Virus record (IMG/VR): IMGVR_UViG_3300021400_000130
Span: 1-64,000 of that record
DNA from: a virus
Lineage: Duplodnaviria > Caudoviricetes
DNA length: 64,000 nucleotides
Reading direction: 5' to 3' (one strand)
Shown: piece after piece, positions 1 to 64,000 of the stretch
Position numbering within the stretch: the stretch's first letter is position 1
How the letters are laid out: each line of letters starts with the position of its first letter
Translations under genes and position numbers: made by a program
Notes under the pieces: model-generated
What the model was told of the DNA's origin: nothing
The model's input: only the letters and a program-made list of their open reading frames with translations
Databases searched by the model: none

Positions 1-81
1 TAAATGTGTTAGTCCTGAATACCTATTAAAGTATCATAGTTAATTGTATAATATATTACAAAGAAGAAATGAGAATATAAT

Positions 82-657
82 ATGACAATTTTAATTGACA
101 TGGATGACACAATTGAAAATCTTGGTATTGCATGGACTAACTATTTGAATAAGAAATATGATAAGAATGTAGATTGGTTTTCAATAAGACAATGGGACAT
201 GAAAATTCCTTATCCTGATCTGACACCTGAACAGATATACGGAGCTCTAAGCGAAGAAGAATTATGGGATACAGTTACTGCTAAAGAGGACGCTCCTTAT
301 TATGTTAAGAAGCTAATGGATGAAGGTAATAAGGTATACATTGTTACTGCTTCTTGGTACTCAACTATCAAAACAAAAGTTGAAAGATGCTTGTTCAAAT
401 ATTTTCCGTTCATTAGTTGGAATCAAGTGATTGTAACAACTGATAAACACCTTATTAAAGGCGATATCTTGTTAGACGATAATCCACAGAATCTTCTAAA
501 CGGTGACTATTTCGGAATTCTGTTTACGGCTCCTCATAACATTGATTATGATGATTCTCAAGTTGATATGATTAGAGTAGATAATTGGAAATCTGCATAT
601 TTGATTATAAAGAGTTATGAGGGGACTCTGAATAATTTAGGCGGGCAAAATGATTGA
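82..657 (+). CDS. 5'(3')-deoxyribonucleotidase (NT5C, HAD family)
   Basis: HAD motif ILIDMDDT, YIVTA, and C-terminal K...GDILLDDNP typical of NT5C. Confidence 0.85.
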   Translation: MTILIDMDDTIENLGIAWTNYLNKKYDKNVDWFSIRQWDMKIPYPDLTPEQIYGALSEEELWDTVTAKEDAPYYVKKLMDEGNKVYIVTASWYSTIKTKVERCLFKYFPFISWNQVIVTTDKHLIKGDILLDDNPQNLLNGDYFGILFTAPHNIDYDDSQVDMIRVDNWKSAYLIIKSYEGTLNNLGGQND

Positions 658-865
658 TTACTATAGCACACACTGTGGAACATGTGAGACATTTTCTTGG
701 CTTATGCAAGCAAGAGGAATAGAGTACCATATAATCCATACTGAAAAAGAAGTTATGGAGGCGGCAGATAAATATGGTGCGGAAACTTTTCCTTTTGCGG
801 TAATTGACGGAGAGTTCTTTGATACGGATAAACTACTAAAATATATTTTAGAATATAATAAGTGA
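650..865 (+). CDS. Glutaredoxin/NrdH-like redoxin
   Basis: YSTHCGTC CxxC motif, TFPFAVIDGE; upstream of nrdD. Confidence 0.65.
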   Translation: MIDYYSTHCGTCETFSWLMQARGIEYHIIHTEKEVMEAADKYGAETFPFAVIDGEFFDTDKLLKYILEYNK

Positions 866-878
866 AGGTCTAGGTTTT

Positions 879-1085
879 ATGATTATACTATACACTATTG
901 ATTGCCCTAAGTGTAAAGTTCTTGAAACATTGTTAAAGAAGAACAACTTAGAATATGAATGTGTTCGTGATGTTGAACTAATGGTACAAAAGGGCTTTAG
1001 AGAATGCCCAAAGCTAGAAATTGAAGGACAGCTTTATGATTTTGCGGAATCAGCTAAAATGCTTCGGGAAGGTAAGGTTGTTTGA
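879..1085 (+). CDS. Glutaredoxin/NrdH-like redoxin
   Basis: LYTIDCPKC CxxC motif, P.LEIEG; overlaps the nrdD start. Confidence 0.75.
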   Translation: MIILYTIDCPKCKVLETLLKKNNLEYECVRDVELMVQKGFRECPKLEIEGQLYDFAESAKMLREGKVV

Positions 1086-3064
1086 ATATGGATATAACTC
1101 TAAAGTTAAGTACAGATTTTGAAAGATGTCTTGATAATCTAAAGAACAAATACGGAGTAGATTTTGAGTACATAAATGGAATTCATCCAAGTCAAGTAGA
1201 CTATTCTGAATTCTTAGACAAGTTTGTTAAACAAGATACTCTTGCTGATGTTACGATTGACCCTAATGCAAATACAAATAGAAGGGACATTAGAAGTTTC
1301 ATCACAGAAAAAGGTAAGAGTGCAGATAAACTTTTTGGTCTTAATAAGATATTCTGCGAGATAAAGAAACAGTGGGGAATTAGGACAGCCCGACAGTGGC
1401 TTGAACAAGAATTTAGTAGAGGCTTCTATCTAAATGACGCTACAAGTGCTAGTTACTTCCCTTACTGTTATGCAGTTGATCTAAGTAGACTTGCAACGGA
1501 AGGTTTATTCTTCCTTTCAAGCTACAATAATCAGCCTCCTAAACATCTTACAACATATTTTGATGATGTAATTGAATTTATTAGTTTTCTATCAAACAGA
1601 CAATCAGGTGCAGTAGGCCTTCCGAATGTATTGATCTGGTCGTGGTATTTCTGGAATAAAGATTGTCAAGATAATTATTATCTAAAAGATCCGGATACTT
1701 ATCTTCGACAGAATTTCCAGAAATTTATATATAGATTGAATCAGCCCTTCTTGAGAATAAATCAGTGTGCTTTCACTAATGTTTCTATCTTTGACAGACC
1801 TTATCTAGAAAGTCTTTTTGGAGGGATAGTTTTCCCCGACGGAACATTAGCCATTGAGCACATAGAAGATTTTATCAATGTTCAGAAAGTGTTTATGGAA
1901 GTGGTAAGTGATATAAGAGAGACCTCAATGTTCACTTTCCCTGTGCTGACTTATTCACTTCTTCGCAAGAAAGATATTTCTCAAGAAGCTATTGATAAGA
2001 TGGTAAAAACAAAAGAGTGGGATCTCTTTGTTGATGATGATTTTGCAAGATGGTGCAGTAATCATAATATTAAGTGGAGTGACTCTAACTTCTTTGTAAG
2101 TGACAATGTAGGTACGCTCTCAAACTGCTGTCGTCTTCTTTCTGACACAAAGAAACTAGATGTATTTGTGAACAGCATTGGCGGAACAGCGCTGTCAGTT
2201 GGATCTTGCCGTGTCAGTACTATTAATCTTGTTCGTATAGCGTACGAGTCAAATTGTAAGGAAAAGAAATATCTTGATATTCTAAAGGAAAGAGTTCTTC
2301 TTGATTGTAAAGCTCTAGCAAGTATGCGTCATATTCTCAAGAGGAATATTGAAAAAGGTTTACTTCCTAACTATCAAGACGGAGCTCTTGAGTTGTCCAA
2401 ACAGTTTAGTACTATAGGTGGAATTGGTCTGTACGAAGTAATGGACATGTTTGGATATATTGGTACAGATGAATTCGGCAATAAGTTTTATACTGATGAT
2501 GGAATCAGATTTGCAACTCAGATTCTTGATACTATAAATGAAGTAAAAGATAATTTTGAGTGCGATTTTACTTTCAATGTAGAAATGATACCCGCAGAGA
2601 ATTGTGCCGGTGTTATCTGTCAAGCAGACAATCTTCTGTTTGAGCAGAACAAATATTTCATCTATTCCAATCAGTGGATACCTCTGTATGAGCCTTGTAC
2701 TATTCAAGAAAAGTGTAAGTTAGGTTCCTTGTTTGATATTAAGTGTGGCGGTGGATGTATCGCACATATCAATATTGAAAACAGATTTCCTACAGAAGAA
2801 GCGGCATGGAATATGCTTAACTATGTAGCCTCTCAAGGAGTTATCTATTTTGCATTTACAACTCATATAAATGTAGACGAAAATCATCATTCATTTGTAG
2901 GAACAAAAACTTGTCCTATTTGTGGCAAGCCTGTAAAAGATCAGTTCGCAAGAGTAGTAGGGTTCTATACTCCAATATCATCTTATCAGAAAATTAGAAA
3001 GAAAGAATTTGACGCAAGAAAGTGGTATGATGTTCTTGACTTTAGTGGGGAGCTTGATTCATGA
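1082..3064 (+). CDS. nrdD: Anaerobic ribonucleoside-triphosphate reductase (class III), no ATP cone
   Basis: QSGA, SNCCRL, PAEN, C-terminal CPICG and RVVGFY glycyl-radical motif. Confidence 0.95.
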   Translation: MNMDITLKLSTDFERCLDNLKNKYGVDFEYINGIHPSQVDYSEFLDKFVKQDTLADVTIDPNANTNRRDIRSFITEKGKSADKLFGLNKIFCEIKKQWGIRTARQWLEQEFSRGFYLNDATSASYFPYCYAVDLSRLATEGLFFLSSYNNQPPKHLTTYFDDVIEFISFLSNRQSGAVGLPNVLIWSWYFWNKDCQDNYYLKDPDTYLRQNFQKFIYRLNQPFLRINQCAFTNVSIFDRPYLESLFGGIVFPDGTLAIEHIEDFINVQKVFMEVVSDIRETSMFTFPVLTYSLLRKKDISQEAIDKMVKTKEWDLFVDDDFARWCSNHNIKWSDSNFFVSDNVGTLSNCCRLLSDTKKLDVFVNSIGGTALSVGSCRVSTINLVRIAYESNCKEKKYLDILKERVLLDCKALASMRHILKRNIEKGLLPNYQDGALELSKQFSTIGGIGLYEVMDMFGYIGTDEFGNKFYTDDGIRFATQILDTINEVKDNFECDFTFNVEMIPAENCAGVICQADNLLFEQNKYFIYSNQWIPLYEPCTIQEKCKLGSLFDIKCGGGCIAHINIENRFPTEEAAWNMLNYVASQGVIYFAFTTHINVDENHHSFVGTKTCPICGKPVKDQFARVVGFYTPISSYQKIRKKEFDARKWYDVLDFSGELDS

Positions 3065-3534
3065 TAATTAAAGGCATTAGAGACGAAGATTTTTGTCAGT
3101 ACAAAGAAACTTCTTTCTTTATAGCCTTTCCAAGATGCACATTTAAGTGTGAGAAAGAGTCAGGCAAATTGTGTTGTCAGAATAGTAGCCTATACAAAGA
3201 ACTTCCAATAGACGTTACTACAGATAGTTTAGTCAATCGTTACTTGCAAAATCCGATTACTTCTGCAGTTGTATTTGGAGGGCTAGAACCATTTGATTCA
3301 TTTCAAGACTTATTTGATCTGATAGAGTGTTTTAGAACAAAAACAGATGATACAATTGTTATCTATACAGGGTACAATGAAGAGGAAATAGAAGAATATA
3401 TTTCCGCAATAAGTAAGTTTAAAAATATAATTGTTAAGTTTGGCAGGTTCATTCCCAATGCAAAACATAGATTTGATCCTGTATTAGGAATAGAACTTGC
3501 TTCTTCAAACCAGTATGCAAAGAAGATTTCATAA
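3061..3534 (+). CDS. nrdG: Anaerobic RNR activating radical SAM protein
   Basis: CTFKC...CCQN cluster motif, GGLEPF, IYTGY, GRFI, SSNQ; follows nrdD. Confidence 0.9.
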   Translation: MIIKGIRDEDFCQYKETSFFIAFPRCTFKCEKESGKLCCQNSSLYKELPIDVTTDSLVNRYLQNPITSAVVFGGLEPFDSFQDLFDLIECFRTKTDDTIVIYTGYNEEEIEEYISAISKFKNIIVKFGRFIPNAKHRFDPVLGIELASSNQYAKKIS

Positions 3535-3536
3535 AT

Positions 3537-3567
3537 AGTTGATTTTTCCTGTGCTAAATATTATAAT
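3537..3567 (+). promoter_or_regulatory. Sigma-A-like promoter AG-TTGAWW-N17-TATAAT (one of 13 copies)
   Basis: TTGATT 3539-3544 and TATAAT 3562-3567. The same motif has -35 boxes at 6036, 11440, 12327, 14247, 16955, 18527, 19252, 20649, 21914, 25010, 27216 and 55621. Confidence 0.8.
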
Positions 3568-3606
3568 AGATCATGTTAACAAAATAAATAGAGGAAGGAT
3601 TTACAA

Positions 3607-3969
3607 ATGTACAAACACACAGAAAAAGAAACCCCCGAGGTTATTGGGCACTATCGAATCTATAGTGATCCCGAGGCAAAGATCATCGTTGCAGTTAGCC
3701 GTTATGCTGGTAAAACTGTACGAGGAGTTGCAAAGTGTCATCCCAATGATGAATTTGACATCGAGTTTGGAACAAAACTTGCGATTGCAAGATGTGAATT
3801 TAAAGTAGCGAACAAACGTGCGGATAGAGCATACAAGAAAGTCAATGAAGCTCAAATGGATCGTCTCAAAGCAGAAATTCATCTGCGTGATATGCTTGAT
3901 TATCTGGACGGTGCCAATAAGGATCTTAAGATCGCCAGTGAGCTTCTTGAGGAACTTGAACAGAAGTAA
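3607..3969 (+). CDS. Hypothetical phage protein
   Basis: ORF with SD GAGGAAGG; GVAKCHPNDEFDIEFG motif common in phage proteins. Confidence 0.75.
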   Translation: MYKHTEKETPEVIGHYRIYSDPEAKIIVAVSRYAGKTVRGVAKCHPNDEFDIEFGTKLAIARCEFKVANKRADRAYKKVNEAQMDRLKAEIHLRDMLDYLDGANKDLKIASELLEELEQK

Positions 3970-3980
3970 GGAGTTATCTC

Positions 3981-4175
3981 ATGTATAATGATTGTTATAG
4001 TACTTGTGGCATAGCCAATAACAAGTGTAAAAACAAGTATTGTAGTGCTAATCCAAACTATTCTGCTCCTGTAGCAAAGGCTAAGGAGAAGCAAGGTTCT
4101 GGAAAGCCTACTCATCGTAAGAGGGCAAGTATCCCCAAGTACGACCATCTGATGTTCAGCTACTTTACAAAGTAA
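3981..4175 (+). CDS. Small Cys-containing basic hypothetical protein
   Basis: SD AAGGAG, 64 aa ORF. Confidence 0.55.
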   Translation: MYNDCYSTCGIANNKCKNKYCSANPNYSAPVAKAKEKQGSGKPTHRKRASIPKYDHLMFSYFTK

Positions 4176-4182
4176 CATATAG

Positions 4183-4245
4183 AAAGACAATTACAGCAAC
4201 AAGAAAATTTTCTTTTATTAGGGTTAAAAAGAATAGTTGTCTTGT
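4183..4245 (+). ncRNA. YACAGCAA-stem RNA, copy 1 (candidate Ro60/DUF2828-associated Y-like RNA)
   Basis: AAGACAA(4184-4190)-TTACAGCAA...TTGTCTT(4237-4243)G terminal stem. Confidence 0.65.
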
Positions 4246-4416
4246 AGATTAGATATCATGTGAAGAGAGAGGTAATGCTTATGATTACTAGTGCACTTCA
4301 TATTGGAGGTAGACTCCAGACTTTCTAATCTAGTGCTGAGCAACACTATAAACTGTTCTTATGAGTAAACCGGGGGAGGTACTGAGATGTCCGGGTTATC
4401 AAAACCCTCCTTTTAT

Positions 4417-4491
4417 AGGCCCGTAGTGTAAATGGCAACACAACAGACTTTGACTCTGTCGTAGTAGGTTCAAATCCTGCCGGGCCTGCCA
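4417..4491 (+). tRNA. tRNA-Gln(TTG)
   Basis: AGGCCCG/CGGGCCT acceptor, ACAGA-CTTTGAC-TCTGT, GTTCAAATC, CCA. Confidence 0.92.
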
Positions 4492-4616
4492 CTTACTGAG
4501 TCTCAAAGGTTTGAGGGGAGACAGTAAACTAATCCTTTCACAACAAAGTGATAGAAACCCTCCTCCTTTTCTTAAAAAATAAGATTGTATATAATAGATA
4601 GGAAATACACACACAG

Positions 4617-4856
4617 ATGAATGAAGTTGTTTGGGTATCAAAAAACAGGCATGTAATAATTGCAGAAACAAACCCTATTTTTTCATACCAGGATAAAACA
4701 TATTCAATATACAGAGAAAATTGGGACTACGGAAAATTTAATTCTACAGAGTTCTACAGTATAACATGGTTCTTTGAAAGATGGGAAGATACTTTAGAAG
4801 AAGCTATTAGATATGCAAATTTCATTCCGGACGAAGTATATAAAACTAATGTATGA
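4617..4856 (+). CDS. Hypothetical protein
   Basis: 79 aa ORF with AGGA SD. Confidence 0.55.
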   Translation: MNEVVWVSKNRHVIIAETNPIFSYQDKTYSIYRENWDYGKFNSTEFYSITWFFERWEDTLEEAIRYANFIPDEVYKTNV

Positions 4857-5092
4857 ATAATTGTATTATAATTTTAATATGTTGGGTAGTTTTTTCAGTT
4901 ATACTTGTTGTCTGTGATAAATCTGGAGAAATTAGTTTTGAACATGATTTAGTATTTGCTATACTAACTGCCCCGATATCTATTCCTTTACTTTTAGTGC
5001 TAATTCCAGTTGCCTTTATAGTAAAGTTTTTTAATAAATATAAGAATAAGATTCACATTGATTTTCCAAGAAGACGCAGAAGGCGTTTTTAA
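4853..5092 (+). CDS. Small membrane protein
   Basis: Two hydrophobic segments and a basic C-terminus; ATGA overlap with the previous ORF. Confidence 0.55.
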   Translation: MNNCIIILICWVVFSVILVVCDKSGEISFEHDLVFAILTAPISIPLLLVLIPVAFIVKFFNKYKNKIHIDFPRRRRRRF

Positions 5093-5097
5093 TAAAT

Positions 5098-5172
5098 GCT
5101 CCTATAGTATAAAGGTTATTACAAGGCACTTGTAATGCTTAGATCTCCGTTCGACTCGGAGTAGGAGCTCCA
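5098..5172 (+). tRNA. tRNA-Thr(TGT)
   Basis: GCTCCTA/TAGGAGC, AGGCA-CTTGTAA-TGCTT, GTTCGACTC, CCA. Confidence 0.92.
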
Positions 5173-5175
5173 CTT

Positions 5176-5251
5176 GCGGATGTAGCTCAATTGGTAGAGT
5201 GTCGCCCTTCCAAGGCGAATGTTGCGAGTTCAAGCCTCGTCATCCGCTCCA
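5176..5251 (+). tRNA. tRNA-Gly(TCC)
   Basis: GCGGATG/CATCCGC, loop CTTCCAA, CCA. Confidence 0.95.
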
Positions 5252-5254
5252 CAT

Positions 5255-5332
5255 GGCCCCTTCGACTAGTAGGTCTAGGTCACAAGATTTTCAATCTTGT
5301 AACGGCGGGTTCAAATCCCCCAGGGGTCACCA
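5255..5332 (+). tRNA. tRNA-Glu(TTC)
   Basis: GGCCCCT/AGGGGTC, CAAGA-TTTTCAA-TCTTG, CCA. Confidence 0.92.
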
Positions 5333-5457
5333 CAATATAGTTACGAATAGTCCAAGACAGATAAGTTAGTATCTTGAAACGAGAGGGTAAACTGCTTATC
5401 CAAACCAACGCCTGATAAGTGAAAAGCTGGACAGGGGGTAGTAACTATATTATATAT

Positions 5458-5543
5458 GGGCAGGTAACCCAGCGGCGAAGGTAGCGGACTGTAAATCCGT
5501 GACAATAGAAACATCGGTGGTTCGAGTCCACCCCTGCCCACCA
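5458..5543 (+). tRNA. tRNA-Tyr(GTA)
   Basis: GGGCAGG/CCTGCCC, loop CTGTAAA, long variable arm, CCA. Confidence 0.95.
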
Positions 5544-5551
5544 TAAAATAT

Positions 5552-5628
5552 GCCCCCGTAGCTCAGCTGAATAGAGCATGCGCCTTCTAAGCGCAGGGTC
5601 GCTGGTTTGAATCCAGCCGGGGGTGCCA
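5552..5628 (+). tRNA. tRNA-Arg(TCT)
   Basis: GCCCCCG/CGGGGGT, TGCGC-CTTCTAA-GCGCA, CCA. Confidence 0.93.
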
Positions 5629-5816
5629 CCTGTATATCAGGGTAGGTAAGAGATACGCCTACTCCGGAGAAGGTATCTAAGGGAACTCGGATACAGAGGT
5701 TAAGCCCATAATGCGGTGACGAATAAAACTATTCCGCAGAGTGTGATATATCCTCAACGGTAAGGAGAGTTAAGCACACGGGTGTTCTAGACGCCTTTCC
5801 TTACGCCAATTTATCT

Positions 5817-5904
5817 GCCGCTAGGCCCGGACGGTAAGGGGTCCGATTGCTAATCGGAAGCCAGGTGAAAGTCTGAGAAGGTTCGACTCCTTCTAGTGGC
5901 GCCA
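5817..5904 (+). tRNA. tRNA-Ser(GCT)
   Basis: GCCGCTA/TAGTGGC, TCCGA-TTGCTAA-TCGGA, long variable arm, G73, CCA. Confidence 0.9.
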
Positions 5905-5920
5905 ATTAGATATAATGTAT

Positions 5921-5996
5921 GCGGGTATAGCTCAGTTGGAAGAGCAAGCGACTTTTAATCGAGAGGTCGGCGGTTCGAATCCGCCTACCCGCACCA
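5921..5996 (+). tRNA. tRNA-Lys(TTT), with two mismatches at the top of the anticodon stem
   Basis: GCGGGTA/TACCCGC, AGCGA-CTTTTAA-TCGAG, CCA. Confidence 0.9.
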
Positions 5997-6070
5997 GCTG
6001 CACGAAAGTGCTTGCAAACTATAAAGAACTAATAGTTGATTTTTATTTGTTCTTATATTATAATTTACAT

Positions 6071-6179
6071 GTAGAATAAGGAAGTACCTTAACTGGTAAG
6101 GTTGCCTGTTCGAGTCAGTGAAGTTACAAACGTAACTAAGTGGATAACCAGTAGTTCAACTCTACACTTCCCATTCTAC
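6071..6179 (+). ncRNA. Degenerate tRNA-Ser(CGA)-like RNA with extended terminal stem
   Basis: GTAGAAT/ATTCTAC and GGAAGT/ACTTCC stems, D-arm CCTT-AACTGGT-AAGG, CTG-TTCGAGT-CAG, T-like arm GTAG-TTCAACT-CTAC; directly after the promoter at 6036. Confidence 0.5.
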
Positions 6180-6216
6180 CTCTGAAAAGTGAATATGGAA
6201 GAAAGGAAGATGTCTC

Positions 6217-6342
6217 ATGTCTAAGTTTTGGAAGAACTTAGAAAGAGCTCTTACCCTATATGCGCTCGGTATGAACCCGGTAACTATGCGCTATATGAGT
6301 ACTGATGAGGTTAGAGCTCTCTTGTATGACGATAAGGAGTAA
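6217..6342 (+). CDS. Small 41-aa hypothetical protein (MSKFWKNLERALTLYALGMNP...), below the ORF-track cutoff
   Basis: SD GAAAGGA at 6201-6207, ATG 6217, TAA 6340-6342. Confidence 0.55.
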   Translation: MSKFWKNLERALTLYALGMNPVTMRYMSTDEVRALLYDDKE

Positions 6343-6402
6343 TTCACTTCTTATCGTAGTTGATGAGATATACTTCTAGGTATTTAAAAATTTAAGAAAT
6401 AT

Positions 6403-6477
6403 GGCCCCGTAGCTCAGAGGAAGAGCACGCGCCTGTTAAGCGCGATGTCGAGATATCGTAATTCTCCGGAGCCTCCA
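6403..6477 (+). tRNA. tRNA-Asn(GTT), atypical T-loop
   Basis: CGCGC-CTGTTAA-GCGCG, T-loop ATCGTAA, CCA. Confidence 0.85.
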
Positions 6478-7264
6478 GTCCCTTGGGAGTAGGGAGGGTT
6501 GATAAACTCCATCGTAACGCGAAATGCCAGAATGTCGCGGCTAATGTCGGGAGCAAAACCGATGAGGAAGATTTCCGCCTCGCAGGAGTGCAAAAGGTGA
6601 CGGAGACACGACACGCAACGAAATAGTGGTCGTCGTTTGTTAAATGGAAAACGTTAATATTCCATTACTGAGTTACCAGTCCAGGTAAGGTCAACTCAAC
6701 CAACTGGTTATTTTAAGTATCCATATTAGACGGTCTAATGTAATTGTGCGCGTTCGGTTCGATTCCAGCGGTGTCCGAGTTCGACTCTTGGGCGCGCCTG
6801 GTGGCAATATCAATTACTACTTAAAAATGTTTATCGCCAATCCTTCCGATAACTGCGACAAGGAAGGTGAAGAAGAATCGCAGTTCTTCTAATAAGTGAG
6901 CAACGACTTACGGAGAGCGCCGGACACCTCGCCCGTTGAGGAGGGAAATATTGGGTGAATGTCACTATTCCCAATTACCAGAACATAAGGGCATATGGAA
7001 TGGTATATGTGACGGTATTAGGCTTGAAATCCTAACGAGACATCGTGAAGAGTTCCGTTCTTGTGGTTGATGCTTTACCACTTGTCGAATAGTAGTAGCA
7101 TACAAAGAGGAATGCTGTTAGACGTGAGGGGATGCCCGAAGTAGACGAAACAGTATGTGTACAGCCTCCGAGAAGTTGGGCACGAGACTTCTAATATAAT
7201 AAACTATCTTATATACCATGTTGTATATAAGACCAAAGTGAAAGTATAACTTCCCTTTCTTTAT

Positions 7265-7340
7265 GCGATCTTAGCTCAGTTGGTAGAGCAGCGGATCGAT
7301 AATCCGAAGATCGTAGGTTCAAATCCTGCAGATCGCACCA
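7265..7340 (+). tRNA. tRNA-Ile(GAT), with C33
   Basis: GCGATCT/AGATCGC, GCGGA-TCGATAA-TCCGA, GTTCAAATC, CCA. Confidence 0.88.
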
Positions 7341-7508
7341 GGAGCCGTTACGAACAAAATTTCATAGGACTATTAAACAAGTAGGAGTAATTAACCTAAA
7401 CTATTTAATAACACCGTGATTGCCGATTGGGTCAGAGATTATTTGAGTTGCAACTTGTCAAATAATCGTAATCGGATGTGTAGTTGGCTGACTTCAAAGC
7501 CACCATAT

Positions 7509-7592
7509 GCCGATGTGGTGGAATGGTAGACACGCTAGTCTTAGGAACTAGTGCCACATGGCGTGCAGGTTCAAGTCCTGTCATCGGTACCA
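7509..7592 (+). tRNA. tRNA-Leu(TAG)
   Basis: GCCGATG/CATCGGT, loop CTTAGGA, variable arm, CCA. Confidence 0.95.
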
Positions 7593-7769
7593 AACAGGCT
7601 AAGCTGTATAATAAAGGACGCGAGTGGTTTCCTGCGGTGCCTTCTTAGCAAAAACGGGGAGAGAGACGGTTTGGTCCCATGAATAAACATGGAGTAGAGT
7701 AACACCAAATAACTTAGTAGACATATCGCATAGGAGCTCGTGAGGTATGCCGAAGTTACTCAATTATAT

Positions 7770-7856
7770 GCCGAAATGGCGGAATTGGTAGACGGAGAGG
7801 TCTCAAAAACCTCTGCCATAAACGGCGTGTGGGTTCAAGTCCCACTTTCGGCACCA
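7770..7856 (+). tRNA. tRNA-Leu(CAA)
   Basis: GCCGAAA/TTTCGGC, loop CTCAAAA, variable arm, CCA. Confidence 0.95.
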
Positions 7857-7982
7857 GAGAAGCGAGAGAATCTAATGAGTTAGTATTACGTACTACGGCT
7901 CAAAATTGGAGAAACAGATTTGCAATAATATCTCGTAAGGCACTTCTCACCACATTAAATTTAAGGAGGTACTGAAAGGGTA

Positions 7983-9764
7983 GTGAAAAAGTTAATCAAA
8001 GTATTTGTTGAAATTCTACTTCTTGCCTTGTGTTTTACAATTTTTGCCCCTTTAACTTTTGCTGATGTTGATGTACCAGAAATTCCTAATACAGAAGGTA
8101 TGAATGTAGACGATGCAAATGCCTTGATTGAGAAGTATAATAGTGAAGTAGACAATTATAACTCTCAAGTTCAGGAAGAGTATGAGGATCAACTTGCTCA
8201 AACCACACTTCATAATAAAGAAGAAGATCAGAAGGTCGCTGAGAATGCAGAAGAGATTGCCTCAGCTGAACAACAGAATGCTGAGATTCTTGCAGATTAT
8301 GAAGCGGCTAAAGCGGAAGCTGATGCAGTAAATGCACAAGAAGATGAGAAGGTAGAAGAGAGTCAGAAAGCTATAGAAGAAGCTAATGCTAAAAATGAGG
8401 AACTTTCTCAACAGATTGATGCAGCAGAACAGCACAATGCTGAAGAGGATCAGAAAGTTGAAAACTCACAGGCAGAACTAGCAATCATAGAGGATAAGAT
8501 TGAAGGCGACGCTGATGTTGTTGAGCACCATACAGAAGATGCGGCAGACGCTCCTACTGATTGGTCTGACACTACTCAAGATGCCAAAACAATCTCTGTT
8601 ATTTCGTCAGAAACTCCTACAGGAGATAAGATTTCTGTTATTAATATTCACACTTATATAGATGGCGATTCTATTAGTGGTAATCTGTATGAGAGTATAG
8701 ATAATGATACTTTCAAGCTTTCTCCAGAGCTACTAAAAGATGCAGTTCTTGTTGAATGGGAAACAGTAGAAATTGATGTTGATGACACTGTAGTAATAGA
8801 GAGTGAAGCTAGTTTATTTACCGATAACACAATCAGACACGAAGGAAAAAATTATAGACTTCAATCTTACTATTCTTATTTCATTAGAAATATAGAAGGA
8901 TATACTCAAGGCTATTGGCTTGCGAGTGGAATGGTTGCTATGACAGCAACAGATGTAGAATATGGTTGGGGATATGATTTTTCCACTGGCGAAGGTAAAG
9001 CTGGGGACACCTACACAATTCACTATGGAGAAACTGTAAGAAATGTTAACTATCTAGAAGATGGAGTATTAAAGACAGAACAGGTTACCGTTAGAACAAC
9101 AGATGGTGACGCTCCTAAAAATATTTTTGCTTTATTTGTATACACCTTTACTAGGTTGTGGGAAGAGCCAGTAGAATATACTCCAGAGTATGTTGAAGTA
9201 CCTACACTAGTTGATGTTCCTGAAGCATATGTACCACAGTATGTTAGTGTTGATCCTCCTACATATGTAACTGTTCCTGAAGTATATCAGCCTAATTATC
9301 TTGAAGCTCCAGATGAGCCGGTTCTTCTTACTAAGTTGGATTATCTAGCTCCAGTTGTCAATCCAGTTCCTACAGTCACACCAGCTCCCGTAGTTGAAAT
9401 TGTAGAGTCTGAAGATCTTCCTGAGGAAGAAGAAGTAAAGAATATAGAACCCGACGTTGAAATCTACGATGACCCAGAGGTTCCTCTTGCGGATATATCT
9501 CAGTCTCCGGCTTGGGCATTGATTAACTTAATTATTCTTGTTTTAACTATTTTAAGTTTAATCAAACTTGGAGATAGAGGCTATACTGTCTTTAGTCCTA
9601 TTTCTGTTATTAGTTCTTTAGTTCTATTCATACTCACTGAGAATGTATATAATCCAATGATAATGGTAGACAGATGGACAGTATGGATGATTGTTATTTT
9701 TGTAATTGCTATTCTATCAAGAGTATTTGCAAAGAAAGATAAGAAAGAATCCCTAGTAGAATAA
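7983..9764 (+). CDS. Secreted/membrane-anchored acidic surface protein
   Basis: N-terminal signal peptide, acidic coiled coil, Pro/Val/Glu repeats, EIYDDPEVPLA motif, C-terminal TM helices. Confidence 0.75.
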   Translation: MKKLIKVFVEILLLALCFTIFAPLTFADVDVPEIPNTEGMNVDDANALIEKYNSEVDNYNSQVQEEYEDQLAQTTLHNKEEDQKVAENAEEIASAEQQNAEILADYEAAKAEADAVNAQEDEKVEESQKAIEEANAKNEELSQQIDAAEQHNAEEDQKVENSQAELAIIEDKIEGDADVVEHHTEDAADAPTDWSDTTQDAKTISVISSETPTGDKISVINIHTYIDGDSISGNLYESIDNDTFKLSPELLKDAVLVEWETVEIDVDDTVVIESEASLFTDNTIRHEGKNYRLQSYYSYFIRNIEGYTQGYWLASGMVAMTATDVEYGWGYDFSTGEGKAGDTYTIHYGETVRNVNYLEDGVLKTEQVTVRTTDGDAPKNIFALFVYTFTRLWEEPVEYTPEYVEVPTLVDVPEAYVPQYVSVDPPTYVTVPEVYQPNYLEAPDEPVLLTKLDYLAPVVNPVPTVTPAPVVEIVESEDLPEEEEVKNIEPDVEIYDDPEVPLADISQSPAWALINLIILVLTILSLIKLGDRGYTVFSPISVISSLVLFILTENVYNPMIMVDRWTVWMIVIFVIAILSRVFAKKDKKESLVE

Positions 9765-9807
9765 ACTATAATGCAGTTGGCAGTCTGCATAATTACTGCC
9801 ACTATAT

Positions 9808-9885
9808 AGTTCCGTAGTGAAGTTGGTGTATCACGCCTGCCTGTCACGCAGGAGATCGCGGGTTCGAGCCCCGTCGGGACTGCCA
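9808..9885 (+). tRNA. tRNA-Asp(GTC)
   Basis: AGTTCCG/CGGGACT, CCTGC-CTGTCAC-GCAGG, CCA. Confidence 0.95.
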
Positions 9886-10177
9886 GCCAGTTGTAAGTTA
9901 TCTGTAAAACTTTCTAACTCCATTCTGAGTTATAAGTTACGAACACATGAAGTTACGAACATGAGTCAGTTGGTTTTGAAATCCTCCTGTGATTGGATGG
10001 AGAGTACCCGCCATGGAAAAACACAACTTAAAGTGGTACGAAGTGGGTTAGCGTACACAAGGTTGATTACATACCTAAAAGTAGGAGTACTGATGACTTA
10101 TTGTACTTAATATTCAGGGTTACAAATCCTACAAAGTAATCCGAAGAGGACAACTGCGTTAACAAAGTGTCATTTAT

Positions 10178-10253
10178 GGGCCTGTAGCTCAGCTGGGAGA
10201 GCGCCTCGTTTGCACCGAGGAGGTAGCGGGTTCGAGTCCTGTCAGGTCCACCA
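10178..10253 (+). tRNA. tRNA-Ala(TGC)
   Basis: GGGCCTG/CAGGTCC with G3:U70, loop TTTGCAC, CCA. Confidence 0.95.
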
Positions 10254-10439
10254 AGAAACTTATTGGTATGGATTTTATGTGTTTGTTCCGCCAATAAGAA
10301 AAAAACACTTTACGCTTAGGAAAAGGTTCAAATGTTCCTAGCAAATAAACAATAGAAATCTCGCATAGTGAAAGCGTTCTAATAAGATTTCAGCGTATAA
10401 TTCAGAAACAACCTTTCTTACTAATTAAGTAAAATATCT

Positions 10440-10512
10440 GGGTAGGTAGCACTATGGAGTGCGGGACAAAGTCCACCGCGGGAAGTTGGTTCGATTCCAA
10501 CCCTATCCACCA
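10440..10512 (+). ncRNA. Anticodon-less tRNA-like RNA with Ala identity elements (G3:U70, A73, CCA)
   Basis: GGGTAGG/CCTATCC-A-CCA, D-arm GCAC-TATGGA-GTGC, GGAC-AAA-GTCC in place of the anticodon arm, T-arm GTTGG-TTCGATT-CCAAC. Confidence 0.75.
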
Positions 10513-10637
10513 GTGTGCGTAGCTTTGAGATCGTGCACAACAACGAAAAATCCTTCTGCCAAAGGTATTGCTACACAACTTTGGGGGTACGCGTTAACAA
10601 ATAAACGTAACTAGTAGAAATATTAGTTACAAAATAT

Positions 10638-10710
10638 TGCGGGGAGAATGAGTATTCACTCTGGCCTCATAAGCCAGATTCCGTGGGTGCGACTCCCACC
10701 CCCGCAACCA
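10638..10710 (+). tRNA. tRNA-Met(CAT), initiator-like acceptor, reduced D-arm
   Basis: TGCGGGG/CCCCGCA-A-CCA, CTGGC-CTCATAA-GCCAG, T-loop TGCGACT. Confidence 0.85.
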
Positions 10711-10875
10711 AGTAGCCCAACCGCGAGAACCTGTGGAGAATCACCCGAAGGTTTGCTTGCGGGAAGATACCTTGCAGTGGCGCCTGCGCCGTTTGTTAGT
10801 CAGGGTTGAGAATGTGATCGCGACACGAAGCAGAATTGCAAGGGCTTGTCTGCTCTACAATATAAGGAATAGTAT

Positions 10876-11439
10876 ATGATTAAAGGTTTGTATAAGTGTT
10901 TTGAGCACTGGCATAAAGAGGGCACTGTTTGGTTATATAGTGATCCTCATTTTAATGATGATAAAGATCTTCTTATTCCTTTTCCAAATAGACCTTCTGC
11001 TGAAGATCAGATTAAAATGATTAATAGTAAAGTTGGTCGAAATGACCACCTTATCATTCTTGGGGACATAGGCGATATTGAATGTGCTAAGAAATTGAGA
11101 GGACACAAAGTTCTGATTAAAGGCAATCACGATTTTGGTTTGTCAAACTATGAGGGCATCTTTGAAGAAGTATATGGTGGTCCTCTTATGATAAGTGAGT
11201 CAATTATACTTTCTCATGAACCTTTAGATATAAACTGGGCGTTTAATATTCATGGACACACTCATCTTCTAAGTAAAGTAAGACCAGGTCATTTATGCGT
11301 TTGTAGTGATGTTTTAAACTATACCCCCGTTAATTTCAATCAGTTTGTTAAATCTGGCAGATTGAAGGAGATAAGACCTCTACATAGATCAACAATTGAT
11401 GAGGCAACTAAAAGGAAACAGAAAAGAAACAAGATTTAG
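10876..11439 (+). CDS. Calcineurin-like metallophosphoesterase
   Basis: SDPHF, LGDIG, KGNHD, SHEP and IHGHTH motifs. Confidence 0.9.
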   Translation: MIKGLYKCFEHWHKEGTVWLYSDPHFNDDKDLLIPFPNRPSAEDQIKMINSKVGRNDHLIILGDIGDIECAKKLRGHKVLIKGNHDFGLSNYEGIFEEVYGGPLMISESIILSHEPLDINWAFNIHGHTHLLSKVRPGHLCVCSDVLNYTPVNFNQFVKSGRLKEIRPLHRSTIDEATKRKQKRNKI

Positions 11440-11466
11440 TTGAATATAATGTCTGTTTACTATATA

Positions 11467-11610
11467 ATGTTATATGTAAAACAATTTGACTGGCTTGAGA
11501 ATTCAAATACTGTAACAGACAAATTTTATTTTCATATTCATTCAATGAATCCTGTAGGCGTTCAGAATATGCGGAATATTATTAAGCATAATGGATGGAA
11601 GGAACTATAA
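11467..11610 (+). pseudogene. C-terminal remnant of a cyclic-phosphate-processing receiver-like domain protein
   Basis: Frame reads ...DWLE...FHIHSMNPVGVQNMRNIIKHNGWKEL*; the N-terminal part is absent and the ATG overlaps the -10 box. Confidence 0.5.
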
Positions 11611-11611
11611 C

Positions 11612-11878
11612 ATGAAAACATATAATGAAAATTCTATGTTTGCTTACATCTATGGTAATCCTCATCAAACTAATATTCGTTATATTTCTAATGATAAGCT
11701 ACTTCTACAAGAGATGGCAATGGATGATTATTTTGAATTTATGTATGAACATTGGTTTGTAGACTCATATTCTAATATTCATAATATACCTTGGATTGAC
11801 CCGAAAATGTATTGGGATTGTTATGGTAACCAATCGAAACTTTATAATGTAATAGACATTTCTGATATATATATTTAA
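11612..11878 (+). CDS. Hypothetical protein
   Basis: ATG after SD GGAAGGA. Confidence 0.55.
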   Translation: MKTYNENSMFAYIYGNPHQTNIRYISNDKLLLQEMAMDDYFEFMYEHWFVDSYSNIHNIPWIDPKMYWDCYGNQSKLYNVIDISDIYI

Positions 11879-11895
11879 AAGAAGGTTGATTTAGC

Positions 11896-12216
11896 ATGAA
11901 AATGTATGACAAGAAGTCCACTAATGTAGTTGAAGCTGTCGATTTCTATTCTGACGGTACTGTTCTTGTTTATGACCCAAATCTTGGTGCTAAACAGAAT
12001 GGTAACGGTTGGGTTACTGTAAAGCGTAATCGTCTTATCCCTGCTGATTATGCTGAAATGTTTATTAGTGGTATGAGTAAGACTGAAAAGAATAAAATTA
12101 AACAACGGCTTACTCTTGTCAGTGCTTCGTGGGAAACCACAGACGGTAAAGTATTTGATCATCTTGACAACGCTGTTGAGCACGAAAAGGAATTGATAGA
12201 ATCTGAAAACAGTTGA
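11896..12216 (+). CDS. Hypothetical protein
   Basis: 106 aa ORF with AAGG SD. Confidence 0.7.
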   Translation: MKMYDKKSTNVVEAVDFYSDGTVLVYDPNLGAKQNGNGWVTVKRNRLIPADYAEMFISGMSKTEKNKIKQRLTLVSASWETTDGKVFDHLDNAVEHEKELIESENS

Positions 12217-12226
12217 TTTCTAATAC

Positions 12227-12317
12227 AAAGACGCATACAGCAATATATTTAATGGTTAAAATTTTAGACTGTCAATCTGAAGTGATACGGTTCAAATCCG
12301 TAAAATACGCGTCTTGT
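12227..12317 (+). ncRNA. YACAGCAA-stem RNA, copy 2, containing D, anticodon (GTC, Asp) and T arms
   Basis: AAGACGC/GCGTCTT terminal stem, ATACAGCAA, ATTT-AATGGTTA-AAAT, TTAGA-CTGTCAA-TCTGA, TACGG-TTCAAAT-CCGTA; no acceptor stem and no CCA. Confidence 0.8.
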
Positions 12318-12375
12318 TAATAATAGTTGATTTTAACATATTAGTTATATATAATATTCTATGTTAAATAAATAT

Positions 12376-12465
12376 GCGTCCTTAACCCGAGCGGCCTTGG
12401 GACCTGTCTTGAAAACAGTGTGTACCTGATGAGGGTATGGGGATCGACACCTCAGGGGCGCGCCA
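12376..12465 (+). tRNA. tRNA-Ser(TGA), atypical D/T loops
   Basis: GCGTCCT/GGGGCGC-G-CCA, CTGT-CTTGAAA-ACAG, variable arm, T-loop ATCGACA. Confidence 0.8.
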
Positions 12466-12478
12466 TTTAATAGATAAT

Positions 12479-12521
12479 AAAACACTCACAGCATATATAA
12501 AAGGACATAAAAAGTGTTTTG
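12479..12521 (+). promoter_or_regulatory. YACAGCA-stem element, copy 3, in the 5' leader of the Ro60-like gene
   Basis: AAAACACT-CACAGCA...AGTGTTTT-G, ending at SD GAAAGGA, 15 nt before ATG 12536. Confidence 0.65.
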
Positions 12522-12535
12522 AAAGGAAAGATAAT

Positions 12536-14059
12536 ATGAACTTTATTCATGAGATGAAAAAAACCAATGATATGAACACTCTTGTTTATACTGAAAATGG
12601 AGCTCTTGGGCATAAGAGTACGGGTAAGTATCTCCTTGACCTCAACTTCTCGGTCGCCTCTTTGCGTAGTATGAAGCCCGCAGAGATTTTTGAGAAGTTT
12701 GAAAATGCTTTCATCGAAGATCCTCGTTTGGCAATGCGTTGGCTCTTCTTCGCTCGCGATGTTAGAGGCGGTCTTGGTGAGCGTAGACTCTTCCGCATCT
12801 GCATGATGAACCTTGCTTCTAGTAATCCGGGCATGGTCAAAGCTCTTGTTACTATGATCCCTGAATACGGACGTTGGGATGATCTGTGGAGTCTTCTCGG
12901 AATTAACAAGGAAGTTGACGAAGAAATCTTTTCAGTTACTAACGATCAGCTCGTTTGTGATCTGAAAAGCTGTGACGTAGGAGAGCCTATCTCTCTTCTT
13001 GCAAAATGGCTTCCGTCCATCAATACTTCATCTAAGGAAACTCGTAACTTAGCTCACAAGTTTGTTAAGAAGTTTGATCTGACGGAGAGGGCATACCGTA
13101 TTATGCTGAGTAAGCTTCGTAAGTATCTTAAAGTTACGGAAACTCAGATGTCTAGCGGCAACTGGGACAAGATTAAGTACGAGTCTGTTCCTTCTCGTGC
13201 CAATCTTCTTTACAAAGATGCTTTCATGCGTCATGATTCAGTTCGTAGAACTAAGTATCTAGAAGATCTGAAAAATGGTACTACCAAGATTAATGCTTCT
13301 ACTCTGTTTCCTCATGACATTGTTCATATGTGTCGTAAGGATGATGAGTCAGTGGAGCAGCTGTGGAAGAATCTTCCTGATTTTGTAAAAGGAGATTCCA
13401 ATACGATTGTTGTTGCCGATGGTAGCGGCTCAATGAATTGCCCTGTCGGTTCTTCTAACATTACAGCTTGGGAAGTTGCTCATGCTCTTGCTATTTACTT
13501 TGCAGAGCGTTGCTCCGGACCTTATAAAGATAAGTATATCACCTTCTCCGCGAGACCTCAGTTTGTTAATCTTAACGGAGGCACTCTATACAATAGTCTT
13601 TATATTGCTCGTAGACATAGTGAGTGCAGTAACACTAACATTGAAGCTGTATTTGATCTCATCTTGAATACAGCTATCAGAACTAATGCAAAACAGAGCG
13701 ATATTCCTAACAATATTTTAATTGTTAGCGATATGGAGTTTGATGATGCTACTTATGGTTATTCTTGGGGACCTGATAAGTTCGACAGACCTTCGGAGAC
13801 TCTCTTTGAAACCATTCGTCGTAGGTGGGAGAACGCTGGGTACAAACTTCCTCGGCTTGTTTTCTGGAATGTAAATTCTCGTACGGGCTCTATTCCTGTC
13901 ACTGAAAATGAGCTTGGCGTTGCTCTTGTTAGTGGATTCTCTCCTGCAGTTTGCAAGATTGTCCTTAGCGGTAAGCTTGATCCTTACGGTGCTCTTGTTG
14001 ATGCCCTTATGGATATGAGATATGATCCTATTGAGGAAACAATCGAGAGATTTATCTGA
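12536..14059 (+). CDS. DUF2828-type Ro60/TROVE-like protein with C-terminal vWA domain
   Basis: TENGA..STG..LDL.F N-terminus, RDVRGGLGER, YGRWDDL, AKWLPS, vWA MIDAS DGSGSM, SDMEFD, FWNV, SGFSP. True start is 12536 after the SD; the track start lies inside tRNA-Ser. Confidence 0.85.
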   Translation: MNFIHEMKKTNDMNTLVYTENGALGHKSTGKYLLDLNFSVASLRSMKPAEIFEKFENAFIEDPRLAMRWLFFARDVRGGLGERRLFRICMMNLASSNPGMVKALVTMIPEYGRWDDLWSLLGINKEVDEEIFSVTNDQLVCDLKSCDVGEPISLLAKWLPSINTSSKETRNLAHKFVKKFDLTERAYRIMLSKLRKYLKVTETQMSSGNWDKIKYESVPSRANLLYKDAFMRHDSVRRTKYLEDLKNGTTKINASTLFPHDIVHMCRKDDESVEQLWKNLPDFVKGDSNTIVVADGSGSMNCPVGSSNITAWEVAHALAIYFAERCSGPYKDKYITFSARPQFVNLNGGTLYNSLYIARRHSECSNTNIEAVFDLILNTAIRTNAKQSDIPNNILIVSDMEFDDATYGYSWGPDKFDRPSETLFETIRRRWENAGYKLPRLVFWNVNSRTGSIPVTENELGVALVSGFSPAVCKIVLSGKLDPYGALVDALMDMRYDPIEETIERFI

Positions 14060-14097
14060 TTTCTAATAGGGAGTACATTTTAACTACTCCCTTATAT

Positions 14098-14173
14098 CCG
14101 GGCGTAACCCAGCTGGTAGGGTGCGTGGTTTGGGACCACGAGGCCGGGGGTTCAAATCCCTCCGCCCGGACCA
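14098..14173 (+). tRNA. tRNA-Pro(TGG)
   Basis: CCGGGCG/CGCCCGG, CGTGG-TTTGGGA-CCACG, CCA. Confidence 0.95.
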
Positions 14174-14174
14174 T

Positions 14175-14241
14175 AAAGACGGTTACAGCAAACTTAACTG
14201 GAATAGACTTTTAATCTATAATACCAAACCTCCCGTCTTGT
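14175..14241 (+). ncRNA. YACAGCAA-stem RNA, copy 4, with a perfect tRNA-Lys(TTT) anticodon stem-loop
   Basis: AAGACGG/CCGTCTT stem, TTACAGCAA, ATAGA-CTTTTAA-TCTAT (14203-14219). Confidence 0.78.
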
Positions 14242-14294
14242 TTTAGTTGATTTTTTGATTTATTATATTATAATAAATATGTAGAATAAAATAT

Positions 14295-14446
14295 GCCTTG
14301 GCAGCTCAGATGGTTTGAGCTCCCGACTTCAAGAGATAGCTTAACAGGAAAGCAGCGTAGCTTTAGAAACGAAGATGTAAGTGCAATTCTTACTCTCTTG
14401 GCCAATAATCGGGTGATCGTTGGTTCGAGTCCAACCCAAGGCACCA
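14295..14446 (+). tRNA. Interrupted tRNA, probably Ile(TAT), with a 75-nt insert in the anticodon
   Basis: GCCTTGG/CCAAGGC-A-CCA, normal D and T arms, CCCGA-CTT[insert 14330-14404]ATAA-TCGGG; 77 nt without the insert. Confidence 0.8.
14330..14404 (+). ncRNA. Nested tRNA-like RNA (CCA-ended, loop CTTTAGA) inside the outer anticodon
   Basis: CAAGAGA/TCTCTTG-G-CCA, TA-GCTT-AACAGGA-AAGC, T-arm GTAAG-TGCAATT-CTTAC, imperfect anticodon arm. Confidence 0.75.
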
Positions 14447-14715
14447 TATAGACATTGTAAGGATTGAAAGGTGTCAGCAATTGCAAGTTGCTATCCAGTT
14501 AATTAATAAGTGTATGCGGTTCACAACCGACTCACGTACCAGTAGTTAATCTTGCATAATACATACTGGTGGGAGTGAGCACAATTCAAACACTCGAAGG
14601 GTAGATAGGGGTAGGAGCTGTAATAGTGGTACAGCGAATGGCACACAGCGACCGATTAAATACTTAGGTCATTCCACTGGTGTGCGTGTAGAGTGCGAAT
14701 TGTGAATTAGAAAGG

Positions 14716-14964
14716 ATGTCACAGATGTACAGAATTACTTTCATAAGATTAGGAAATCATTATTACTGCACGGGATATCTTGGAAAGAACCCTGACAGAG
14801 GATTTTTTACAAAAGAGTTCCAAACTATCGAAGAAGCTGTTAAGTTCTGTGATAAACTTCCTGTTGAAGTTTACATTAAATCCTTAGATAACTTTACAAA
14901 GAAGGAAAGAATAGTTTTCAATAGAAAAAGACTTAGTGTCTGGAGACACAAGAATTCATTTTAA
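14716..14964 (+). CDS. Hypothetical protein
   Basis: 82 aa ORF near SD GAAAGG. Confidence 0.5.
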   Translation: MSQMYRITFIRLGNHYYCTGYLGKNPDRGFFTKEFQTIEEAVKFCDKLPVEVYIKSLDNFTKKERIVFNRKRLSVWRHKNSF

Positions 14965-14968
14965 ATTT

Positions 14969-15038
14969 AAAGGCTCATACAGCAATTCTTTTTTATAATG
15001 CTGACTGTTCATCTGCTAACTATAAAAACGAGCCTTGT
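14969..15038 (+). ncRNA. YACAGCAA-stem RNA, copy 5, with an Asn(GTT)-like anticodon arm
   Basis: AAGGCTC/GAGCCTT stem, ATACAGCAA, GCTGA-CTGTTCA-TCTGC. Confidence 0.75.
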
Positions 15039-15052
15039 ACTTATGTTATTGT

Positions 15053-15125
15053 AAGACCCATACAGCAACTTATCTATTATATAATTATTGTAAATTATTG
15101 AATTAGATCGGAAATCGGGTCTTGT
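15053..15125 (+). ncRNA. YACAGCAA-stem RNA, copy 6, with a possible Tyr(GTA)-like loop
   Basis: AAGACCC/GGGTCTT stem, ATACAGCAA, TAATTA-TTGTAAA-TTATTG. Confidence 0.72.
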
Positions 15126-15139
15126 TTTTTAAAGTTAAT

Positions 15140-15282
15140 AAAGACGCACACTGCAAATATTTTTATAATATTTGAAAGTTTTTGTACACCCTAAACTCTA
15201 TACATCGGAAATAGTTAGATGGTAAGTAAGTTGAGTGTTCCGTTGTGGAGTATAAATTAAAGAACTAAGTCCTGCGTCTTGT
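15140..15282 (+). ncRNA. YACAGCAA-stem RNA, copy 7 (long variant, CACTGCAA)
   Basis: AAGACGCA/TGCGTCTT-G stem followed by CACTGCAA. Confidence 0.65.
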
Positions 15283-15289
15283 TTTATAT

Positions 15290-15377
15290 GCTGGTGTGGT
15301 GGAATAGGTAGACACAGCGGACTTAAAATCCGCTGGCCTTAAAAGCCGTGTCGGTTCGAGTCCGACCACCAGCACCA
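15290..15377 (+). tRNA. tRNA-Leu(TAA)
   Basis: GCTGGTG/CACCAGC, GCGGA-CTTAAAA-TCCGC, CCA. Confidence 0.95.
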
Positions 15378-15544
15378 CTATTATTAGAGTCGAGCAAAAG
15401 TCACAAGTGATGTTGGCCTAAAAAGGGTAACCGCGGCCTACTGAAACGTATGTCAGAGGAGATTTAGAAATTAAATACGAGTGATAGTATTTAGGACTCT
15501 TGTGTACTTCCGGTCTTGCTCGACCGGGCTCTAATAGTAGACCA
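15378..15544 (+). ncRNA. Long-stemmed structured RNA ending in ACCA
   Basis: CTATTATTAGAGT/GCTCTAATAGTAG, GTCGAGCAA/TTGCTCGAC and CACAAG/CTTGTG stems. Confidence 0.55.
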
Positions 15545-15648
15545 TTGGAGAAAGTCCTGCATAGAGGCGGCAACATAAAACTGTGTCAGGTCAGTTTTGA
15601 ATAAGGCGGTCTATATGGCTACCTTATGTTTTTTAACTGACACAGTAT

Positions 15649-15725
15649 GCGGGCGTAGCTCAGCTGGTTAGAGCACCTGCCTTACAAGCAGGGGGTCGAT
15701 GGTTCGAGCCCGTCCGTCCGCACCA
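15649..15725 (+). tRNA. tRNA-Val(TAC)
   Basis: GCGGGCG/CGTCCGC, CCTGC-CTTACAA-GCAGG, CCA. Confidence 0.95.
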
Positions 15726-15768
15726 ATACTGAAAACAGATCTTCTTAATCTTTTTTAAAGGAAATAAA

Positions 15769-16152
15769 ATGAAGTTTAAAACATTAACAACAGAAGACTT
15801 TGAATTGGAAGAAAAGTTTCTAAGTCCTGCAGTTAGAGCAAAGAAATATCAGAAGCATGTAATAGATCAGAAGTCATTTGGTAAACATATGACAGAAGAA
15901 AATTATGAAAAAGCGGCTGATGATCTTGCAAATAGTAAAGTAGATTACAAAACAGTACTTGGATATAAAGCCTGTGACGATAAAGGTCAAGAAGCTTTTA
16001 TAAAGTACAACACTAAGACAGAGGAGTATGTAGTCTATCATAGAGCACCTTCTGGAGAGCCTTTAATTGTTAGTTTCTATCATAGACCTCTAAGAGAGTT
16101 TACAGGAAAGAAAGCCTTAGAATATATTGATGAACTTCCAGATACGGAGTAA
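15769..16152 (+). CDS. Hypothetical protein resembling small toxin RNase domains
   Basis: YQKHV...SFG..MTEENYEKAADDL pattern and C-terminal IVSFY; precedes a CPCC-domain gene. Confidence 0.5.
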   Translation: MKFKTLTTEDFELEEKFLSPAVRAKKYQKHVIDQKSFGKHMTEENYEKAADDLANSKVDYKTVLGYKACDDKGQEAFIKYNTKTEEYVVYHRAPSGEPLIVSFYHRPLREFTGKKALEYIDELPDTE

Positions 16153-16166
16153 CAAGGAGTTTAAAG

Positions 16167-16910
16167 ATGACTATTGAAGATCTGAAGAAAACAAAAGAGT
16201 TCAGAGAGTATGGTTACACAATTGTTAAATGTCCTATTTGTGGTGAACCTACACTAGATAGATTCTGGATCTGTGATACTTGTGGTTGGGAGTTTGACGG
16301 TGCTATTCTTCCCGATCATTACTCAAGTGCTAATGGTTGTACTGTTAGCGAATATATTCATAAGTATAGAGTAAAACACAAAATTCCTGTCAATGAAATG
16401 AAGAAGGGTACAACTCAATACGGACTAGATTCAGGATTTACAAGAGGCACAGAAACAATTGAACCTCTTGTTACTGTTCAGATTAAAAGATGTTCAAATA
16501 CTGCTATTCTTCCTACAAAGGCACATGAAGATGATGCTTGTTATGATATATATGCAGACTTGTGTGATAAATCTTTTGTAACTATTCCACCTCACACTTC
16601 TGCTTCAATCATGTCTGGGTTTAGCTCTTCTATTCCGAAAGGATATTTTGGAGCTGTATTTGCAAGAAGCGGCCTAGGTTGCAACAAAGGGCTTCGTCTA
16701 GCAAACAGTGTTGGTGTTATAGATTCTGGATACAGAGGCGAATGGAAAGTAGTTCTTCATAATGATAGTGATGAAGAAAGAATCGTATCACATGGGGATA
16801 GAATTGCTCAGTTTACTCTCTTACCTGTTATTGCTTCTGAACTAATTGAAACAGACGAGCTTGATACTACAGACAGAGGTTCTGGAGGCCTTGGTAGTAC
16901 AGGGAATTAA
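16167..16910 (+). CDS. dut: dUTPase (trimeric) fused to an N-terminal Cys-rich CPCC-like domain
   Basis: ARSG, GVIDSGYRGE, RIAQ and RGSGGLGSTG dUTPase motifs; N-terminal CPICG...ICDTCGWE...SAN. Confidence 0.9.
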   Translation: MTIEDLKKTKEFREYGYTIVKCPICGEPTLDRFWICDTCGWEFDGAILPDHYSSANGCTVSEYIHKYRVKHKIPVNEMKKGTTQYGLDSGFTRGTETIEPLVTVQIKRCSNTAILPTKAHEDDACYDIYADLCDKSFVTIPPHTSASIMSGFSSSIPKGYFGAVFARSGLGCNKGLRLANSVGVIDSGYRGEWKVVLHNDSDEERIVSHGDRIAQFTLLPVIASELIETDELDTTDRGSGGLGSTGN

Positions 16911-16920
16911 ATAGAATTAG

Positions 16921-16952
16921 TAAAGGCAGAAATTATCTGCCTTTATTTTTTT
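16921..16952 (+). terminator. Rho-independent terminator
   Basis: TAAAGGCAGA/TCTGCCTTTA hairpin followed by a T run. Confidence 0.8.
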
Positions 16953-17016
16953 AGTTGATTTATGACGATTCTTATTATATACTATAATTGTAAATAAATT
17001 ATAAGGAGTCGTAAAC

Positions 17017-17337
17017 ATGGTGTACTCATACTTCTGGTATATGACCAACAATAGAGATTACAAATTTGAATCCTATGAATTTGCTAAGCAGAATGGGTTC
17101 AAGGTCTCTGATTATGATCTTGCAATGAATGGTGTCGTCCGCGGATCTGATACTTATGACGCACTTGAGAATTTGTTTATGCTTATGAACAGTTCTCAGA
17201 ATAATCATCCCGGTATTCGTTCAATGAGCGTTTCTGATATTGTTCTTCTTGGGCCTACTGACTCCGAAGGCGGTATTGAGGTTTACTACTGTGATGATGC
17301 TGGTTGGACTAGACTTGATTTTTGGGAAGACATGTAA
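17017..17337 (+). CDS. YodL-like protein
   Basis: LENLF..MN...RSMSVSDIV...YYCDD.GW. Confidence 0.7.
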   Translation: MVYSYFWYMTNNRDYKFESYEFAKQNGFKVSDYDLAMNGVVRGSDTYDALENLFMLMNSSQNNHPGIRSMSVSDIVLLGPTDSEGGIEVYYCDDAGWTRLDFWEDM

Positions 17338-17360
17338 TATATTTATAAGGAGATAGCATA

Positions 17361-17603
17361 ATGAATAACAAAGTAATCGGTAACATTATTGAAACGGCTC
17401 GTACCTACAGTCGTACATTCGGGGCATTTGTTGTAGTATTCAAAGACGGAACGACCTTGAGTTGTAGGACTCCAGAAGAGTGCAGAAAAGGAATTGAGTC
17501 CCTTTATGCTATTAAATCAGATCCTGACAGGTATCCCGAGATCAGTACCATCAAACTTCCAGAAGAAGGCGGAACTCATTACTGGCTTAGAGAAGCGCCT
17601 TAA
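17361..17603 (+). CDS. Hypothetical protein
   Basis: SD AAGGAG. Confidence 0.65.
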   Translation: MNNKVIGNIIETARTYSRTFGAFVVVFKDGTTLSCRTPEECRKGIESLYAIKSDPDRYPEISTIKLPEEGGTHYWLREAP

Positions 17604-17615
17604 CATAGAGGAGGA

Positions 17616-17915
17616 GTGTTGTTAATGTTCTTGCATATTGTTGCAGTAATTCATCTTGTAATTTTTATCATAGATTTTGTACTTGCATCACTCATTTCTC
17701 TAATTGTCAAGTCAAGATTGAGCAGAGAGTACGGAAAACTCAATATAGAAGAAAGTTCTATTTCTGAAAAGATTCTCGTTTATCTTAGATTTACTGTTTA
17801 CGCACTTCTTCCTATTACCAATGTTGCTATGTGTTATGGTATGCTCTTTAAAACAGATGAAATTGTTTCGACAAGTATAAATAAGATTATTCAGAAATCA
17901 GATATAAACAGATGA
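17616..17915 (+). CDS. Membrane protein
   Basis: Hydrophobic segments, SD GAGGAGG. Confidence 0.6.
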   Translation: MLLMFLHIVAVIHLVIFIIDFVLASLISLIVKSRLSREYGKLNIEESSISEKILVYLRFTVYALLPITNVAMCYGMLFKTDEIVSTSINKIIQKSDINR

Positions 17916-18097
17916 TAATATATATTGTTGTGTTTATTATAATCTGGGCAATTATGTTCCCTGTTGTAGGATCAAGTACTAACTCAGGATATGAATATGA
18001 AAATCTGAATAACGAAAAAGTAACTTTAATTGTTTCTTTCTTCCTTGCACTTCTTGTAACTGCTTTCATATACTGTGCTGTAAATAAGGTGTATTAA
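17912..18097 (+). CDS. Small membrane protein
   Basis: Two TM segments. Confidence 0.55.
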   Translation: MIIYIVVFIIIWAIMFPVVGSSTNSGYEYENLNNEKVTLIVSFFLALLVTAFIYCAVNKVY

Positions 18098-18098
18098 A

Positions 18099-18530
18099 AT
18101 GATTGATAAATTTGATGGAGAGTATAGTTTTTTAAGTAATTTTTATTATTCTCCTATTACTCCATTCAAAGATAATATTGAGTATCCAACTGTTGAGCAT
18201 GCTTTTCAGGCTTGTAAAACTACTGATATTTCCATTAGGAAAACTATCGCCCATCAACCCACTCCTGGTAAAGCAAAAAGGATTGGTCGTCATGTAGTTC
18301 TGAGAGATGACTGGAAAGACATCAAAGATCAAGTTATGTATGATGCTTTAAAAGCAAAATTTAGAAATCCTGTTTTAAGAAGAAAACTGATTGCTACAGG
18401 AGAAGAAGAACTTATAGAAGGAAACTGGTGGGGCGACACTTACTGGGGTGTATGTAATGGGATTGGAGAAAATCATCTCGGTAAGTTACTCATGCGGATA
18501 AGAGAGGAAATTAAGTCTCAAATTAGTTGA
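18099..18530 (+). CDS. NADAR (YbiA-like) family protein
   Basis: FLSNFY, YPTVEHAFQA.K, AKF.NP.L...L..TG, WGDTYWG, GENHLGKLLM. Confidence 0.92.
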   Translation: MIDKFDGEYSFLSNFYYSPITPFKDNIEYPTVEHAFQACKTTDISIRKTIAHQPTPGKAKRIGRHVVLRDDWKDIKDQVMYDALKAKFRNPVLRRKLIATGEEELIEGNWWGDTYWGVCNGIGENHLGKLLMRIREEIKSQIS

Positions 18531-18592
18531 TATGTGTTTATTTTTACCTTATAATATAAGTGTAAAATAAATAAGCGAAGGAGATATCAACG

Positions 18593-18985
18593 ATGAGTTA
18601 CGAGAGCAGGGTACTTGTTATTGACAGAAAGAAAATTTCTGAGACCGAGGCTATTGGTCAGGAACTCGCTCGGTTTGATCTGGCCTGCATGGGATATGAC
18701 AAGTTCAATGGAAAAGAATTCACCGAGCTGTTTTCCACTCCTATTGACTTTAACCTCTATGTTAATCAGAGCGATGAGGTTGTCGACGACAGCTTCTATC
18801 GTGAAGATTGCTACGGTAAGCACTGCAACTTCACAAGAGACATTGACGAAGTTATTGCCTGGCTCGAAGAGTCTCAGAAGAATGAGCCCTATCGTCGTGC
18901 TGAGATGCTTCTAAACTTCTTGAAGCTGTTCAAATATCAAGTTGGTCAATTTAATGACATTTGCCTTGTTCACTACGGATACTGA
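18593..18985 (+). CDS. Hypothetical phage protein
   Basis: SD AAGGAG, after the promoter at 18527. Confidence 0.75.
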   Translation: MSYESRVLVIDRKKISETEAIGQELARFDLACMGYDKFNGKEFTELFSTPIDFNLYVNQSDEVVDDSFYREDCYGKHCNFTRDIDEVIAWLEESQKNEPYRRAEMLLNFLKLFKYQVGQFNDICLVHYGY

Positions 18986-19000
18986 TAGGAGGTAACTAAA

Positions 19001-19255
19001 ATGACGAACGAACAGATAGAACAGAGAAGAGAAGAAGTTAAGAAAATTCTTCAGAATCTTAAGAACAGAGCAAACAATGTGTGGTTAGTTTGTTGTATTT
19101 GGGAGTCTCCTATGACTGGTGGACTTGACCACAGGGAAGGATTTTTCATAGACTATATAGAAGCTAGGTGGTTTGCTCAAATGCTCGAAGATACTTATGG
19201 ACCTAAGAAGTTTAACTTCACTCATGAGGTCTACTTCTTCCGTACAAATAGTTGA
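19001..19255 (+). CDS. Hypothetical protein
   Basis: SD AGGAGG. Confidence 0.7.
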   Translation: MTNEQIEQRREEVKKILQNLKNRANNVWLVCCIWESPMTGGLDHREGFFIDYIEARWFAQMLEDTYGPKKFNFTHEVYFFRTNS

Positions 19256-19318
19256 TTTTAGTCTTATTTCATATTATAATAAGTCTGTAAATAATAAAAA
19301 ATAAAGGAGCGAATTACA

Positions 19319-20275
19319 ATGCCTGCTAATGTTGAGTCCCTTTTCTACACCTCCAATGAACAGAATGGAAGATTTGTCCCCTGGCACGGTCTTGGTACTC
19401 CGGTTCAGGAAGCATTGACCAGCGAGGAAGCTATTGAGAAGGCCGGCCTGAACTGGACGGTCGAGAAGAAACCGATCTACAATGAGAATGGTAAGGAGAT
19501 CCCGAAGTACTTCCGTACTGCTCGTAGCTCTGATAACAGCACTCTCGGTATTGTATCTGGTCGGTACAAGATCGTTCAGAACTCTGAAGCGTTCAGCTTT
19601 ACTGACGGTCTCATCGGTGAAGATGTCCGATATGAAACTGCTGGTAGTCTTAACGAAGGTCGTAGAGTTTGGCTTCTTGCTAAACTTCCTGAGAAGATGA
19701 TCCTCGGCGATAAGTTCGACACTTATGTCTGTTTCACTAACACTCATGACGGAACGGGTTCTGTTCAGGTATGCCTGACTCCGACTCGAGTAGTGTGCAG
19801 CAACACTCTTAACCTTGCACTTAGCGAGGCTAGCAGAAAGTGGTCTACTCGTCACATCGGTAATCTTGAGCAGAAGATGGAAGAGGCTCGTAGGGCTCTT
19901 GAGTTGGCGGATGCTTACATGGAAGCCCTGAACAGCAAGGCTCAGGTCCTGTCGGATGTCAAGGTTTCTGATGCAGAAGTTGAGGTCATGTTTGACTCCA
20001 TCTTCCCTGTGAACACTGAAAAGGATACTGCTCGTAAGATCAAGAATGTTGAGTATCTGAAGAATGCTTTCTTCAAGTGCATGCAGGCTCCTGACATCGC
20101 TCAGTTCTCTGGAACTGCCTGGGGCGTGATTAACGCGATGACGGACTTCGCTGATCACACTGCTCCTATTCGTCTTACCGACAGCTATCAGGAAAACAAC
20201 TGGGGAAAGATTATCGGCGGTCACCCTGCAGTGGATGCTATGTATTCTCTGCTGACCGCCAAGGTCGCCGCCTAA
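19319..20275 (+). CDS. DUF932 / phage-plasmid TIGR03299-like protein
   Basis: VPWHGLG, AGLNWTV, YETAGSL..G..VW.LA, HDG.GS, TPTRVVCSNTL, WGVINA. Confidence 0.9.
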   Translation: MPANVESLFYTSNEQNGRFVPWHGLGTPVQEALTSEEAIEKAGLNWTVEKKPIYNENGKEIPKYFRTARSSDNSTLGIVSGRYKIVQNSEAFSFTDGLIGEDVRYETAGSLNEGRRVWLLAKLPEKMILGDKFDTYVCFTNTHDGTGSVQVCLTPTRVVCSNTLNLALSEASRKWSTRHIGNLEQKMEEARRALELADAYMEALNSKAQVLSDVKVSDAEVEVMFDSIFPVNTEKDTARKIKNVEYLKNAFFKCMQAPDIAQFSGTAWGVINAMTDFADHTAPIRLTDSYQENNWGKIIGGHPAVDAMYSLLTAKVAA

Positions 20276-20282
20276 GGAGGGA

Positions 20283-20645
20283 ATGAAGATGTCTGATCGT
20301 CCTAAATCTACTATTTCAACAAATCTTGTCCTTGTTATGATGGCAAACCTGGGAGTTGTTATTGATAGGTTCGAGCTGGACGATCAAGGCACTCCATTCT
20401 ATCTGTCCTTTAGTTATCCTTCTAGCTCTGAAAAGAAAGACAATGACGGTAATGTTCTTGAAGGAAGTTTTCTCGGTGCAAAGATTTCAGAAATTGCACG
20501 AAGAATGTTCCCGCCTCCCGCTACTGTTGAAGTCTTTGAAAGGGAGGATGAGTGGACAGAGGAAAGATCTTCCTTTGCTCGAAAGTTCCTCATCCAGTCT
20601 ATTATTCAGCAGGGTCAGGATTTCAATAGTTATATCTTTCAGTGA
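20283..20645 (+). CDS. Hypothetical protein
   Basis: SD AAGGAGG. Confidence 0.7.
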   Translation: MKMSDRPKSTISTNLVLVMMANLGVVIDRFELDDQGTPFYLSFSYPSSSEKKDNDGNVLEGSFLGAKISEIARRMFPPPATVEVFEREDEWTEERSSFARKFLIQSIIQQGQDFNSYIFQ

Positions 20646-20783
20646 TAGTTGAATATTTAGTTAAAATACTTTATAATATATATGTAAAGAGGACCGGGGA
20701 GAACGCAGGATAGAAATTGGGACTTGCCAGATGACCCTCCTCCCCTCCTCTTTAACAAACTTACGGAAGGTGCGTACATACAT

Positions 20784-21182
20784 ATGCCTAGAGGTAGACC
20801 GAAGGGAAGTAAAAATAAGAGTACTCTTATGAAGATGAATCTTCTCGATGATGCCCCTGAGAAGACTACAGAGGAGACTCCTGTTGTTCAAGAGGAAAAG
20901 AAACCTGAAGTTAAGAAAGAGTTTACCTCAAAGTACTCTTACTGTTGTGATGTATGCGAAAAAACTTTTCCCGGTTCCCCTAATCCAGTTGATTTTATGA
21001 GGATTACAGGAAAAGCAGATTACTATAGAGAGTCTCGTAGTACGAAACTCTATATATGTAATAATTGTGCACTTGAGCTGAGCGACGTGGTGGATCGTTG
21101 GCTTCTGAAGAAAAATCCGAAACTTAGAAAGTTTCCTGTATATGAGGTAGCAGATGAAAAGAACGTATCTGACATTTCCTGA
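20784..21182 (+). CDS. AT-hook and zinc-finger protein
   Basis: MPRGRPKGSKNK AT-hook; CDVC...CNNC. Confidence 0.65.
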   Translation: MPRGRPKGSKNKSTLMKMNLLDDAPEKTTEETPVVQEEKKPEVKKEFTSKYSYCCDVCEKTFPGSPNPVDFMRITGKADYYRESRSTKLYICNNCALELSDVVDRWLLKKNPKLRKFPVYEVADEKNVSDIS

Positions 21183-21396
21183 CGATGTTAAGTATCTTGC
21201 TTGGCTTATTCCTAGTGAGCTTTCACTTGTATCTGCACGAATGCCCGACGCCAAGCAGGTTCCTTGCACGCTTAAGAATATGGGCGATGGATCGGTTGTT
21301 CTTTCAGCAGAAGGCTATCATAGTGCAACTTTTGTTGATAAGCACTTTGAATTTTTACTTTACTGTGGAGATGTTGTTAAACTAGAAAATGGATAA
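21154..21396 (+). CDS. Hypothetical protein
   Basis: SD GAGG; overlaps both neighbours. Confidence 0.55.
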   Translation: MKRTYLTFPDDVKYLAWLIPSELSLVSARMPDAKQVPCTLKNMGDGSVVLSAEGYHSATFVDKHFEFLLYCGDVVKLENG

Positions 21397-21913
21397 ACTA
21401 CTATTACATGCTTGTTGTGCTCCGTGTAGTATCGCAATCTTAGATGAGTATTCTAAGTATTTTGATATTACTCTTTATTATTATAATCCAAATATAACTA
21501 ATAAAGAAGAGTATGATAAAAGAGCACAAGAGCTTTTGAGTCTTGAAAAAATATACCCCGTTAAGGTTGTTATTGCAGAATTTACACCTGAAGTATTCTA
21601 CTGTTCTTGCTCTAGTATGAAAGATTCCCCTGAAGGTGGAAGACGATGCAGGGTTTGCTATAGCATGAGACTTTCTGAAGCAGCACTATATGCAAAAGAG
21701 AATAATTTTCCGTATTTTTCAACTACACTTACTTTAAGCCCATACAAAGATTCTGCTGTTATAAATAGTATTGGGACACAGTTGGGAGGAACTGTGGGCG
21801 TTATGTATATGCCTTTTGATTTTGGATATCTGTTTCCCAGATCTTTGGAATTATGTAAAAAGTATAATCTTTACCAGCAACAGTATTGTGGGTGTGAGTA
21901 TTCTAAACAGTAG
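21389..21913 (+). CDS. queH: Epoxyqueuosine reductase QueH (DUF208)
   Basis: LLLHACCAPCS, YYYNPNI, EGG.RC..CY..RL, TTL..SP.K, YQQQYCGCEYS. Confidence 0.92.
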   Translation: MDKLLLHACCAPCSIAILDEYSKYFDITLYYYNPNITNKEEYDKRAQELLSLEKIYPVKVVIAEFTPEVFYCSCSSMKDSPEGGRRCRVCYSMRLSEAALYAKENNFPYFSTTLTLSPYKDSAVINSIGTQLGGTVGVMYMPFDFGYLFPRSLELCKKYNLYQQQYCGCEYSKQ

Positions 21914-21975
21914 TTGATTCTCTTTAAATTTTACACTATAATATAGATGTAAAATAAATTACGGAGGATGTACAG

Positions 21976-22476
21976 ATGACTTACGATATGATTACTGAGG
22001 CACTTAATACTATCCATCCTGGATCTTTTGTTCGTATTGGTTATCATACAGAACTTCCTCTGAAATCAGCATTTGTTAAAGAAGGATACAAGATCATTCG
22101 TACTAGCGAAACTACTGTTCGCACAGGTATTAACTACTGGAATATTCAGTATGTTAGAAATGAGCGTGCTAATCGTTCCGAACCTGCTCGTTCCCATATC
22201 AGCCACATCGTTCCTGTGATCAAGAATAAGATCTATAAGAACGAAAATACTCAACAGATGTACCTCAGAGTATTTCCTACTGTTAAAGGAACAAACAAGA
22301 TTAGCACTTACCTTTTCATTAAACCTGATGGTTCGGTCAGGATGACGAATACTCTTGACTCAGATATGAAAGAGATGGTTCGTGATTCTTACTTTAGAAA
22401 ATCTTCTTTCAATCCGATTCACATGATTAGACTTGACAATATTTTCCGTATTGGAAAATATGGAGTGTTGTGCTAA
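21976..22476 (+). CDS. Hypothetical phage protein
   Basis: SD GGAGG, after the promoter at 21914. Confidence 0.75.
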   Translation: MTYDMITEALNTIHPGSFVRIGYHTELPLKSAFVKEGYKIIRTSETTVRTGINYWNIQYVRNERANRSEPARSHISHIVPVIKNKIYKNENTQQMYLRVFPTVKGTNKISTYLFIKPDGSVRMTNTLDSDMKEMVRDSYFRKSSFNPIHMIRLDNIFRIGKYGVLC

Positions 22477-22565
22477 TATGTTATATTACTAATAGGCCAG
22501 ATTAGAAATAGTCTGGCCCTTGTATTATATATTGAATAAACTTAAGGAGGAATACTTACAATTAT

Positions 22566-23153
22566 ATGAAGTATAGTGTTTATTGTGCAGGTCCAATTTT
22601 CTTTGAAGGAGATTATTATCGCAGTAAGGTGTGGAGAGATAAACTTCTCGAAGCATTTGGTGATAAACTAGACATGTATTTTCCTGTTTTCAATACTGAT
22701 ATAAATGGAAAGATTGGAAAACGCAAGTTTGCAGGATCCAAAGAGATTGCAAAAGCAGACAATGAAAGATTAGATAATACTGACATTCTGATTGCATGTA
22801 TTGATGGGGACGTTTTGCCTTCGGGTACCTGCACAGAGATTGGTATCTTTAGAGAAAAAATTAAAAGAGGAGACAATAAGTGCTTGATTGGAATATGCAC
22901 CGATACAAGACAGTGTTTCCTTACTCATAGCGAAGCAAAGGACAAAGGTGGCGCTTCCTCTCTTGGTGAGCAACAGTATTCTTATCAGAATCTCTACACT
23001 ACAGGTTGTATTAAAGAAGTAGGTGTTCTAGTAAGTAATATTGATGAAGTAATTGACGAAATTAAGAAATGGATTTCTAAACAAGAAGAGGTAAAAGTAC
23101 TTCCTGGACAGATGTGTTTTGAAGATGTCTGTGATGAATGTAAACTTGTATAA
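22566..23153 (+). CDS. Nucleoside 2-deoxyribosyltransferase family protein
   Basis: VYCAGPIF, D...L...DILIA.IDG...SGT..EIG. Confidence 0.8.
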   Translation: MKYSVYCAGPIFFEGDYYRSKVWRDKLLEAFGDKLDMYFPVFNTDINGKIGKRKFAGSKEIAKADNERLDNTDILIACIDGDVLPSGTCTEIGIFREKIKRGDNKCLIGICTDTRQCFLTHSEAKDKGGASSLGEQQYSYQNLYTTGCIKEVGVLVSNIDEVIDEIKKWISKQEEVKVLPGQMCFEDVCDECKLV

Positions 23154-23172
23154 GATGAGGTAAGTAAGTTAT

Positions 23173-24414
23173 ATGCTTTATAATGTAAAAGATAAAGTTC
23201 CTTTTTTCAAGATGTTAGCATTCGGATTTCAGTTGCTACTTTCTGTTTTTGTTGCAACTGTTCTGATTTGCCAGATATGCGGAGTTTCAGTTAGTGGAGG
23301 ACTTTTTGGAGCAGGTCTTGCTACAATTGTTTATTTAATTGTTACTAGATTTGAATCTCCTATGTATATTTCCAATAGTGGTGCATTTGTAGCTCCTGTG
23401 TTGATTGCACTATCTGTTGGTGGATATCCTGCAGTTGCACTAGGAGGACTAGTGACATGTATCATATATTGTTTGTTTGGATTTATTTTTAGTAAAGTTT
23501 CTGTAGAAAGCATCTATAAAGTATTTCCTAAAACTCTGATTGGTTCAGTTACTATGGTAATTGGTATTACCTTGATGGGATTTATAGCTACATATGTTCA
23601 GATTGACGGAGTAGTTAATATGTGGGGAATGAGTGTAGCACTTGTAACACTTGTTGCTATTGCACTGTTTGCACACTATTCAAAAGGAATGATGAAAACT
23701 ATTCCGTTCCTTTTGGGTCTGCTTGTAGGATACATATATGCTTTGGTACTTACTGTAACAGGTATATATTCTATTGTAGATCTTTCATTGTTTAATAATA
23801 TTACACTTTTCTCTATGCCAGATTTTGCTTTCTTACACTGGTCCATTAAATCGTTCAATATCCTTTCTATTGTTATACTATATGCAGCCTATACAGTTAG
23901 TGCAATGATGGAAGCACTGAGCGATCATGCTGCACTTGGGAACATCATTGGTCAGGATCTTTATAAGAAGCCTGGGCTAAATCGCATCTTCTGCGGTGAA
24001 GGTGTTGCTAACTTAGTAGGTTCTGTATTCGGAGGTCTTGGAACTTGTAGCTATGGTGAAGGTGTAGGCTGTGTTGGAGTTAGCAAAGTAGCAGCTGTTA
24101 GAGTTACACTTACTGCAGCACTTATGATGATTTTCCTTAGTGTCTTTACTCCAGTTCAAGCATTTATTGCTTCAATACCAAGCTGTGCGTTTGCAGGAGC
24201 AGCAATTATCTTGTATGGTTACATTATGAATAGCGGTGTCAAGATGCTACAGCAGGTAGACCTTAATAATCAGAAAAATCTTCTTATCGTATCAATTGTT
24301 GTGTCAGTTGGCGTTAGTGGTTTATTTGTTGGAGGCGGAAACTTTACAATTTCAGGAACTGCACTTGCATTAATTGTAGGAATTGTACTTAACTTTATTC
24401 TAAAGGACGGATAA
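23173..24414 (+). CDS. Uracil/xanthine permease (NCS2, UraA/PyrP-like)
   Basis: Many TM helices, P.YISNSGAF, PGLNR...GEG.A, CSYGEGVG signature region. Confidence 0.9.
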   Translation: MLYNVKDKVPFFKMLAFGFQLLLSVFVATVLICQICGVSVSGGLFGAGLATIVYLIVTRFESPMYISNSGAFVAPVLIALSVGGYPAVALGGLVTCIIYCLFGFIFSKVSVESIYKVFPKTLIGSVTMVIGITLMGFIATYVQIDGVVNMWGMSVALVTLVAIALFAHYSKGMMKTIPFLLGLLVGYIYALVLTVTGIYSIVDLSLFNNITLFSMPDFAFLHWSIKSFNILSIVILYAAYTVSAMMEALSDHAALGNIIGQDLYKKPGLNRIFCGEGVANLVGSVFGGLGTCSYGEGVGCVGVSKVAAVRVTLTAALMMIFLSVFTPVQAFIASIPSCAFAGAAIILYGYIMNSGVKMLQQVDLNNQKNLLIVSIVVSVGVSGLFVGGGNFTISGTALALIVGIVLNFILKDG

Positions 24415-24415
24415 G

Positions 24416-25006
24416 ATGGGATACAGACAATATATTTTTTCAGTAGAAACTTGGTTAGTTGATGAAATTAGAAAATGCAAAACCGAAGACGAATTCATTA
24501 AAACTATGCAAAAGTTCCGTAATGATTCTGTAGAATATGATGGTGTTGATGAAACGTATTACTTCCCCCTTTATCGTTTAGGTGAAGAACTATACGAGTT
24601 TGGTAAGTATTGGGAAAATTCAGACGAGATGTATAAACATGGTGACTCATTATTTACAAGCGATGAGCTAAATGAAAAATACGAAGATTACGGAGCAATT
24701 GTACTTGACGAAGAAGGTCTTCTTTGTGCCATCGAATGGTATAGGTCACATGTAGAGAAAATGTATGAAGATCTTCTCTCAGAAACTTCTACAAATGAAT
24801 GGGACACTAGACCTCAGTTTGATAGACTGAAAGAACATGTACAAGATTATCTCTATTGGTGGAAGAATACTGGACCCGGAAATCTTAATAAAAAAACTGA
24901 CTGTATTGTTAACTCATGGTTGTATGAGCACGGGTATTTTGAACTTGTTCGTATTTACAAGACATTTGATTGGGACAATAACTCATTGATTTTTCTTGGC
25001 TGGTAA
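24416..25006 (+). CDS. Hypothetical phage protein
   Basis: 196 aa ORF ending FLGW. Confidence 0.7.
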   Translation: MGYRQYIFSVETWLVDEIRKCKTEDEFIKTMQKFRNDSVEYDGVDETYYFPLYRLGEELYEFGKYWENSDEMYKHGDSLFTSDELNEKYEDYGAIVLDEEGLLCAIEWYRSHVEKMYEDLLSETSTNEWDTRPQFDRLKEHVQDYLYWWKNTGPGNLNKKTDCIVNSWLYEHGYFELVRIYKTFDWDNNSLIFLGW

Positions 25007-25081
25007 AAGTTGATTTACCAGCCATTATACTTTATAATATTACTATAAACTACAGAATTACAGAAAGGATAATACAGATTT

Positions 25082-25738
25082 ATGTATTCATGGGATGACT
25101 ATTATGAACCGTCTGAGTTTGAAATTCAAGTAGAAGAACTTAAACAGTCCATTATAGAAAATGTTAGAGATGAGATAAAGAACAAAATCGACTCTCTTGA
25201 GAAAGAAAATGCAGAATTACAAGAAGTAAAAAAGAATTGGAAACAACTCAAAGATGAACACGACAAAACAATGCGTGAACTTCGTTTTAAAACAGAAGTC
25301 GCAGAAAGAGAAGCAAAAAGATTAAGAGCTAAAGAGATACTTGATTCAGTTTCTTCTATAGGATACAGAGTTCATTATGAATATGTAAAGCTTCCTAAAT
25401 GTGATAAGTGTGACGACCAGAGATATATACACTTCATTTCACCTCTCGGTCGCGAAATGAAAGAAAGCTGCACCTGTAATCAAGGCTACAAAGTTTACTC
25501 TCCTGAGGAAGAAAAACTTATATGTTTTTACGCTACTGAAACTATAAACAGTATGTATTATTCCTGTACTGACAGCGACAGAGATAGGTGGGAACTCTGT
25601 TCTGATGTTTATAAAGAGTTACCTGACAATCTTGAAAAAATAAATGAGTATAGAGCAGTCTTTATAAACAAAGAAGATTGTCAGGCATACTGTGATTGGA
25701 AAAATAACATTGAAAAGAATAAACAGAGCACAATTTAG
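25082..25738 (+). CDS. Hypothetical coiled-coil/Zn-binding phage protein
   Basis: Coiled coil followed by KCDKCD...CTC. Confidence 0.7.
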   Translation: MYSWDDYYEPSEFEIQVEELKQSIIENVRDEIKNKIDSLEKENAELQEVKKNWKQLKDEHDKTMRELRFKTEVAEREAKRLRAKEILDSVSSIGYRVHYEYVKLPKCDKCDDQRYIHFISPLGREMKESCTCNQGYKVYSPEEEKLICFYATETINSMYYSCTDSDRDRWELCSDVYKELPDNLEKINEYRAVFINKEDCQAYCDWKNNIEKNKQSTI

Positions 25739-25746
25739 GAGAAAAT

Positions 25747-25929
25747 ATGAGATATAAAAATATTCAATTAGACAAGTGTCCCTTCTGTAAAGGAGAAGCT
25801 GAGATGTTTATTTCAAGAGAGCTTGGAGTTGATTATTTTCAGGTAAATTGTAAACTTTGTTATGCAAGAGTAGGGTATCCTGTAGAGACACAAGAAGAGG
25901 CAGCAGCCTTATGGAATTTTAGAAAGTAA
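25747..25929 (+). CDS. Lar-like restriction alleviation zinc ribbon protein
   Basis: CPFCKGEA...VNC..C.A...EEAA..WN.R. Confidence 0.7.
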   Translation: MRYKNIQLDKCPFCKGEAEMFISRELGVDYFQVNCKLCYARVGYPVETQEEAAALWNFRK

Positions 25930-25943
25930 TAATTATTAACATA

Positions 25944-26324
25944 ATGAGCATAAGTAAAGAAAAAAGACAGAAAGTATATCAGAAATATAACGGTCACTGT
26001 GCGTATTGTGGAAGAGAGATCGAATATAAAGACATGCAGGTTGATCATTTCATCCCACAAGAGATGGAGCCAGTTGTTGTCGCTGGTAATTTTCCGGGCC
26101 TTGACAGCATCGACGACTTTCAGAATCTTATGCCAGCCTGCCGGACGTGTAACCACTATAAACGAGCACATAACCTTGAAACCTTTCGCCGATACATTGA
26201 AGAGATTCCAAAGAAGCTTAGAGAGAATTACATTTATAAGATTGGTGTTCTTTACGGCAATATCATTGAAAATGAAACTCCTATAAAATTTTATTTTGAA
26301 CAAAAAGGTGAAACAGAATTATGA
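25944..26324 (+). CDS. HNH endonuclease
   Basis: GHCAYCG, MQVDHFIP, NLMPACRTCNHYK. Confidence 0.9.
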   Translation: MSISKEKRQKVYQKYNGHCAYCGREIEYKDMQVDHFIPQEMEPVVVAGNFPGLDSIDDFQNLMPACRTCNHYKRAHNLETFRRYIEEIPKKLRENYIYKIGVLYGNIIENETPIKFYFEQKGETEL

Positions 26325-26830
26325 AGGTACAGATTAGAAAATGTGTGTTTGAAACAAACTCTAGCTCTACACACGCAATATGTATTAGTAAGAAAGATCT
26401 TAATACAGCTGATCTACAAGGAACAACAGTTATCTTTGATTGCGGAAGATTTGGTTGGGAGGTAGAAACATATAAAGACATTTATAGTAGAGCCTCTTAT
26501 CTATATCAAGCAATACTTGACATTAACTATGATAATCCTGAAGAACGTTCTAAAGTTCTACGTTGTATTAATGACACACTGTATGAATACGGTATAGCCT
26601 GTTATTTTATACCGCCAAAAACAGACAGTTGGGGATTCAATGAAGGCTATATTGATCACGCCTTAGAAACTAAAGAGTTTGTAGACTCCGTACTTCAGAG
26701 TAAAGAAAGACTTATCAGATATCTATTTGGCGATTCCATTATTTTTACAGGTAACGATAATGATGATGAACCTCTTCCGTTAGACACAATTTCGGAAAAT
26801 GATTATGAAATATACTATAAAGGAAACTAA
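26321..26830 (+). CDS. Hypothetical protein with FETNSSSTH motif
   Basis: QIRKCVFETNSSSTHAI; paralog of the next gene. Confidence 0.75.
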   Translation: MKVQIRKCVFETNSSSTHAICISKKDLNTADLQGTTVIFDCGRFGWEVETYKDIYSRASYLYQAILDINYDNPEERSKVLRCINDTLYEYGIACYFIPPKTDSWGFNEGYIDHALETKEFVDSVLQSKERLIRYLFGDSIIFTGNDNDDEPLPLDTISENDYEIYYKGN

Positions 26831-26841
26831 GGAGACAGTAA

Positions 26842-27180
26842 ATGAAAAGACAGATTAGAAGAAATGTATTTGAGACAAATTCTAGCTCTACTCATTCGAT
26901 TACTATTTGTAGTGAAGAAGAGTGGGAAGGATTCAGGGACGGTAAACTTGCTGTAAATGATGCAGGAAAGTTTATGCCAGTAGAAAAATTAGTTCATAAT
27001 CCAGATTATGACGAAGAGTATACTGGGAGACTCATTGACCCTGCCGATAGCTCTTGGGACAATGAATATGAAAACTACGAGAGTTATTTCAATGATGAGT
27101 ATCTTGAGGGCTATTCCTACAATTATACTACAAAGAGTGGAGATAAGATTGTAGCTTTCGGTAAGTACGGTCATGATTAA
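26842..27180 (+). CDS. Hypothetical protein with FETNSSSTH motif
   Basis: QIRRNVFETNSSSTHSI. Confidence 0.75.
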   Translation: MKRQIRRNVFETNSSSTHSITICSEEEWEGFRDGKLAVNDAGKFMPVEKLVHNPDYDEEYTGRLIDPADSSWDNEYENYESYFNDEYLEGYSYNYTTKSGDKIVAFGKYGHD

Positions 27181-27270
27181 TTTCTGATTATGTATAGTAA
27201 TGCCTTAGTAGTTAGTTGATATTTAGCTACTAAGGCATTATAATGTAATTGTAAATAGGATATAAAGGTA

Positions 27271-27558
27271 GTGATTGAAATGAAGGCGACCTTTATAGGC
27301 GTAAGTTACCAAAGAGAAGGTAATTGGAATGTTAAGTATCTCGAGTATGAGTACAGAGGACATAACTACTTTGTAAGAGATGCGGGGTGGATGCCTTCTG
27401 CTTTTGATGAGACCTTATATCTTCAGCACAAAAGAGAACAAGAAAGAATTGACAAAATAATTGAAGAACAAAATATATCTGATACTGCTGTAAACTATGA
27501 AGACACAGCTGAATATGCGTTAGATATGTTATTTGATTACTGGGAGAATGGAGAATAA
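27271..27558 (+). CDS. Hypothetical protein
   Basis: After the promoter at 27216. Confidence 0.6.
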   Translation: MIEMKATFIGVSYQREGNWNVKYLEYEYRGHNYFVRDAGWMPSAFDETLYLQHKREQERIDKIIEEQNISDTAVNYEDTAEYALDMLFDYWENGE

Positions 27559-27563
27559 TTAGT

Positions 27564-28478
27564 ATGCCAAAGATTCTTGGTAAGTATATTAATGGAAATG
27601 AATTTGTAACCATCTATGACGATGGAACTAAAATTCGAGAAACCGAAGACGATGAATTCCGTCCTGCATATGCAGAAAATATGGACATTAAGATCTGTAA
27701 TAGATGTAGTCAGGGCTGTGCATTTTGTCATGAAGGTAGTACTCCTGACGGTGAAATTCCCGATCTTAATGATGCTTTTATCAATACTCTGCATCCTTAT
27801 CAAGAAGTAGCTCTCGGAGGCGGAAACGTTCTAGAGCATCCTGACCTCTTGAACTTTCTGTATCGTCTTAAAGACCAGAAAGTTATTACAAACATTACTC
27901 TTAATCAGAATCATTTCATGTCGAATATTGAAACAGTACGATCTCTTATCAATCAAAAACTTATCTATGGTCTTGGCATTTCTTTAACTGATCCTAATCC
28001 TCAGTTTATTGAGACTGTAAAACAGTTTCCTAATGCGGTAATTCATGTTATCAACGGAGTTGTTCGTGTTGGCGACTTAAAGAAACTTGCAAATAAAGAC
28101 TTAAAGATTCTTATTCTGGGATATAAAGAAATTAGAAGAGGAAAAACATTCCTGCTTGACCATCTTCCCTCTAATTTTTATAATAGAGACGCGTTAAGAG
28201 AAGCACTCCCTGTTATTGTTAAGGACGGATGGTTCAACGTAGTTAGCTTTGACAATCTTGCTATTGATCAGCTCAATGTCAAGAGTCTCCTTTCTGAAGA
28301 TAAGTGGAATGAATTCTATGCAGGAGATGACGGAACAATTACTTACTATATTGATATGGTAAAGAAACAGTTTGCAGTTAGTTCAACTTCCCCGATGGAC
28401 GAAAGATATCCTCTTCTAGATAGTGTAGATGAAATGTTTAAAGTAATTCAAGAGAAGAAACAACTTACAAGAGTATAA
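27564..28478 (+). CDS. Radical SAM protein
   Basis: CSQGCAFC (CxxxCxxC), EVALGGG. Confidence 0.9.
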   Translation: MPKILGKYINGNEFVTIYDDGTKIRETEDDEFRPAYAENMDIKICNRCSQGCAFCHEGSTPDGEIPDLNDAFINTLHPYQEVALGGGNVLEHPDLLNFLYRLKDQKVITNITLNQNHFMSNIETVRSLINQKLIYGLGISLTDPNPQFIETVKQFPNAVIHVINGVVRVGDLKKLANKDLKILILGYKEIRRGKTFLLDHLPSNFYNRDALREALPVIVKDGWFNVVSFDNLAIDQLNVKSLLSEDKWNEFYAGDDGTITYYIDMVKKQFAVSSTSPMDERYPLLDSVDEMFKVIQEKKQLTRV

Positions 28479-28508
28479 ATAATTCATAAAAGAATATTAA
28501 CACTGTAT

Positions 28509-28540
28509 AATAGCTAAGATTTTCATCTTAGCTATTTTTT
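28509..28540 (+). terminator. Rho-independent terminator
   Basis: ATAGCTAAGA/TCTTAGCTAT hairpin and T run. Confidence 0.8.
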
Positions 28541-28699
28541 ATTTATAAGAACAACTATGTAAGTAGTTGTTTATTTATATTGTGCTATATTTATATAATA
28601 AATTGTATATATTATACTGAACAAAGAATGTTTTTAACAAATAACAAACTACTGAATACATTGTATTGATGTATATATGTAAATAGGAGGTTATAGGAA

Positions 28700-29092
28700 T
28701 TGCTTACAATAGACACAGTGGATAAAACAAAACTCCTATTAACTCGCGGAGATGACGGCTATGTTGAGCTTCCAATTTTTCAAAGAGTTTTAGACAAGTC
28801 TGTCCCAGAAAAATACCGTTACGTAAAATATCTAGTAGAAGAAGGAGACACAGTCAGTGTTCAGGTCAGAACGGAACCTGTTGTAAATGAAGATACTTCT
28901 ACAGACCAAACACTTGTATTTGTAGGAGATATTAGTATACAAGACGGTGTTCCGGTATGGCATATTACTCACAATCAATCTGAAATTGACTGCGATACAT
29001 ATTACTGGGATGTTCAGATAGTAATGAGTAACGGAGCAGTTAGTACATATAATTCGGGCTTATTACAGATTCTTCCTGAGGTAACAGTGTGA
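28700..29092 (+). CDS. Baseplate/tail BppU-like N-terminal domain protein
   Basis: LTRGDD...YYWDVQI...ILPEVT pattern at the start of the tail module. Confidence 0.6.
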   Translation: MLTIDTVDKTKLLLTRGDDGYVELPIFQRVLDKSVPEKYRYVKYLVEEGDTVSVQVRTEPVVNEDTSTDQTLVFVGDISIQDGVPVWHITHNQSEIDCDTYYWDVQIVMSNGAVSTYNSGLLQILPEVTV

Positions 29093-29580
29093 ATCCAGAA
29101 TTAGTTGGGCAGTTAAATATTATCGCTCAAGTAAAGGGCGGAGAGTTAAACACCATCTCGCAACTTGGAGGTGGTATACTTACCTTGCCCGAAACATTTA
29201 ACGATGTTGGTATTGAATCCATTGTCTTTAATGATGATGGTTCAATGACAATTATACTAACTGACGGGACTTCTTATACCTCGCCTTCTTTGATTGGTCC
29301 TGGTATTGCACCAGGAGGTACTACGGGTCAAGTACTTGCTAAAGCTACAGATGACGACTACAATACAGAGTGGGTTGATCCCGGAATGGCGGACATACCC
29401 ATCGCTACTACGGAGACATTGGGCGGAATAATTGTCGGAAGTGATCTGCTCATAACTGAGGAAGGTGTATTGTCTATTGACAAAGCAAACTCTATGTATG
29501 AAGACAATACAAAACCAATTACGGCAGCAGCAGTATATACGGAGATTGGAAATATAAATGCTGCTTTAGCAACTATATAA
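29089..29580 (+). CDS. Tail-fibre-associated protein
   Basis: GGTTGQVLAK...DYNTEWVD and ATTETLGGIIVG repeats. Confidence 0.65.
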   Translation: MNPELVGQLNIIAQVKGGELNTISQLGGGILTLPETFNDVGIESIVFNDDGSMTIILTDGTSYTSPSLIGPGIAPGGTTGQVLAKATDDDYNTEWVDPGMADIPIATTETLGGIIVGSDLLITEEGVLSIDKANSMYEDNTKPITAAAVYTEIGNINAALATI

Positions 29581-29592
29581 AGGGTATGAGAT

Positions 29593-31095
29593 ATGAGTAC
29601 ACAAACTGAAATTAGCAGATTATCTAGTGCGAGAAACACTATTAGAGATAAACTTATTGAATTTGGTCTTGCAGCAAGTACTGATAAACTTGACGTATTG
29701 GCTACAGAAATTGACGGCATTGTTTATAGAGGGGCTGTTTCTGCATCTGTTCAAGAAGGCGACACATATACAATCCCAGCCGGTTATCATAACGGATCTG
29801 GTACAGTACAAGGTGTTGCCGGTGGTGGTAACTACAGCTTACAATCTAAGTCTATTACTCCTACTAAATCACAACAGAGCGTAACACCTGATAGTGGTTA
29901 TTATGGCTTGTCTGGAGTTACAGTAGCAGCAATTCCTGAAGCATATCAAAATGTTTCTGCTGTTACGGCTACAGCTTCTGATGTTCTTTCACCAAAAGTT
30001 ATTGTTGATGCAACAGGTGCAACAATAACTGGTACAATGGCCAACAATGGCGCTGTTTCTCAGAAATTAACAACTTCTACTACAAGCTATACAGTACCAG
30101 CTGGGTATCATAACGGAAAGGGTTCTGTATTTATTGAAACAGAAACTAAAACAGTTACACCCAGTACCTCTTCACAAGATGTAACTCCTACAACTGGAAA
30201 AGTTCTGAGTAAAGTTACTGTTGATGCTATTTCTGATAACTTTGCAGATACAACTGGCGATGATGCAGTTGCAGCAAATATTCTTTCTGGAAAGAAAGCA
30301 CACAGTTATGACAGTACAGAGGAAGCGGCAGTTGCTGTAACCGGTACTATGCCAAATAATGGTGCCGTTTCTAAAACATTAGACGCTACCACAAATAACC
30401 AGACTTATACAGTTCCTCTTGGCTATCATGACGGTACAGGTACAGTTGGTATTGTTTTAGAAACAAAAACAGCTACACCTAGTACATCAAGTCAGAATAT
30501 TATTCCAACAGCAGGTAAAGTATTAAGTAAAGTAACAGTTAATGCTATTCCTTCTAATTATAAAGACACAACAAATGTAGACGCAACTGCAGCAGATGTC
30601 CTAGAAGGAAAAACTATTGTTACAAGTACCGGTGAAGTAGAAGGTACAATGCCTAACAACGCTGCTGTTTCTAAAACACTTGATGCTACTAAAGACAATC
30701 AATCATATACTGTTCCAGCAGGATATCATAATGGTAGCGGAGAAGTTAATATCGTTCTTGAGACAAAGAGTGCAACGCCTACCACTTCTTCTCAGACAAT
30801 TACACCTACTTCAGGAAAAGTACTTTCTGCAGTAACAGTTAATGCTATTCCTGCAAAATATGGTGATACAACCGGTGATACAGCAGTAGCTGCAAACTTG
30901 TTAGCTGGGGCTACTGCACATACTATTGTAAATGGAACTGCTACAAAGATCACCGGTACAATGGTTAATAACGGAGCTATTGCAGGAACAATTGATGGTT
31001 TAACTACTACAAGTTATACAATTCCAGCTGGCTATACTTCTGGGGGATCTGTTAGCTTAACGGACGACATCGAATTAGCACTAGCAGCAATCTAA
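29593..31095 (+). CDS. Tail fibre-like repeat protein
   Basis: Repeats TGTMPNNGAVS, YTVPAGYHNGSG, TPSTSSQ.I.PT.GKVLSKVTV. Confidence 0.75.
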   Translation: MSTQTEISRLSSARNTIRDKLIEFGLAASTDKLDVLATEIDGIVYRGAVSASVQEGDTYTIPAGYHNGSGTVQGVAGGGNYSLQSKSITPTKSQQSVTPDSGYYGLSGVTVAAIPEAYQNVSAVTATASDVLSPKVIVDATGATITGTMANNGAVSQKLTTSTTSYTVPAGYHNGKGSVFIETETKTVTPSTSSQDVTPTTGKVLSKVTVDAISDNFADTTGDDAVAANILSGKKAHSYDSTEEAAVAVTGTMPNNGAVSKTLDATTNNQTYTVPLGYHDGTGTVGIVLETKTATPSTSSQNIIPTAGKVLSKVTVNAIPSNYKDTTNVDATAADVLEGKTIVTSTGEVEGTMPNNAAVSKTLDATKDNQSYTVPAGYHNGSGEVNIVLETKSATPTTSSQTITPTSGKVLSAVTVNAIPAKYGDTTGDTAVAANLLAGATAHTIVNGTATKITGTMVNNGAIAGTIDGLTTTSYTIPAGYTSGGSVSLTDDIELALAAI

Positions 31096-31105
31096 GAAAG
31101 GAGAT

Positions 31106-33334
31106 GTGTTTATGAGCATCTCTTCACAAATTACAAGACTTACTGAAAATGTTTCTGATGCTCTTGATGCTATCCAAGCAAAGGGTGTAGAGGTACCAGC
31201 AGGTTCAAATAGTGATGATTTAGCTACTCTTATATCATTGATTTCAACAGGTGGTGGAGGAGTTGTTGTTACAGAGACACCAGATGAGCACGGAGGTACT
31301 ATTGTAGAGATTACAGGAGAAGAATTAGTTCTTCAATCAAAATCTGCTACACCAAGTACTTCCTCTCAGCTTATTCAACCTGATGAAGGTTATAATGGTT
31401 TGTCCTCTGTAAGGTTGAACCCTATTCCTAGTGAATATATTATACCTACTGGAAACAAAACACTAACTGAAAACGGATCTAATATTGATATAGCACAATA
31501 TGCTACTGTCACTGTTGATGTTCCTTCTTCAGGTGGAGGAGGTACTTTACAAGAAAAAACAGGAATTGTTCCTACAGAATCAAGTCAGACAATTTCTCCT
31601 GACGAAGGTTATTATGGTCTGTCTTCTGTTCAAATAGATGGTATCAGTAGTACATATGTTGGATCAGGAGTAAGTAGAAAGTCTAGTTCTGATTTGACAG
31701 TTTCTGGAGCTACTGTAACAGTTCCGTCCGGATATTATGCCGCTCAAGCAACTAAAACAGTTAGCTCGGGAACAGCGGGAACACCAACTGCCTCTAAAGG
31801 TACTGTTACTAATCATTCCGTAAGCGTTACACCTACAGTAACAAATACTGCAGGTTATATTTCTGGCGGCACAAAAACAGGTACAGCTGTAACAGTTTCC
31901 GCATCTGAATTAGTTTCAGGAACAAAACAAATTACAGCAAATGGAAGCAATATTGATGTTACTAACTATGAAAAAGTTACTGTTGCTGTTCCTGGAGACA
32001 GTCCTTCTTTACAACAGAAAGTAGGAATTGAGCCCACAGAAAGTGACCAAACAATAACATTTGATGAAGGTTATGACGGACTAGAATCAGTTCAGATAAA
32101 TGCTATTAGTTCAAGTTACATTGGGAGTGATGTTCCACAGAAGAGTAGTTCTGATCTAACTGTTTCAGGTGCAACAATTAATGTTCCTTCAGGTTATTAT
32201 TCTGAAGCAGCTTCAAAATCAGTTTCTGCTATGACACTGCCTACGTCAACTTCTTCAAGTGCAAGTAGTGGTTATACATCAAAAGCAACTGTTTCAAGAA
32301 GTACATCAGATCAGTATATAAATATACCAACTGGTTATAATAGTTCCGGTGCATACTATAAAATAAATGCTGTTCCAAACGGGTCTGTAACTGCCCCTAG
32401 TACAATCAGCGGATCAAGTGCAACTGTTTCAACAGGTACAAATACATTAACATTATCAAAGTCTGTTAGTGTAACACCAAATGTTACTACTGCTGGTTAT
32501 GTATCTTCAGGAACCGCAGGAAATAGTACTGTTAGTTTAACGGCATCAGTAACTACACAAGCTGCTAAAACAGTGACCCCAACAGAAAGCGAACAAACAG
32601 CTGTTGCATCTAATGTATATACAACTGGTGTAGTAAAAGTAGGGGCAATCCCTTCTACATATGTAGGTAGTGGAATAACAAGTAGAAGTAGTTCTGATTT
32701 GACTGTTTCCGGAGGGACAGTAACTGCACCCGCGGGTTATTATTCGTCTAGTGCAAGTAAATCTGTTTCTTCCATGACTCTTCCGACGAGTGCTTCAAGT
32801 AGCGCTACAAGTGGTTATACTTCAAAGGCTACGATAGGAAGAAGTACCTCAAACCAATATATTAACATACCAGCAGGATATAATAGCTCTGGAGCTTATT
32901 ATTTAATAAGTGCCGTTCCAAATGGTTCTGCAAAAGGTCCTTCTTCGTTGTCTGGAACTTCTGCTACAGTAAGTACTGGAAATAATACGTTAACACTAAC
33001 AAAAACAAATGTTACAACTACACCTACTGTAACAGCAGGCTATGTGTCAGGTGCCACAGCTTCAAGTGCTACAGTTACACTTACTGCTGATGTCGCAACT
33101 AAGTCGGCAGAAACATTTACTCCTTCAACAACCAATCAAACAATTTCTTCTGGGACATACTTAACAGGTACTCAAACAATACAGGGCGATGCAAACTTAG
33201 TAGGATCAAATATACTTAGTGGAGTTTCTATATTTGGAGTACCCGGTCAGGTAACATTCCAGACTTACTATACAGGATCTTCTGCACCTTCATCTTCATT
33301 GGGAAAAAATGGAGATATATATTTACAAGCATGA
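31106..33334 (+). CDS. Tail fibre-like Ser/Thr-rich repeat protein
   Basis: Repeats SSSDLTVSGATVTVPSGYY and PDEGY.GLSSV; C-terminal PSSSLGKNGDIY. Confidence 0.75.
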   Translation: MFMSISSQITRLTENVSDALDAIQAKGVEVPAGSNSDDLATLISLISTGGGGVVVTETPDEHGGTIVEITGEELVLQSKSATPSTSSQLIQPDEGYNGLSSVRLNPIPSEYIIPTGNKTLTENGSNIDIAQYATVTVDVPSSGGGGTLQEKTGIVPTESSQTISPDEGYYGLSSVQIDGISSTYVGSGVSRKSSSDLTVSGATVTVPSGYYAAQATKTVSSGTAGTPTASKGTVTNHSVSVTPTVTNTAGYISGGTKTGTAVTVSASELVSGTKQITANGSNIDVTNYEKVTVAVPGDSPSLQQKVGIEPTESDQTITFDEGYDGLESVQINAISSSYIGSDVPQKSSSDLTVSGATINVPSGYYSEAASKSVSAMTLPTSTSSSASSGYTSKATVSRSTSDQYINIPTGYNSSGAYYKINAVPNGSVTAPSTISGSSATVSTGTNTLTLSKSVSVTPNVTTAGYVSSGTAGNSTVSLTASVTTQAAKTVTPTESEQTAVASNVYTTGVVKVGAIPSTYVGSGITSRSSSDLTVSGGTVTAPAGYYSSSASKSVSSMTLPTSASSSATSGYTSKATIGRSTSNQYINIPAGYNSSGAYYLISAVPNGSAKGPSSLSGTSATVSTGNNTLTLTKTNVTTTPTVTAGYVSGATASSATVTLTADVATKSAETFTPSTTNQTISSGTYLTGTQTIQGDANLVGSNILSGVSIFGVPGQVTFQTYYTGSSAPSSSLGKNGDIYLQA

Positions 33335-33346
33335 GGAAATATATAG

Positions 33347-34075
33347 ATGACTAGAGTAGAGCAAGGAATTCAGTTAAACAATCAACACATATATAATGTA
33401 GAGCATAATATTGAAGAGCCTATTCCTTTTGTAGATCAGATATTAGAGTTGGGTTATAGTAGTTTACAAATGTTTTTTGATGAAAAAGTAGAATATGAAA
33501 TGCAGAGTATTCTGCACGGAAATGTTTATTCTGTTTCTCCTGCTAATGCTATGCCTACTTTAAGAACTCTTGTATTAAATAATGAATATGGAATTGTATC
33601 CGTATATACGGACGAAACTTGTGTTCATCACGGAGGAGATCCGAGTAAAACATTGAATGTTGATTATTGTGCTCAGCATAATATTCCGATCTACTCTTAT
33701 GACTCCTTTGGAGGTAACATAGTTGCAACAGAAGGAGATTACAGTATAGCCTTAGTAGTTCCTCAATCTATTGATATATCAGCAGAGTTTGTTCTGAATC
33801 ATACAAGAGCAATATTAGAGAAGTATTTCAAACATGTTGATATTCAAGGAAATGACATAATGATAGATAACAAGAAAGTCTGTGGTGCTACAAGTTTCGG
33901 TACTAATGATATATTCTTTTTAATCTATCATTTTTCAATGAGCGACAAAGCAGAGTTGATCCATACTATATGTGGAGACCCAACTAGCGAAAAAACACCA
34001 GGATATATTGACACTTCTATCCTGTCAACACAGAAGCTTATGGAGGAAATGTTGTTATGGCTTCAGGGACATTAA
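33347..34075 (+). CDS. Lipoate-protein ligase (LplA/BPL fold)-like protein
   Basis: GGNIV...GD and GNDIMIDNKKVCG motifs. Confidence 0.6.
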   Translation: MTRVEQGIQLNNQHIYNVEHNIEEPIPFVDQILELGYSSLQMFFDEKVEYEMQSILHGNVYSVSPANAMPTLRTLVLNNEYGIVSVYTDETCVHHGGDPSKTLNVDYCAQHNIPIYSYDSFGGNIVATEGDYSIALVVPQSIDISAEFVLNHTRAILEKYFKHVDIQGNDIMIDNKKVCGATSFGTNDIFFLIYHFSMSDKAELIHTICGDPTSEKTPGYIDTSILSTQKLMEEMLLWLQGH

Positions 34076-35748
34076 TATTTAGGCCAAATGCAGATATTTC
34101 CAATAACCACAATGAAAGCTCTGGGTCTGTTGGGTATTCGTTAATAGCAGATGCTACTGCAGACGATGATTCTACTTATATATATCAAACTTTAAGCTCT
34201 ACATCGTCAACTAGTGTAACGTCTGTTTTTACATTAGGTGTTGTTGGGTCTCTTCCGCAATCTTATATCAACATAACAGCAGCGCGTCTTTATTCACGAG
34301 CAAGAATAGGTAATAATGACGAGTCTGGTTCGTATACTTGTTATTTTGCTGCTAGTACAACAGCAGGAGGATCTTCTTCCTCTGCATCTACTTCTGGATC
34401 ACTAGGGAGTAATTATTCAACTGCACACTCTACAAGTTCATCTTTAGTTACTGACATAAATAGTCTGATTACTAAAGATGATTTTCCTGTAATTTCTGTT
34501 AAAGTTACAACAACAGGAACTAAGAGTAGTGGTAAGAACGCAAGTAACGGATTTATTCGTGTAACGCAAGTATATCTTGAGCTTGATTATGAAGAAGAAG
34601 AATATGTGCCGGACATACCAGATATTCCATCTGAAGATCCCACAAAGACATATCATTCAATTACTGTTTCTTCAATTAATGCGACAACTGACCCAGCTAA
34701 TGGAACAATTCGTGTAGTTGAAGGAACAGATCAAACAATTACAATCTATCCAACGGATCCAGTACTTACATTAGCTTTAGATAATGGTGTTGATATAACA
34801 GGTCAGCTCGGCGGTAGTGGTATCCCAGATAACTCCTATGATGTCGGACAACGCTCGGGCGCCTCTTATGGATTTGTAAAGACTGGAGATTATTACGTAT
34901 CACAGAATAAGGGTAAAAGCGCATCAGCTGCGCTGTGTAGAGTTAATTTTGATTTTGAAACCGAAGCGTTGGTTACAATTAAATATATAGTATACACTTC
35001 TGATGATGAATCACGGTATGACTATGCAGTATTCGGAAAAATAGATACTAGCCTACTTACTAGTAACTCTGAAGATAACTCAAATAATGTCTACCATAAC
35101 GGTCGCGGCGAGTCGTCAACGGCAGAACAAACCCTTACCTATACAATTCCGGCTGGCACTCATTACATTGATATTAAATATCGTAAAGACTCTAGCTATG
35201 ACTACGGAAACGATACACTTCAATTTAGAATTGATTCTATTGAATCAACCTCGGGCGGTGGAGAATTTACTTACACGCTTTCTGACGTATCAAAACGTCA
35301 TAGTTTGACTTTTGTATTTGGTAGTGTAGATTACTATTTTGTATCTAGTTCCGGTGGAAACGGATGTAGAGTATTTCCAGACGGACAACAAGTAAAATTA
35401 GCAAACGATAGCTATTCAGTTACAGTTGTTCCGGATAATATAAATGATTCTGTTGTTTTATTTGATAATAATGTAGATAGAACTTCTGAATTAATACGAA
35501 CAGATACAACCGATAAAGAAAGTAATCCAGTTGTAGTATATACATATGAGCTGTCAGATATAGTTACTGACCACACAATAACAGCAGGATGTTCCTCAAC
35601 TAGTACGTCTAAAATATTTATAAAAGTAAATGGAACATGGTCTCAATATTCAAAGATATATGTTAAAATTGATGGTGCTTGGGTTGAACAAAACTCTATG
35701 ATATGGTCAGCTCTATTTGATACCAGCGAAAGTTATAAACACGGATAA
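34057..35748 (+). CDS. Putative tail/receptor-binding protein
   Basis: Ser/Thr-rich beta domains; C-terminal IFIKVNGTW...IYVKIDGAW. Confidence 0.65.
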   Translation: MASGTLIFRPNADISNNHNESSGSVGYSLIADATADDDSTYIYQTLSSTSSTSVTSVFTLGVVGSLPQSYINITAARLYSRARIGNNDESGSYTCYFAASTTAGGSSSSASTSGSLGSNYSTAHSTSSSLVTDINSLITKDDFPVISVKVTTTGTKSSGKNASNGFIRVTQVYLELDYEEEEYVPDIPDIPSEDPTKTYHSITVSSINATTDPANGTIRVVEGTDQTITIYPTDPVLTLALDNGVDITGQLGGSGIPDNSYDVGQRSGASYGFVKTGDYYVSQNKGKSASAALCRVNFDFETEALVTIKYIVYTSDDESRYDYAVFGKIDTSLLTSNSEDNSNNVYHNGRGESSTAEQTLTYTIPAGTHYIDIKYRKDSSYDYGNDTLQFRIDSIESTSGGGEFTYTLSDVSKRHSLTFVFGSVDYYFVSSSGGNGCRVFPDGQQVKLANDSYSVTVVPDNINDSVVLFDNNVDRTSELIRTDTTDKESNPVVVYTYELSDIVTDHTITAGCSSTSTSKIFIKVNGTWSQYSKIYVKIDGAWVEQNSMIWSALFDTSESYKHG

Positions 35749-35767
35749 CTAGAAAGGACAAGAGATA

Positions 35768-36439
35768 ATGCCATCAGTAAGCAAAGTAATATTGAATGGA
35801 ACTACTCTTATAGATACAACTGATAAAACTGTAACATCAGGTAGTATGTTAAGTGGAGTAACCGCTCTCAAGAATGATGGAACAACTGCTATAGGAAGTA
35901 TTACATCAAAATCTTCATCGGATTTAACTGTAAGTGGAGCAACTGTTACTGCTCCTGCAGGATACTATGCAACTTCCGCAAATAGATCAGTTTCATCAGG
36001 AAGTGCTTCTACTCCTGCAACTACTATACAATCCAATCCAACAATAAGTGTAAATTCAAGCGGACTTATAACAGCAAGTGTTAGCTCTACAAAATCTGTA
36101 ACTCCTACTGTTTCGGAAGGATATATTTCTTCGGGAACAGCAGGTACAATTACTGTTAGTGGAAGCAATACAAGTCAGCTTAGTACCCAAGCAGCTAAAA
36201 CAGTAACACCTACAAAATCACAACAAACAGCAGTTACTTCAGGAAAGTATACAACAGGTGCTGTTAAGGTAGCACCTATACCCGATCAATATATTGAAAC
36301 AACTGATGCAACAGCAACAGCAGATCAGATATATTCAGGAGCAACTGCATATGTTGACGGAGAAAAAATTACAGGTACAGCCTCTGTGTCTGTAGACGGT
36401 CACAGACTTATTATGCCTGTTGGCCTTATTAGTATATAA
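35768..36439 (+). CDS. Tail fibre-like repeat protein
   Basis: Shares SSSDLTVSGATVTAPAGYY with 31106; DATATADQI.SGATAYV.G.KITGT. Confidence 0.7.
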   Translation: MPSVSKVILNGTTLIDTTDKTVTSGSMLSGVTALKNDGTTAIGSITSKSSSDLTVSGATVTAPAGYYATSANRSVSSGSASTPATTIQSNPTISVNSSGLITASVSSTKSVTPTVSEGYISSGTAGTITVSGSNTSQLSTQAAKTVTPTKSQQTAVTSGKYTTGAVKVAPIPDQYIETTDATATADQIYSGATAYVDGEKITGTASVSVDGHRLIMPVGLISI

Positions 36440-36451
36440 AGAGGAAAAAAT

Positions 36452-39400
36452 ATGAGTTATTTAGACCAGATTACAGTTGGATCTACTACGTATGATCTTC
36501 AAGATTCTGGAGCACAAAGAGAGACTATAACAGGATCTGGTGCCCCTAGTACTTCAACAGTAGGAACTGTTGGACTTCATTATATAAATACTTCTGCTAC
36601 GGGGCATCCTTATGAATATGTTTGTGTAGGTGCCACAGGAAGTACATATACTTGGATACCCATCGACTCTGCAGATGCTCCTGTTACCAGTGTAAACAAT
36701 AAAACTGGGGCAGTTGTTCTTACCGCATCAGATGTAGGAGCAGGAACATATAGTAAACCTTCTGGGGGTATTCCAAAGACAGATCTTGCATCTGCTGTCC
36801 AGACTTCTCTAGGAAAAGCAGATACTTCTTATCAGAAACCATCAACTGGTATACCCGCAACAGATCTTGCTGAAGGAGTTATTCCTTCTGTACCAACAGC
36901 TTATACAAGTGATCCAGAAGATTTAGGAACAGCCTCTCCCGGAACATCCAATTCCTGGGCAAGAGGAGATCACGTCCATGCAAAGCCAACATATTCAAAA
37001 AGTGATGTTGGTTTAGGAAATGTAGACAACATAAAACAGTATTCTGTTTCAAACCCACCACCTTATCCTGTTACTTCTGTGAATGGGAAAACAGGTGCTG
37101 TGTCAATTGCTGTTCCCGCTGCATCTTCCACAACTCCTGCGGACCTGGGTACTGCAGCAGTAGGTACTGGAACTACTTGGGCAAGAGCAGACCATGTCCA
37201 TAAAATGCCAAGTGCATCAGACATTGGTGCTGTACCTAGTACTACTAATATAGTAAATGATGTGCAGTATAACTCAACTCAGAAAGCTATAAGAATGTCA
37301 AAGAACGGTTCAATGTCTGATGTCGTAACCATATCAGAATTGAAATCCGATATGGATCTAAAAACTAGTGATTTGACGAATGATAGCGGGTTTGTTGATG
37401 CAACTGGCGCCGCCGCTGCTGCACCAGTTCAGTCTGTCAATGGTCAGACCGGAGCTGTTACTATACCAGAAGATGATAAAACATGGAATAATTATGTTCT
37501 AGATACCACTAATGAAATTACTGCTAGTTCTATTAAAATACCATGGTTAAAAAGTAATACTGATTCTGATAAACGATTTAGACTTGTCGATGCTTCAAGT
37601 ACTCCGTCTCAATATTATTTAGCTAAATATGATATATATGCTTACTTACATTCAACAACTCCGTCTGCTAATGATAATTCAACGAAGGTAGCTACAACAG
37701 CTTATGTAGACAATGCTATCGACAACCTCCCTGAACCTATGGTGTTCAAAGGATCTTTAGGTACGGGAGGAACAATAACTACACTACCAGCAGCTTCATC
37801 ATCTAATACAGGATTTACTTATAAAGTAATTACAAATGGAACTTATGCCTCACAGTCTGCAAAAGTAGGCGACACATTTATTAGTGACGGAACTGCTTGG
37901 ATACTGATTCCGTCAGGTGACGAACCTAGTGGTACAGTTACAAGTGTAGGAGTAAGTAATAGTACAAACGGCGGGTTATCTATTAGTGGTAGCCCAATTA
38001 CAACTAGTGGTACTATTTCAATTGGACACAGTAATGTACTAAGTAGTGCACAAACTACACAAGCAGTATACCCAATCAAGATTGATAAGAATGGTCATAT
38101 TAGCGCTTATGGTAGCGCTGTTAGTATTCCTAGTAAGACATCCGACTTAACTAATGATAGTGGATTTGTTGATTCTTCTGAAGCAGCTGCTGCTGCACCT
38201 GTACAATCTGTTAACGGAAAGACAGGGGCAGTTACAGTTTCAGAAAGTGATGAGAAATTAAAAACAACTGCATTAGGAGATTCTTCTGCGTATGTATTAT
38301 TAGGTCCTGATTCTTCAACGGCAGGGAATAAATACTATACTACTGGAATGTCTTTTGCGTCTCGTTCTGATGAATATACAGCTCGTTTAACAATAGGTGA
38401 AAGTGGAACTGGTACTAGTAGAAGGTCAGGACAGCTTGCACTTTATGATCAGGATAAGTATTGTATCGTAAGAAAGAATTCTACTACTAATAGTGGTTAC
38501 TATGTCAATCTTCCTGAATCAGGAGGAACCTTAGCGCTTAAATCAGAAATTCCAACAAAAGTTAGCAATTTAACTAACGACTCTGGATTTGTTAATGCAA
38601 GTGGAGCGGCGGATGCAGCACCAGTACAGTCTGTAAACGGCAAGACTGGCACAGTGGTTCTTGATGCTGACGACGTGGGCGCACTTCCCAATGATTACAC
38701 ACCGCCTGTCACAAGCGTCAACGGTAAAACAGGTGTGGTCGTGGTTAGCAAGTCTGACGTGGGGCTTACCAACGTAGACAACGTACAGCAATATAGCGCA
38801 GATAACCCTCCTCCGTATCCAGTTACATCGGTAAACGGCAAGACTGGTGCAGTTACAGTATCTGTCCCATCTGCAGCAACAGCTACCCCCGCTAATTTAG
38901 GAACTGCTGCCGTAGGAACTAGTACTAAATGGGCTAAAGAAGATCACGTGCACAAGATGCCAACTGCATCGGATGTCGGTGCACTACCTAGTTCAACAGT
39001 AATCCCTGCTGCATCGTCAGCTACACCAAAAGCTCTTGGTACAGCGGCTGCAGGTACTTCTAACGATTATAGTAGGGCAGACCATGTACATGCAAAGCCT
39101 ACTTATTCTAAATCTGATGTGGGTCTGGGAAATGTTGATAATGTTAAACAGTACTCGGCAAGTAATCCTCCCCCTTATCCGGTTACATCAGTTAATGGTT
39201 CAACAGGTGCAGTTACTGTTAGTGTACCTTCTGCTTCATCTACTGCCCCTGCAAATCTAGCAGCTACAGCAGCAGTAGGAACAGGAACTACTTGGGCAAG
39301 AGCGGATCATGTACACAAGATGCCCTCGGCATCAGATGTTGGTGCCCTTCCTTCTAGTACAGTTATTCCGTCAGCTGCAACTGCAACTCCTTCTAATCTA

Positions 39401-40444
39401 GGTACAGCTGCTGTTGGTACAAGTACAAAATATGCTAAAGAAGATCACGTACACAATTATCCTGATATTGTTCACGTTGGATCAAGTGCTCCAGCAGATA
39501 CCAATATTGAGTTATGGCTTGATAATAGCTCGGGAGGCAATTCAGTAGTTTCTTCTGTTGATGGTAAAACTGGTACAGTTACAGTATTACCTAGTGGGGG
39601 AACAACAGGTCAAGTTCTAAAGAAAGTATCTGGTACTAATTATGATGTTACTTGGGCTAATGAAAGTGGTTCAGTCACTTCAGTAGATGGTAAGACAGGG
39701 GTTGTTACTGTTCTTCCCGCTGGAGGAGCAGCAGGAAAGGTTCTTAAGAAAAAAACAAGTAGCGATTATGATGTAGAATGGTCAGATGAAAGTGGCGGGG
39801 TCACTTCTGTTAATGGCCAAACCGGCGATGTTGAGATTTCAACTGTCGCAGTACAAGATTCTGCTCCAACTGGAGGAGAACTTGTATGGATTGACACAGA
39901 TGAATCTGGTGAAAGTATAACCCTCCCTCAAATAGATGACAACAATGTTAGCACAGACGATACATGGTCGAGTTCTAAAATAAGAGACTTCATATATCCA
40001 ATCGGTTCTATTTACATGAGTGTAAACTCAATTTCTCCAGCTACTATCTTTGGTGGTACTTGGGAACAGATTGAGGACAGATTTCTGCTCGCGGCTGGTA
40101 CAACGTATAGCGCAGGAGATACTGGCGGAAGTGCTACAAATTCGCATACTCACACAATGGCGCATACACATAGTCTTGGTTCAGATGGCTTTGCTAAGAT
40201 GACAATATACACCGACGGCAGCCGTATCGCATACCGAGAAAAAGCCAACTGCCCCGCGTGGACTACTACATTTAGAACGGCGTCAACTGGGTCTGCCGCC
40301 GCAAGCTATTCAGCAAGCAGCACATGGGGCGCAGAACTTGGTGGTATCACTGGTGGATCAAATTCTTCTTCGACTGGCGAAGCAAGTAATACGGATAATA
40401 TGCCCCCTTATCTTGTCGTATACATGTGGAAAAGAACAGCTTGA
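36452..40444 (+). CDS. Long tail fibre protein
   Basis: Many VTSVNGKTGAV, WARADHVHKMP and KSDVGLGNVDN repeats; C-terminal YPIGSIYMS...GGTWE...NMPPY domain. Confidence 0.85.
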   Translation: MSYLDQITVGSTTYDLQDSGAQRETITGSGAPSTSTVGTVGLHYINTSATGHPYEYVCVGATGSTYTWIPIDSADAPVTSVNNKTGAVVLTASDVGAGTYSKPSGGIPKTDLASAVQTSLGKADTSYQKPSTGIPATDLAEGVIPSVPTAYTSDPEDLGTASPGTSNSWARGDHVHAKPTYSKSDVGLGNVDNIKQYSVSNPPPYPVTSVNGKTGAVSIAVPAASSTTPADLGTAAVGTGTTWARADHVHKMPSASDIGAVPSTTNIVNDVQYNSTQKAIRMSKNGSMSDVVTISELKSDMDLKTSDLTNDSGFVDATGAAAAAPVQSVNGQTGAVTIPEDDKTWNNYVLDTTNEITASSIKIPWLKSNTDSDKRFRLVDASSTPSQYYLAKYDIYAYLHSTTPSANDNSTKVATTAYVDNAIDNLPEPMVFKGSLGTGGTITTLPAASSSNTGFTYKVITNGTYASQSAKVGDTFISDGTAWILIPSGDEPSGTVTSVGVSNSTNGGLSISGSPITTSGTISIGHSNVLSSAQTTQAVYPIKIDKNGHISAYGSAVSIPSKTSDLTNDSGFVDSSEAAAAAPVQSVNGKTGAVTVSESDEKLKTTALGDSSAYVLLGPDSSTAGNKYYTTGMSFASRSDEYTARLTIGESGTGTSRRSGQLALYDQDKYCIVRKNSTTNSGYYVNLPESGGTLALKSEIPTKVSNLTNDSGFVNASGAADAAPVQSVNGKTGTVVLDADDVGALPNDYTPPVTSVNGKTGVVVVSKSDVGLTNVDNVQQYSADNPPPYPVTSVNGKTGAVTVSVPSAATATPANLGTAAVGTSTKWAKEDHVHKMPTASDVGALPSSTVIPAASSATPKALGTAAAGTSNDYSRADHVHAKPTYSKSDVGLGNVDNVKQYSASNPPPYPVTSVNGSTGAVTVSVPSASSTAPANLAATAAVGTGTTWARADHVHKMPSASDVGALPSSTVIPSAATATPSNLGTAAVGTSTKYAKEDHVHNYPDIVHVGSSAPADTNIELWLDNSSGGNSVVSSVDGKTGTVTVLPSGGTTGQVLKKVSGTNYDVTWANESGSVTSVDGKTGVVTVLPAGGAAGKVLKKKTSSDYDVEWSDESGGVTSVNGQTGDVEISTVAVQDSAPTGGELVWIDTDESGESITLPQIDDNNVSTDDTWSSSKIRDFIYPIGSIYMSVNSISPATIFGGTWEQIEDRFLLAAGTTYSAGDTGGSATNSHTHTMAHTHSLGSDGFAKMTIYTDGSRIAYREKANCPAWTTTFRTASTGSAAASYSASSTWGAELGGITGGSNSSSTGEASNTDNMPPYLVVYMWKRTA

Positions 40445-40518
40445 TTATAATTCTAGAATTAACAAGATAGTTAAGATTGTATTAATAATATAGATAGAAA
40501 ATCATTCTTGGAGATATT

Positions 40519-41505
40519 ATGGCAATTACTTTAACAAACGATACACTTAAATTCCGTGAGTCTACGTCAGACCCGTGGGAAAGGCTTCTAATACAAGCCA
40601 ACATTAACTTCAATCTAATTTACCCAGTTGGCTCTATTTATATGAGCACAGTCAATGTAGATCCTGGTACAATATTCGGCGGCACTTGGGAGAGACTAAA
40701 AGATAAGTTTCTTCTGGGTGCTGGGGATACTTACACAGCTGGAGACACAGGAGGCGAAGCTACTCACACGCTGACTGTGGACGAAATGCCAGCTCATACG
40801 CATGGTAGTAAATCGTTGGTTGGTACAATGAACCCGCTCTCATGGGCAACAAGTGCTCAGGAAAGCGGCATTGTCAGCGCGGTGCAACAGCATATAGACA
40901 GAGTCGGAAATTCAGGATCCAACTGGGGTGACAGACTGTACACAATAGATGCCACCCACGAACATGACAGCGTAGGTGGAAGTCAAGCTCACAACAATAT
41001 GCCTCCCTACATCGTTGTGTATATGTGGCGTAGGCTTACTCTTTCGCCAACTATCTACACTCCTCCCGCAAATGTTCTCATTGGAGAAGTAGCAAGCGAG
41101 GACATTGTACCAGTTTCCAAAGGTGGCACAGGTGCAGACAATGCTGCGGACGCGAGGGTGAATCTCGGGATGAACGCAACTATCGTTCCTATTACAGACC
41201 CAAGCCCTTCGCTGTCTGACTGGTTCATGCAAGGGCAGCTTACCTTCGACCCCGGCACGAACACCGTGCGCATCTATCTTGTGTGCAGAGCAAGCGCAAA
41301 TATAACAACCTCACAACCGCTTGGCATTATCCCGGAGCCGTATAGGCCAAAAACGCAAAAGGCTGTTTTCTGCTACGAGAAGATGAACAACAATTCGGCG
41401 CAACTTGCGTACCCCGGCGTCGTTGAGACGAATGGCAACGTGCGGCAGACAGGTTCTAGCGCAGCGCTCGAATGTCTGGTAGTTGGCGAATATTCGCTGG
41501 ATTAA
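40519..41505 (+). CDS. Tail fibre/baseplate protein
   Basis: YPVGSIYMS...GGEATHTLT..EMP.H...HNNMPPY; VSKGGTGA. Confidence 0.8.
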   Translation: MAITLTNDTLKFRESTSDPWERLLIQANINFNLIYPVGSIYMSTVNVDPGTIFGGTWERLKDKFLLGAGDTYTAGDTGGEATHTLTVDEMPAHTHGSKSLVGTMNPLSWATSAQESGIVSAVQQHIDRVGNSGSNWGDRLYTIDATHEHDSVGGSQAHNNMPPYIVVYMWRRLTLSPTIYTPPANVLIGEVASEDIVPVSKGGTGADNAADARVNLGMNATIVPITDPSPSLSDWFMQGQLTFDPGTNTVRIYLVCRASANITTSQPLGIIPEPYRPKTQKAVFCYEKMNNNSAQLAYPGVVETNGNVRQTGSSAALECLVVGEYSLD

Positions 41506-41580
41506 GGAGTAAAGCATGGCATATACAAATAGTCCTATGGTAATCTACACCCATTTATATGTAATATAAAGAGGTAACAC

Positions 41581-41832
41581 ATGAGTGTTTTAAAAATAAA
41601 AAATGGAAATACATGGATTGAAATACCTGCGGGAGGAGTTGGAATTCCTTCTGGAGGAACAGCAGGTCAAATATTAAAAAAGAGCAACTCAACAGATTAT
41701 TCTACAGAGTGGTATACATTAACAAGCAGCGATTTATTCGCTCAAGGTATAACAGTTTTAAGCTCCGATCAGTATGGAACAGAATTACCTTCTGCGGGAA
41801 ATGAAGGTAGAATTTTCTTCTTGAAAGTATAG
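41581..41832 (+). CDS. Small tail-associated protein
   Basis: GGTAGQILKK, YGTELPSAG.EGRIFF. Confidence 0.65.
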   Translation: MSVLKIKNGNTWIEIPAGGVGIPSGGTAGQILKKSNSTDYSTEWYTLTSSDLFAQGITVLSSDQYGTELPSAGNEGRIFFLKV

Positions 41833-41845
41833 TGAGGTGAGCTGA

Positions 41846-43336
41846 ATGGGTAGCGTAGTATTCCATGACAGCTACTTTGTCAGCGGAATTGGTTCGTCAG
41901 AACAAAACGTAAAGATCAACTTTTCTGAATCGTATAGTGCGTCGACTAACAAGACGACTATAACTTTTTCTAGCTGTCAGATCGCGTCAAACCTTTTTCT
42001 TGGCAACTGCGTAGTCAGAGGAAAAGTTCAGTTCAACGGTTCAGATGTCAAAACATACCCGACAAGTACATCTTCTTATACAGCCAGCATCGGAGGCGGA
42101 ACTTCAAATTATGCCACCGTAACAGGTGGTAGCGGTTCGTCCATCACTGTAACACACAACTCAAGTGGTGCGGCATCATTTACTATCAAACTAGTAGCTC
42201 TCGAGGGAAGCTATTTTGGTGCAGCTTACAATGGAAAAATGTTTGGTGTTAAAAACGGCTCATCTAAAAGCTATACTCTCACCACCCACACCTCATCGCT
42301 TACGGTCAACCCAAACAACGGTACTTGGAACGGTAGCACAACTACCCAAAGCTTCTCACAAGCACCGACTTCTACTAAAACTATCGCGAACCCAACAAGA
42401 ACTGGTTATACGTTTAGCGGCTGGACGCTGTCAGGCGGTGGTTCTATCAGCAACGGCGTCTACACTTTTGGTGGTAGCAACGGAACGCTAACCGCGCAGT
42501 GGACTGCCGACAACTACACTGTTAGCCTCACAGCAGGCGATTATATTGCATCTGTGTCCGGCGGCGGTAGTAAGGCATATGGTTCTAGCGTGACGGTCAC
42601 AGCTGTGCTCGGTTCTGCTACAGGCTACACTTACACATTTGATGGCTGGTACGACGGCACCACAAAAGTCTCGTCTTCTCTGTCGTACACATTCACAATG
42701 CCTGCTAGTTCAGTCTCGCTGACCGCTAAAGCTACTAGGACACTCAACTCGTATACTGTCTCCGTCTCGGCGGGAGATAACATCGCTTCGGTATCTGGTG
42801 GCGGTACTTATCCCTATAATTCAAACGTGACGGTCACAGCTGTGCTCGGCTCTGCTACGGGCTATACTTATACGTTTGACGGATGGTACATACTGACAAC
42901 AAAGGTCTCTTCTAGTTTGTCTTATTCCTTCGCGATGCCTGCGGAGTCTGTGTCACTCACGGCTGTAGGTACTAGAACTGAGAATTCTTACACCCTCTCG
43001 TTCGACGCAAACGGAGGCACAGGTGCACCAGAAGCTATAACGAGAACCCATGGCACTACGTTCGAGCTTCCAGCTACCATTCCGACAAAGGCGGGCTATC
43101 GTTTTCTTGGATGGTCAACTAACAGTTCTGCAACAACACCCGAGTATTTACCAGAATCAAGTTATACTATTACAGAAAACAGTATTCTATATGCAGTTTG
43201 GAAAGCAGAAGGTTCAGTACATATTGATAATGGAGCATCTTTTGATGTATATGCAATCTACATAGATAACGGTACAAGCTGGGATCAGTATGTTCCTTAT
43301 ATTGATAATGGCACTAGTTGGGATATATATAGTTAA
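41846..43336 (+). CDS. Virion adhesin with InlB-B/Listeria-Bacteroides-type repeats
   Basis: PTRTGYTFSGW, YTFDGWY, FDANGGTG...GYRFLGW...LYAVW repeats. Confidence 0.75.
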   Translation: MGSVVFHDSYFVSGIGSSEQNVKINFSESYSASTNKTTITFSSCQIASNLFLGNCVVRGKVQFNGSDVKTYPTSTSSYTASIGGGTSNYATVTGGSGSSITVTHNSSGAASFTIKLVALEGSYFGAAYNGKMFGVKNGSSKSYTLTTHTSSLTVNPNNGTWNGSTTTQSFSQAPTSTKTIANPTRTGYTFSGWTLSGGGSISNGVYTFGGSNGTLTAQWTADNYTVSLTAGDYIASVSGGGSKAYGSSVTVTAVLGSATGYTYTFDGWYDGTTKVSSSLSYTFTMPASSVSLTAKATRTLNSYTVSVSAGDNIASVSGGGTYPYNSNVTVTAVLGSATGYTYTFDGWYILTTKVSSSLSYSFAMPAESVSLTAVGTRTENSYTLSFDANGGTGAPEAITRTHGTTFELPATIPTKAGYRFLGWSTNSSATTPEYLPESSYTITENSILYAVWKAEGSVHIDNGASFDVYAIYIDNGTSWDQYVPYIDNGTSWDIYS

Positions 43337-43419
43337 CTTCAAAAAATAGTGCTTAATTGTATATATAAAGTATCCAAATTTCAAACTTATATTTTACAAT
43401 TAAAGGTCCGGTAAAGAAC

Positions 43420-43896
43420 ATGACATTAGACGAAATATTGAAATATAGTGGAGGGGCGATACTATTATTGTTAACATTTATTGAAATTGTCCCAATAAAG
43501 ATAAATCCGTGGAGTTGGATAGCAAGTAAGTTGGGGAAAGCTCTAAACAAAGATCTTTTACAAGAAATGAAGGACATTCAAGAAAGTCATAAGAAAGATC
43601 AAGAAGAGAATGAAAAAAGACTTCAAGCTGTAGAAAATACTCAGATAGAATTTGAAAAATATTGTAAACGCGATGATGCTAAAACTGCTAGAAGACGTAT
43701 ACTACGTTGTGCAGACGAACTACGGATGGGCATAGAACATTCTCAGGAATTTTTTGATGATGTTCTAGATGATGTTTCATGTTATAACAATTACTGCTTA
43801 GAAAACCCTGATTTTAAAAATATGAAAGCCGTAGTAGCAATTGAATTCATAAAAGATACTTACCAAAATTGTTTAAAGCAAAACAAATTTCTATAA
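43420..43896 (+). CDS. Holin-like membrane protein
   Basis: N-terminal TM IEIVPIKINPWSWI, R.RIL..ADE; precedes the endolysin. Confidence 0.6.
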   Translation: MTLDEILKYSGGAILLLLTFIEIVPIKINPWSWIASKLGKALNKDLLQEMKDIQESHKKDQEENEKRLQAVENTQIEFEKYCKRDDAKTARRRILRCADELRMGIEHSQEFFDDVLDDVSCYNNYCLENPDFKNMKAVVAIEFIKDTYQNCLKQNKFL

Positions 43897-43921
43897 TTTA
43901 CTAGTAAAGGTGGGATAGCAG

Positions 43922-45469
43922 TTGAATAGAAATACAGTATTAGAAGCTGCAAGATCCTGGTTAGGTTTCAAAGAATACGACGGATCATTCAAAGTTATAA
44001 TTGATACTTATAATAGTATTGTTCCATTACCTGCTGGATATAGGCTAAGTTATTCTGATCCTTGGTGTGCTGCATTTGTATCCGCAGTTGGCAAAAAAGT
44101 TAATGCAAATGATATCATATATCCCGAATGTAGTTGTGACAGAATGATTCAACTATATCAGAGAAATGGAAGATGGATGGAAGATGATTCATATATTCCA
44201 AAGCCAGGTGACATCATTTTCTATGACTGGAACGATTCAGGTTCAGGAGATAATTATGGAGGTTCGGATCACGTAGGAATTGTTTATTCCGTTGTAGGTT
44301 CGACAATGACAATAATTGAAGGAAACTGCAGTGATTCTGTATGTTTTACAACCAGGACAGTAAATCAGAGATTTATTAGAGGATATGGTCTGCCTAAGTA
44401 TAGCGATTCCATTGACACAGTTCCGTCAACTCCTGCTATAACAGTTCCGCAAACAAATATGTCTGTTGGTAGTAAAGTTAAAGTCACAGGAAGTTCCTGG
44501 TATACCGGAGCCTCAATACCACAGTGGGTGAAGGATGATACTTGGATAATCTTATGTATGAATGGTGACCGTGTTGTTCTGGACAAGAATATTTCTGGAA
44601 CAAGAAGTATAATGTCTCCTATAAATATTAAGGACATTGTTCTTGCTGACAGTTCTACTACCACAAATGTTGTAAATACAAAACCTACCGTTTCTGTTAT
44701 CACTTCAAGTAATATGACCGAAAAAGAAATGTGGGATTACTTGATGTCTGTGTACAATAATAAATATGGTGTAGCTGGTATAATGGGTAACCTTTATGCA
44801 GAAAGCGGACTAATATCCACAAATCTTGAAAACCAATATGAATCTAAATTGGGATATACAGACTTAACTTATACACAGAGTGTTGATAATGGAACTTATA
44901 CAAACTTTGTAAATGACAGTGCTGGTTATGGATTAGCTCAATGGACTTACTGGTCTTTAAAGAAAGGCTTGTATAACTATGCTAAGTCCATCAAGAAATC
45001 AATTGGCGATGCTAGAATGCAATTAGAATTTTTAGTTTCTGAATTTGCTTCTCTTCCTTCAATTGTTTCTGCAATTAAGAATGCAACTAATATCAGAACT
45101 CCTTCCGATATTATACTAACACAGTATGAAAGACCTGCAAATCAATCAGAAGCTGTTAAAGTTGCAAGAGCTAACTTTGGTCAAAATTATCTTAACAAGT
45201 ATGGAAATAGTACAACTGTTACACCTCCTTCTAATGAAACTAACATAACTCCTTCTACTTCAAAAGAATATTTTGTAGGTGACGTTGTAAACTTTACAGG
45301 AAGTAAACATTATGTTAGCTCTTATCTGGATTTAGGATTCAGTTGTAGACCTGGAAAAGCAACAGTAACTATTATAAACAAAAAAGGTAAACATCCTTAT
45401 CATCTCATAAGAACAGCGGATGGCGGATCAACTGTTTACGGATGGGTTGACTCAGGAACATTTAACTAA
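43922..45469 (+). CDS. Endolysin: CHAP/NlpC-like amidase plus phage tail-lysozyme-like domain
   Basis: PWCAAFVS, GDIIFYDW, DHVGIV, IEGN; GIMGNLYAESG, GYGLAQWT, YERPA. Confidence 0.9.
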   Translation: MNRNTVLEAARSWLGFKEYDGSFKVIIDTYNSIVPLPAGYRLSYSDPWCAAFVSAVGKKVNANDIIYPECSCDRMIQLYQRNGRWMEDDSYIPKPGDIIFYDWNDSGSGDNYGGSDHVGIVYSVVGSTMTIIEGNCSDSVCFTTRTVNQRFIRGYGLPKYSDSIDTVPSTPAITVPQTNMSVGSKVKVTGSSWYTGASIPQWVKDDTWIILCMNGDRVVLDKNISGTRSIMSPINIKDIVLADSSTTTNVVNTKPTVSVITSSNMTEKEMWDYLMSVYNNKYGVAGIMGNLYAESGLISTNLENQYESKLGYTDLTYTQSVDNGTYTNFVNDSAGYGLAQWTYWSLKKGLYNYAKSIKKSIGDARMQLEFLVSEFASLPSIVSAIKNATNIRTPSDIILTQYERPANQSEAVKVARANFGQNYLNKYGNSTTVTPPSNETNITPSTSKEYFVGDVVNFTGSKHYVSSYLDLGFSCRPGKATVTIINKKGKHPYHLIRTADGGSTVYGWVDSGTFN

Positions 45470-45479
45470 GGAGTAACAA

Positions 45480-45836
45480 ATGGAATTCATTTCCTTATAT
45501 GGTAATCAGATAATCTTTACATTACTTACAGGTATACTAACTGCAATAGGTACCTGGATAGGAAAAAAGTATCAAGAAATATGTAATGATAAAATTAAAA
45601 GAGATACAGTAAAGACTTGTGTGAATGCTGTTGAACAACTTTACCCCGATATGTTAGGGGAAGAAAAATATATAAAAGCAACTGAATCTATAAAAGAGAT
45701 TCTGTATAACAAGAATATTGCTATAACAGATCTTGAAATAAAAATGCTGATAGAAGAACAGTGTAATAGATTTAATCAATTCAAAAATATGAATAAAGAA
45801 AAACATTCTACTGAAGGAGAAAATTATAAACAATGA
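45480..45836 (+). CDS. Holin, LL-H family-like
   Basis: One TM, V.AVEQLY...GEEK. Confidence 0.7.
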   Translation: MEFISLYGNQIIFTLLTGILTAIGTWIGKKYQEICNDKIKRDTVKTCVNAVEQLYPDMLGEEKYIKATESIKEILYNKNIAITDLEIKMLIEEQCNRFNQFKNMNKEKHSTEGENYKQ

Positions 45837-46144
45837 ATATTACTCAAATTTGTTCCCTTGCTATTTTACTAGTGTTTGCTATTATTTCAGCTTTTGTTGT
45901 TCCTGTATTAAAGCAAAAGTTAGGTCAAGAGAAGCTGAATAAAATTCTTATGTATGTTGAAATTGCAGTTGCAGCTGCAGAACAACTATACAATGCAGAT
46001 CAAGGTGCGGAAAAGAAAGCATATGTTCTTGCCTATCTGAATGAAGAATTAGCAAAACATGGTCTTGTTGTTGACATGGAAACTCTTGAAAATCTAATTG
46101 AGTCTCAAGTGCTAATACTTCACAATCAGTTAAAGAATGAATAA
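45833..46144 (+). CDS. Holin, LL-H family-like
   Basis: One TM, AVAAAEQLY...GAEKKAYV...IES.V. Confidence 0.75.
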   Translation: MNITQICSLAILLVFAIISAFVVPVLKQKLGQEKLNKILMYVEIAVAAAEQLYNADQGAEKKAYVLAYLNEELAKHGLVVDMETLENLIESQVLILHNQLKNE

Positions 46145-46160
46145 TTTATTCTAACGGTTT

Positions 46161-46194
46161 AAAACGCTCTCTTTATTTGAGAGCGTTTTTTTTT
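46161..46194 (+). terminator. Rho-independent terminator
   Basis: AAAACGCTCTC/GAGAGCGTTTT and T run. Confidence 0.85.
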
Positions 46195-46297
46195 AATTGA
46201 TAAAATTTTTAATTGTTCTACAGACACTTTTAATTTCTGCTAAATTATTATGTTAGTTTATTGTATAATAATGTAACACCATAAAGAGGTACAAACA

Positions 46298-46669
46298 ATG
46301 AAATTTATACTAAAGGAAAGTCTTAATACAATTTATTATACTTTATTCCCTTCTTGGAACGGAGAAGGAGAAGTTGAGTGGGAATATAGTCCAACTCTTG
46401 ATGATGAAAAAAGATTTACAGATGTAATAATGAAAACATACTCCAAAGACACTCTTGAAGAACTTTTAAAAGATGCTCTTTCGGATGATTATTCAAATCT
46501 TGAGATAGAAGAACAGACAGCAGAATTAAGAGATCTTGTATTTGAAAATCTTGATTTATTTGATGAAGATGCTTATGACTTCTTCTACGATGATGCCCTT
46601 GAAGATTATGAAGAGCAATCTTCTTACGGTAATGATAACGGATCCGGAATGTCGGACAGAGATTTTTAA
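46298..46669 (+). CDS. Acidic protein, candidate internal head protein
   Basis: N-terminal MKFILKES (L-x-E). Confidence 0.6.
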   Translation: MKFILKESLNTIYYTLFPSWNGEGEVEWEYSPTLDDEKRFTDVIMKTYSKDTLEELLKDALSDDYSNLEIEEQTAELRDLVFENLDLFDEDAYDFFYDDALEDYEEQSSYGNDNGSGMSDRDF

Positions 46670-46680
46670 GGAGATTAACT

Positions 46681-48309
46681 ATGAATATTGATAAGATTAT
46701 GGAAGATATTCATCAGCTGTTACCTTCTACATGTGAGATGGATGATCTGTCATGGAATAATGAAGGAACAATGATGAGAACTCGTGTGTATAAAGTTAAC
46801 ATGAGCAAGATTCCAAAGCCTTTTGACCCTAATAGATATATTGAAGCGGTTTCTCCAATTTCTAGTGAAACAAAGAGGAGAATAAAAGCATACTTGCAGA
46901 ATAATGCTCTAGAGTATGAGTTTGGTACAGACTGGGAGGGCTATCCTACTCTTAAAATCTGGGAAGAAGCAGATATGATGGAAGATATACGGAAAAAGAG
47001 AAAAGACACAGCAGGTTTCTTTTCCACCTTGTTCCCCGGAGATCCTGAGAAAGATGCAAAAAGATTTAACAATAGTGTAAAAGATTGTGAAACTCCTGAA
47101 GTTTCGGATAGCGGTTCTTCTCCTGCTATTTCTGAAAGTTTCTCCGACACAAATTGGATGTATATATCTGATGTCATTGAAGGAATGATGGGCAACATGG
47201 ACGATGACGACATTGATAGAGATCTAAGAATATTCAAAAGAATAGCTCAGAAATTACAGGTTCGTAATATGGACGATGTTGTCGTTGTTATTGATAGCGA
47301 TTCAGAATATGATCCTCAGTATTATATAACTGAAGTTGGTCAAAAAGTAGGACCTGTTTATAAAAACTCTGATGATTTGATTGAATATGAACTATTTGGA
47401 TCACACCTTATTGCTGAAAATCATCCTAATGGTCTATTCTTATATTTTAGAGATAGTGCTTCCGCAAAGAAGTATATTGAAGCTGTAGAAAAACTTAATG
47501 AAAGTTTTTCCAATCACCGTTCTTTAACTGAAAGCTCTGATAGAACTGCCCTTATTGATAAGATTAAATCTTTTGGTAAGAACTATGACTTCGATAAGTA
47601 TACTGACCAACAGCTATTTAGAATTGTTAATAGATTGAAAGACAAAGCAGAAATAGAGGACGTCATGAAAGAATTTGCTGAAAAAAGAAAACAGAATGAG
47701 CAAAGAAAGTACGATTCAGAATATGACATTCCCGACGAAACTTATGTAGAAGAAGCTTTAACAGTAAGAGATAAACTAAGCCGTTTAGATGAACAATGTT
47801 TGGACAACGGAAGATATCTTGATCTTAGAAATTTGTTTGAAGCTGTTTCTCCTACAATGACACCTGAGGAAAAAGAAGAACTAAGAAAAGTAGTTAATGC
47901 TACAAATGATCCCGATATTATCTCTGCTTATCTGAATGGAAAATATGAAGAAAAAGACGAAAGTTTACAAGAAGATTTTGAATCTAATCTTTTCAGAAAA
48001 CTTGAATGGGCTGTTGGAGACTTCCTTGAATTCTGCGAAGCTGTTGAATGGGCATTTCCTGAAGGCCTAATCTTTGATGGATGGAAAGACTGGATAGATG
48101 ATAATGCAATGTCACTTCCTGAAGAGTCTGTAGAGAGCGCCGAAATCCTACTTAATGAATATAAACATCTATATGAGGTGAATAAAGAGTTACAGGATCA
48201 TGAAGTAGATGATTGGGAAACAAACGCTTTTCTTGAGTTATATGAAAATATGCGTTCTGCTTATGATGCAGCAATAGAAGAGTGGGAAAAGAACCACGCA
48301 GGAGAGTAA
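46681..48309 (+). CDS. Acidic modular protein, candidate internal head protein
   Basis: Repeated (L/I/V/M)-x-E sites: IMED, ISES, LNES, LTES, VEEA, LQED. Confidence 0.6.
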   Translation: MNIDKIMEDIHQLLPSTCEMDDLSWNNEGTMMRTRVYKVNMSKIPKPFDPNRYIEAVSPISSETKRRIKAYLQNNALEYEFGTDWEGYPTLKIWEEADMMEDIRKKRKDTAGFFSTLFPGDPEKDAKRFNNSVKDCETPEVSDSGSSPAISESFSDTNWMYISDVIEGMMGNMDDDDIDRDLRIFKRIAQKLQVRNMDDVVVVIDSDSEYDPQYYITEVGQKVGPVYKNSDDLIEYELFGSHLIAENHPNGLFLYFRDSASAKKYIEAVEKLNESFSNHRSLTESSDRTALIDKIKSFGKNYDFDKYTDQQLFRIVNRLKDKAEIEDVMKEFAEKRKQNEQRKYDSEYDIPDETYVEEALTVRDKLSRLDEQCLDNGRYLDLRNLFEAVSPTMTPEEKEELRKVVNATNDPDIISAYLNGKYEEKDESLQEDFESNLFRKLEWAVGDFLEFCEAVEWAFPEGLIFDGWKDWIDDNAMSLPEESVESAEILLNEYKHLYEVNKELQDHEVDDWETNAFLELYENMRSAYDAAIEEWEKNHAGE

Positions 48310-48313
48310 ACAT

Positions 48314-49351
48314 ATGAAAGTAAATAATCTTAATGAATACTGGGACAAAATTGAAGACACTCCTTATTATAAAGTAGCCTCTAAACCTGTTATGGATAGT
48401 GACGGGTTTTGGACGGAATACACAATGTATTACAACGAGGACGAAGATAATTATTTCTTCATTTTTGGAGACAGTGATTTATATGGTCCCGATCCTGCAT
48501 ACGCTGATTGGGAATGTGAAACAAATGAGGAAGCTGTTGAATGGTACAATAGCTACAATGGATTTGAAGATGAGGATGAGGACAGCTCTGATTCTTTTGA
48601 ACTAGATGATGAAGATGTTGACGAGAGTTTAGAAGAAAAATTAACAATAGACGAAGATTTGTTTGATATTGTGGAACTTCCTCAGGCTGACCCTACTCCC
48701 GATCTTCCAGTAGTTGAAACAGATTCGGAACCTAGTAAAGAAGTTGCAAACCAAGGACCAGAATTTGGTGTAGCTGATCTACTTAACAATTTAATTTCTT
48801 CAAACTGGGATTTAAATAGCTCTTACAATGAGTTAATTGTTAACGCAGAAGCAAACAGTATGAATGATATTGCTAATGTAGCAAAAGATATATCTGCTGA
48901 TATAAATAATCACATTGGAAAATTACAAGCAGCTCTTTCTACTATCTGCCCAAGTGTTGAGAATATAAGTGTAGGAGAGGAAGAAGCAGCACAACAACTT
49001 GAACCTTCTGCTCCTGAAGTAAATGAAGCTTTATCTGATGAGGACAAAGAACGTCTAGAAAGAAAAGGAACTGTCAGTAGAAAAATAGTTCAAAAACTAA
49101 ACAATATTGTATCAAAATACAATGGCTGGCACGAGCCTTCTGAAATTCGTCACATGTGGGAAGAGCTTACAGACGAAGGCGTAGAAGTCGGAATGATCTC
49201 AGGATACGGTCAACAAGCTGCTGATGGCGGGAGAAGTTGGACTGTTGATTGGTCATTAGAAGGAATACCTGTTATGAACAGTATGTTTGTTTATTCGTTC
49301 TACGAACCACAAGAAGAATCAAAGAATGAGTACTTAATGTATTTTTCCTAA
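48314..49351 (+). CDS. Acidic modular protein, candidate internal head protein
   Basis: MKVNNLNE; internal SLEE and VNEA. Confidence 0.6.
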   Translation: MKVNNLNEYWDKIEDTPYYKVASKPVMDSDGFWTEYTMYYNEDEDNYFFIFGDSDLYGPDPAYADWECETNEEAVEWYNSYNGFEDEDEDSSDSFELDDEDVDESLEEKLTIDEDLFDIVELPQADPTPDLPVVETDSEPSKEVANQGPEFGVADLLNNLISSNWDLNSSYNELIVNAEANSMNDIANVAKDISADINNHIGKLQAALSTICPSVENISVGEEEAAQQLEPSAPEVNEALSDEDKERLERKGTVSRKIVQKLNNIVSKYNGWHEPSEIRHMWEELTDEGVEVGMISGYGQQAADGGRSWTVDWSLEGIPVMNSMFVYSFYEPQEESKNEYLMYFS

Positions 49352-49364
49352 GGAGAATAAATAG

Positions 49365-50663
49365 ATGAAGATTAAGAAATTAGTAGAAGAAATTACTAAC
49401 TTTGATAATATTAAAGATCTTAAAGTAGTAACTGATCCTATAACTGGTGATGCAATTGAGGCTTCTAAGAAAGCCCAAGATGAATTTGATAAAGTTACAA
49501 CACCATTCAAGAAACCCATTACAGGTACAAAAGACGATGAGAAGTCAAAGGCGGCAGACCTGAAAGAGGCTATTGAAAGTGATGGATGGGAATTAGAGGA
49601 TTCTCACATATCAGAAGTCCTTATGAGATGTGCTGCTCTTAAGTATGAGATTGACAACTGTGTCAGAGGTAGCTATGAGACCAAGGGTGCTGATACCTAT
49701 AGTGAGCTTGCTGTTTATGTTCGTGATCTTGCTAACGATTTGATGGACTGTGCTGAAGAACTAGCAGAGATGGACAACGATATCGGGTATGATAAAGATC
49801 ATTTTCTTGATGAAAGTTTTGATTGGTCAAACGGAAGTTTACAAGACTTTGATCCAGAAGATTTGATGGAGAAAGTAAAGAAACGTCAAATGTCGTTATT
49901 TACTCGTAGAGAGTTTGGAGATAAAGTATACGACATTTCTATTCATCCTCATGGTCGTGTTGATCAACCTACTGATATATGGATAGATATTATCTCTGAA
50001 GACGAGCAAGGTAATCAAGACAGAACATTCCTGAAGAAATTCTTAACTTATGACGAAGCTATTAACGCTATGAAAGAATGGAAAGAAAAAATAGTTGACT
50101 CTCAAGTAGACTCTGTTGTTAAAGAAGCTTTAGGAGAAGATGACTCTGACCCTATGGACTCAAAACTTTCTGATAAAGAGTCTGATATTCAACTAATAAT
50201 GTGGTACTTTGGTGTAGATCATCAAAAGGCTGAGGATAGATTGAACTCAGGTTTTTATAGCACAGCTGATATAGAAAAGGCAAAGAAATATCTAAATAAG
50301 AAACAAACTGCATCGTTAGAAGAAGATGGTCGTCAGAATAGATTAAATCTTACTCCAGAACAAAAAGCAGAAGAGAAAGCAATGGCAGCAACACTTTTTG
50401 ACCGTGTCTACAATGAATTAGAAAAAGACACAGATGGTTCAAAAAATCGTGTAAATAGGAAAGCTTCTCAAAGATATAATACGGAAGATATTTCAACTGA
50501 TGTAAATGGGAATATTGTTGTTTATTCCGATAGCAGAGATAAACTACAGAATGCAGTTAATGTTGCTAAAGAATATAACCTTCAGTATAAATTAGGTCCT
50601 GGTAGTATGAGAAATAAGGCTCATGCTTTCCAGTGTGTACTGTTCATCCCTGAAGAAGAATAA
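49365..50663 (+). CDS. Acidic modular protein, candidate internal head protein
   Basis: MKIKKLVEE; internal LKEA, LDES, VKEA, LEED. Confidence 0.6.
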   Translation: MKIKKLVEEITNFDNIKDLKVVTDPITGDAIEASKKAQDEFDKVTTPFKKPITGTKDDEKSKAADLKEAIESDGWELEDSHISEVLMRCAALKYEIDNCVRGSYETKGADTYSELAVYVRDLANDLMDCAEELAEMDNDIGYDKDHFLDESFDWSNGSLQDFDPEDLMEKVKKRQMSLFTRREFGDKVYDISIHPHGRVDQPTDIWIDIISEDEQGNQDRTFLKKFLTYDEAINAMKEWKEKIVDSQVDSVVKEALGEDDSDPMDSKLSDKESDIQLIMWYFGVDHQKAEDRLNSGFYSTADIEKAKKYLNKKQTASLEEDGRQNRLNLTPEQKAEEKAMAATLFDRVYNELEKDTDGSKNRVNRKASQRYNTEDISTDVNGNIVVYSDSRDKLQNAVNVAKEYNLQYKLGPGSMRNKAHAFQCVLFIPEEE

Positions 50664-50677
50664 AGGAAGTATTTAGA

Positions 50678-51127
50678 ATGTATAGAGTTGACCAACACAA
50701 AAATATCTATTTAAGTAGAGGCGACGATTTCAGCTATACATTCCCCGTTTATGTTGATAATGAAACAACAGCATACCACTTTGAACAAGATGACGGTTGT
50801 ATGCTGTTTTTCTATATTTTTCTTCCTAATTCTATCAACTATGAATTTGTATTAAGAAAAACATTCAAGACAGACGGAGAAATTATTACTGAAATAGTTG
50901 ATGAATATGAATCCGAAGTTACAACAGGAAATGACAATGTTGATAAAAACGGTAACATTATTGTTAGATTAACTCCTAGTGACACAATGTCAATTCGTCC
51001 CGGTCAGTATAAATATCAAATAAGAGTACAAGTACTTGACAAGGATAATAATCTTGTATTAAAAACAGTTACCAATAGAAAAGATTTTTATGTAATTGAG
51101 GATGATTATAGCGACAGAGTGTGGTAA
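50678..51127 (+). CDS. BppU-like structural protein
   Basis: IYLSRGDD...L.PSDT....PGQYKYQI. Confidence 0.55.
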   Translation: MYRVDQHKNIYLSRGDDFSYTFPVYVDNETTAYHFEQDDGCMLFFYIFLPNSINYEFVLRKTFKTDGEIITEIVDEYESEVTTGNDNVDKNGNIIVRLTPSDTMSIRPGQYKYQIRVQVLDKDNNLVLKTVTNRKDFYVIEDDYSDRVW

Positions 51128-53178
51128 TATACAAAGGAAGTGAGCAGACTTTGCCTGACACACTAAATATAGATTACTCAGTCATACAAAAAGAATTAAA
51201 CAATCTTTCAGAGGAAGAAAAACAACTAGCAATACAGATATTGCAACAGTATTCTCAATCTGGATCTTCTGAAGTCTATAAAGATTTAATCTATCAAGAT
51301 TACGCAGAAATACCTGTTGATATAGAAACATTTCTATATGATGAAGAATACTTAGGCAAGAGTCTTATAAACTCAGAAGGAAAGAAAACAGTATATCCTT
51401 ACTGGGTAGAAACACTTAAAAAAATTTTTCCAAACAATGTAGACACAAGTTACAATACACTTGCTTTAACAGGTTCAATTGGTATTGGTAAGTCTTTTGT
51501 AGCTGTTCTGTGTATGCTTTATCAATTATACAGAATGATGTGTTTGAAAGACCCTTACTTACACTACGGGTTACAGCCAATTGATAAAATTACGTTTGCA
51601 TTTATCAATATAACAATGGATGCGGCAGCAGGTGTTGGTTGGCAGAAGTGTCAAGAGTTACTACAGAATTCACCTTGGTTTATGAAACGGGGTGCAGTTT
51701 CCGGAAATACAAACATTGTTTGGGTTCCGCCTGAAGGAATTGATTTATTATATGGTTCATTACCAAGACACATTCTAGGTCGTGCAGTATTTGCTTGCTT
51801 CTGCGATGAGATTTCTTTCGTTCCTACACAAGATGTAGAAATGCAGAAGAAGAAAGCAAAAGAACTAGTTAGTGCTGCTAGTGCTCGTATGCAATCTCGT
51901 TTTATGCACGGAGAGTATAATCCTACTCTGCTCATTCTTGCATCTTCTAAAAGAACTGAACAATCCTATATGGAAACATTCATACAAGGCAAGAAAAAGA
52001 ATGAGAGTAAAACAACATATATTGTAGACGAGCCACAGTGGGTTATTAGAACCGATAAAAATAGTAGTGTTAAATTTAAAGTAGCAGTTGGAAATAAGTT
52101 TCTGGACAGCGAAGTTGTTCCTCTAGATGCAACAGAAGAAGATATCCAAGCGTACCGGGACAGAGGATATACTTTACTAGATGTCCCAATGGGCTATTAC
52201 GAAAACTTTGTTGATGATATTAATATTGCATTAACAGATATCGCAGGAATTTCTACTTCGGGAACTACAAAATATATTGCTGGTAGTAGACTTGCAGCTA
52301 TTAGAAATGATAATAGAAAGAATCTATTTACAAAAGAATTAATAACTGTGGGCGATGGTCCTAATGATACCGCACAGTATTATGACTTTATTGATAAGAC
52401 TAGAATAGATTCTGTGCTAAAATCAAGACCGTTGTATATACACCTTGATATGTCGTTAACAGGAGACGCAACTGGTATTGGTGGCGTCTGGATAAATGGT
52501 AAGAAACCAACCAAACCTGGTGAGGATCCGTCTAAAGATCTTTACTATACACTTGCATTTCATGTTAGTGTTAAAGCTCCAAAAGGATGCCAAGTCTCAT
52601 TTGAGAAAAATAGAAATTTTATAAGATGGTTAAGAAATGAAGGTTTCAATATAAAAGGACTTTCAGCAGATACTTTCCAATCTTATGATTTGTTACAAGT
52701 TCTAAAAGCAGAGCATTTTAATACTTCAATTATTTCCGTTGATAGAGTTGATAGAGAACAAAGAGTGTGTCTTCCGTATCTAACTCTAAAAAATGCTATC
52801 TATGAACAGCGTCTGGATATGTATCCTACAACAAGACTTGTAGAAGAATTAATAAGTCTTGAAAAAGACGGAAATGGTAAGATAGATCACCCACCTATGT
52901 TTTCAAAAGACGCGGCTGACGGAATATGTGGAGCACTATATAATGCTTCACAACACGCGGAGGAATTTTCTTTTGAATGGGGAGATACTATACAGACTAC
53001 AATTGATGTTAGCTCTAGCGGTGTCGAACTTGATAAGAAACAAATTGTATTAAATTTTGAAGAAGAGCTAAAGAAACTAGACCCAACACAATCAGAAAAA
53101 TCATCTTTCATAGATTTTGGAATGGGAAAAGCACAGGACCTCTATTCTTCATATCTATTGAATGGAATTATCTTGTAA
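51121..53178 (+). CDS. Terminase large subunit
   Basis: Walker A TGSIGIGKS, Walker B FCDE, RNase H-like HLDMS..GD and IDHP...KDAAD. Confidence 0.92.
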   Translation: MVIYKGSEQTLPDTLNIDYSVIQKELNNLSEEEKQLAIQILQQYSQSGSSEVYKDLIYQDYAEIPVDIETFLYDEEYLGKSLINSEGKKTVYPYWVETLKKIFPNNVDTSYNTLALTGSIGIGKSFVAVLCMLYQLYRMMCLKDPYLHYGLQPIDKITFAFINITMDAAAGVGWQKCQELLQNSPWFMKRGAVSGNTNIVWVPPEGIDLLYGSLPRHILGRAVFACFCDEISFVPTQDVEMQKKKAKELVSAASARMQSRFMHGEYNPTLLILASSKRTEQSYMETFIQGKKKNESKTTYIVDEPQWVIRTDKNSSVKFKVAVGNKFLDSEVVPLDATEEDIQAYRDRGYTLLDVPMGYYENFVDDINIALTDIAGISTSGTTKYIAGSRLAAIRNDNRKNLFTKELITVGDGPNDTAQYYDFIDKTRIDSVLKSRPLYIHLDMSLTGDATGIGGVWINGKKPTKPGEDPSKDLYYTLAFHVSVKAPKGCQVSFEKNRNFIRWLRNEGFNIKGLSADTFQSYDLLQVLKAEHFNTSIISVDRVDREQRVCLPYLTLKNAIYEQRLDMYPTTRLVEELISLEKDGNGKIDHPPMFSKDAADGICGALYNASQHAEEFSFEWGDTIQTTIDVSSSGVELDKKQIVLNFEEELKKLDPTQSEKSSFIDFGMGKAQDLYSSYLLNGIIL

Positions 53179-53199
53179 GCAGTTTACAAAGGAGTTACA

Positions 53200-55122
53200 A
53201 TGGACGAAATAAAAGATCAAAATTCAGTATTTGCTGATGGTACTGATATATATGGAACTAGAATAAATCCTGTTCCTGCTCCTCAGAAGACAATCGGAGC
53301 TGATACTTCGGGCGAATTCTATGATGCTCTTATTAATGGTGTTAAATCAAGTATGATGGACATCAGTAAGTTGGAGTCCTTCAGTCAAGTTTCTCAGAAT
53401 AGAGAGATGCTATATGAAGTAATTGACACTATGTGTGAAGATACTACAATAGCTGCAGCACTTGAAATATATTCTGAGGACTCTACTGAAACAGCTGAGA
53501 CTGGAAGAATAGTATGGTGTCAGTCCGACGATGAAGCAGTTTCGAAATATATCACATATCTATTAGATGTGTTGAATGTTGATAAGAATATATTTAAATG
53601 GGTATACTGTTTGTGCAAATATGGGGATCTTTATTTACGTCTTTATAGAGAATCTGACATGGAGGATAAACTGTTCGCAACTGAGTCCAATTCTGAGCAT
53701 AGAAAAGATCTAAGAGAACAGTTTGAACATTTAGATGATCCAAAAGAACCTGTAAATGAATCTGTTACAGTACATGCTTATAATGCTAATGACAGATATG
53801 CCCAGTATGTCGAGATGGTACCAAACCCCGCAGAGATGTTTGAGTTAACAAAGTTTGGAAAGACTTATGCTTATATCAAAGCCCCTGTTAGAAATGGTGT
53901 AGAAAGAACACAAGATTCTATAAGTGTTCCGATGTGGAGATATATGTTTAAGAAGAGCGATGTTTCTGTTTACGATGCTACTACATTTGTTCACGCTTCT
54001 CTTGAGGACGATTTTCAAAGATTTCCCGAATATGTTGATATATTCTTAGACGACAACATTGAAAATACTGGCGAGGATAATAAACTAAGTTATACAGTTC
54101 GTCATGGTCAGTCAATACTATATTCTGTTTATAAACTTTGGAGATCCTTAACACTGTTGGAGAATTCATTACTTCTTAACAGGTTAACAAAGAGCTCAGT
54201 ATTGAGAATTATAAATGTTGAAGTAGGAGATATGCCTAAAGAGAATGTTGGTAAACATATGATGGGCATAAAGGCGTTGTTTGAACAGAAAGCAGCTCTT
54301 GATACTGGAAACATAATGTCCGAGTATACAAATCCAGGACCTATGGAGAATTGTATTTATGTTCCTATTCATAATGGAATAGGAAATATTACTCCACAAC
54401 AAGTTGGCGGAGATGTTGATGTTAAAGGACTTAGCGACATTGATTATTTCAAGAATAAATTATACAGTGGTTTAAAGATTCCTAAACAGTATCTTGGTGA
54501 CACTGATGATAGCGCTGGGTTCAATGGTGGAACTGCACTTTCTTTAATTTCTTCTAGATACGCTAAAACAATAAAGAGGATTCAAAGTACTATAACTCAG
54601 TTAATTACTGATCTGATAAATTTAATGCTTTTGGATAAAGGTCTATTAGCTTATGTAAACAAGTTCACAATTAAAATGCAACCTCCAACAACACAAGAAG
54701 AGATTGATAGAAGAGACAACATGTCTTCTAAAGTAGGAGTTGCTCAAGACATCATGAACTTACTAGGCGACATTGAAGATCCTGTTCAGAAGTTAAAGAT
54801 ACTAAAGATATTACTTTCTGAGATTATAAGTGATCCCGAGGTAATAGATGTAGTACAAGAAGAAATTGATAGATTAGAAGCAACTCCAGAAATGGAAACA
54901 ACTGACGACGATGACTCCTCAATGGACATGGACATTAGTATGTCCGGTCCTAGAGGCCCAAGATCTTCACTCCCCATTGATAATATGAACATATCCCCCG
55001 AGGAGGGTTCAGAATCTGAATTTGGAGAAACTGAAGCTGAAGGATCACCAGAAGAGATGATCTCACAACTTCCTTCTCCAGCAGATTTAGGAATTGATAT
55101 GACAGACACAGCAAACATGTAA
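53200..55122 (+). CDS. Portal protein (T4 gp20-like)
   Basis: KYGD.Y, LENSLLLNR, VGDMPK, DIDYF.NKL...LKIP; follows the terminase. Confidence 0.9.
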   Translation: MDEIKDQNSVFADGTDIYGTRINPVPAPQKTIGADTSGEFYDALINGVKSSMMDISKLESFSQVSQNREMLYEVIDTMCEDTTIAAALEIYSEDSTETAETGRIVWCQSDDEAVSKYITYLLDVLNVDKNIFKWVYCLCKYGDLYLRLYRESDMEDKLFATESNSEHRKDLREQFEHLDDPKEPVNESVTVHAYNANDRYAQYVEMVPNPAEMFELTKFGKTYAYIKAPVRNGVERTQDSISVPMWRYMFKKSDVSVYDATTFVHASLEDDFQRFPEYVDIFLDDNIENTGEDNKLSYTVRHGQSILYSVYKLWRSLTLLENSLLLNRLTKSSVLRIINVEVGDMPKENVGKHMMGIKALFEQKAALDTGNIMSEYTNPGPMENCIYVPIHNGIGNITPQQVGGDVDVKGLSDIDYFKNKLYSGLKIPKQYLGDTDDSAGFNGGTALSLISSRYAKTIKRIQSTITQLITDLINLMLLDKGLLAYVNKFTIKMQPPTTQEEIDRRDNMSSKVGVAQDIMNLLGDIEDPVQKLKILKILLSEIISDPEVIDVVQEEIDRLEATPEMETTDDDDSSMDMDISMSGPRGPRSSLPIDNMNISPEEGSESEFGETEAEGSPEEMISQLPSPADLGIDMTDTANM

Positions 55123-55153
55123 TTTAGCCAATTATATTGGGAAAGGAAACAGA

Positions 55154-55624
55154 ATGGCAATATCAAAGATAGATTGTTTAGCATTACTAGATGATTTAGA
55201 AGAGAACGGAATTGACACTTCTACGATGGTACGCAAGTTAGTAAAACTGTCCGAACCAAACATAGAAATTTTAAAGTTTATAAATGATAATAGACAACTT
55301 GACCTTGCTGCTTTTTACGAAAAACTTAGAAAAAGTTACAATGCTAAAAGGTCAACACTGTATATAAATCTGATGAAAGATCCTGATGTTAATAACATCA
55401 ATAAAGTATTAGCTACTTTGAATTCATATGCTTTACAAGTAACACTTTTTGCTAGTGGTGTAGAAAATAAACAAATCTTTTTCAGATTTGCAAGACTACA
55501 AGAAGTATATCAATGTTTATACTACTACACAAAAACATATGATTTAACAAACTGTTTAAGACTACTTTCTCTTATAAGGGCTGACATCAAAGTGTTAGAA
55601 ACTTGTTACAGAGATGTAAGTTGA
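55154..55624 (+). CDS. Hypothetical protein (head module)
   Basis: 156 aa ORF with SD. Confidence 0.7.
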   Translation: MAISKIDCLALLDDLEENGIDTSTMVRKLVKLSEPNIEILKFINDNRQLDLAAFYEKLRKSYNAKRSTLYINLMKDPDVNNINKVLATLNSYALQVTLFASGVENKQIFFRFARLQEVYQCLYYYTKTYDLTNCLRLLSLIRADIKVLETCYRDVS

Positions 55625-55686
55625 ATTCAACCAAAAAATCTACTATAATATTATTATCTATAAAATAACGGAGGTATGTATTTTAC

Positions 55687-55884
55687 ATGGAAAATATTGA
55701 ATCTGAATTTCTTTATATACATAGCTTGAAGTTAGCTGACAGACTAGTTAACGCAGGTGTCCGCTGTGAGGGAAAGAAAGTAAATGTTCAGAATCCAACG
55801 TACTGTGATTTTATTTTCAAGAATACTCCTACAGTACGACAAATAATGGAACAATATATAGCTGAAAAACGCGCAACAGAATAA
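55687..55884 (+). CDS. Small hypothetical protein
   Basis: After the promoter at 55621; SD GGAGG. Confidence 0.6.
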   Translation: MENIESEFLYIHSLKLADRLVNAGVRCEGKKVNVQNPTYCDFIFKNTPTVRQIMEQYIAEKRATE

Positions 55885-55904
55885 CATAATTTACGGAGGA
55901 ACTT

Positions 55905-56810
55905 ATGGGTCTTACATCAAGAGAAAAGAAATTGCTTTCGCAGTTTGCAAACAATAATTACGGTCTCTATAACAAAACACTTGCAAAAAAGTTAGGTCTT
56001 CATGAAAGTATTTTTCTTGGAGAGATCATATCTGAATATGATTACTGGAGTAAAAGAAGAGAGTTAACAAAAGATGGTTACTTCTATAGCACGCTAGAAA
56101 ATGTTACAGAGGCAACTACACTTTCTGAATACCAACAAAGGTCTATTGTAAAACATCTGATACAGTTACATATAATTGACATGAAGATTGCGGGAATGCC
56201 CGCAAAGAGATACTTCAAGATAAATGAAGAAGAGCTATATAATGTTATAATCGAAGAGGATGTTCCTCAAGTTGTAGTGAATCAGAACTTAACTGAGTTA
56301 GTAACAAGTTCTAAAGAAAGTAAAGAACAAGATCTTAACTTAGTAAGGACAAATAATAACAATACAACAATAACAACAAATAATAACAATATTGAAACTG
56401 TTCCGTTTACAAGTATGAGTAGTAAATCAAATCTTCTTGAAGAAGGAATTAATCAGAATACTAGTAAGCCAAAGAGAAAATCTAATAAGGAACAGTGTAT
56501 TGACACAACATATGAAGTTATACACGATGCAGCACTAGCAGAGTATATTAATAGTTATCTAGTGGATCAACAATTGTATAAATCAATAAATAGTACACAA
56601 TGGAAAATGAGACTTGAAAATATTATCAAGTATGCTCAAGGAAGTATTGATTTAGCAAAAGAAATTGTAAAACAAACTTGGATGCGTGGATATAGAGATT
56701 TCTATCCAGTTACAACTACACAGACTGCAACTAAGCCTGCTTATACTGCAATTACTAGAAGCGAAGTAACAAATGACGCTCCTAAAGTAAGTGAAGATAT
56801 AATTTTTTAA
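55905..56810 (+). CDS. Replication initiator/replisome organizer-like protein (N-terminal wHTH)
   Basis: LAKKLGLHESIFL..I, DGYFYST.E...E.T.LS.YQQR, GMPAKRYFKIN, Asn/Thr-rich linker. Confidence 0.7.
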   Translation: MGLTSREKKLLSQFANNNYGLYNKTLAKKLGLHESIFLGEIISEYDYWSKRRELTKDGYFYSTLENVTEATTLSEYQQRSIVKHLIQLHIIDMKIAGMPAKRYFKINEEELYNVIIEEDVPQVVVNQNLTELVTSSKESKEQDLNLVRTNNNNTTITTNNNNIETVPFTSMSSKSNLLEEGINQNTSKPKRKSNKEQCIDTTYEVIHDAALAEYINSYLVDQQLYKSINSTQWKMRLENIIKYAQGSIDLAKEIVKQTWMRGYRDFYPVTTTQTATKPAYTAITRSEVTNDAPKVSEDIIF

Positions 56811-56952
56811 TTTTATACTAAATTAAACTAGTTTACTTAAAACTTAGTGCTAAATTTATACATTCAAATAATACCAGAGTGTAGGAAGATAATATATTAA
56901 TGACTTCAAAGCACTAACAGGTTCTTATAAGGACATGTTGAAAGGGATTTAG

Positions 56953-58482
56953 ATGAATAAGAATTCTAATGAAGAACTAAAATTTGATAATTCAGCTGTG
57001 CTTAGCGAAAAAGGCAGCCCTATATTAGGACGGTTGTCTGGGCCTGTTGCTGACATAATAAATCCAACAAGAAATGGAAGAAAGTATTCCGAAAAACTTT
57101 GGGAGAATGTTTTTAACAGCCCTATTGCACAGGAAACATTTGAAAACGGTGGATATTTCGGAGAGTTAGGTCACCCTGAAGGTCGTCAGGAAGTAGACAT
57201 GGAAAAGATTGCTATTTGCATGCCTAAGCCTCCTGTAAAGAATAGTGACGGTCAGTTGATTGGCAGCTTTGATATTCTAGATACACCAAATGGTCGTATT
57301 CTGAAAACACTTTGTGACTATGGTTACAGAATGGGTATTTCCTCTCGTGGTTCCGGAGAAGTTTCACTGGACATGGAAGGAAATGAAGCTGTTGATGAAG
57401 ACAGTTATGATTTCAGCTGTTTCGATGTAGTGTTACTTCCAGCTGTGAAAGCAGCCCGTATGGATTATGTAACTGAGTCCTTAGGTGACGAAAAAGTTAC
57501 ACTGAAACAAGCACTTGCAGAATCGTTAGACAAAGCAAATGATTCTGAAAGAAAAATTATGCAAGAGACGTTGAGTAATCTTCATCTTGAGTATATTCCA
57601 GAAGAGGTAATTAAAGTTAATGACGAAACGCCTGCTTCTGTTAATAATATAGAAGTTGTCGAAGAAAGCGTTGCAGTCGACAATAACGAGGCAGAACTTG
57701 TTGAGCAACTTCAAACCCTTATACGAGAGAATAAGGAAAAAGAAGAGCAGATAATTGAGTTACAAGAAAAGTTATCAGTTAGTTATACTAAAGAGGCTGC
57801 ATGTAATGAAAAGATGTCTAGATACCAACAGGCAATTCTGAAATTATCTGAAGACTCGAAGAAAGTCAAATCTCTCGAAGAACAGTTGAGTAAAGCACAA
57901 ACAGATCTTTCTAATGTTAAACAATCGCTTGTAGAATCAGAGAAAGCTTCAAAAGATCGCCAGGCCAAACTCCAAGAGAAATCAAAATCACTTGTTGAGT
58001 CTGTTGATAATAGTAAAAGAAAGATTAAAGAGTTGCAAGAACAGTTAAAGGCCGCTAATGAAAATAGTAATAGCGAAATTAACTCTCTAACAGAGCAACT
58101 TTCTAGTGCTAAGAAAGACTTAGAATTAAAGAAGACTGAATACTCGAAAAAACTTAGTGCTTCAAATAAGTTAGTTGAAAAGTATAAAACAATTGCATCT
58201 GGTGCAGTTAATCGTTATATTGAGTCACAAGCACTAAGATTAGGTGTATCTCATAATGAAATTTTGAATAGATTGCCTGATAGTTATACATTTGATGACA
58301 TTGACACAGTGTGTGAAAGTTTACAGTCTGTTAATCTGAATCTTAGTAAACTTCCGTTTCAATCAATGAAACTTGAAGGAAAATTAGGTGCTAGAGTTTC
58401 ATCTCCTAAGAAGTCTGTTTTACCTGGTAATCAAGATGATGTAGTTGATGATGATCTTTTAGCTCTAGCGGGATTAAAATAA
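56953..58482 (+). CDS. Prohead protease (T4 gp21-like) fused to a coiled-coil scaffold
   Basis: RNGRKY, GELGHP, ILDTPNGRI, GISSRGSG, FDVV..PA, then a long coiled coil. Confidence 0.9.
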   Translation: MNKNSNEELKFDNSAVLSEKGSPILGRLSGPVADIINPTRNGRKYSEKLWENVFNSPIAQETFENGGYFGELGHPEGRQEVDMEKIAICMPKPPVKNSDGQLIGSFDILDTPNGRILKTLCDYGYRMGISSRGSGEVSLDMEGNEAVDEDSYDFSCFDVVLLPAVKAARMDYVTESLGDEKVTLKQALAESLDKANDSERKIMQETLSNLHLEYIPEEVIKVNDETPASVNNIEVVEESVAVDNNEAELVEQLQTLIRENKEKEEQIIELQEKLSVSYTKEAACNEKMSRYQQAILKLSEDSKKVKSLEEQLSKAQTDLSNVKQSLVESEKASKDRQAKLQEKSKSLVESVDNSKRKIKELQEQLKAANENSNSEINSLTEQLSSAKKDLELKKTEYSKKLSASNKLVEKYKTIASGAVNRYIESQALRLGVSHNEILNRLPDSYTFDDIDTVCESLQSVNLNLSKLPFQSMKLEGKLGARVSSPKKSVLPGNQDDVVDDDLLALAGLK

Positions 58483-58507
58483 TATTAAAATAAGAGGTTA
58501 AAAAATT

Positions 58508-59827
58508 ATGACACTTTTAGAGCAATATAAAGGTCGTCTTGCCGTTTCTGAGTCCGTTTACGGAAAGACTCACGCTGGCGAGAAGATGGACAATCACAAG
58601 AAATTAGTTATTGCTAAAGTCCTTGACAATACTTCTAAGTTTATCGCAGAGGCATTTGATGCTGCAAGTGGTACTCAGAGAAGTGATCTTGGTCTTTACA
58701 AGAAATTCACTTTAAATCTTACAACCGTAGCACTTCCTAACCTGATCGCTCATGATCTAGTTATCGTGCATCCAATGAGCTCAATGAGCGGTTTCATTAC
58801 CTACATTGAGTATTCTGCTAGCAAGACCAAGGGTCAGACCACTGCTGGTAAGTTCCTGAATAGCCCCTTCGCTCTTGGCGATGTGGATCCCGACTACACT
58901 GGTGACAGAGTTGTTGAGAATGCTGCTGCTGGTGCTTCTCTTGTTCTTTCTTGGACTCCTGTTGTTAAGGAAGCTTTCGAAGACGAAGCAACCGGAACCA
59001 AGTATGATGTGAAGATTACTCACGCTGATGGTACTGTTGACTTTGCAAATGTTGGTGCTGATGGGAAGACCGTCACTCCTTCTGCTGCTTTCGTAGCTAC
59101 TGACCGTGTAGCTTACTTCTACGACAATATTGTTGTTCCTCAGAACGATCTGCCTATGCTTAAGGCTGAGATGAAGAACATCGCTCTCGTGGCAAAAGCT
59201 CGTAGAATTGCTGTTTTCTATTCTCAGATCGCTGCTTTCCAGGCTAAGACCGATTATGGTTTCGACCTTGGTGACCAGCTTGCAGAAAAAGCTGTTGGAC
59301 AGTTAGAGTACGAGATTGACACTGAGATCGTTCAGTTGCTGATTGACAATGCTCCTACTGATGAGACTCTGTCTTGGAGCAAGACCCTTCCTGTGGGCGT
59401 TTCCAAGTCTGAGCACTATCAAGGATTTATGGAAATCGTTGAAGATGCTAAGAGAATCGTGTATGACCGTACAAAGAGATTTGTTCCTAACTACATGATC
59501 TGCGCTAGCGATCTTATCCCTGTGTTCTCTTTCATTCGTGACTGGAATCCTGCTCCTGTAAGCGATGTTAATGGTCCTTACTTTGCTGGTACTCTCGGTT
59601 CACTGAAAGTATTCGTTTCTCCTGCACTCGACGCTGGTAAGTTCTTAGTTGGTGTCAATGGTTCCGACATGATGTCCAGCGCTGCTGTTTATGCTCCTTA
59701 CATGGCTGTTGTTCCTACTATGCTGCTTCAGTATGCAGATGGTGGTACATCACAAGGTTGGAGCACAATGTACGACCTGAAGATGCTGAACGCTAACCTG
59801 CTCGTTGCTGGTGGCATCACAGCTTAA
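58508..59827 (+). CDS. Major capsid protein (T4 gp23-like)
   Basis: PNLIAHDLV.V.PM, AKARR, EIDTEIV, AVYAPY; highly biased codons. Confidence 0.92.
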   Translation: MTLLEQYKGRLAVSESVYGKTHAGEKMDNHKKLVIAKVLDNTSKFIAEAFDAASGTQRSDLGLYKKFTLNLTTVALPNLIAHDLVIVHPMSSMSGFITYIEYSASKTKGQTTAGKFLNSPFALGDVDPDYTGDRVVENAAAGASLVLSWTPVVKEAFEDEATGTKYDVKITHADGTVDFANVGADGKTVTPSAAFVATDRVAYFYDNIVVPQNDLPMLKAEMKNIALVAKARRIAVFYSQIAAFQAKTDYGFDLGDQLAEKAVGQLEYEIDTEIVQLLIDNAPTDETLSWSKTLPVGVSKSEHYQGFMEIVEDAKRIVYDRTKRFVPNYMICASDLIPVFSFIRDWNPAPVSDVNGPYFAGTLGSLKVFVSPALDAGKFLVGVNGSDMMSSAAVYAPYMAVVPTMLLQYADGGTSQGWSTMYDLKMLNANLLVAGGITA

Positions 59828-59860
59828 TCGTCGCACATTTAGCAGAAATACCTTATAATC

Positions 59861-59899
59861 ATATAGGGAGGGGAGTAGTCTCCCTTCCCTATATTTTTT
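59861..59899 (+). terminator. Rho-independent terminator after the MCP gene
   Basis: ATATAGGGAGGGGAG/CTCCCTTCCCTATAT and T run. Confidence 0.85.
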
Positions 59900-59937
59900 G
59901 TATTACAAAGAAAATATTACAAGAAGGAACATATCAA

Positions 59938-60675
59938 ATGAAAAATGTTCTAAAAGAAGATTTTCAAGTACATGACACACTAAATCCTAAATTGTGGGAT
60001 AGTGAAAATAAATTACTACCTGAAGTTCGTCAGAAGATTGTAGATATTGTAGCTAATTTTGAGGAATATGTAGAAATACCAATACATATTGTTGACATCG
60101 TTCTGGTAGGAAGTAACGCCGCATATAATTACACTCAATATTCAGACTTAGATGTTCACATTATAGTTAACCCTGAGTTGGTTACAGATATTCCTGAAGA
60201 AGTACAAGTTCTTATATATAATATGAAAAAGTCTTCTTTCAATAAAGAGTTTGATATTAAGATAAAAGGGATAGCTGTTGAACTATATGTAGAGGATATG
60301 CACACCTCAGCTGTTTCCAATGGCATATATTCTGTGTGTGATGATAGATGGGTAAAAGAACCAAAACAGAATACTTCCATAACTAAACACAATGTTGAAA
60401 AAGATGTAGAAAATTGGGTTGAAAGAATTGAAGAATCTATAGCTACTAGTGATAGTGAAACAATTGGAAATACAGTAGATATATTGTATTTAATGAGGAA
60501 GAACTCTATTGCTACAGAGGGTGAATATGGAAAAGGAAATGAAGTATTCAAAACCTTAAGAGATAGAGGATATGTCAAGAAGCTGAAGGAAGCACTTAAT
60601 AGTGCTATTTCTTCTAACCTGTCTCTTGAGTCTTATACATATACAGGAAAATTCATAAATCTATTCGAGGAGTAA
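59938..60675 (+). CDS. Pol-beta superfamily nucleotidyltransferase
   Basis: LVGSNAAYNY...SDLDVHI, VELYVE. Confidence 0.8.
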   Translation: MKNVLKEDFQVHDTLNPKLWDSENKLLPEVRQKIVDIVANFEEYVEIPIHIVDIVLVGSNAAYNYTQYSDLDVHIIVNPELVTDIPEEVQVLIYNMKKSSFNKEFDIKIKGIAVELYVEDMHTSAVSNGIYSVCDDRWVKEPKQNTSITKHNVEKDVENWVERIEESIATSDSETIGNTVDILYLMRKNSIATEGEYGKGNEVFKTLRDRGYVKKLKEALNSAISSNLSLESYTYTGKFINLFEE

Positions 60676-60679
60676 ACAA

Positions 60680-60991
60680 ATGAATAAATTAGTACTAGAA
60701 GAGTCTTTGAATACTCTCAATGAACAAGAATTAAAAGAAGCGGATTTTAGGGATGTTAGAAATAAAGTTGATGAATTTCTTGAGAACTATTACGAGCGTA
60801 AAGTATTTGAATTTCTAACAGAAGAACAAGCAACTGTGCAAGAAGTTATGCAAGCTGTACCTGAGTATAATCCAGATTGGTGCCCAGAGGACTACACTGA
60901 TGAAGTAGCAAGAATTGAACAAACTTGCGGAGAGTCTATGATTAATGCACTTGTGAGTGCAGGATTAAGAACTTTGTTTCTTGATGCGTAA
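60680..60991 (+). CDS. Acidic protein, candidate internal head protein
   Basis: MNKLVLEESLNTLNEQELKE. Confidence 0.6.
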   Translation: MNKLVLEESLNTLNEQELKEADFRDVRNKVDEFLENYYERKVFEFLTEEQATVQEVMQAVPEYNPDWCPEDYTDEVARIEQTCGESMINALVSAGLRTLFLDA

Positions 60992-61035
60992 ATAATAATC
61001 TACTAATTAAAGTAAGAAGGAGGTATAATTAATCT

Positions 61036-61902
61036 GTGAATAGACTTTTAGAAGATAAAAGACAAGAGTTAATAACAAAATCAAAACATGCAGATAATTA
61101 TGCTCCTAGTAATCAATATCTTGGAAAGAATAGATACGAAAGAAGATTACATAGTAAAGTAGCAAACTCTGTTAGAGAAATGAATGCTATTAATATGAAT
61201 AAATTCTTTCAAGATAATATTCTAGACGTAGATATAAAAGTACGCGGCGAAACAGATGACTATATTGTTAGAATTAGTTTTGGCGGAGTACTTGATGAGA
61301 TACATAAACAGATTGAAAGTAACAATGGTGCCCTGAATTTACGATGTGTAATTAGAGCACTTGTTTCTGCTTTTAACGGAGATAGCGTTTATGTAAGATG
61401 TAGCTGTGCGGACTTTAAATATCGTCAAGCATATTTCCTAAGCGTGCATGACGTAATTGTTGGAGAGAAAGAAACTAGGCCTTCGGATATAACTAATCCT
61501 TATGATACAAAAGGGAGAGGTTGTAAACATATATTATTAGTATTATCTAATAATAGTTGGTTAACAAAAGTTGCTTCTGTTATTTTCAACTATATTAACT
61601 ATATGGAAAAACACTATCAGAATTTGTATGCTGATATAATCTATCCTGCGATATATCAAACAGAATATGAGGGAGATGTTCAGTTACAGATTCAAGAGCC
61701 CGAACCAGAAGAAGAGCCTGAACCTGAACCTGATGTATCTGTTAAGGCAGATAAAGATTTACTTGATATTTCTAATAAGTGGGCTAAAACGAAAAATCAA
61801 TTCCAGAAAGGTAACGAATATCGTTTCCAGAAACAAGACAGACCAATGAAGCGTCAAATTGATTTTGATAATTTAATCTCCGATTCGGAGGGAGTAACTT
61901 GA
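61036..61902 (+). CDS. SWIM zinc-finger protein
   Basis: CSCADFKYR...GCKH. Confidence 0.75.
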   Translation: MNRLLEDKRQELITKSKHADNYAPSNQYLGKNRYERRLHSKVANSVREMNAINMNKFFQDNILDVDIKVRGETDDYIVRISFGGVLDEIHKQIESNNGALNLRCVIRALVSAFNGDSVYVRCSCADFKYRQAYFLSVHDVIVGEKETRPSDITNPYDTKGRGCKHILLVLSNNSWLTKVASVIFNYINYMEKHYQNLYADIIYPAIYQTEYEGDVQLQIQEPEPEEEPEPEPDVSVKADKDLLDISNKWAKTKNQFQKGNEYRFQKQDRPMKRQIDFDNLISDSEGVT

Positions 61903-62414
61903 AGTTTAGATTAGTTGAGGAAAAGATTCCTATTTATAGAGGAGTTATAAAAGGATTAGCTCCGAATGTTTCTGGACCCGGTAGAGCAGAATGGTGGACT
62001 TACAGCGAAGACCAGGCTACTTCATACTGGAAAGACGGTACCGATGAGGAAGGTGCTGTACTAAGTTCATTTCTTGATTTAGATAAGGTAAATCTTATTG
62101 ATCTTGGTAAACAAAAGGATATAACAAGTGCCTATTTAAGTGCTAAATTAAATAACATATTAAATACAGAGATCGTAAATCAAACTAAAGATCTTGTATT
62201 TATAAAGTATAATGGAACAATTTATAGGATGACAAAAGGTCTAGATGACCTACAAACTTTCTATCATATAGTAGCAAAACAAGAAGGCTATGATGGATTG
62301 TTAATCCAGTTTATGATAAAAGGTGAACTTATAACAGAGATTGCATTATTAAGATCTGGTCTTGTTGAATATGATGCCCCTGAATGGTATAATAAACAAT
62401 GGGACAGAAAATGA
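61899..62414 (+). CDS. Putative ADP-ribosyltransferase-fold protein
   Basis: IYRG, WWT...A.SY, GYDG and E-I-A-L pattern. Confidence 0.55.
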   Translation: MKFRLVEEKIPIYRGVIKGLAPNVSGPGRAEWWTYSEDQATSYWKDGTDEEGAVLSSFLDLDKVNLIDLGKQKDITSAYLSAKLNNILNTEIVNQTKDLVFIKYNGTIYRMTKGLDDLQTFYHIVAKQEGYDGLLIQFMIKGELITEIALLRSGLVEYDAPEWYNKQWDRK

Positions 62415-62450
62415 TATAAACAAATCATAAATAGATAAGGAATATGAAGA

Positions 62451-64000
62451 ATGAGTGTAAAAATTCTAACAGAAGGATTTGAATCCAAATATTTCTATAT
62501 CCTGAAAGAGGATGCTATTAGACAGATAACCTCTATTCTTTCTAATCTGAACGAAGCAGAAATGTCAGATGAAGATAGAGAAGAGACCAGAATACTGAGA
62601 CAGATTTTAGATAAAGCTATGGATGCTTCTTATGACAGACGTAAAGCATTGAAGTATACTCCTAGAGAGCTTGAAGTTGCAGATAAGTACAATTTAACAT
62701 TACCTGCAAAAGTTAAGAAATGGGACGGAACTACAATAACTTCGTTATCCGATAAAGATGTAGATACTCCTAGAGGTACTGGTAGAGATAGATATACTCC
62801 TTCTCTTTCAAGAGACATTGAAAAATCTGGTATTAGAAACAGTCGTCAGGCTAACCTCGCTAACTTTATACGTGCTCGTAAAGAAAAAGGTCCTAGAAAT
62901 GAGCGTCCTTATTCTCAGATAGATAAATTTGCACGTGTTGATGACGCTTCTACATTTGGAGATACAACATTCACGCACGACAACTCTGGAAGATTTGGTA
63001 GAGATCGTTGGGATGAGGAACATGGTAGAGCTGCTACACTTGCAGGCGGAAGAAGCAGAACTCCTTCAGGAAGATGGATACGCGATAAGGAAAAAGATCT
63101 TACCGACGTTGAAAAAGACAGAATTGCTGTTAATAAACAGATGTCCCAGCCTGTTAACGATATGAAGAAAGCTCTGTCGGATCGTAAAGAGAATCAGAAA
63201 GATTTAGACAACGTCAATCTTAACTACGCTAGAAATGTTGCAAATGCTCGTAGACGTTTTGATGATGACATGGCCTATGCAGAAGAGAGAAGAAAGAAAG
63301 AGTCTGAGTCCGGTCGTCAAGGAGTAGACGATGCTAACAACAGAATTAATAAACTTCTGAAGAAAGAATCACTTGAAGAGGACGAAGTAGACTATAGTGA
63401 TTGGAAGTATGGTGATCCATATTCTCCCGAGGATCCAGATGACTATGTACCATTTGACGAAGAGTTAGATATTGATCCTAGTAAATCAGATGACATTGTT
63501 ACTGAAGAGATGTTTACAGAAGCATTTTCAATAAGATTAAGAAATACAATTAACTCTTTGAATGAAGCTGAGATGTCAGACGAAGATAAGCATGATACAG
63601 ATATTCTAAAGCAGATATATCAAAAAACTCAAGGTAGAGCAAATGCTGCTTTAACTCCTGAAGAGAAATCTGTATTACAAAAGTACAATCTTGAGAGAGT
63701 TCCGTATATGAAGAATATTCGTTCTTCTGAGGGTAGTTACAGAACTCCGATATTTGATGACAGAGACTTCCAAAGTTCTTATGATTGGAACAGTGGAAAG
63801 AGAATTCCTCCGAAGTCAAATAAGATAAACTATGCTGACAGAGCACGTAAGCGTCCTGAAAGAGATGCTCAGATGTACGATATGAGAGATAGAGATTTCT
63901 GGGATATGCCAACTCCTGATTATGAACGTCAGCATGAAGTTGATTCTGATGATTACAAACCTGCAACATATCAGCAGAGACAGAGATATTCTGACAATCA
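62451..64000 (+). CDS. Large charged protein, 3' truncated by the window edge; candidate internal head protein
   Basis: MSVKILTEGF...; frame reads open where checked and no stop is in the ORF track; internal repeat LNEAEMSDED at ~62547 and ~63558. Confidence 0.75.
   Translation, partial: MSVKILTEGFESKYFYILKEDAIRQITSILSNLNEAEMSDEDREETRILRQILDKAMDASYDRRKALKYTPRELEVADKYNLTLPAKVKKWDGTTITSLSDKDVDTPRGTGRDRYTPSLSRDIEKSGIRNSRQANLANFIRARKEKGPRNERPYSQIDKFARVDDASTFGDTTFTHDNSGRFGRDRWDEEHGRAATLAGGRSRTPSGRWIRDKEKDLTDVEKDRIAVNKQMSQPVNDMKKALSDRKENQKDLDNVNLNYARNVANARRRFDDDMAYAEERRKKESESGRQGVDDANNRINKLLKKESLEEDEVDYSDWKYGDPYSPEDPDDYVPFDEELDIDPSKSDDIVTEEMFTEAFSIRLRNTINSLNEAEMSDEDKHDTDILKQIYQKTQGRANAALTPEEKSVLQKYNLERVPYMKNIRSSEGSYRTPIFDDRDFQSSYDWNSGKRIPPKSNKINYADRARKRPERDAQMYDMRDRDFWDMPTPDYERQHEVDSDDYKPATYQQRQRYSDN

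What the first reader, a model, noticed from the sequence alone, without database searches (positions are those of the whole stretch)
4183..15282. Seven-copy covarying small RNA family (7-bp stem + YACAGCAA) around a Ro60/TROVE-like (DUF2828) gene: candidate new Y-RNA-like RNP system
Seen: seven elements share one architecture, 5'-stem, 1-2 nt, YACAGCA(A), variable insert, complementary stem, G. The stems covary: AAGACAA/TTGTCTT (4184/4237), AAGACGC/GCGTCTT (12228/12309), AAACACT/AGTGTTT (12480/12513), AAGACGG/CCGTCTT (14176/14233), AAGGCTC/GAGCCTT (14970/15030), AAGACCC/GGGTCTT (15053/15117) and AAGACGC/GCGTCTT (15141/15274, variant CACTGCAA). Six of the seven lie within about 1.3 kb of the 12536-14059 gene. 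Known: Ro60/Rsr (TROVE + vWA) binds Y RNAs through a terminal stem formed by their 5' and 3' ends, and bacterial Ro genes lie next to their Y RNAs and RNA-repair genes. Inference: the stem + YACAGCAA is the binding handle for this phage protein and the variable insert is cargo. The motif does not resemble the classical Y-RNA stem I know, so it may be an undescribed class.
Basis: partly seen in the sequence, partly recalled or inferred. Interest (0 to 1): 0.93.

Follow-up and report, generated by a model that had tools for sequence, protein, structure and literature searches.

The report
Phage Ro-like protein's partner RNA family
The seven repeats are real copies of a small RNA family I found in no catalogue or paper (a 7-bp stem, then ACAGCAA, then a variable and often tRNA-like insert); across very different phages it occurs only where a Ro60-like gene is present and usually right beside it, so it is probably the missing RNA partner of that common phage protein.

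Summary
Observation confirmed. All seven elements are at the stated coordinates, on the + strand, inside the tRNA array. There are none elsewhere in the 153.6-kb phage genome.

The gene at 12536-14059 (Pfam DUF2828+DUF7788) folds as a full-length Ro60: Z 20.0 over 417 residues against Xenopus Ro60, with an invariant MIDAS motif.

A covariance model of the handle hit 22 of 24 phage genomes that carry this gene and 0 of 16 that lack it (p = 2e-9). The positives include FelixO1, Listeria P100-like, Staphylococcus, Bacillus, Enterococcus, Campylobacter and Mycobacterium phages and a Lak megaphage. The negatives include tRNA-rich T4, T5, K, Bxz1 and CcrColossus. In cultured phages, 16 of 20 hits lie within about 1.1 kb of the gene and all 20 are on its strand.

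The cargo is modular: AU-rich hairpins, anticodon-arm mimics (tRNA-Lys UUU loop), whole tRNA cores, and T-arm/closed-acceptor/D-arm domains that Rfam's YrlA model recognises below its threshold. The handle also occurs hairpin-closed inside tRNA anticodon regions. Rfam has no family for it. Two papers only guess that Y RNAs lie near these genes.

Best reading (about 0.7): a Y-RNA-like class that I found undescribed, bound by the Ro-like protein. Binding itself is inferred.

The parts
4183..4244 (+). Element 1: handle AAGACAA/TTGTCTT+G, TT-ACAGCAA, AU-rich hairpin cargo. Lies 172 nt upstream of the first tRNA of the array.
   Evidence: model R1 47.6 bits, E 4.5e-8
12227..12316 (+). Element 2: handle AAGACGC/GCGTCTT+G, AT-ACAGCAA. 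Cargo is a tRNA core without an acceptor stem: D arm, anticodon arm with a CUGUCAA loop (GUC, Asp type), and T arm.
   Evidence: Rfam tRNA model positions 10-63 match 12247-12302, 37.4 bits. R1 43.6 bits although not in the training set. A promoter-like site 12327-12355 follows it.
12479..12521 (+). Element 3: minimal copy (AAAACAC/GTGTTTT+G, TC-ACAGCAT, 19-nt cargo). It ends 15 nt before the ATG of the Ro-like gene, so it lies in its 5' leader.
   Evidence: R1 33.8 bits, E 6e-5
12536..14059 (+). Ro60-like protein, 507 aa: DUF2828 (helical ring part) plus DUF7788 (vWA domain with MIDAS residues D295, S297, S299, T367, D399).
   Evidence: Pfam and PHROG 850; invariant columns; AF2 model pLDDT 93; Ro60 is the top fold match; the top four profile-to-PDB sequence hits are Ro60, E 0.02
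14175..14240 (+). Element 4: handle AAGACGG/CCGTCTT+G. Cargo is an anticodon-arm mimic, AUAGA-CUUUUAA-UCUAU (tRNA-Lys UUU loop). It starts 2 nt after the CCA of tRNA-Pro.
   Evidence: R1 49.3 bits. The same loop on covarying stems occurs in L031 and L047.
14969..15037 (+). Element 5: handle AAGGCTC/GAGCCTT+G, AT-ACAGCAA. The cargo has an 8-bp second helix and a CUGUUCA loop.
   Evidence: R1 50.5 bits
15052..15124 (+). Element 6: handle AAGACCC/GGGTCTT+G, AT-ACAGCAA, AU-rich hairpin cargo.
   Evidence: R1 56.8 bits, E 4e-10
15140..15281 (+). Element 7: handle AAGACGC(A)/(T)GCGTCTT+G with the variant motif CACTGCAA and a 117-nt structured cargo of unknown kind. It ends 8 nt before tRNA-Leu.
   Evidence: fold z -2.75. 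R1 matches only the 5' part. The ACTGCAA variant recurs in L024 and in Synechococcus phage B23.

Best explanation
The seven elements are genes for small non-coding RNAs of one family. The family is built from a constant protein-binding handle and an exchangeable cargo.

The handle is a 7-bp helix whose sequence varies freely but always pairs. An A lies before it and an invariant G after it. Two variable bases and then single-stranded ACAGCAA lie on the 5' strand at the inner end of the helix.

The neighbouring gene encodes a divergent Ro60: a helical ring plus a vWA/MIDAS domain. By analogy with Ro60 and Y RNA, the protein most likely grips the helix and the ACAGCAA strand on its outer surface and so carries the cargo.

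The cargo is often a tRNA look-alike: an anticodon arm alone, a tRNA core, or a YrlA-type T-arm/closed-acceptor/D-arm domain. It would let the particle engage, or divert, proteins that recognise tRNAs. Candidates are host tRNA-cleaving defence nucleases, tRNA repair and processing enzymes, or exonucleases.

The RNAs are made from the tRNA-array transcripts and cut out with the tRNAs. The copy in the gene's own leader could let the protein limit its own synthesis.

Shown here: the family exists; its helix is kept by compensating changes; it is restricted to genomes with the gene and mostly adjacent to it; the protein has the Ro60 fold; part of the cargo is tRNA/YrlA-like. Inferred: direct binding, discrete RNA ends, the role of the cargo, and autoregulation.
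For: (1) Family and structure. Seven window copies. About 60 more in relatives have different but always pairing stems. All 7 pairs show double changes, including the first pair as A-U, U-A or G-C.

(2) Unbiased motif-to-gene test. An IMG/VR scan for AAAGACNNNTACAGCAA gave 115 loci. 27 matches in 25 loci had a closing stem, and 23 of the 27 were followed by G. Every such contig that is at least 57% complete carries the gene (10 within the locus, 11/11 by whole-record search). By contrast, 2/18 large contigs with stemless matches carry it. One of those two (L076) holds a hairpin-closed handle and the other (L124) was not inspected; model R1 hits both records.

(3) Gene-to-motif test. Model R1 hits 10/12 cultured or complete phages with the gene and 12/12 IMG/VR genomes with it. 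It hits 0/11 IMG/VR contigs without it and 0/5 tRNA-rich phages without it: T5, T4, K, and Bxz1 and CcrColossus. From the literature (PMC4201824, PMC12135203), not checked here, Bxz1-type mycobacteriophages and CcrColossus carry classical Ro60 orthologs with YrlA-like RNAs. Fisher p = 2.4e-9.

(4) Adjacency. In cultured phages 16 of 20 hits lie within about 1.1 kb of the gene and all 20 are on its strand, in genomes of 75-550 kb. One of the two CM-negative genomes, B23, has variant handles next to the gene.

(5) Protein. It has the Ro60 fold over its full length, an invariant MIDAS motif and many conserved Arg/Lys in the ring part.

(6) Cargo. Rfam YrlA hits inside the cargo in Enterococcus EFDG1 (43-45 and 34 bits) and Mycobacterium Finnry (39.5 bits). 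The same T/closed-acceptor/D order occurs in FelixO1 element 4 and in about 10 IMG/VR copies.

(7) The handle also works as a closed hairpin inserted into tRNA bodies: L009, L127 (twice) and B23, plus a free-standing copy in L076. This fits a self-contained binding module.

(8) Literature. The Listeria CKA15_055 homolog gives its best HHpred match to Rsr, and the protein was detected in purified virion preparations (PMC12282133). Bas63 gp130 is Ro60-like, lies directly upstream of the tRNAs, and counters the Ppl defence (10.1101/2024.10.10.617714).
Against: The handle does not contain the known Ro-binding motifs GGUCCGA or GNCGAAN0-1G, and no window copy reaches any Rfam Y-RNA model.

In the PhageMaP preprint, gp130 alone, from a plasmid or inserted in T7, relieved Ppl defence. 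At least that activity therefore does not need the phage's own handle RNAs.

In some genomes the detected copies lie 6-62 kb from the gene, and Aeh1 showed none within 1.5 kb or at E < 0.01.

A second helix after the motif, typical of Y RNAs, is not general: mean best run 5.4 against 4.8 in shuffles.

Co-occurrence could reflect a third, shared partner.
Confidence: 0.7

Rival explanations
1. The handle is an RNA-processing or 'caging' signal of the phage tRNA system rather than a stable RNP handle. It would mark inserts to be cut out of interrupted tRNAs, or ends to be joined in circularly permuted tRNA genes, as the archaeal bulge-helix-bulge motif does. The Ro-like protein would help or chaperone that maturation.
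For: The handle sits inside the anticodon or position-26 region of otherwise complete tRNAs in L009, L127 (twice) and Synechococcus B23. Several cargoes are permuted tRNAs that keep discriminator plus CCA in the closed acceptor loop: L060, L115 and L067. ARAGORN calls whole tRNAs inside two elements: L067 1347-1419 (Asn) and L113 7282-7355 (Gly). RNA ligase genes lie nearby: RtcB and an RNA ligase in CKA15 and an Rnl2-type ligase in the window's genome.
Against: By a rough motif classifier, about half of 69 classified copies, including at least four of the seven in the window, carry short AU-rich or anticodon-arm-only cargo that cannot mature into a tRNA. Joining the cargo ends of the permuted copies I parsed does not give a canonical 7-nt anticodon loop (my reading). 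No endonuclease gene co-occurs. The window genome has no RtcB.
Confidence: 0.13
2. The elements are cis-acting signals of the tRNA-array transcripts or of the Ro-like mRNA (leader or trailer regulators, stabilisers, insulators or terminators). On this reading they are not trans-acting RNAs.
For: Element 3 lies 15 nt before the start codon. The last copy abuts the ribosome-binding site in L014 and ends 30 nt before the start codon in L011. In Vibrio VH7D and Sinorhizobium phiM7 an ACAGCAA match lies about 40 nt before the start, though its closing stem was not checked. Elements 2 and 4 are each followed at once by a promoter-like TTGATT-N16/17-TATAAT.
Against: There are up to five or more copies per genome, many kilobases from the gene and between tRNAs. 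Cargo is diverse and includes whole tRNA-like domains. None of the elements is called as an intrinsic terminator. In EFDG1 a promoter separates the copies from the gene.
Confidence: 0.1
3. The elements are a miniature mobile element or a repeat spread by recombination, with inverted-repeat ends. Their link to the gene would be only shared ancestry of a genome module.
For: There are multiple copies per genome, clustered in the recombination-prone tRNA region. Some are inserted in tRNA genes.
Against: The inverted ends differ between copies but always compensate, which is selection on pairing and not on a transposase site. The motif is asymmetric, present only on the 5' side. All 42 IMG/VR hits but one, and all 20 hits in cultured phages, are on the gene's strand. 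The same design persists across phages of Firmicutes, Proteobacteria, Actinobacteria, Campylobacterota, Bacteroidota and cyanobacteria, with lineage-specific stems.
Confidence: 0.03

Closest known systems
Bacterial Rsr (Ro60) with YrlA/YrlB Y RNAs (Chen et al. 2014, PMC4201824; Rfam RF02553)
   Same: A Ro60-fold protein is encoded next to, and on the same strand as, one to several small RNAs. The RNA has a stem joined to a short conserved 5'-strand motif and, in many copies, a tRNA-like T-arm/closed-acceptor/D-arm domain. The YrlA model detects that domain in relatives at E down to 4e-7.
   Different: The protein is a different sequence family: Pfam DUF2828+DUF7788 with no TROVE hit, and 11-17% identity to solved Ro60s. 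The conserved motif is ACAGCAA, not GNCGAAN0-1G. No copy reaches the YrlA gathering score. The cargo is far more varied, including anticodon arms alone, normal-order tRNA cores and non-tRNA hairpins, and the handle also occurs hairpin-closed inside tRNAs.
Thermus phage phiLo Ro60 with Yrl1/Yrl2 (PMC12135203; PDB 9KOP, 9L5Y)
   Same: A phage-encoded Ro60-fold protein with two Y-like RNAs just upstream; binding was shown by EMSA and cryo-EM. It is the best Foldseek match of the window protein (E 1e-8; Z 15.3).
   Different: phiLo Ro60 is annotated as a TROVE-domain protein, and its RNAs carry the CGAA motif in a stem-bulge-stem. Nothing like ACAGCAA or tRNA-part cargo is described there.
Bas63 (FelixO1-like) gp130, a counter of the Ppl defence (bioRxiv 10.1101/2024.10.10.617714), and Listeria phage CKA15_055 (PMC12282133)
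   Same: These are probably orthologs of the window's protein. CKA15_055 was matched here directly (H47). For gp130 this is an inference: it lies in the same genus and position as FelixO1 ORF86, which 251 related records share. Both papers note Ro60 likeness and the adjacent tRNAs and guess that Y RNAs exist nearby.
   Different: Neither paper identifies the RNAs. The handle copies found here lie at OR088597.1 25287-25554 and AF320576.1 23870-24704. They are not the CKA15_059-061 region, which holds the phage's most abundant transcripts (one of three such regions in that paper). In FelixO1 they are not annotated tRNAs.

Membership tests
Y RNA (Ro60-associated non-coding RNA) | Physically bound by a Ro60-family protein | not testable with these tools
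Only co-occurrence and adjacency are shown.
Y RNA (Ro60-associated non-coding RNA) | Encoded close to the Ro60-family gene and on the same strand | tested here: met
   Six of seven window copies lie within 1.3 kb. 16 of 20 model hits in 10 cultured phages lie within about 1.1 kb, all on the gene's strand.
Y RNA (Ro60-associated non-coding RNA) | A stem formed by the two ends carries a conserved protein-binding motif | tested here: met
   A 7-bp helix is kept by double changes at all seven pairs, and ACAGCAA is near-invariant at its inner 5' side. That the motif binds protein is inferred.
Y RNA (Ro60-associated non-coding RNA) | Canonical Ro-binding sequence (GGUCCGA in animals, GNCGAAN0-1G in bacteria; PMC4201824) | tested here: not met
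   None of the seven copies contains it. The conserved motif is YACAGCAA.
YrlA (Rfam RF02553) | Score at or above the gathering threshold of 69 bits | tested here: not met
   No window element matches; the only weak YrlA rows overlap ordinary tRNAs. Relatives score 34-45 bits.
YrlA (Rfam RF02553) | tRNA-like domain in the order T arm, closed acceptor-like hairpin, D arm | tested here: inconclusive
   Present in EFDG1, Finnry, FelixO1 element 4 and about 10 IMG/VR copies. It is absent from the window's own seven. Element 2 has the order D, anticodon, T instead.
Ro60 / TROVE-vWA proteins | Helical-repeat ring followed by a vWA domain with a MIDAS site | tested here: met
   Z 20.0, rmsd 3.9 A, 417 of 507 residues aligned to 1yvp_A. 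Foldseek's 13 best hits are all Ro60. DxSxS, T and D are invariant.
Ro60 / TROVE-vWA proteins | Match to the Pfam TROVE domain | tested here: not met
   Pfam reports only DUF7788 and DUF2828 at E <= 0.01. Profile-to-PDB sequence similarity to Ro60 is marginal (E 0.02), although the top four hits are all Ro60.
tRNA | Complete cloverleaf with acceptor stem | tested here: not met
   ARAGORN calls none of the seven. Rfam tRNA matches only positions 10-63 inside element 2.
Intrinsic terminator | G+C-rich hairpin with a 3-8 nt loop followed by a U run | tested here: not met
   None of the 11 terminator-like sites of 3900-16200 coincides with an element. The handle helices enclose 19-117 nt of cargo after the motif.

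The most novel reading that the evidence does not exclude
Phages across many bacterial phyla carry a programmable decoy or adaptor system. One Ro-like protein reads a universal ACAGCAA handle, and each RNA presents a different tRNA part on it: a Lys, Asp, Asn or Tyr anticodon arm, a whole tRNA body, or a permuted tRNA. The parts would soak up or redirect host enzymes that attack or process tRNAs. Real tRNAs that carry the handle as an insert would be escorted or repaired by the same protein. This would be a new counter-defence principle and a new use of the Ro fold.
Probability: 0.25. Interest if true: 0.92.

Novelty: new variant of a known kind. Interest (0 to 1): 0.8.

Why it matters
The DUF2828/DUF7788 protein is one of the commoner unexplained phage proteins. 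It is in 710 of 50,697 phage records and in 6,884 sequence clusters. It is a core gene of FelixO1-like phages, is found in Listeria, Enterococcus and Staphylococcus phage groups, and one member was recently shown to defeat a bacterial defence. Its RNA partner had only been guessed at.

A defined handle gives an immediate way to test the system: pull-downs, gel shifts with ACAGCAA and compensatory stem mutants, and deletions in FelixO1/Bas63 or P100. It also allows correct annotation of dozens of 'hypothetical' mini-ORFs and odd 'tRNAs' in phage genomes.

It widens the Ro/Y-RNA paradigm to a second protein-RNA recognition code. The cargo directly suggests tRNA mimicry, an old open question for bacterial Y RNAs.

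Tried and rejected
- Megablast of the region against cultured phages found no match.
- Rfam at gathering and at E <= 5 gave nothing for the handle.
- phmmer of the single protein against PDB sequences gave noise only; the profile search gave weak Ro60 hits.
- A second helix directly after the motif was tested against shuffles and is not a general feature. The first script was misleading because RNAfold merely extended the stem by one pair.
- A trans target for ACAGCAA: the complement TTGCTGT occurs 7 times in the window, about chance, and never in the tRNA region.
- The insert of the nested tRNA at 14294-14445 first looked like a handle copy (AAGAGA/TCTCTT+G, TAACAGGAA). It is a separate cloverleaf with its own CCA, and model R1 does not hit it.
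- RtcB in the window's genome: absent.
- Identifying Bas63 by a guessed accession gave another phage, Bas51. The gp130 equivalence therefore stays an inference.
- No protein-complex job was sent, because the partner in question is RNA.


Full report
**What is in the window**

The window is the first 64 kb of a complete 153.6-kb phage genome with terminal repeats. Positions 4.4-15.7 kb hold an array of 18-20 tRNA genes, all on the + strand.

Each element has the same parts in the same order: a 7-bp stem, usually AAGACNN paired with NNGTCTT; an A before the stem; one to two variable bases; then ACAGCAA (once ACAGCAT, once ACTGCAA); an insert of 19 to 117 nt after the motif; the complementary strand; and an invariant G.

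The 5' half occurs eight times on the + strand of the whole genome. The control pattern gives 0 forward and 1 reverse. The eighth match has no closing stem.

A covariance model (R1) was built from 39 short copies, most of them from other phages. It finds six window copies at E 4e-10 to 6e-5, including element 2, which was not in the training set. It finds nothing else in the window.

**The gene**

ORF 12536-14059 matches Pfam DUF7788 (E 4e-44), Pfam DUF2828 (E 1e-34) and PHROG 850 'RNA-binding protein'. The family is large: 6,884 representatives of 50%-identity clusters at E <= 1e-3, and homologs in 710 cultured-phage records.

An alignment of 63 members has an invariant DxSxS...T...D MIDAS signature and many conserved basic residues in the N-terminal part.

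The AlphaFold model is confident (pLDDT 93, pTM 0.92). Foldseek's 13 best PDB matches are all Ro60: Thermus phage phiLo, Xenopus, human and Deinococcus Rsr. VIA-align gives Z 20.0, rmsd 3.9 A over 417 residues to Xenopus Ro60 bound to RNA. The best non-Ro chains, which share only the vWA domain, stop at Z 11.3. The protein is therefore a full-length, sequence-divergent Ro60.

**Is the RNA tied to the gene? Motif to gene**

An exact scan of IMG/VR for AAAGACNNNTACAGCAA returned 115 loci, mostly chance matches, as expected for 14 fixed bases. 27 matches in 25 loci had a closing 7-bp stem, and 23 of the 27 were followed by G.

Ten of the stem-closed loci contained a homolog of the gene within the fetched stretch. 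For the rest, whole-record searches found the gene in 11 of 11 contigs that are at least 57% complete. Only fragments of 5-20 kb lacked it.

Among 18 large contigs whose pattern match had no stem, two carried the gene. One of them (L076) holds a hairpin-closed handle; the other (L124) was not inspected. R1 hits both records.

**Is the RNA tied to the gene? Gene to motif**

R1 was run over whole records. It hit 10 of 12 cultured or complete phages that have the gene:

- Listeria cka15
- Salmonella FelixO1
- Staphylococcus S-CoN_Ph4
- Bacillus Thrax2
- Enterococcus EFDG1
- Campylobacter NCTC12673
- Mycobacterium Finnry
- Sinorhizobium phiM7
- Vibrio VH7D
- Prevotella megaphage Lak-B2

16 of these 20 hits lie within about 1.1 kb of the gene, and all 20 are on its strand.

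One of the two negatives, Synechococcus B23, has variant handles (TCAGCAA and ACTGCAA) just downstream of the gene.

R1 also hit 12 of 12 IMG/VR genomes with the gene. It hit none of 11 IMG/VR contigs without it. It hit none of five tRNA-rich phages without it: T5, T4, K, Bxz1 and CcrColossus. According to the literature (PMC4201824, PMC12135203), not checked here, Bxz1-type mycobacteriophages and CcrColossus carry classical Ro60 orthologs with YrlA-like RNAs.

Overall the count is 22/24 against 0/16, Fisher p = 2.4e-9.

The stems are lineage-specific, while ACAGCAA and the trailing G stay constant:

- AAGACNN in the window's group
- AGACCNN in FelixO1
- TAGGAANC in Listeria
- AAGAANC in Enterococcus
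- TGGACNNN in Mycobacterium

**The cargo**

A rough motif classifier was run on 69 curated copies.

- About half carry short AU-rich hairpins.
- About ten carry only an anticodon-arm-like hairpin. Four of these, including window element 4, L031 and L047, have a CUUUUAA loop (tRNA-Lys UUU), three of them on covarying NNAGA/UCUNN stems.
- About 23 carry a T arm. By my count, 22 of the 26 copies of 100 nt or more do.
- Some carry tRNA parts in normal order, such as window element 2 with its Asp-type loop. ARAGORN even calls whole tRNAs inside L067 and L113 elements.
- About ten have the order T arm, closed acceptor hairpin (sometimes still with discriminator-CCA), D arm. This is the YrlA layout.

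Rfam's YrlA model recognises such cargo in Enterococcus EFDG1 (43-45 and 34 bits) and Mycobacterium Finnry (39.5 bits). This is well below the 69-bit cut-off, because the part of the model that represents the Ro-binding stem does not fit. FelixO1 element 4 has the same layout.

**The handle as a portable module**

The handle also appears turned inside out, as a closed hairpin: 3' strand, G, a short loop, 5' strand, NN, ACAGCAA. In this form it is inserted in the anticodon or position-26 region of otherwise normal tRNAs in L009, L127 (twice) and B23, and it stands free in L076. It therefore does not need free ends, as expected for a protein-binding module.

**Mechanism**

The simplest account is a Ro/Y-RNA-type particle with its own recognition code. 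The protein holds the helix plus ACAGCAA, and the cargo mimics tRNA parts.

The context fits RNA repair and counter-defence:

- In CKA15 an RtcB 'tRNA splicing ligase' and an RNA ligase lie 1.3-4 kb downstream.
- The window's genome has an Rnl2-type ligase at 152980-153540, just across the genome ends, and a phosphoesterase at 10876-11439.
- CKA15_055 was detected in purified virion preparations; the authors caution this may not be genuine particle association (PMC12282133).
- In Bas63 the Ro60-like gp130, directly upstream of the tRNAs, counters the Ppl defence (10.1101/2024.10.10.617714).

Against an obligatory RNA cofactor: gp130 alone relieved Ppl for T7. So the RNAs may modulate, gate or retarget the protein rather than being needed for every activity.

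Element 3, and the equivalent last copies in L011 and L014, lie in or next to the gene's leader. This would allow feedback, but that is inference.

**Rivals**

- A tRNA splicing or permuted-tRNA signal explains the interrupted and permuted tRNAs. It does not explain the many non-tRNA cargoes.
- A purely cis-regulatory role does not explain distant multi-copy arrays.
- A mobile element does not explain compensating stems, strand bias and conservation across phyla.

**Novelty**

Rfam 15 has no matching family. Full-text searches found two papers that guess at Y RNAs near these genes, and none that defines the handle.

I file it as a new variant of the Ro/Y-RNA kind.

Noticed in passing
window 14294-14445: A tRNA (acceptor GCCTTGG/CCAAGGC, normal D and T arms) whose anticodon loop holds a roughly 75-nt insert. 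The insert is itself a cloverleaf with CAAGAGA/TCTCTTG, discriminator G and CCA. Rfam tRNA scores the inner part at 43 bits. The handle model does not hit it.
   Followed up: partly
window 12375-12465: An uncalled class-II-like tRNA-shaped RNA ending in GCGCCA, with a long variable arm, a CTTGAAA anticodon-type loop and an odd T loop (ATCGACA). Neither ARAGORN nor Rfam reports it. It sits between elements 2 and 3, after a promoter-like site.
   Followed up: partly
window 10440-10509: A tRNA-like sequence found by Rfam only at the E-value threshold (38.6 bits) and not by ARAGORN. The anticodon region folds as a very short hairpin.
   Followed up: no
window 14446-14715: A 270-nt non-coding stretch, apparently richer in G+C than its surroundings, between the nested tRNA and ORF 14716-14964. 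It may be another structured RNA. Non-coding stretches also precede the elements in L011 (9460-9620) and L014 (9460-9570); I did not compare them.
   Followed up: no
L009 9583-9713; L127 2130-2235 and 2243-2355; L142 3369-3478 (Synechococcus phage B23, annotated tRNA-Undet): Otherwise normal tRNAs that carry a hairpin-closed copy of the handle (3' strand, G, loop, 5' strand, NN-ACAGCAA or ACTGCAA) in the anticodon or position-26 region. ARAGORN misses those in L009 and L127.
   Followed up: partly
L134 870-940, 1075-1125, 1255-1305 (Enterococcus phage EFDG1): Each of the three elements upstream of the Ro-like gene is preceded by a similar roughly 45-nt leader (GGTTTTG...AGTTCC...GGAACATA) that can form a hairpin. 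Its role is unknown.
   Followed up: no
L132 4440-5000 (Listeria phage cka15, CKA15_059-061): The region reported as by far the most transcribed of that phage is a separate, larger non-coding stretch behind a TTGACA-type promoter. It is not a handle copy. The three handle copies lie 650 nt further on, behind their own TTGACA-N17-TATCAT.
   Followed up: partly
L086 1619-1707 and 3100-3399; L113 1672-1746: Related phages carry a tRNA with a CUA anticodon (amber-reading, called Pyl by ARAGORN), and one carries a tmRNA gene. Some relatives may read TAG as sense.
   Followed up: no
G010:C1:100502-102025 and G008:C1:57012-58565 (IMG/VR relatives): The Ro-like gene is matched across in-frame stops (1 TAA in one; 1 TGA and 1 TAA in the other) or in two pieces. 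This could be recoding, frameshift, an insert or decay; I did not examine it.
   Followed up: no
own genome G000:C1:152980-153540: An Rnl2-type RNA ligase domain (PF09414, 72.6 bits) lies at the right genome end, a few kb before the tRNA array if the ends are joined. No RtcB is present in the genome.
   Followed up: partly

Follow-up and report, generated by a model that had tools for sequence, protein, structure and literature searches.

An anticodon-less tRNA-Ala-like gene in the tRNA array of a rumen phage

The tRNA array and the structure of the element

The phage genome studied here is complete (153,613 bp, 107-bp terminal repeats, 36.6% G+C), and the stretch of DNA that was analysed, hereafter the window, is its first 64 kb. 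Contigs identical or near-identical to this phage come from sheep-rumen assemblies. Between 4.4 and 15.7 kb the genome encodes 18 tRNAs predicted by ARAGORN, all with an encoded CCA. The array also contains genes for NrdD/NrdG, a 593-aa protein of unknown function, a metallophosphoesterase, a DUF2828/DUF7788 protein labelled "RNA-binding protein" by PHROGs (phrog_850), and a dUTPase. The run of tRNAs is thus interrupted by a few protein genes, and several tRNA-like oddities are also interspersed. All features of the window described below are on the plus strand. A canonical tRNA-Ala(UGC), the decoding copy, is located at positions 10178–10253 (ARAGORN and Rfam, 62.1 bits), and 186 nt beyond its end is a 73-nt gene (10440–10512, including an encoded CCA) that resembles tRNA-Ala and has no anticodon. 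The initial annotation had described a normal tRNA-Ala of different sequence about 190 nt upstream of this element, which agrees with the ARAGORN prediction and with a comparison of the two sequences.

The gene is recognised by its minimum free energy (MFE) cloverleaf, by the Rfam tRNA model and by an orthologue in another phage contig, L027. Its acceptor stem is formed by the 5′ strand GGGTAGG (10440–10446) and the 3′ strand CCTATCC (10502–10508), and includes the pairs G1-C72, G2-C71, G3·U70 and U4-A69. The bases U8-A9 lead into a D arm, GCAC(T)-ATGG-(A)GTGC (10449–10462), with a stem of 4–5 bp (GCAC/GTGC) and a loop, TATGGA, that contains the GG dinucleotide. Position 14 is U, where the usual tRNA base is A. 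A single G then separates the D arm from a stub hairpin, GGAC-AAA-GTCC (10464–10474), which replaces the anticodon arm. The hairpin is followed by an unpaired 10-nt linker, ACCGCGGGAA (10475–10484), that includes the palindrome CCGCGG and is unchanged in L027, and by a T arm with a consensus T loop, GTTGG-TTCGATT-CCAAC (10485–10501). The discriminator A73 and the genomically encoded CCA complete the gene (10509–10512).

Both the MFE and the centroid structures predicted by ViennaRNA are exactly this cloverleaf (−25.0 kcal/mol), and 20 of its 20 pairs are standard. Every structural detail that had been proposed for the 73-nt cloverleaf and its GGAC-AAA-GTCC hairpin is therefore correct, as judged by reading the sequence and by the ViennaRNA fold. 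The fold-energy z-score is only −1.23, which is unremarkable for the composition, so the energy alone is no evidence for the element. The Rfam tRNA model (RF00005) assigns it 38.6 bits, above the gathering threshold of 29 (E = 8e-7 local, 8e-8 genome-wide), and the local alignment covers the whole model save the anticodon arm, with 17 model positions skipped. The features expected of a tRNA are present, namely the 7-bp acceptor stem, discriminator, CCA, D and T arms, GG and T-loop consensus; in place of the 5-bp stem and 7-nt loop with U33 and R37 of an anticodon arm there is a 4-bp stem with an AAA loop. No anticodon can be displayed by such a 3-nt loop on a 4-bp stem, and the element is therefore unable to decode, as the initial annotation had inferred. 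Genes of this kind escape standard tRNA finders: ARAGORN makes no call on the element, in the window or in the whole genome, and a default-filter Rfam run on the whole window misses it. An assembly artefact can be dismissed, since three further independent assemblies contain identical copies of the element.

Other readings of the region were considered and set aside. An alternative fold, in which G22–G25 pair with C37–C40 around an 11-nt loop, competes with the D stem, and its pairing is broken in L027 by a G24-to-U change. Nothing supports pairing of the CCGCGG linker with a second genomic site, as other CCGCGG sites are few and scattered. There is no credible ORF for a small protein-coding reading of the region. 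A consensus scan detected neither a sigma-70-type promoter nor a terminator flanking the element; a TATAAT sequence occurs at 10397–10402 and is also present in L027.

Conservation, context and distribution

Related loci were gathered by searches that used the nearby phosphoesterase gene as an anchor, 6 of them viral and 45 metagenomic. The orthologue is found on L027, a 27.7-kb rumen contig, at positions 19512–19584, where 66 of the 73 nucleotides are identical and the same stub hairpin and linker are present. The seven differences all fall in loops or the junction, or leave pairing intact. Two are in the D loop (AT to GG), one is at the junction base and one is in the T loop. Another changes the stub hairpin to GGAU-AAA-GUCC, in which the closing C-G becomes U·G and is still paired, and the remaining two, G49A and C59U, convert a G-C pair of the T stem to A-U and thus constitute a compensatory pair. 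All seven acceptor pairs, and with them G3·U70 and G2-C71, are the same in the two sequences, as is A73. For seven random substitutions, the chance that none of the 20 pairs is broken is 0.016–0.05, a statistic that rests on seven changes and two lineages only; counting the three changes of the T arm, or the two of the D loop, as one event raises P to roughly 0.1. A search of L027 for a local donor of a gene-conversion patch gave none.

The overall divergence of the two phages provides a scale for this similarity. The phosphoesterase gene is 72.6% identical at the nucleotide level, the other shared tRNAs are 73–83% identical, and most intergenic DNA is not alignable. Identity is 90.4% for the element and 89.5% for the canonical tRNA-Ala (L027 17759–17834), which has two compensatory anticodon-stem pairs in addition to loop changes. 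By this sequence comparison, the element behaves like a constrained tRNA, and its conservation equals that of the bona fide tRNA-Ala. Two sequences are insufficient to show selection on G3·U70, G2-C71 and A73 specifically.

The initial annotation had proposed that its interpretation would fail if relatives had a normal 7-nt loop, which would indicate a recent private deletion. The orthologue in a diverged phage contig has the same short arm and differs only by pair-preserving or loop changes, so the element is not a private lesion. The other part of the proposition, normal loops in relatives, does hold for genes at the same genomic position. A conserved 77-nt module immediately downstream of the element (10513–10589) is 88–92% identical to sequences in L020 (4394–4469) and in L005, L006 and L023. 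The slot preceding this module is occupied by a normal tRNA-Ala(UGC) in L020 (4320–4393) and by a 79-nt tRNA-Ala(UGC) with a 7-bp D hairpin in L005, L006 and L023, and thus the module trails three different Ala-type genes among the window phage and its relatives. By sequence, these slot tRNA-Ala genes are not orthologous to the element, and their normal 7-nt loops indicate that the short arm is derived.

The short arm did not arise by simple deletion, because the total length of the element is only 3 nt below normal. In the model alignment, the linker segment CAC-CGCGG is matched to ACCGAGgaGG of the canonical tRNA-Ala. CAC-CGCGG thus seems to be the retained 3′ half of an Ala-type anticodon loop and stem, and the 5′ half of the anticodon arm may have been replaced by unrelated bases that, together with the next C, form the new hairpin. 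Judged by its sequence, the element is a genuine tRNA-Ala-derived gene.

The element is accompanied by an upstream spacer (10254–10439) that is 97% identical to L027 19236–19399, the matching part being the 164 nt directly upstream of the element. No Rfam family and no credible ORF were detected in the spacer. The module composed of spacer and element is bounded exactly by CCA ends, and it follows the tRNA-Ala in the window and a tRNA-Phe in L027. The spacer terminates in a leader, AAAATATCT, that is near the WTAT leader of the real tRNAs of the phage: the element is directly preceded by TATCT in the window and by TATAT in L027, and WTAT directly precedes nearly all tRNAs of the array. In L027, the 77-nt module is absent 3′ of the element and a different downstream module is found there. 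Compared at this level, the contexts of spacer and element show modular shuffling of "leader plus tRNA" units. The 97% identity of the spacer leaves room for a fairly recent exchange of the module, in which case there would have been less time for decay.

The element is known from two lineages only, the window phage and L027, each of which encodes a normal tRNA-Ala(UGC) as well. Two relatives do not carry it, the complete G002 and the syntenic L120 (63% identical by the 593-aa neighbour protein), and in the latter a tRNA-Asp and a tRNA-Ala are followed by a protein gene. The element is therefore dispensable in this phage group. A blastn search of cultured phages with positions 10300–10640 returned no match, exact-pattern scans for the core of the element returned none in IMG/VR or GTDB genomes, and pattern scans with the spacer and a longer downstream motif found nothing beyond L005 and L006. 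IMG/VR contains no relatives of the 593-aa neighbour, and the contigs that encode 90–92% identical relatives of it end short of the element position. The gene that follows the element in L027 has relatives with different neighbours, and these gave no further orthologue. The element is unchanged on contigs that have the phosphoesterase of the window, which therefore add no variation, and contigs with the phosphoesterase of L027 yielded nothing new. A look-alike in L114, GAAGTCCAGCGCGGGA, was rejected as GC-rich coding DNA without any tRNA features.

Alanine identity and related RNAs

The bacterial alanine identity set comprises A73, G2-C71, G3·U70, G4-C69 and G20, and the Ala entry of the identity table includes no anticodon determinant (PMC9976931). 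In the element, we identified G3·U70 (the T at position 10506), G2-C71 and A73. Of the minor elements, position 4:69 is U-A and G20 is not evident in the loop TATGGA. The "full alanine identity" of the initial annotation is thus overstated, although it is accurate for G3·U70, A73 and G2-C71. The canonical tRNA-Ala of the same phage has C4-G69 and likewise lacks G4-C69, indicating that this pair is not conserved in this phage system. Given these acceptor-stem features, the host alanyl-tRNA synthetase (AlaRS) could probably charge the element with alanine.

The tRNA-Ala(UGC) genes of the phage group, i.e. those of the window and of L020 and the 79-nt type with a 7-bp D hairpin that occurs in L005, L010 and T5-like phages such as My1, resemble the element in having G1-C72, G2-C71, G3·U70 and A73. 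They also share its encoded CCA, T loop and location in a tRNA array, and the tRNA-Ala genes of L020, L005, L006 and L023 have the 77-nt downstream module in common with it. In contrast to the element, they have a 5-bp anticodon stem and a 7-nt UGC loop. Similar acceptor-helix alanine identity (G3·U70, A73 and G2-C71) without an anticodon characterises minihelix-Ala and microhelix-Ala, synthetic AlaRS substrates (Francklyn and Schimmel 1989, listed in PMC9976931). These are laboratory constructs that consist of acceptor and T arm, whereas the element is natural, is near full size with a D arm and elbow, and is a putative AlaRS substrate.

Parallels also exist among tRNA-shaped RNAs of other kinds. 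The eukaryotic mascRNA, which is cut from MALAT1 as a by-product of long-RNA 3′-end formation and is recognised by tRNA processing enzymes, resembles the element in its tRNA shape and its reduced, non-decoding anticodon arm; it is not known to be aminoacylated. YrlA and the bacterial and phage Y RNAs are tRNA mimics bound by Ro60-type proteins. The element is likewise a tRNA mimic, and its locus encodes other odd tRNA-like modules and the DUF2828 protein (phrog_850), a possible Ro60/TROVE relative. In Y RNAs, however, a long Ro-binding stem closes the 5′ and 3′ ends and leaves no CCA acceptor end free, whereas the ends of the element form a normal 7-bp acceptor stem with an ACCA overhang, and Rfam reported no Y RNA family. 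Literature searches found no description of a cloverleaf-type, anticodon-less tRNA-Ala derivative.

Interpretation and alternatives

We propose, with a probability of about 0.55, that the phage maintains the element as a tRNA mimic, non-decoding but probably chargeable by AlaRS, that acts via its acceptor/T-arm half. The element would be transcribed within the tRNA array, and its 5′ leader would be cut by RNase P, as suggested by the match of TATAT and TATCT to the WTAT leader of the array. Contacts between the GG and the T loop would produce an L-shaped fold of nearly normal dimensions, and the host AlaRS would be expected to load alanine onto it because this enzyme reads the acceptor helix only. 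Since the element cannot decode, any selected function would be located in the acceptor/T-arm/elbow half. As the most likely sub-mechanism, the RNA would be a stable ligand of, or competitor for, a host factor whose recognition is confined to the upper half of a tRNA. Such a factor could be an immune nuclease or toxin directed at tRNA ends, SmpB, EF-Tu or AlaRS itself, and any particular one of these is much less probable than the general proposal. We favour this role because recent work shows that bacterial immunity includes enzymes that read only the acceptor/T-arm/elbow half of tRNA; delivery of alanine by the element as a carrier is less likely.

The most serious competitor to a maintained mimic is a young tRNA-Ala pseudogene, a redundant copy in which the 5′ half of the anticodon arm was rearranged, which has not yet decayed, and which two lineages share owing to recent exchange. 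We regard this as possible, though doubtful. Both carriers have an intact tRNA-Ala(UGC), a setting in which a redundant copy would decay, and the derived nature of the short arm, inferred from slot relatives with normal anticodon loops, is as expected under this explanation. The narrow distribution, with G002 and L120 lacking the element, the replacement of A14 by U, the missing G4-C69 and G20, and the 97% identity of the adjoining spacer, which is compatible with recent transfer, are consistent with it as well. Against it, seven substitutions accumulated after the change to the arm without breaking any pair, and one of the changes is a compensatory double (P = 0.016–0.05, with the limits given above). 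Furthermore, divergence is as small as for the functional tRNA-Ala while most nearby non-coding DNA is not alignable, the T loop, GG, CCA and tRNA-type leader are intact, and the replacement arm is a clean hairpin that has been retained through a C-to-U change. A different possibility is that the tRNA shape serves only as a processing handle, an RNase P and 3′-end signal that separates the flanking modules, and that the alanine identity is a leftover. Bacterial RNase P recognises the acceptor/T minihelix, the elbow and the CCA of its substrates, all of which are kept in the element along with the tRNA-type leader, and the tRNA-like mascRNA acts as such a handle in MALAT1. The location of the element fits this arrangement, since conserved non-coding modules flank it on both sides, the 186-nt spacer upstream and the 77-nt module downstream. 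The real tRNAs of the array would serve equally, however, making a dedicated degenerate one superfluous, and the downstream module is a different one in L027. G3·U70, G2-C71 and A73 are also invariant, although n = 2 sequences cannot show selection. We consider a role purely in processing unlikely.

Two further alternatives derive from the roles suggested in the initial annotation, which included a partner for SmpB in ribosome rescue and an alanine donor for MurM/Fem or MprF enzymes; the analysis produced no support for any of its specific roles. The tRNA-like domain (TLD) of tmRNA is typified by alanine identity in an RNA that lacks an anticodon, and the element could thus be envisaged as the acceptor piece of a split tmRNA or as a TLD-only inhibitor of trans-translation. 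For the latter there is a precedent, as mycobacteriophage DS6A has a tag-less, TLD-only tmRNA gene (tmRNA Website 11587) thought to titrate SmpB (PMC4131195). Both the DS6A RNA and the element are phage-encoded and lack an anticodon, and they have an alanine-type acceptor with G3·U70 and a T arm. The DS6A RNA, however, matches the tmRNA model and has a stemless, tmRNA-type D loop, a helix-2 stub and a CUA end, whereas the element matches the tRNA model and has a true D stem, the stub hairpin with its 10-nt linker, an encoded CCA and no helix-2 stub. As a positive control, RF00023 scores the DS6A gene at 43.2 bits (L067 28478–28560). On the phage genome this model does not report the element, and its best match is the canonical tRNA-Ala at 20.5 bits; the permuted tmRNA model RF04321 gives the element 12.5 bits against a gathering threshold of 47. 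Set against the DS6A control, the lack of an RF00023 match indicates a modified tRNA and not a tmRNA domain. No tmRNA, standard or permuted, and no separate coding piece was found in the 153.6-kb genome with ARAGORN, RF00023 and RF04321, no SmpB domain is encoded in it, and no plausible tag reading frame was found near the element. We therefore judge a tmRNA-like function highly improbable, even though host-encoded partners, including the host SmpB, are possible. Even less credible is an alanine carrier, excluded from translation, for a non-ribosomal transferase such as a Fem/MurM enzyme, an alanyl-phosphatidylglycerol synthase or others. Enzymes of the Fem/MurM and alanyl-phosphatidylglycerol synthase types read the acceptor end of aminoacyl-tRNA, and the main alanine identity elements are present. 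Yet neither a FemAB domain nor an MprF-type LPG_synthase_C domain was identified in the 153.6-kb phage genome, and the neighbouring genes, which encode the phosphoesterase, the DUF2828 RNA-binding protein and unknowns, do not suggest such chemistry. There is also no evident gain for a lytic phage.

Phage tRNA genes are now viewed as a counter to tRNA-directed immunity, and the discussion has concerned decoding tRNAs with altered anticodon loops. A Schlafen nuclease that cleaves the anticodon arm can preferentially target phage tRNA-Ala(UGC) (PMC13056530). If the element is indeed a maintained mimic, phages would exploit the non-decoding half of tRNA too, and it would represent a natural counterpart of the laboratory alanine minihelix. 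If it is only a pseudogene, it still illustrates that phage tRNA arrays are rebuilt from small, CCA-bounded modules.

A broader and more tentative extension of the mimic proposal, which we regard as less likely than not, is that the element belongs to a recurrent, hitherto undescribed phage class of near-full-size tRNA-Ala derivatives. These would be processed and alanylated, would not decode, and would engage host machinery that reads the acceptor and T arm. Members of the class could blunt immune nucleases or toxins directed at the CCA tail or acceptor, or could disturb the template-independent addition of alanine by tmRNA-SmpB or in RqcH alanine tailing. With the element and the Y-like RNAs of the same locus, the tRNA island of the phage would then be a set of "half-tRNA" decoys. 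The Y-like RNAs lack an acceptor, and their anticodon arm is present.

Non-coding sequences near the anticodon-less tRNA-Ala-like gene

The spacer at 10254-10417, which follows the canonical tRNA-Ala(UGC) gene, shares 97% identity with L027 (a 27.7-kb rumen contig of a diverged related phage), far higher than the genome average; it may have promoter or other regulatory activity, or encode a separate RNA. Several hairpins occur in it, among them one that carries the T-loop-like GGTTCAAAT. It also includes a conserved TATAAT at 10397-10402. Directly downstream of the anticodon-less gene is a 77-nt non-coding module (10513-10589) that is conserved at 88-92% and for which the Rfam search returned no family. 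At the start of the module is a hairpin in which the substitutions are compatible with wobble pairing, and the module comes after three different Ala-type genes depending on the phage: one in the window, another in the contig L020, and a third in L005, L006 and L023. A G+C-rich non-coding stretch (10711-10875), located between a tRNA-Met-like gene (10638-10710; only 36.3 bits) and a phosphoesterase gene, had no Rfam hit and nothing similar among the relatives sampled.

Unusual tRNA genes in the window and its relatives

A 79-nt tRNA-Ala(UGC) was identified in the contigs L005 (2264-2342), L010 (2899-2977) and L038 (16740-16818), and in Pectobacterium phage My1 (L117, 61-139). It has a 7-bp D hairpin (GACUGCU-NGG-AGUGGUC), which shows a compensatory change in My1, and a 7-nt variable loop. 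This type is widespread in phages, with 51 IMG/VR hits and 187 cultured-phage records, many of them T5-like, that together contain 37 distinct tRNA-shaped sequences. A few copies have GUC in place of UGC. The records annotate it variously as tRNA-Ala, 'tRNA-OTHER' or a hypothetical protein, or not at all.

An outer tRNA-shaped gene at 14294-14446 has an acceptor stem (GCCTTGG/CCAAGGC-A-CCA), a D arm, a T arm and an anticodon stem (CCCGA/TCGGG), and its anticodon loop is split by an insert of ~75 nt. The insert itself matches the Rfam tRNA model (14330-14401, 43 bits), with a non-canonical anticodon region. ARAGORN called neither the outer gene nor its tRNA-like insert; the counterpart in L027 (13152-13313) is 73% identical. 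Also uncalled by ARAGORN is a ~130-nt tRNA-shaped sequence in L027 (19648-19779; GGGTGAG...CTTACCC-A-CCA), whose anticodon arm resembles that of Leu(UAA) and whose D region is enlarged by a long additional insert. Across the window's tRNA array (4417-15725), WTAT directly precedes nearly every non-abutting tRNA (e.g. tatat|G, ttat|G), a conserved leader or cleavage context common to the window and its relatives L005, L020 and L027.

Stem-closed modules and neighboring protein genes

Recurrent modules were found at 12228-12316 and 14176-14240, in L010 (2985-3075) and in L027 (19588-19640). Each has a 7-bp closing stem (e.g. AAGACGC/GCGTCTT), followed by YACAGCAA, that encloses incomplete arms of tRNA type, matching positions 10-63 of the Rfam tRNA model at 37.4 bits. 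One of the modules is immediately 5' of a DUF2828/DUF7788 gene (12437-14059; phrog_850, 'RNA-binding protein'), and the modules and this gene may represent a Y-RNA-like system; the Rfam search gave no Y RNA match for the modules.

The phosphoesterase gene (10876-11439; phrog_547) encodes a 187-aa calcineurin-type metallophosphoesterase with the motifs GDxGD, GNHD and GHTH. It shows 45-84% conservation over 50 related contigs, in which tRNA arrays are usually nearby. A part in healing RNA ends is conceivable.

TAG recoding in relatives

Some relatives encode a tRNA with anticodon CUA, an amber suppressor labeled 'Pyl' by ARAGORN (L010 11399-11469; L030 7548-7622; L123-L126). Because some genes of these relatives translate only with TAG=Q, we conclude that TAG is recoded in part of this phage group.

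What the first reader, a model, noticed from the sequence alone, without database searches (positions are those of the whole stretch)
12227..15125. The Y-like RNAs carry anticodon arms (Asp, Lys, Asn, possibly Tyr) but cannot be charged: candidate decoys for anticodon nucleases
Seen: copy 2 holds three tRNA arms in correct spacing: D-arm ATTT-AATGGTTA-AAAT, anticodon arm TTAGA-CTGTCAA-TCTGA (GTC at 12271-12273) and T-arm TACGG-TTCAAAT-CCGTA. Its acceptor stem and CCA are replaced by the YACAGCAA handle. Copy 4 holds a perfect Lys arm, ATAGA-CTTTTAA-TCTAT. Copy 5 has GCTGA-CTGTTCA-TCTGC (Asn GTT, one mismatch). Copy 6 has a weaker TTGTAAA loop (Tyr GTA). Known: tRNA-Lys(UUU) is the target of PrrC and PARIS AriB, and the GUN tRNAs (Asp, Asn, Tyr, His) are the queuosine set cut by colicin E5. 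YrlA mimics tRNA but places its Ro stem at the anticodon arm, the opposite of this arrangement. Inference: protein-stabilised anticodon mimics titrate host defence tRNases or tRNA-modifying enzymes. The phage also encodes real tRNAs for the same four anticodons.
Basis: partly seen in the sequence, partly recalled or inferred. Interest (0 to 1): 0.88.

Follow-up and report, generated by a model that had tools for sequence, protein, structure and literature searches.

The report
Phage Ro60-like RNAs displaying anticodon arms
A 154-kb phage surrounds its gene for a Ro60-shaped RNA-binding protein with seven small RNAs that share one "handle"; two of them display faithful copies of tRNA anticodon arms (Asp, Lys), a design kept in dozens of related phages, which fits a bait for enzymes that read or cut tRNA anticodons, though that use is untested.

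Summary
Copy 2 (12228-12315) is a tRNA core (D, anticodon and T arms; Rfam tRNA 37.4 bits, model 10-63) whose acceptor stem is replaced by a covarying 7-bp stem plus TACAGCAA. Copy 4 (14176-14239) is that handle plus a perfect Lys anticodon stem-loop.

The adjacent 507-aa DUF2828 protein is predicted to fold like Ro60. In 88 related loci, elements found by handle alone lie on the gene strand (274 vs 26), mostly within 2 kb upstream. Of 201 distinct elements, 45 carry a 5-bp/7-nt hairpin with loop CU-NNN-A(A/C); shuffles predict 0.27. Positions 32, 33, 37 and 38 are invariant, while the triplet is swapped on otherwise conserved scaffolds.

Lys (UUU) and Asn (GUU) are frequent, but so are Ser (UGA), Ile and Met, so the predicted Lys/GUN restriction is only partly met. 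Copy 4's 17-nt arm is identical to natural tRNA-Lys arms of Streptococcus, Bacteroidales and Clostridia.

Anticodon-arm mimicry on a Y-RNA-like particle is well supported. The decoy role is plausible but unproven. This scan has noted the same handle-RNA/DUF2828 system in at least 127 other genomes. I found no paper or Rfam family for it.

The parts
4184..4243 (+). Copy 1: handle RNA (AAGACAA / TTGTCTT closing stem, T-TACAGCAA), non-tRNA-like insert
12228..12315 (+). Copy 2: handle RNA carrying an acceptor-less tRNA core. Closing stem 12228-12234/12309-12315, handle TACAGCAA 12236-12243, D-arm 12247-12262, anticodon arm 12264-12280 (GTC 12271-12273), T-arm 12286-12302
   Evidence: Rfam tRNA 37.4 bits, model 10-63. 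Own core model R1 59.4 bits. Model R2 110 bits. Orthologues
12479..12520 (+). Copy 3: minimal handle RNA (AAAACAC/GTGTTTT, handle CACAGCAT) in the 5' leader of the Ro60-like gene
   Evidence: Orthologous elements end just before the gene start in L009, L010, L012 and L026
12536..14059 (+). Ro60-like protein gene (507 aa; Pfam DUF2828 + DUF7788; helical repeats plus vWA domain with invariant DxSxS)
   Evidence: Pfam. Invariant D295/S297/S299. AlphaFold2 model (mean pLDDT 71.6). Foldseek top 12 hits are all Ro60 (9KOP, 9L5Y, 2I91, 1YVP, 2NVO, 9NEN)
14176..14239 (+). Copy 4: handle RNA displaying a bare Lys anticodon stem-loop. Handle 14184-14191; ATAGA-CTTTTAA-TCTAT at 14203-14219, seated on a short UGG/CCA helix
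   Evidence: The 17-mer equals natural tRNA-Lys(UUU) arms
14970..15036 (+). Copy 5: handle RNA with an imperfect anticodon-like hairpin GCTGA-CTGTTCA-TCTGC (15000-15016)
15053..15123 (+). Copy 6: handle RNA with an A/U-rich insert and no supported anticodon arm
   Evidence: Weak Rfam Dicty_Class_I_RNA match of 18.3 bits
15141..15280 (+). Copy 7: long handle RNA (handle CACTGCAA) with a 120-nt structured insert, conserved in L009

Best explanation
The seven repeats are genes for small RNAs that partner the phage's Ro60-like (DUF2828 + vWA) protein, as Y RNAs partner Ro60. Each RNA has a constant docking module: a 7-bp closing helix followed on the 5' strand by N-YACAGCAA. Each also has a variable display module.

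In copy 2 the display module is a whole tRNA body without an acceptor stem. In copy 4 it is just an anticodon stem-loop. These modules are molecular mimics of tRNA anticodon arms, held on a stable protein-bound scaffold. They cannot be aminoacylated or used in translation.

The most likely use is to engage proteins that read anticodon loops, first of all host tRNA-cutting defence enzymes. The particle would act as bait, either as a competitive decoy or as a tripwire. The displayed triplet would set which enzyme is engaged.

Shown here: the RNAs' structure, covariation, conservation and linkage to the gene; the protein's predicted fold; selection on the loop's shape; swapping of the triplet; identity of one arm to natural tRNA-Lys.

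Inferred: that the protein binds the handle, that the RNAs are expressed and stable, and everything about the target.
For: 1. Family and structure. Seven copies, all on the + strand, have perfect 7-bp closing stems that covary. Across 105 distinct relatives, all 7 closing-stem pairs and all 5 anticodon-stem pairs show compensatory changes, and 98% of cells are paired (the alignment was fitted to the model).

2. Linkage. Elements found by handle alone number 274 on the gene strand and 26 opposite. In 68 loci, 162 lie within 2 kb upstream of the gene. All 197 R2 matches are on the gene strand. The same handle lies beside DUF2828 genes of Felix O1, Mycobacterium phage Archie and Enterococcus phage EFDG1.

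3. Protein. The predicted fold matches Ro60 over its full length, and the MIDAS DxSxS motif is invariant.

4. Mimicry. Copy 2 passes Rfam's tRNA threshold on positions 10-63 only. Of 201 distinct elements, 45 have CU-NNN-A(A/C) loops on 5-bp stems, against 0.27 expected. Loop positions 32, 33, 37 and 38 show 0 of 68 changes.

5. Triplet as the variable part. On the same scaffolds I see UUU/GUU, UUU/UGA, GAU/GUU and UUU/UUG. The copy 2 class reads GUC, GUU, UCA, UGA and CAU.

6. Copy 4's 17-nt arm is identical to chromosomal tRNA-Lys(UUU) arms in Streptococcus and to those on Bacteroidaceae, Muribaculaceae and Clostridia contigs. It differs from the phage's own tRNA-Lys arm. The same arm sits on six more handle elements that have different closing stems.

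7. Context from papers. AriB targets tRNA-Lys(UUU), Thr(UGU) and Asn(GUU) (PMC12409363). Isolated anticodon stem-loops suffice as substrates for an activated Cas13 (PMC13692257). A Ro60-like protein of the Felix O1-type phage Bas63 counters the Ppl defence (PMC11482910).
Against: The displayed triplets include Ser UGA, Ile GAU, Met CAU and Ser GCU, which are not classic anticodon-nuclease targets.

Five of this phage's seven copies, and about three quarters of distinct elements in relatives, display no anticodon arm. Anticodon bait therefore cannot be the family's only job.

Felix O1-type phages, the only relatives with a defence phenotype, have no bare anticodon-arm element, and Ppl is not known to cut tRNA.

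The host is unknown, so mimicry of the host's own tRNA is not shown.

Known Y RNAs act as tethers and gates, not decoys.
Confidence: 0.4

Rival explanations
1. Adaptor or tether, as for classical Y RNAs. The tRNA-like or anticodon-arm module recruits a tRNA-handling enzyme to the Ro60-like ring, or brings damaged tRNAs to it. Candidate enzymes are PNPase, an RNA ligase or kinase, a modification enzyme, RNase P/Z or the CCA-adding enzyme. The particle would then work in tRNA quality control, repair or turnover during infection, not as bait.
For: Y RNAs tether Ro60 to PNPase, and YrlA's tRNA-like domain is recognised by tRNA enzymes (PMC4201824). Thermus phage Ro60 and its Yrl RNAs form complexes with host PNPase (PMC12135203). 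Relatives carry full tRNA scaffolds and YrlA-like permuted tRNAs on the same handle. The phage encodes an Rnl2-type RNA ligase and at least 18 tRNAs. Many family members carry no anticodon arm.
Against: The minimal elements keep only the anticodon stem-loop, and keep its exact loop signature. This points to a partner that reads the anticodon loop, not the tRNA elbow or acceptor end. Triplet swapping on fixed scaffolds is not predicted by a generic tether. The ligase gene is not adjacent to the locus, and no RtcB was found.
Confidence: 0.3
2. Regulators of anticodon-reading housekeeping proteins. The displayed arms would bind aminoacyl-tRNA synthetases or anticodon-loop modification enzymes, or occupy ribosomal decoding sites, and so retune host translation in favour of the phage's own tRNAs.
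For: Lys, Asn and Asp synthetases (class IIb) and Ile and Met synthetases recognise the anticodon (own knowledge). The E. coli thrS operator and an HIV-1 genomic element are precedents for anticodon-arm mimics that bind synthetases (own knowledge). The displayed set (UUU, GUU, GUC, GAU, CAU) fits anticodon-reading synthetases better than it fits known nucleases.
Against: Ser UGA is the second most common displayed triplet, and seryl-tRNA synthetase does not read the anticodon. No such role is known for any Ro60 particle. There is no direct evidence.
Confidence: 0.12
3. Decayed tRNA genes or processing punctuation. The elements would be tRNA remnants and transcript-processing signals in the tRNA operon, with no function tied to the Ro60-like protein.
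For: They lie among tRNA genes on the same strand. Copy 2 clearly derives from a tRNA. Promoter-like TTGATT-17-TATAAT sites follow copies 2 and 4.
Against: The ACAGCAA handle and a covarying stem are kept next to DUF2828 genes in phages of Actinobacteria, Firmicutes, Proteobacteria and gut bacteria, at about 35% protein identity. Elements pile up within 2 kb of the gene. Loop positions are under purifying selection. The handle also occurs as a capped hairpin grafted into tRNA scaffolds. Pseudogenes would not keep perfect arms.
Confidence: 0.05

Closest known systems
Ro60 (Rsr) with Y RNAs, especially bacterial and mycobacteriophage YrlA/YrlB and D. radiodurans Yrn1 (Chen et al. 2014, PMC4201824); Thermus phage phiLo Ro60 with Yrl1/Yrl2 (PMC12135203)
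   Same: Several small RNAs are encoded beside a Ro60-fold protein on the same strand. Their ends pair in a stem with a conserved motif on the 5' strand. The second module is variable and often mimics tRNA. Relatives of this phage (Felix O1, Archie, EFDG1) carry YrlA-like permuted tRNAs on the same handle.
   Different: The protein belongs to Pfam DUF2828/DUF7788, not TROVE. The motif is ACAGCAA, not GNCGAA or GGUCCGA. No Rfam Y_RNA or YrlA match appears at E<=10. In copies 2 and 4 the anticodon arm is displayed and the acceptor stem is missing, the reverse of YrlA. Bare anticodon-arm members with swappable triplets have not been described.
Class I RNAs of dictyostelid amoebae (Rfam RF01414; Kjellin et al. 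2021, PMC7919456)
   Same: These are about 60-nt RNAs with a short covarying stem joining the 5' and 3' ends. A conserved 11-nt motif follows the 5' strand, with invariant T3, C6, C9, A10 and A11, which fits (C)CTTACAGCAA (the full motif is from my memory). The rest of the RNA is variable. Weak RF01414 matches fall on copy 6 and on two Felix O1 elements (18-20 bits).
   Different: Scores are far below the gathering score of 41.5. These are eukaryotic RNAs with an RRM-protein partner. Neither an anticodon-arm display nor a Ro60 link has been reported for them.
Phage answers to tRNA-targeting immunity: nuclease-resistant phage tRNAs (T5 against PARIS, PMC12409363) and T4 Pnk/Rnl1 repair of PrrC-cut tRNA-Lys
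   Same: The same battlefield: anticodon loops of Lys and Asn tRNAs. This phage also carries real tRNAs for the displayed anticodons.
   Different: Those strategies replace or repair tRNAs. Here non-chargeable mimics are displayed on a protein scaffold. No decoy of this type is documented in the papers I searched.
Anticodon-arm mimics that bind synthetases: E. coli thrS mRNA operator and the HIV-1 tRNA-like element (own knowledge)
   Same: A 7-nt anticodon-type loop on a short stem, outside a tRNA, is used to capture an anticodon-reading protein.
   Different: Those are cis elements in an mRNA or a viral genome. They are not free small RNAs on a Ro60-like particle.

Membership tests
tRNA (Rfam RF00005) | Cloverleaf core: D arm, anticodon arm, T arm with conserved loop residues | tested here: met
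   Copy 2 scores 37.4 bits (gathering 29) over model positions 10-63. Copies 4-7 have no match at E<=10.
tRNA (Rfam RF00005) | 7-bp acceptor stem stacked on the T arm, discriminator base and CCA end | tested here: not met
   Model positions 1-9 and 64-71 are unmatched. ARAGORN calls no gene there. A 12-nt linker with TACAGCAA and a 6-nt 3' spacer separate the closing stem from the core, and the 3' side reads GTT.
Y RNA / YrlA (Ro60 partner RNAs) | Encoded close to a Ro60 orthologue, on the same strand | tested here: met
   The protein's predicted fold is Ro60-like.
Y RNA / YrlA (Ro60 partner RNAs) | Terminal stem with a conserved protein-binding motif on the 5' strand (GGUCCGA / GNCGAAN0-1G) | tested here: inconclusive
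   The terminal covarying stem is present, but the motif is ACAGCAA, a different sequence at the equivalent place.
Y RNA / YrlA (Ro60 partner RNAs) | Match to Rfam Y_RNA or YrlA covariance models | tested here: not met
   No such match at E<=10 in window 12200-12540 or 14060-15660, or in Felix O1 7380-8700.
Y RNA / YrlA (Ro60 partner RNAs) | Physical binding to the Ro60 protein, with stability depending on it | not testable with these tools
   Needs immunoprecipitation or gel-shift experiments.
YrlA topology | T arm, acceptor-like hairpin and D arm, with the Ro stem in place of the anticodon arm | tested here: not met
   Copy 2 runs D arm, anticodon arm, T arm, with the handle at the acceptor position. 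The YrlA-like order is seen in relatives only.
Ro60 / TROVE protein | Helical-repeat ring plus C-terminal vWA domain with a MIDAS motif | tested here: met
   Foldseek gives full-length matches to 9KOP, 2I91, 1YVP and 2NVO (probability 1.00, TM 0.36-0.45). DxSxS is invariant. Caveat: residues 203-287 of the model have low confidence.
Ro60 / TROVE protein | Sequence membership of Pfam TROVE | tested here: not met
   Pfam gives DUF2828 and DUF7788 only. No PDB sequence match was found, even with a profile.
Dictyostelid Class I RNA (RF01414) | Score at or above the Rfam gathering threshold | tested here: not met
   18.3 bits against 41.5.

The most novel reading that the evidence does not exclude
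A widespread phage ribonucleoprotein, made of a Ro60-like ring and handle RNAs, works as a programmable anti-defence device. It displays a copy of the host tRNA anticodon arm that a given immune nuclease attacks (for example Lys or Asn for PrrC- or PARIS-type enzymes), and so captures, inhibits or senses that nuclease. Phages would retarget it by swapping three bases.
Probability: 0.3. Interest if true: 0.9.

Novelty: new variant of a known kind. Interest (0 to 1): 0.78.

Why it matters
tRNA anticodon loops are now recognised as a main target of bacterial immunity (PrrC, RloC, PARIS, Cas13, retron effectors). The known phage answers are spare tRNAs and tRNA repair. A protein-bound RNA that simply displays the targeted arm would be a third kind of answer, and an RNA-based one.

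It would also give Ro60/Y-RNA particles a concrete job in phages. Finally, it would explain an unannotated RNA family that sits beside a gene found in more than 700 sequenced phages, including Felix O1, Listeria, Staphylococcus, Enterococcus and Mycobacterium phages that are used in the laboratory and in therapy.

The idea is directly testable in Felix O1/Bas63-type and Enterococcus phages.

Tried and rejected
1. Promoter or terminator reading of the repeats. Rejected: the stems covary, the handle is kept across phyla whose promoters differ, and it also occurs as a capped hairpin inside tRNA scaffolds.

2. A general excess of change in the anticodon triplet. Not found: 17 independent close pairs gave 2 of 51 changes in the triplet against 30 of 474 elsewhere. 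The triplet is usually kept and occasionally swapped. The L010/L012/L013 copy 2 loops are the striking exception: four loop changes on a locus background of 93-95% identity.

3. RNA-first association test with AAAGACNNNNTACAGCAA in viral contigs. Uninformative: 77 of 80 hits had no closing stem and are probably chance, and only one real element with an adjacent DUF2828 gene was recovered.

4. Sequence search of the PDB with the protein and with a profile. Nothing relevant. The predicted-fold search was needed.

5. Search for RtcB, T4 Rnl1-type ligase and TGT families in the genome. No matches. The Rnl1 control rang in no genome, so that result is void.

6. Expression evidence.

7. Near-identical phage records. 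None in GenBank phages.

8. Host identification was not achieved.


Full report
**What is there.** The window is the first 64 kb of a complete 153,613-bp phage genome with 36.6% G+C and direct terminal repeats. Between 4.1 and 15.7 kb lies a tRNA region with 18 ARAGORN tRNAs, all on the + strand. Inside it, ORF 12536-14059 encodes a 507-aa protein with Pfam DUF2828 and DUF7788.

A search for YACWGCAA preceded by a 7-nt strand whose exact complement lies downstream finds seven elements. All are on the + strand: 4184-4243, 12228-12315, 12479-12520, 14176-14239, 14970-15036, 15053-15123 and 15141-15280. No element with this signature (AAGRC-type stem, handle at the fixed offset, GT after the 3' strand) lies elsewhere in the 154-kb genome. 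The closing stems are perfect and differ from copy to copy in a compensatory way (AAGACGC/GCGTCTT, AAGACGG/CCGTCTT, AAGGCTC/GAGCCTT, AAGACCC/GGGTCTT and so on).

**Checking the observation.**
Rfam's tRNA model matches 12247-12302 at 37.4 bits, above its gathering score of 29, but only over model positions 10-63, which are the D arm, anticodon arm, variable loop and T arm. GTC lies at 12271-12273. The D loop has GG and the T loop reads UUCAAAU.
- Copy 2 has no acceptor stem. The closing stem is separated from the core by A-TACAGCAA-TAT on the 5' side and by six bases on the 3' side, and the 3' flank reads GTT, not CCA. ARAGORN calls nothing there.
- Copy 4 holds ATAGA-CTTTTAA-TCTAT (14203-14219), a perfect 5-bp stem with a 7-nt loop.
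- Copy 5's hairpin has one mismatch and C at position 37.
- Copy 6's loop sits on a 4-of-5, all-A/U stem.
- In the closest relative (L009, protein 74% identical) the copy 2 and copy 4 arms are kept. The copy 5 orthologue has a different 5-bp/7-nt hairpin, and the copy 6 orthologue has nothing alike.
- So two of the four claimed arms are solid, one is weak and one is unsupported. The phage does encode real tRNAs with GTC, TTT, GTT and GTA anticodons.

**The protein.** An AlphaFold2 model (mean pLDDT 71.6, with residues 203-287 poor) matches Ro60 structures over its full length. The 12 best Foldseek hits are all Ro60: Thermus phage phiLo Ro60 (9KOP, 9L5Y), Xenopus Ro (2I91, 1YVP, 1YVR), D. radiodurans Rsr (2NVO) and human Ro60 (9NEN and related entries), with probability 1.00 and TM 0.36-0.45. 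A DxSxS MIDAS motif is invariant among five relatives. Homologues occur in 710 GenBank phage records, where they are annotated 'Ro-like RNA binding protein' or 'DUF2828'. These include Felix O1-type, Listeria, Staphylococcus, Enterococcus, Campylobacter, Vibrio and Mycobacterium phages.

**Comparative evidence.** I fetched 88 loci encoding 44-74% identical proteins.
- Detecting elements by closing stem plus C[AT]GCAA alone, blind to the insert, gives 274 on the gene strand and 26 on the other. In 68 loci with full flanks, 108 lie in the first kb upstream of the gene, 54 in the second, and 1-7 per kb further out.
- A covariance model of the copy 2 class (R2) gives 197 matches in 982 kb, all on the gene strand. 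On the resulting alignment every closing-stem pair and every anticodon-stem pair shows compensatory changes, and 98% of cells are paired. That alignment was fitted to the model.
- The same handle stands beside the DUF2828 gene in three distant phages. Felix O1 has four elements, one with a T arm, acceptor hairpin and D arm in YrlA order. Mycobacterium phage Archie has three, one YrlA-like. Enterococcus phage EFDG1 has three, two YrlA-like.
- In the metagenomic relatives, 105 of 148 distinct 'tRNAs with an insert' carry the handle as a capped, circularly permuted hairpin grafted into a complete tRNA scaffold. At least 21 of these keep a CUGUUAA hairpin next to it.
- The handle is therefore a portable module, and the natural reading is that it is the docking site of the Ro60-like protein. 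This step is inferred from linkage, not shown.

**Are anticodon arms a real feature of the family?** Yes.
- Among the 201 distinct handle-defined elements, 105 have some 5-bp/7-nt hairpin (39.5 expected from shuffled inserts). Fifty have a loop starting CU (1.7 expected). Forty-five have CU-NNN-A(A/C) (0.27 expected; maximum 2 in 200 shuffles). Relatedness inflates the counts, but the arms sit on many different stems.
- A large class of 61-70-nt elements has a constant plan: closing stem, handle, a 2-4-bp helix (often NGG/CCN), one purine, the 17-nt arm, 2-4 unpaired bases, and the closing stem.
- In 17 independent close pairs, loop positions 32, 33, 37 and 38 never differ (0 of 68). The triplet differs in 2 of 51 positions and unstructured parts in 30 of 474.
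- The triplet is nevertheless swapped on otherwise conserved scaffolds: UUU/GUU (L010 vs L012/L013), UUU/UGA (L070/L087 vs L045/L069/L074), GAU/GUU, UUU/UUG, and CUUUUAA/CCGUUAA.
- In the copy 2 class the loop reads GUC (window), GUU (L009), UCA (L010, L013, L014, L015), UGA (L012) and CAU (L051-L081). L010, L012 and L013 loci are 93-95% identical overall, yet their copy 2 loops differ at four positions.
- Phages usually carry two different displayed triplets.

**Which anticodons?** Among the 45 distinct arms the counts are UUU 13, UGA 9, GUU 7, ACA 3, GAU 3, GCU 2, UUG 2, CAU 2, and GUC, UAU, AUA and GUA one each. Lys plus GUN make up about half, far above a composition-based expectation of roughly 10% (my estimate). 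For context, PARIS AriB cuts tRNA-Lys(UUU), Thr(UGU) and Asn(GUU) (PMC12409363).

- Seven of the 81 matches examined lie inside ARAGORN tRNA-Lys(UUU) genes. Two are on large Streptococcus contigs. Four are on Bacteroidaceae, Muribaculaceae and Clostridia contigs. One is on a phage-like contig binned with Methanobrevibacter that also carries a DUF2828 gene.
- Six further matches are handle elements with other closing stems, on contigs binned with gut or rumen bacteria. Two of these have a DUF2828 gene adjacent.
- The phage's own tRNA-Lys has a different anticodon stem (AGCGA/TCGAG).
- The displayed arm thus copies a natural bacterial tRNA-Lys arm, stem included, and not the phage's own tRNA. 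Since the host is unknown, I cannot say it copies the host's.

**Mechanism.** The family resemblance is to Ro60/Y RNA particles: several RNAs beside the gene, a terminal stem with a conserved 5'-strand motif, and a variable and often tRNA-like second module (PMC4201824, PMC12135203).

What is particular here is that the minimal members keep only an anticodon stem-loop with its canonical loop signature. This points to a partner that reads anticodon loops, not the tRNA elbow or acceptor end. Such partners are anticodon nucleases, anticodon-loop modification enzymes, anticodon-reading synthetases and the decoding site.

I rank bait for tRNA-targeting defence enzymes first (0.4). My reasons are the Lys and Asn bias, the swapping of triplets on fixed scaffolds, the identity to a natural tRNA-Lys arm that differs from the phage's own tRNA, and the sufficiency of isolated stem-loops as substrates for at least one immune nuclease (PMC13692257). 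In addition, the Ro60-like gp130 of the Felix O1-type phage Bas63 counters a defence system (PMC11482910).

A Y-RNA-style adaptor for tRNA repair or turnover is close behind (0.3). It is favoured by the precedents, by the whole-tRNA members in relatives and by an Rnl2-type ligase in the genome. Regulation of synthetases or translation (0.12) and non-functional remnants (0.05) follow.

Most elements in this phage and in its relatives display no anticodon arm, so bait cannot be the family's only function.

**Comparison with the known.** No Rfam Y_RNA or YrlA match was found. The only recurrent weak matches are to Dictyostelium Class I RNAs (18-20 bits; gathering 41.5). Their published architecture is strikingly alike: a short covarying terminal stem, an 11-nt motif after the 5' strand with invariant T3, C6, C9, A10 and A11, and a variable rest (PMC7919456). 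That lead came from earlier notes of this scan.

Chen et al. 2014 reported YrlA-like RNAs in 22 phages, including mycobacteriophages. A phage Ro-like protein with a tRNA-mimic RNA is therefore known in kind. They also note that D. radiodurans Yrn1 can be drawn with an 'anticodon arm' with a 6-nt loop. In the papers searched I found no description of the ACAGCAA handle, of the acceptor-less tRNA core, or of bare anticodon-arm members with swappable triplets.

**Earlier notes of this scan.** The scan has flagged the same handle-RNA/DUF2828 system in at least 127 other genomes, several times with the same decoy idea. My analysis was largely done before I read those notes and agrees with them. That agreement is not independent evidence.

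**Verdict.** Anticodon-arm mimicry on a Y-RNA-like scaffold is well supported by comparative data. The decoy function is a reasonable, testable and unproven hypothesis.

Noticed in passing
window 14295-14446: An outer tRNA (acceptor, D and T arms, anticodon stem CCCGA/TCGGG) carries a 75-nt insert in its anticodon loop that is itself tRNA-like (Rfam tRNA 43 bits at 14330-14401). Similar nested inserts occur at L036:7524-7676, L018:9821-9967 and L020:1419-1585.
   Followed up: partly
window 12376-12466: A tRNA-Ser(UGA)-like sequence with an acceptor-type stem with G-U pairs, loop CTTGAAA, a long variable arm, an odd T loop (ATCGACA) and a GCCA end. Neither ARAGORN nor Rfam detects it. A promoter-like TTGATT-17-TATAAT lies just upstream (12327-12355).
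   Followed up: no
window 12479-12520: Copy 3 lies in the 5' leader, 16 nt before the start codon of the Ro60-like gene. Relatives also have an element ending just before the gene start (L009:4927-4984, L010:4944-4983, L012:4932-4983, L026:4933-4983). This could mean autoregulation, or co-transcription and processing.
   Followed up: partly
window 15378-15648: An intergenic stretch between tRNA-Leu and tRNA-Val folds far better than shuffles (-82.7 kcal/mol, z = -3.93), with a long-range closing helix. It has no Rfam match. Region 14448-14715 is unremarkable (z = -1.43).
   Followed up: partly
L001:3582-3712, L018:4592-4713, L021:4637-4756, L029:4489-4631 and about 100 others: Complete tRNA scaffolds in relatives carry the handle as a capped, circularly permuted hairpin (3' strand, loop, 5' strand, ACAGCAA) grafted at or before the anticodon arm. 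Many keep a CUGUUAA (Asn-like) arm beside it. The window's phage has none of this type.
   Followed up: partly
L010:7850-7983, L018:7609-7740, L033:6606-6738, L034:6658-6789: A second class of 47-50-nt inserts in the anticodon loops of tRNA-Leu, Ser and Pro genes lacks the handle but shares a hairpin with the motif GGGGCAGCACC. It may be a small intron of unknown type.
   Followed up: no
L003:2589-2663, L006:1830-1920: Relatives encode suppressor-type tRNAs (anticodons TCA and CTA), which hints at stop-codon reassignment in some of these phages. The copy 2 orthologues of L010, L013, L014 and L015 display UCA.
   Followed up: no
G000 152296-153549 (L211:817-2070): A 417-aa protein with a PHA02142 OB-fold domain and Pfam RNA_ligase (Rnl2-type) lies at the right end of the genome. 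On a circular map it is about 4.8 kb from copy 1. No RtcB was found.
   Followed up: partly
window 1082-3534: The phage carries anaerobic ribonucleotide reductase NrdD and a 4Fe-4S activase-like gene just upstream of the tRNA/handle-RNA region. Enterococcus phage EFDG1 also has NrdD near its DUF2828 gene. This suggests an anaerobic, probably gut, host.
   Followed up: no
window 6036-6064, 12327-12355, 14247-14274: The same promoter-like site (TTGATT, 16-17 nt, TATAAT) recurs three times in the tRNA region, twice immediately after a handle RNA.
   Followed up: no
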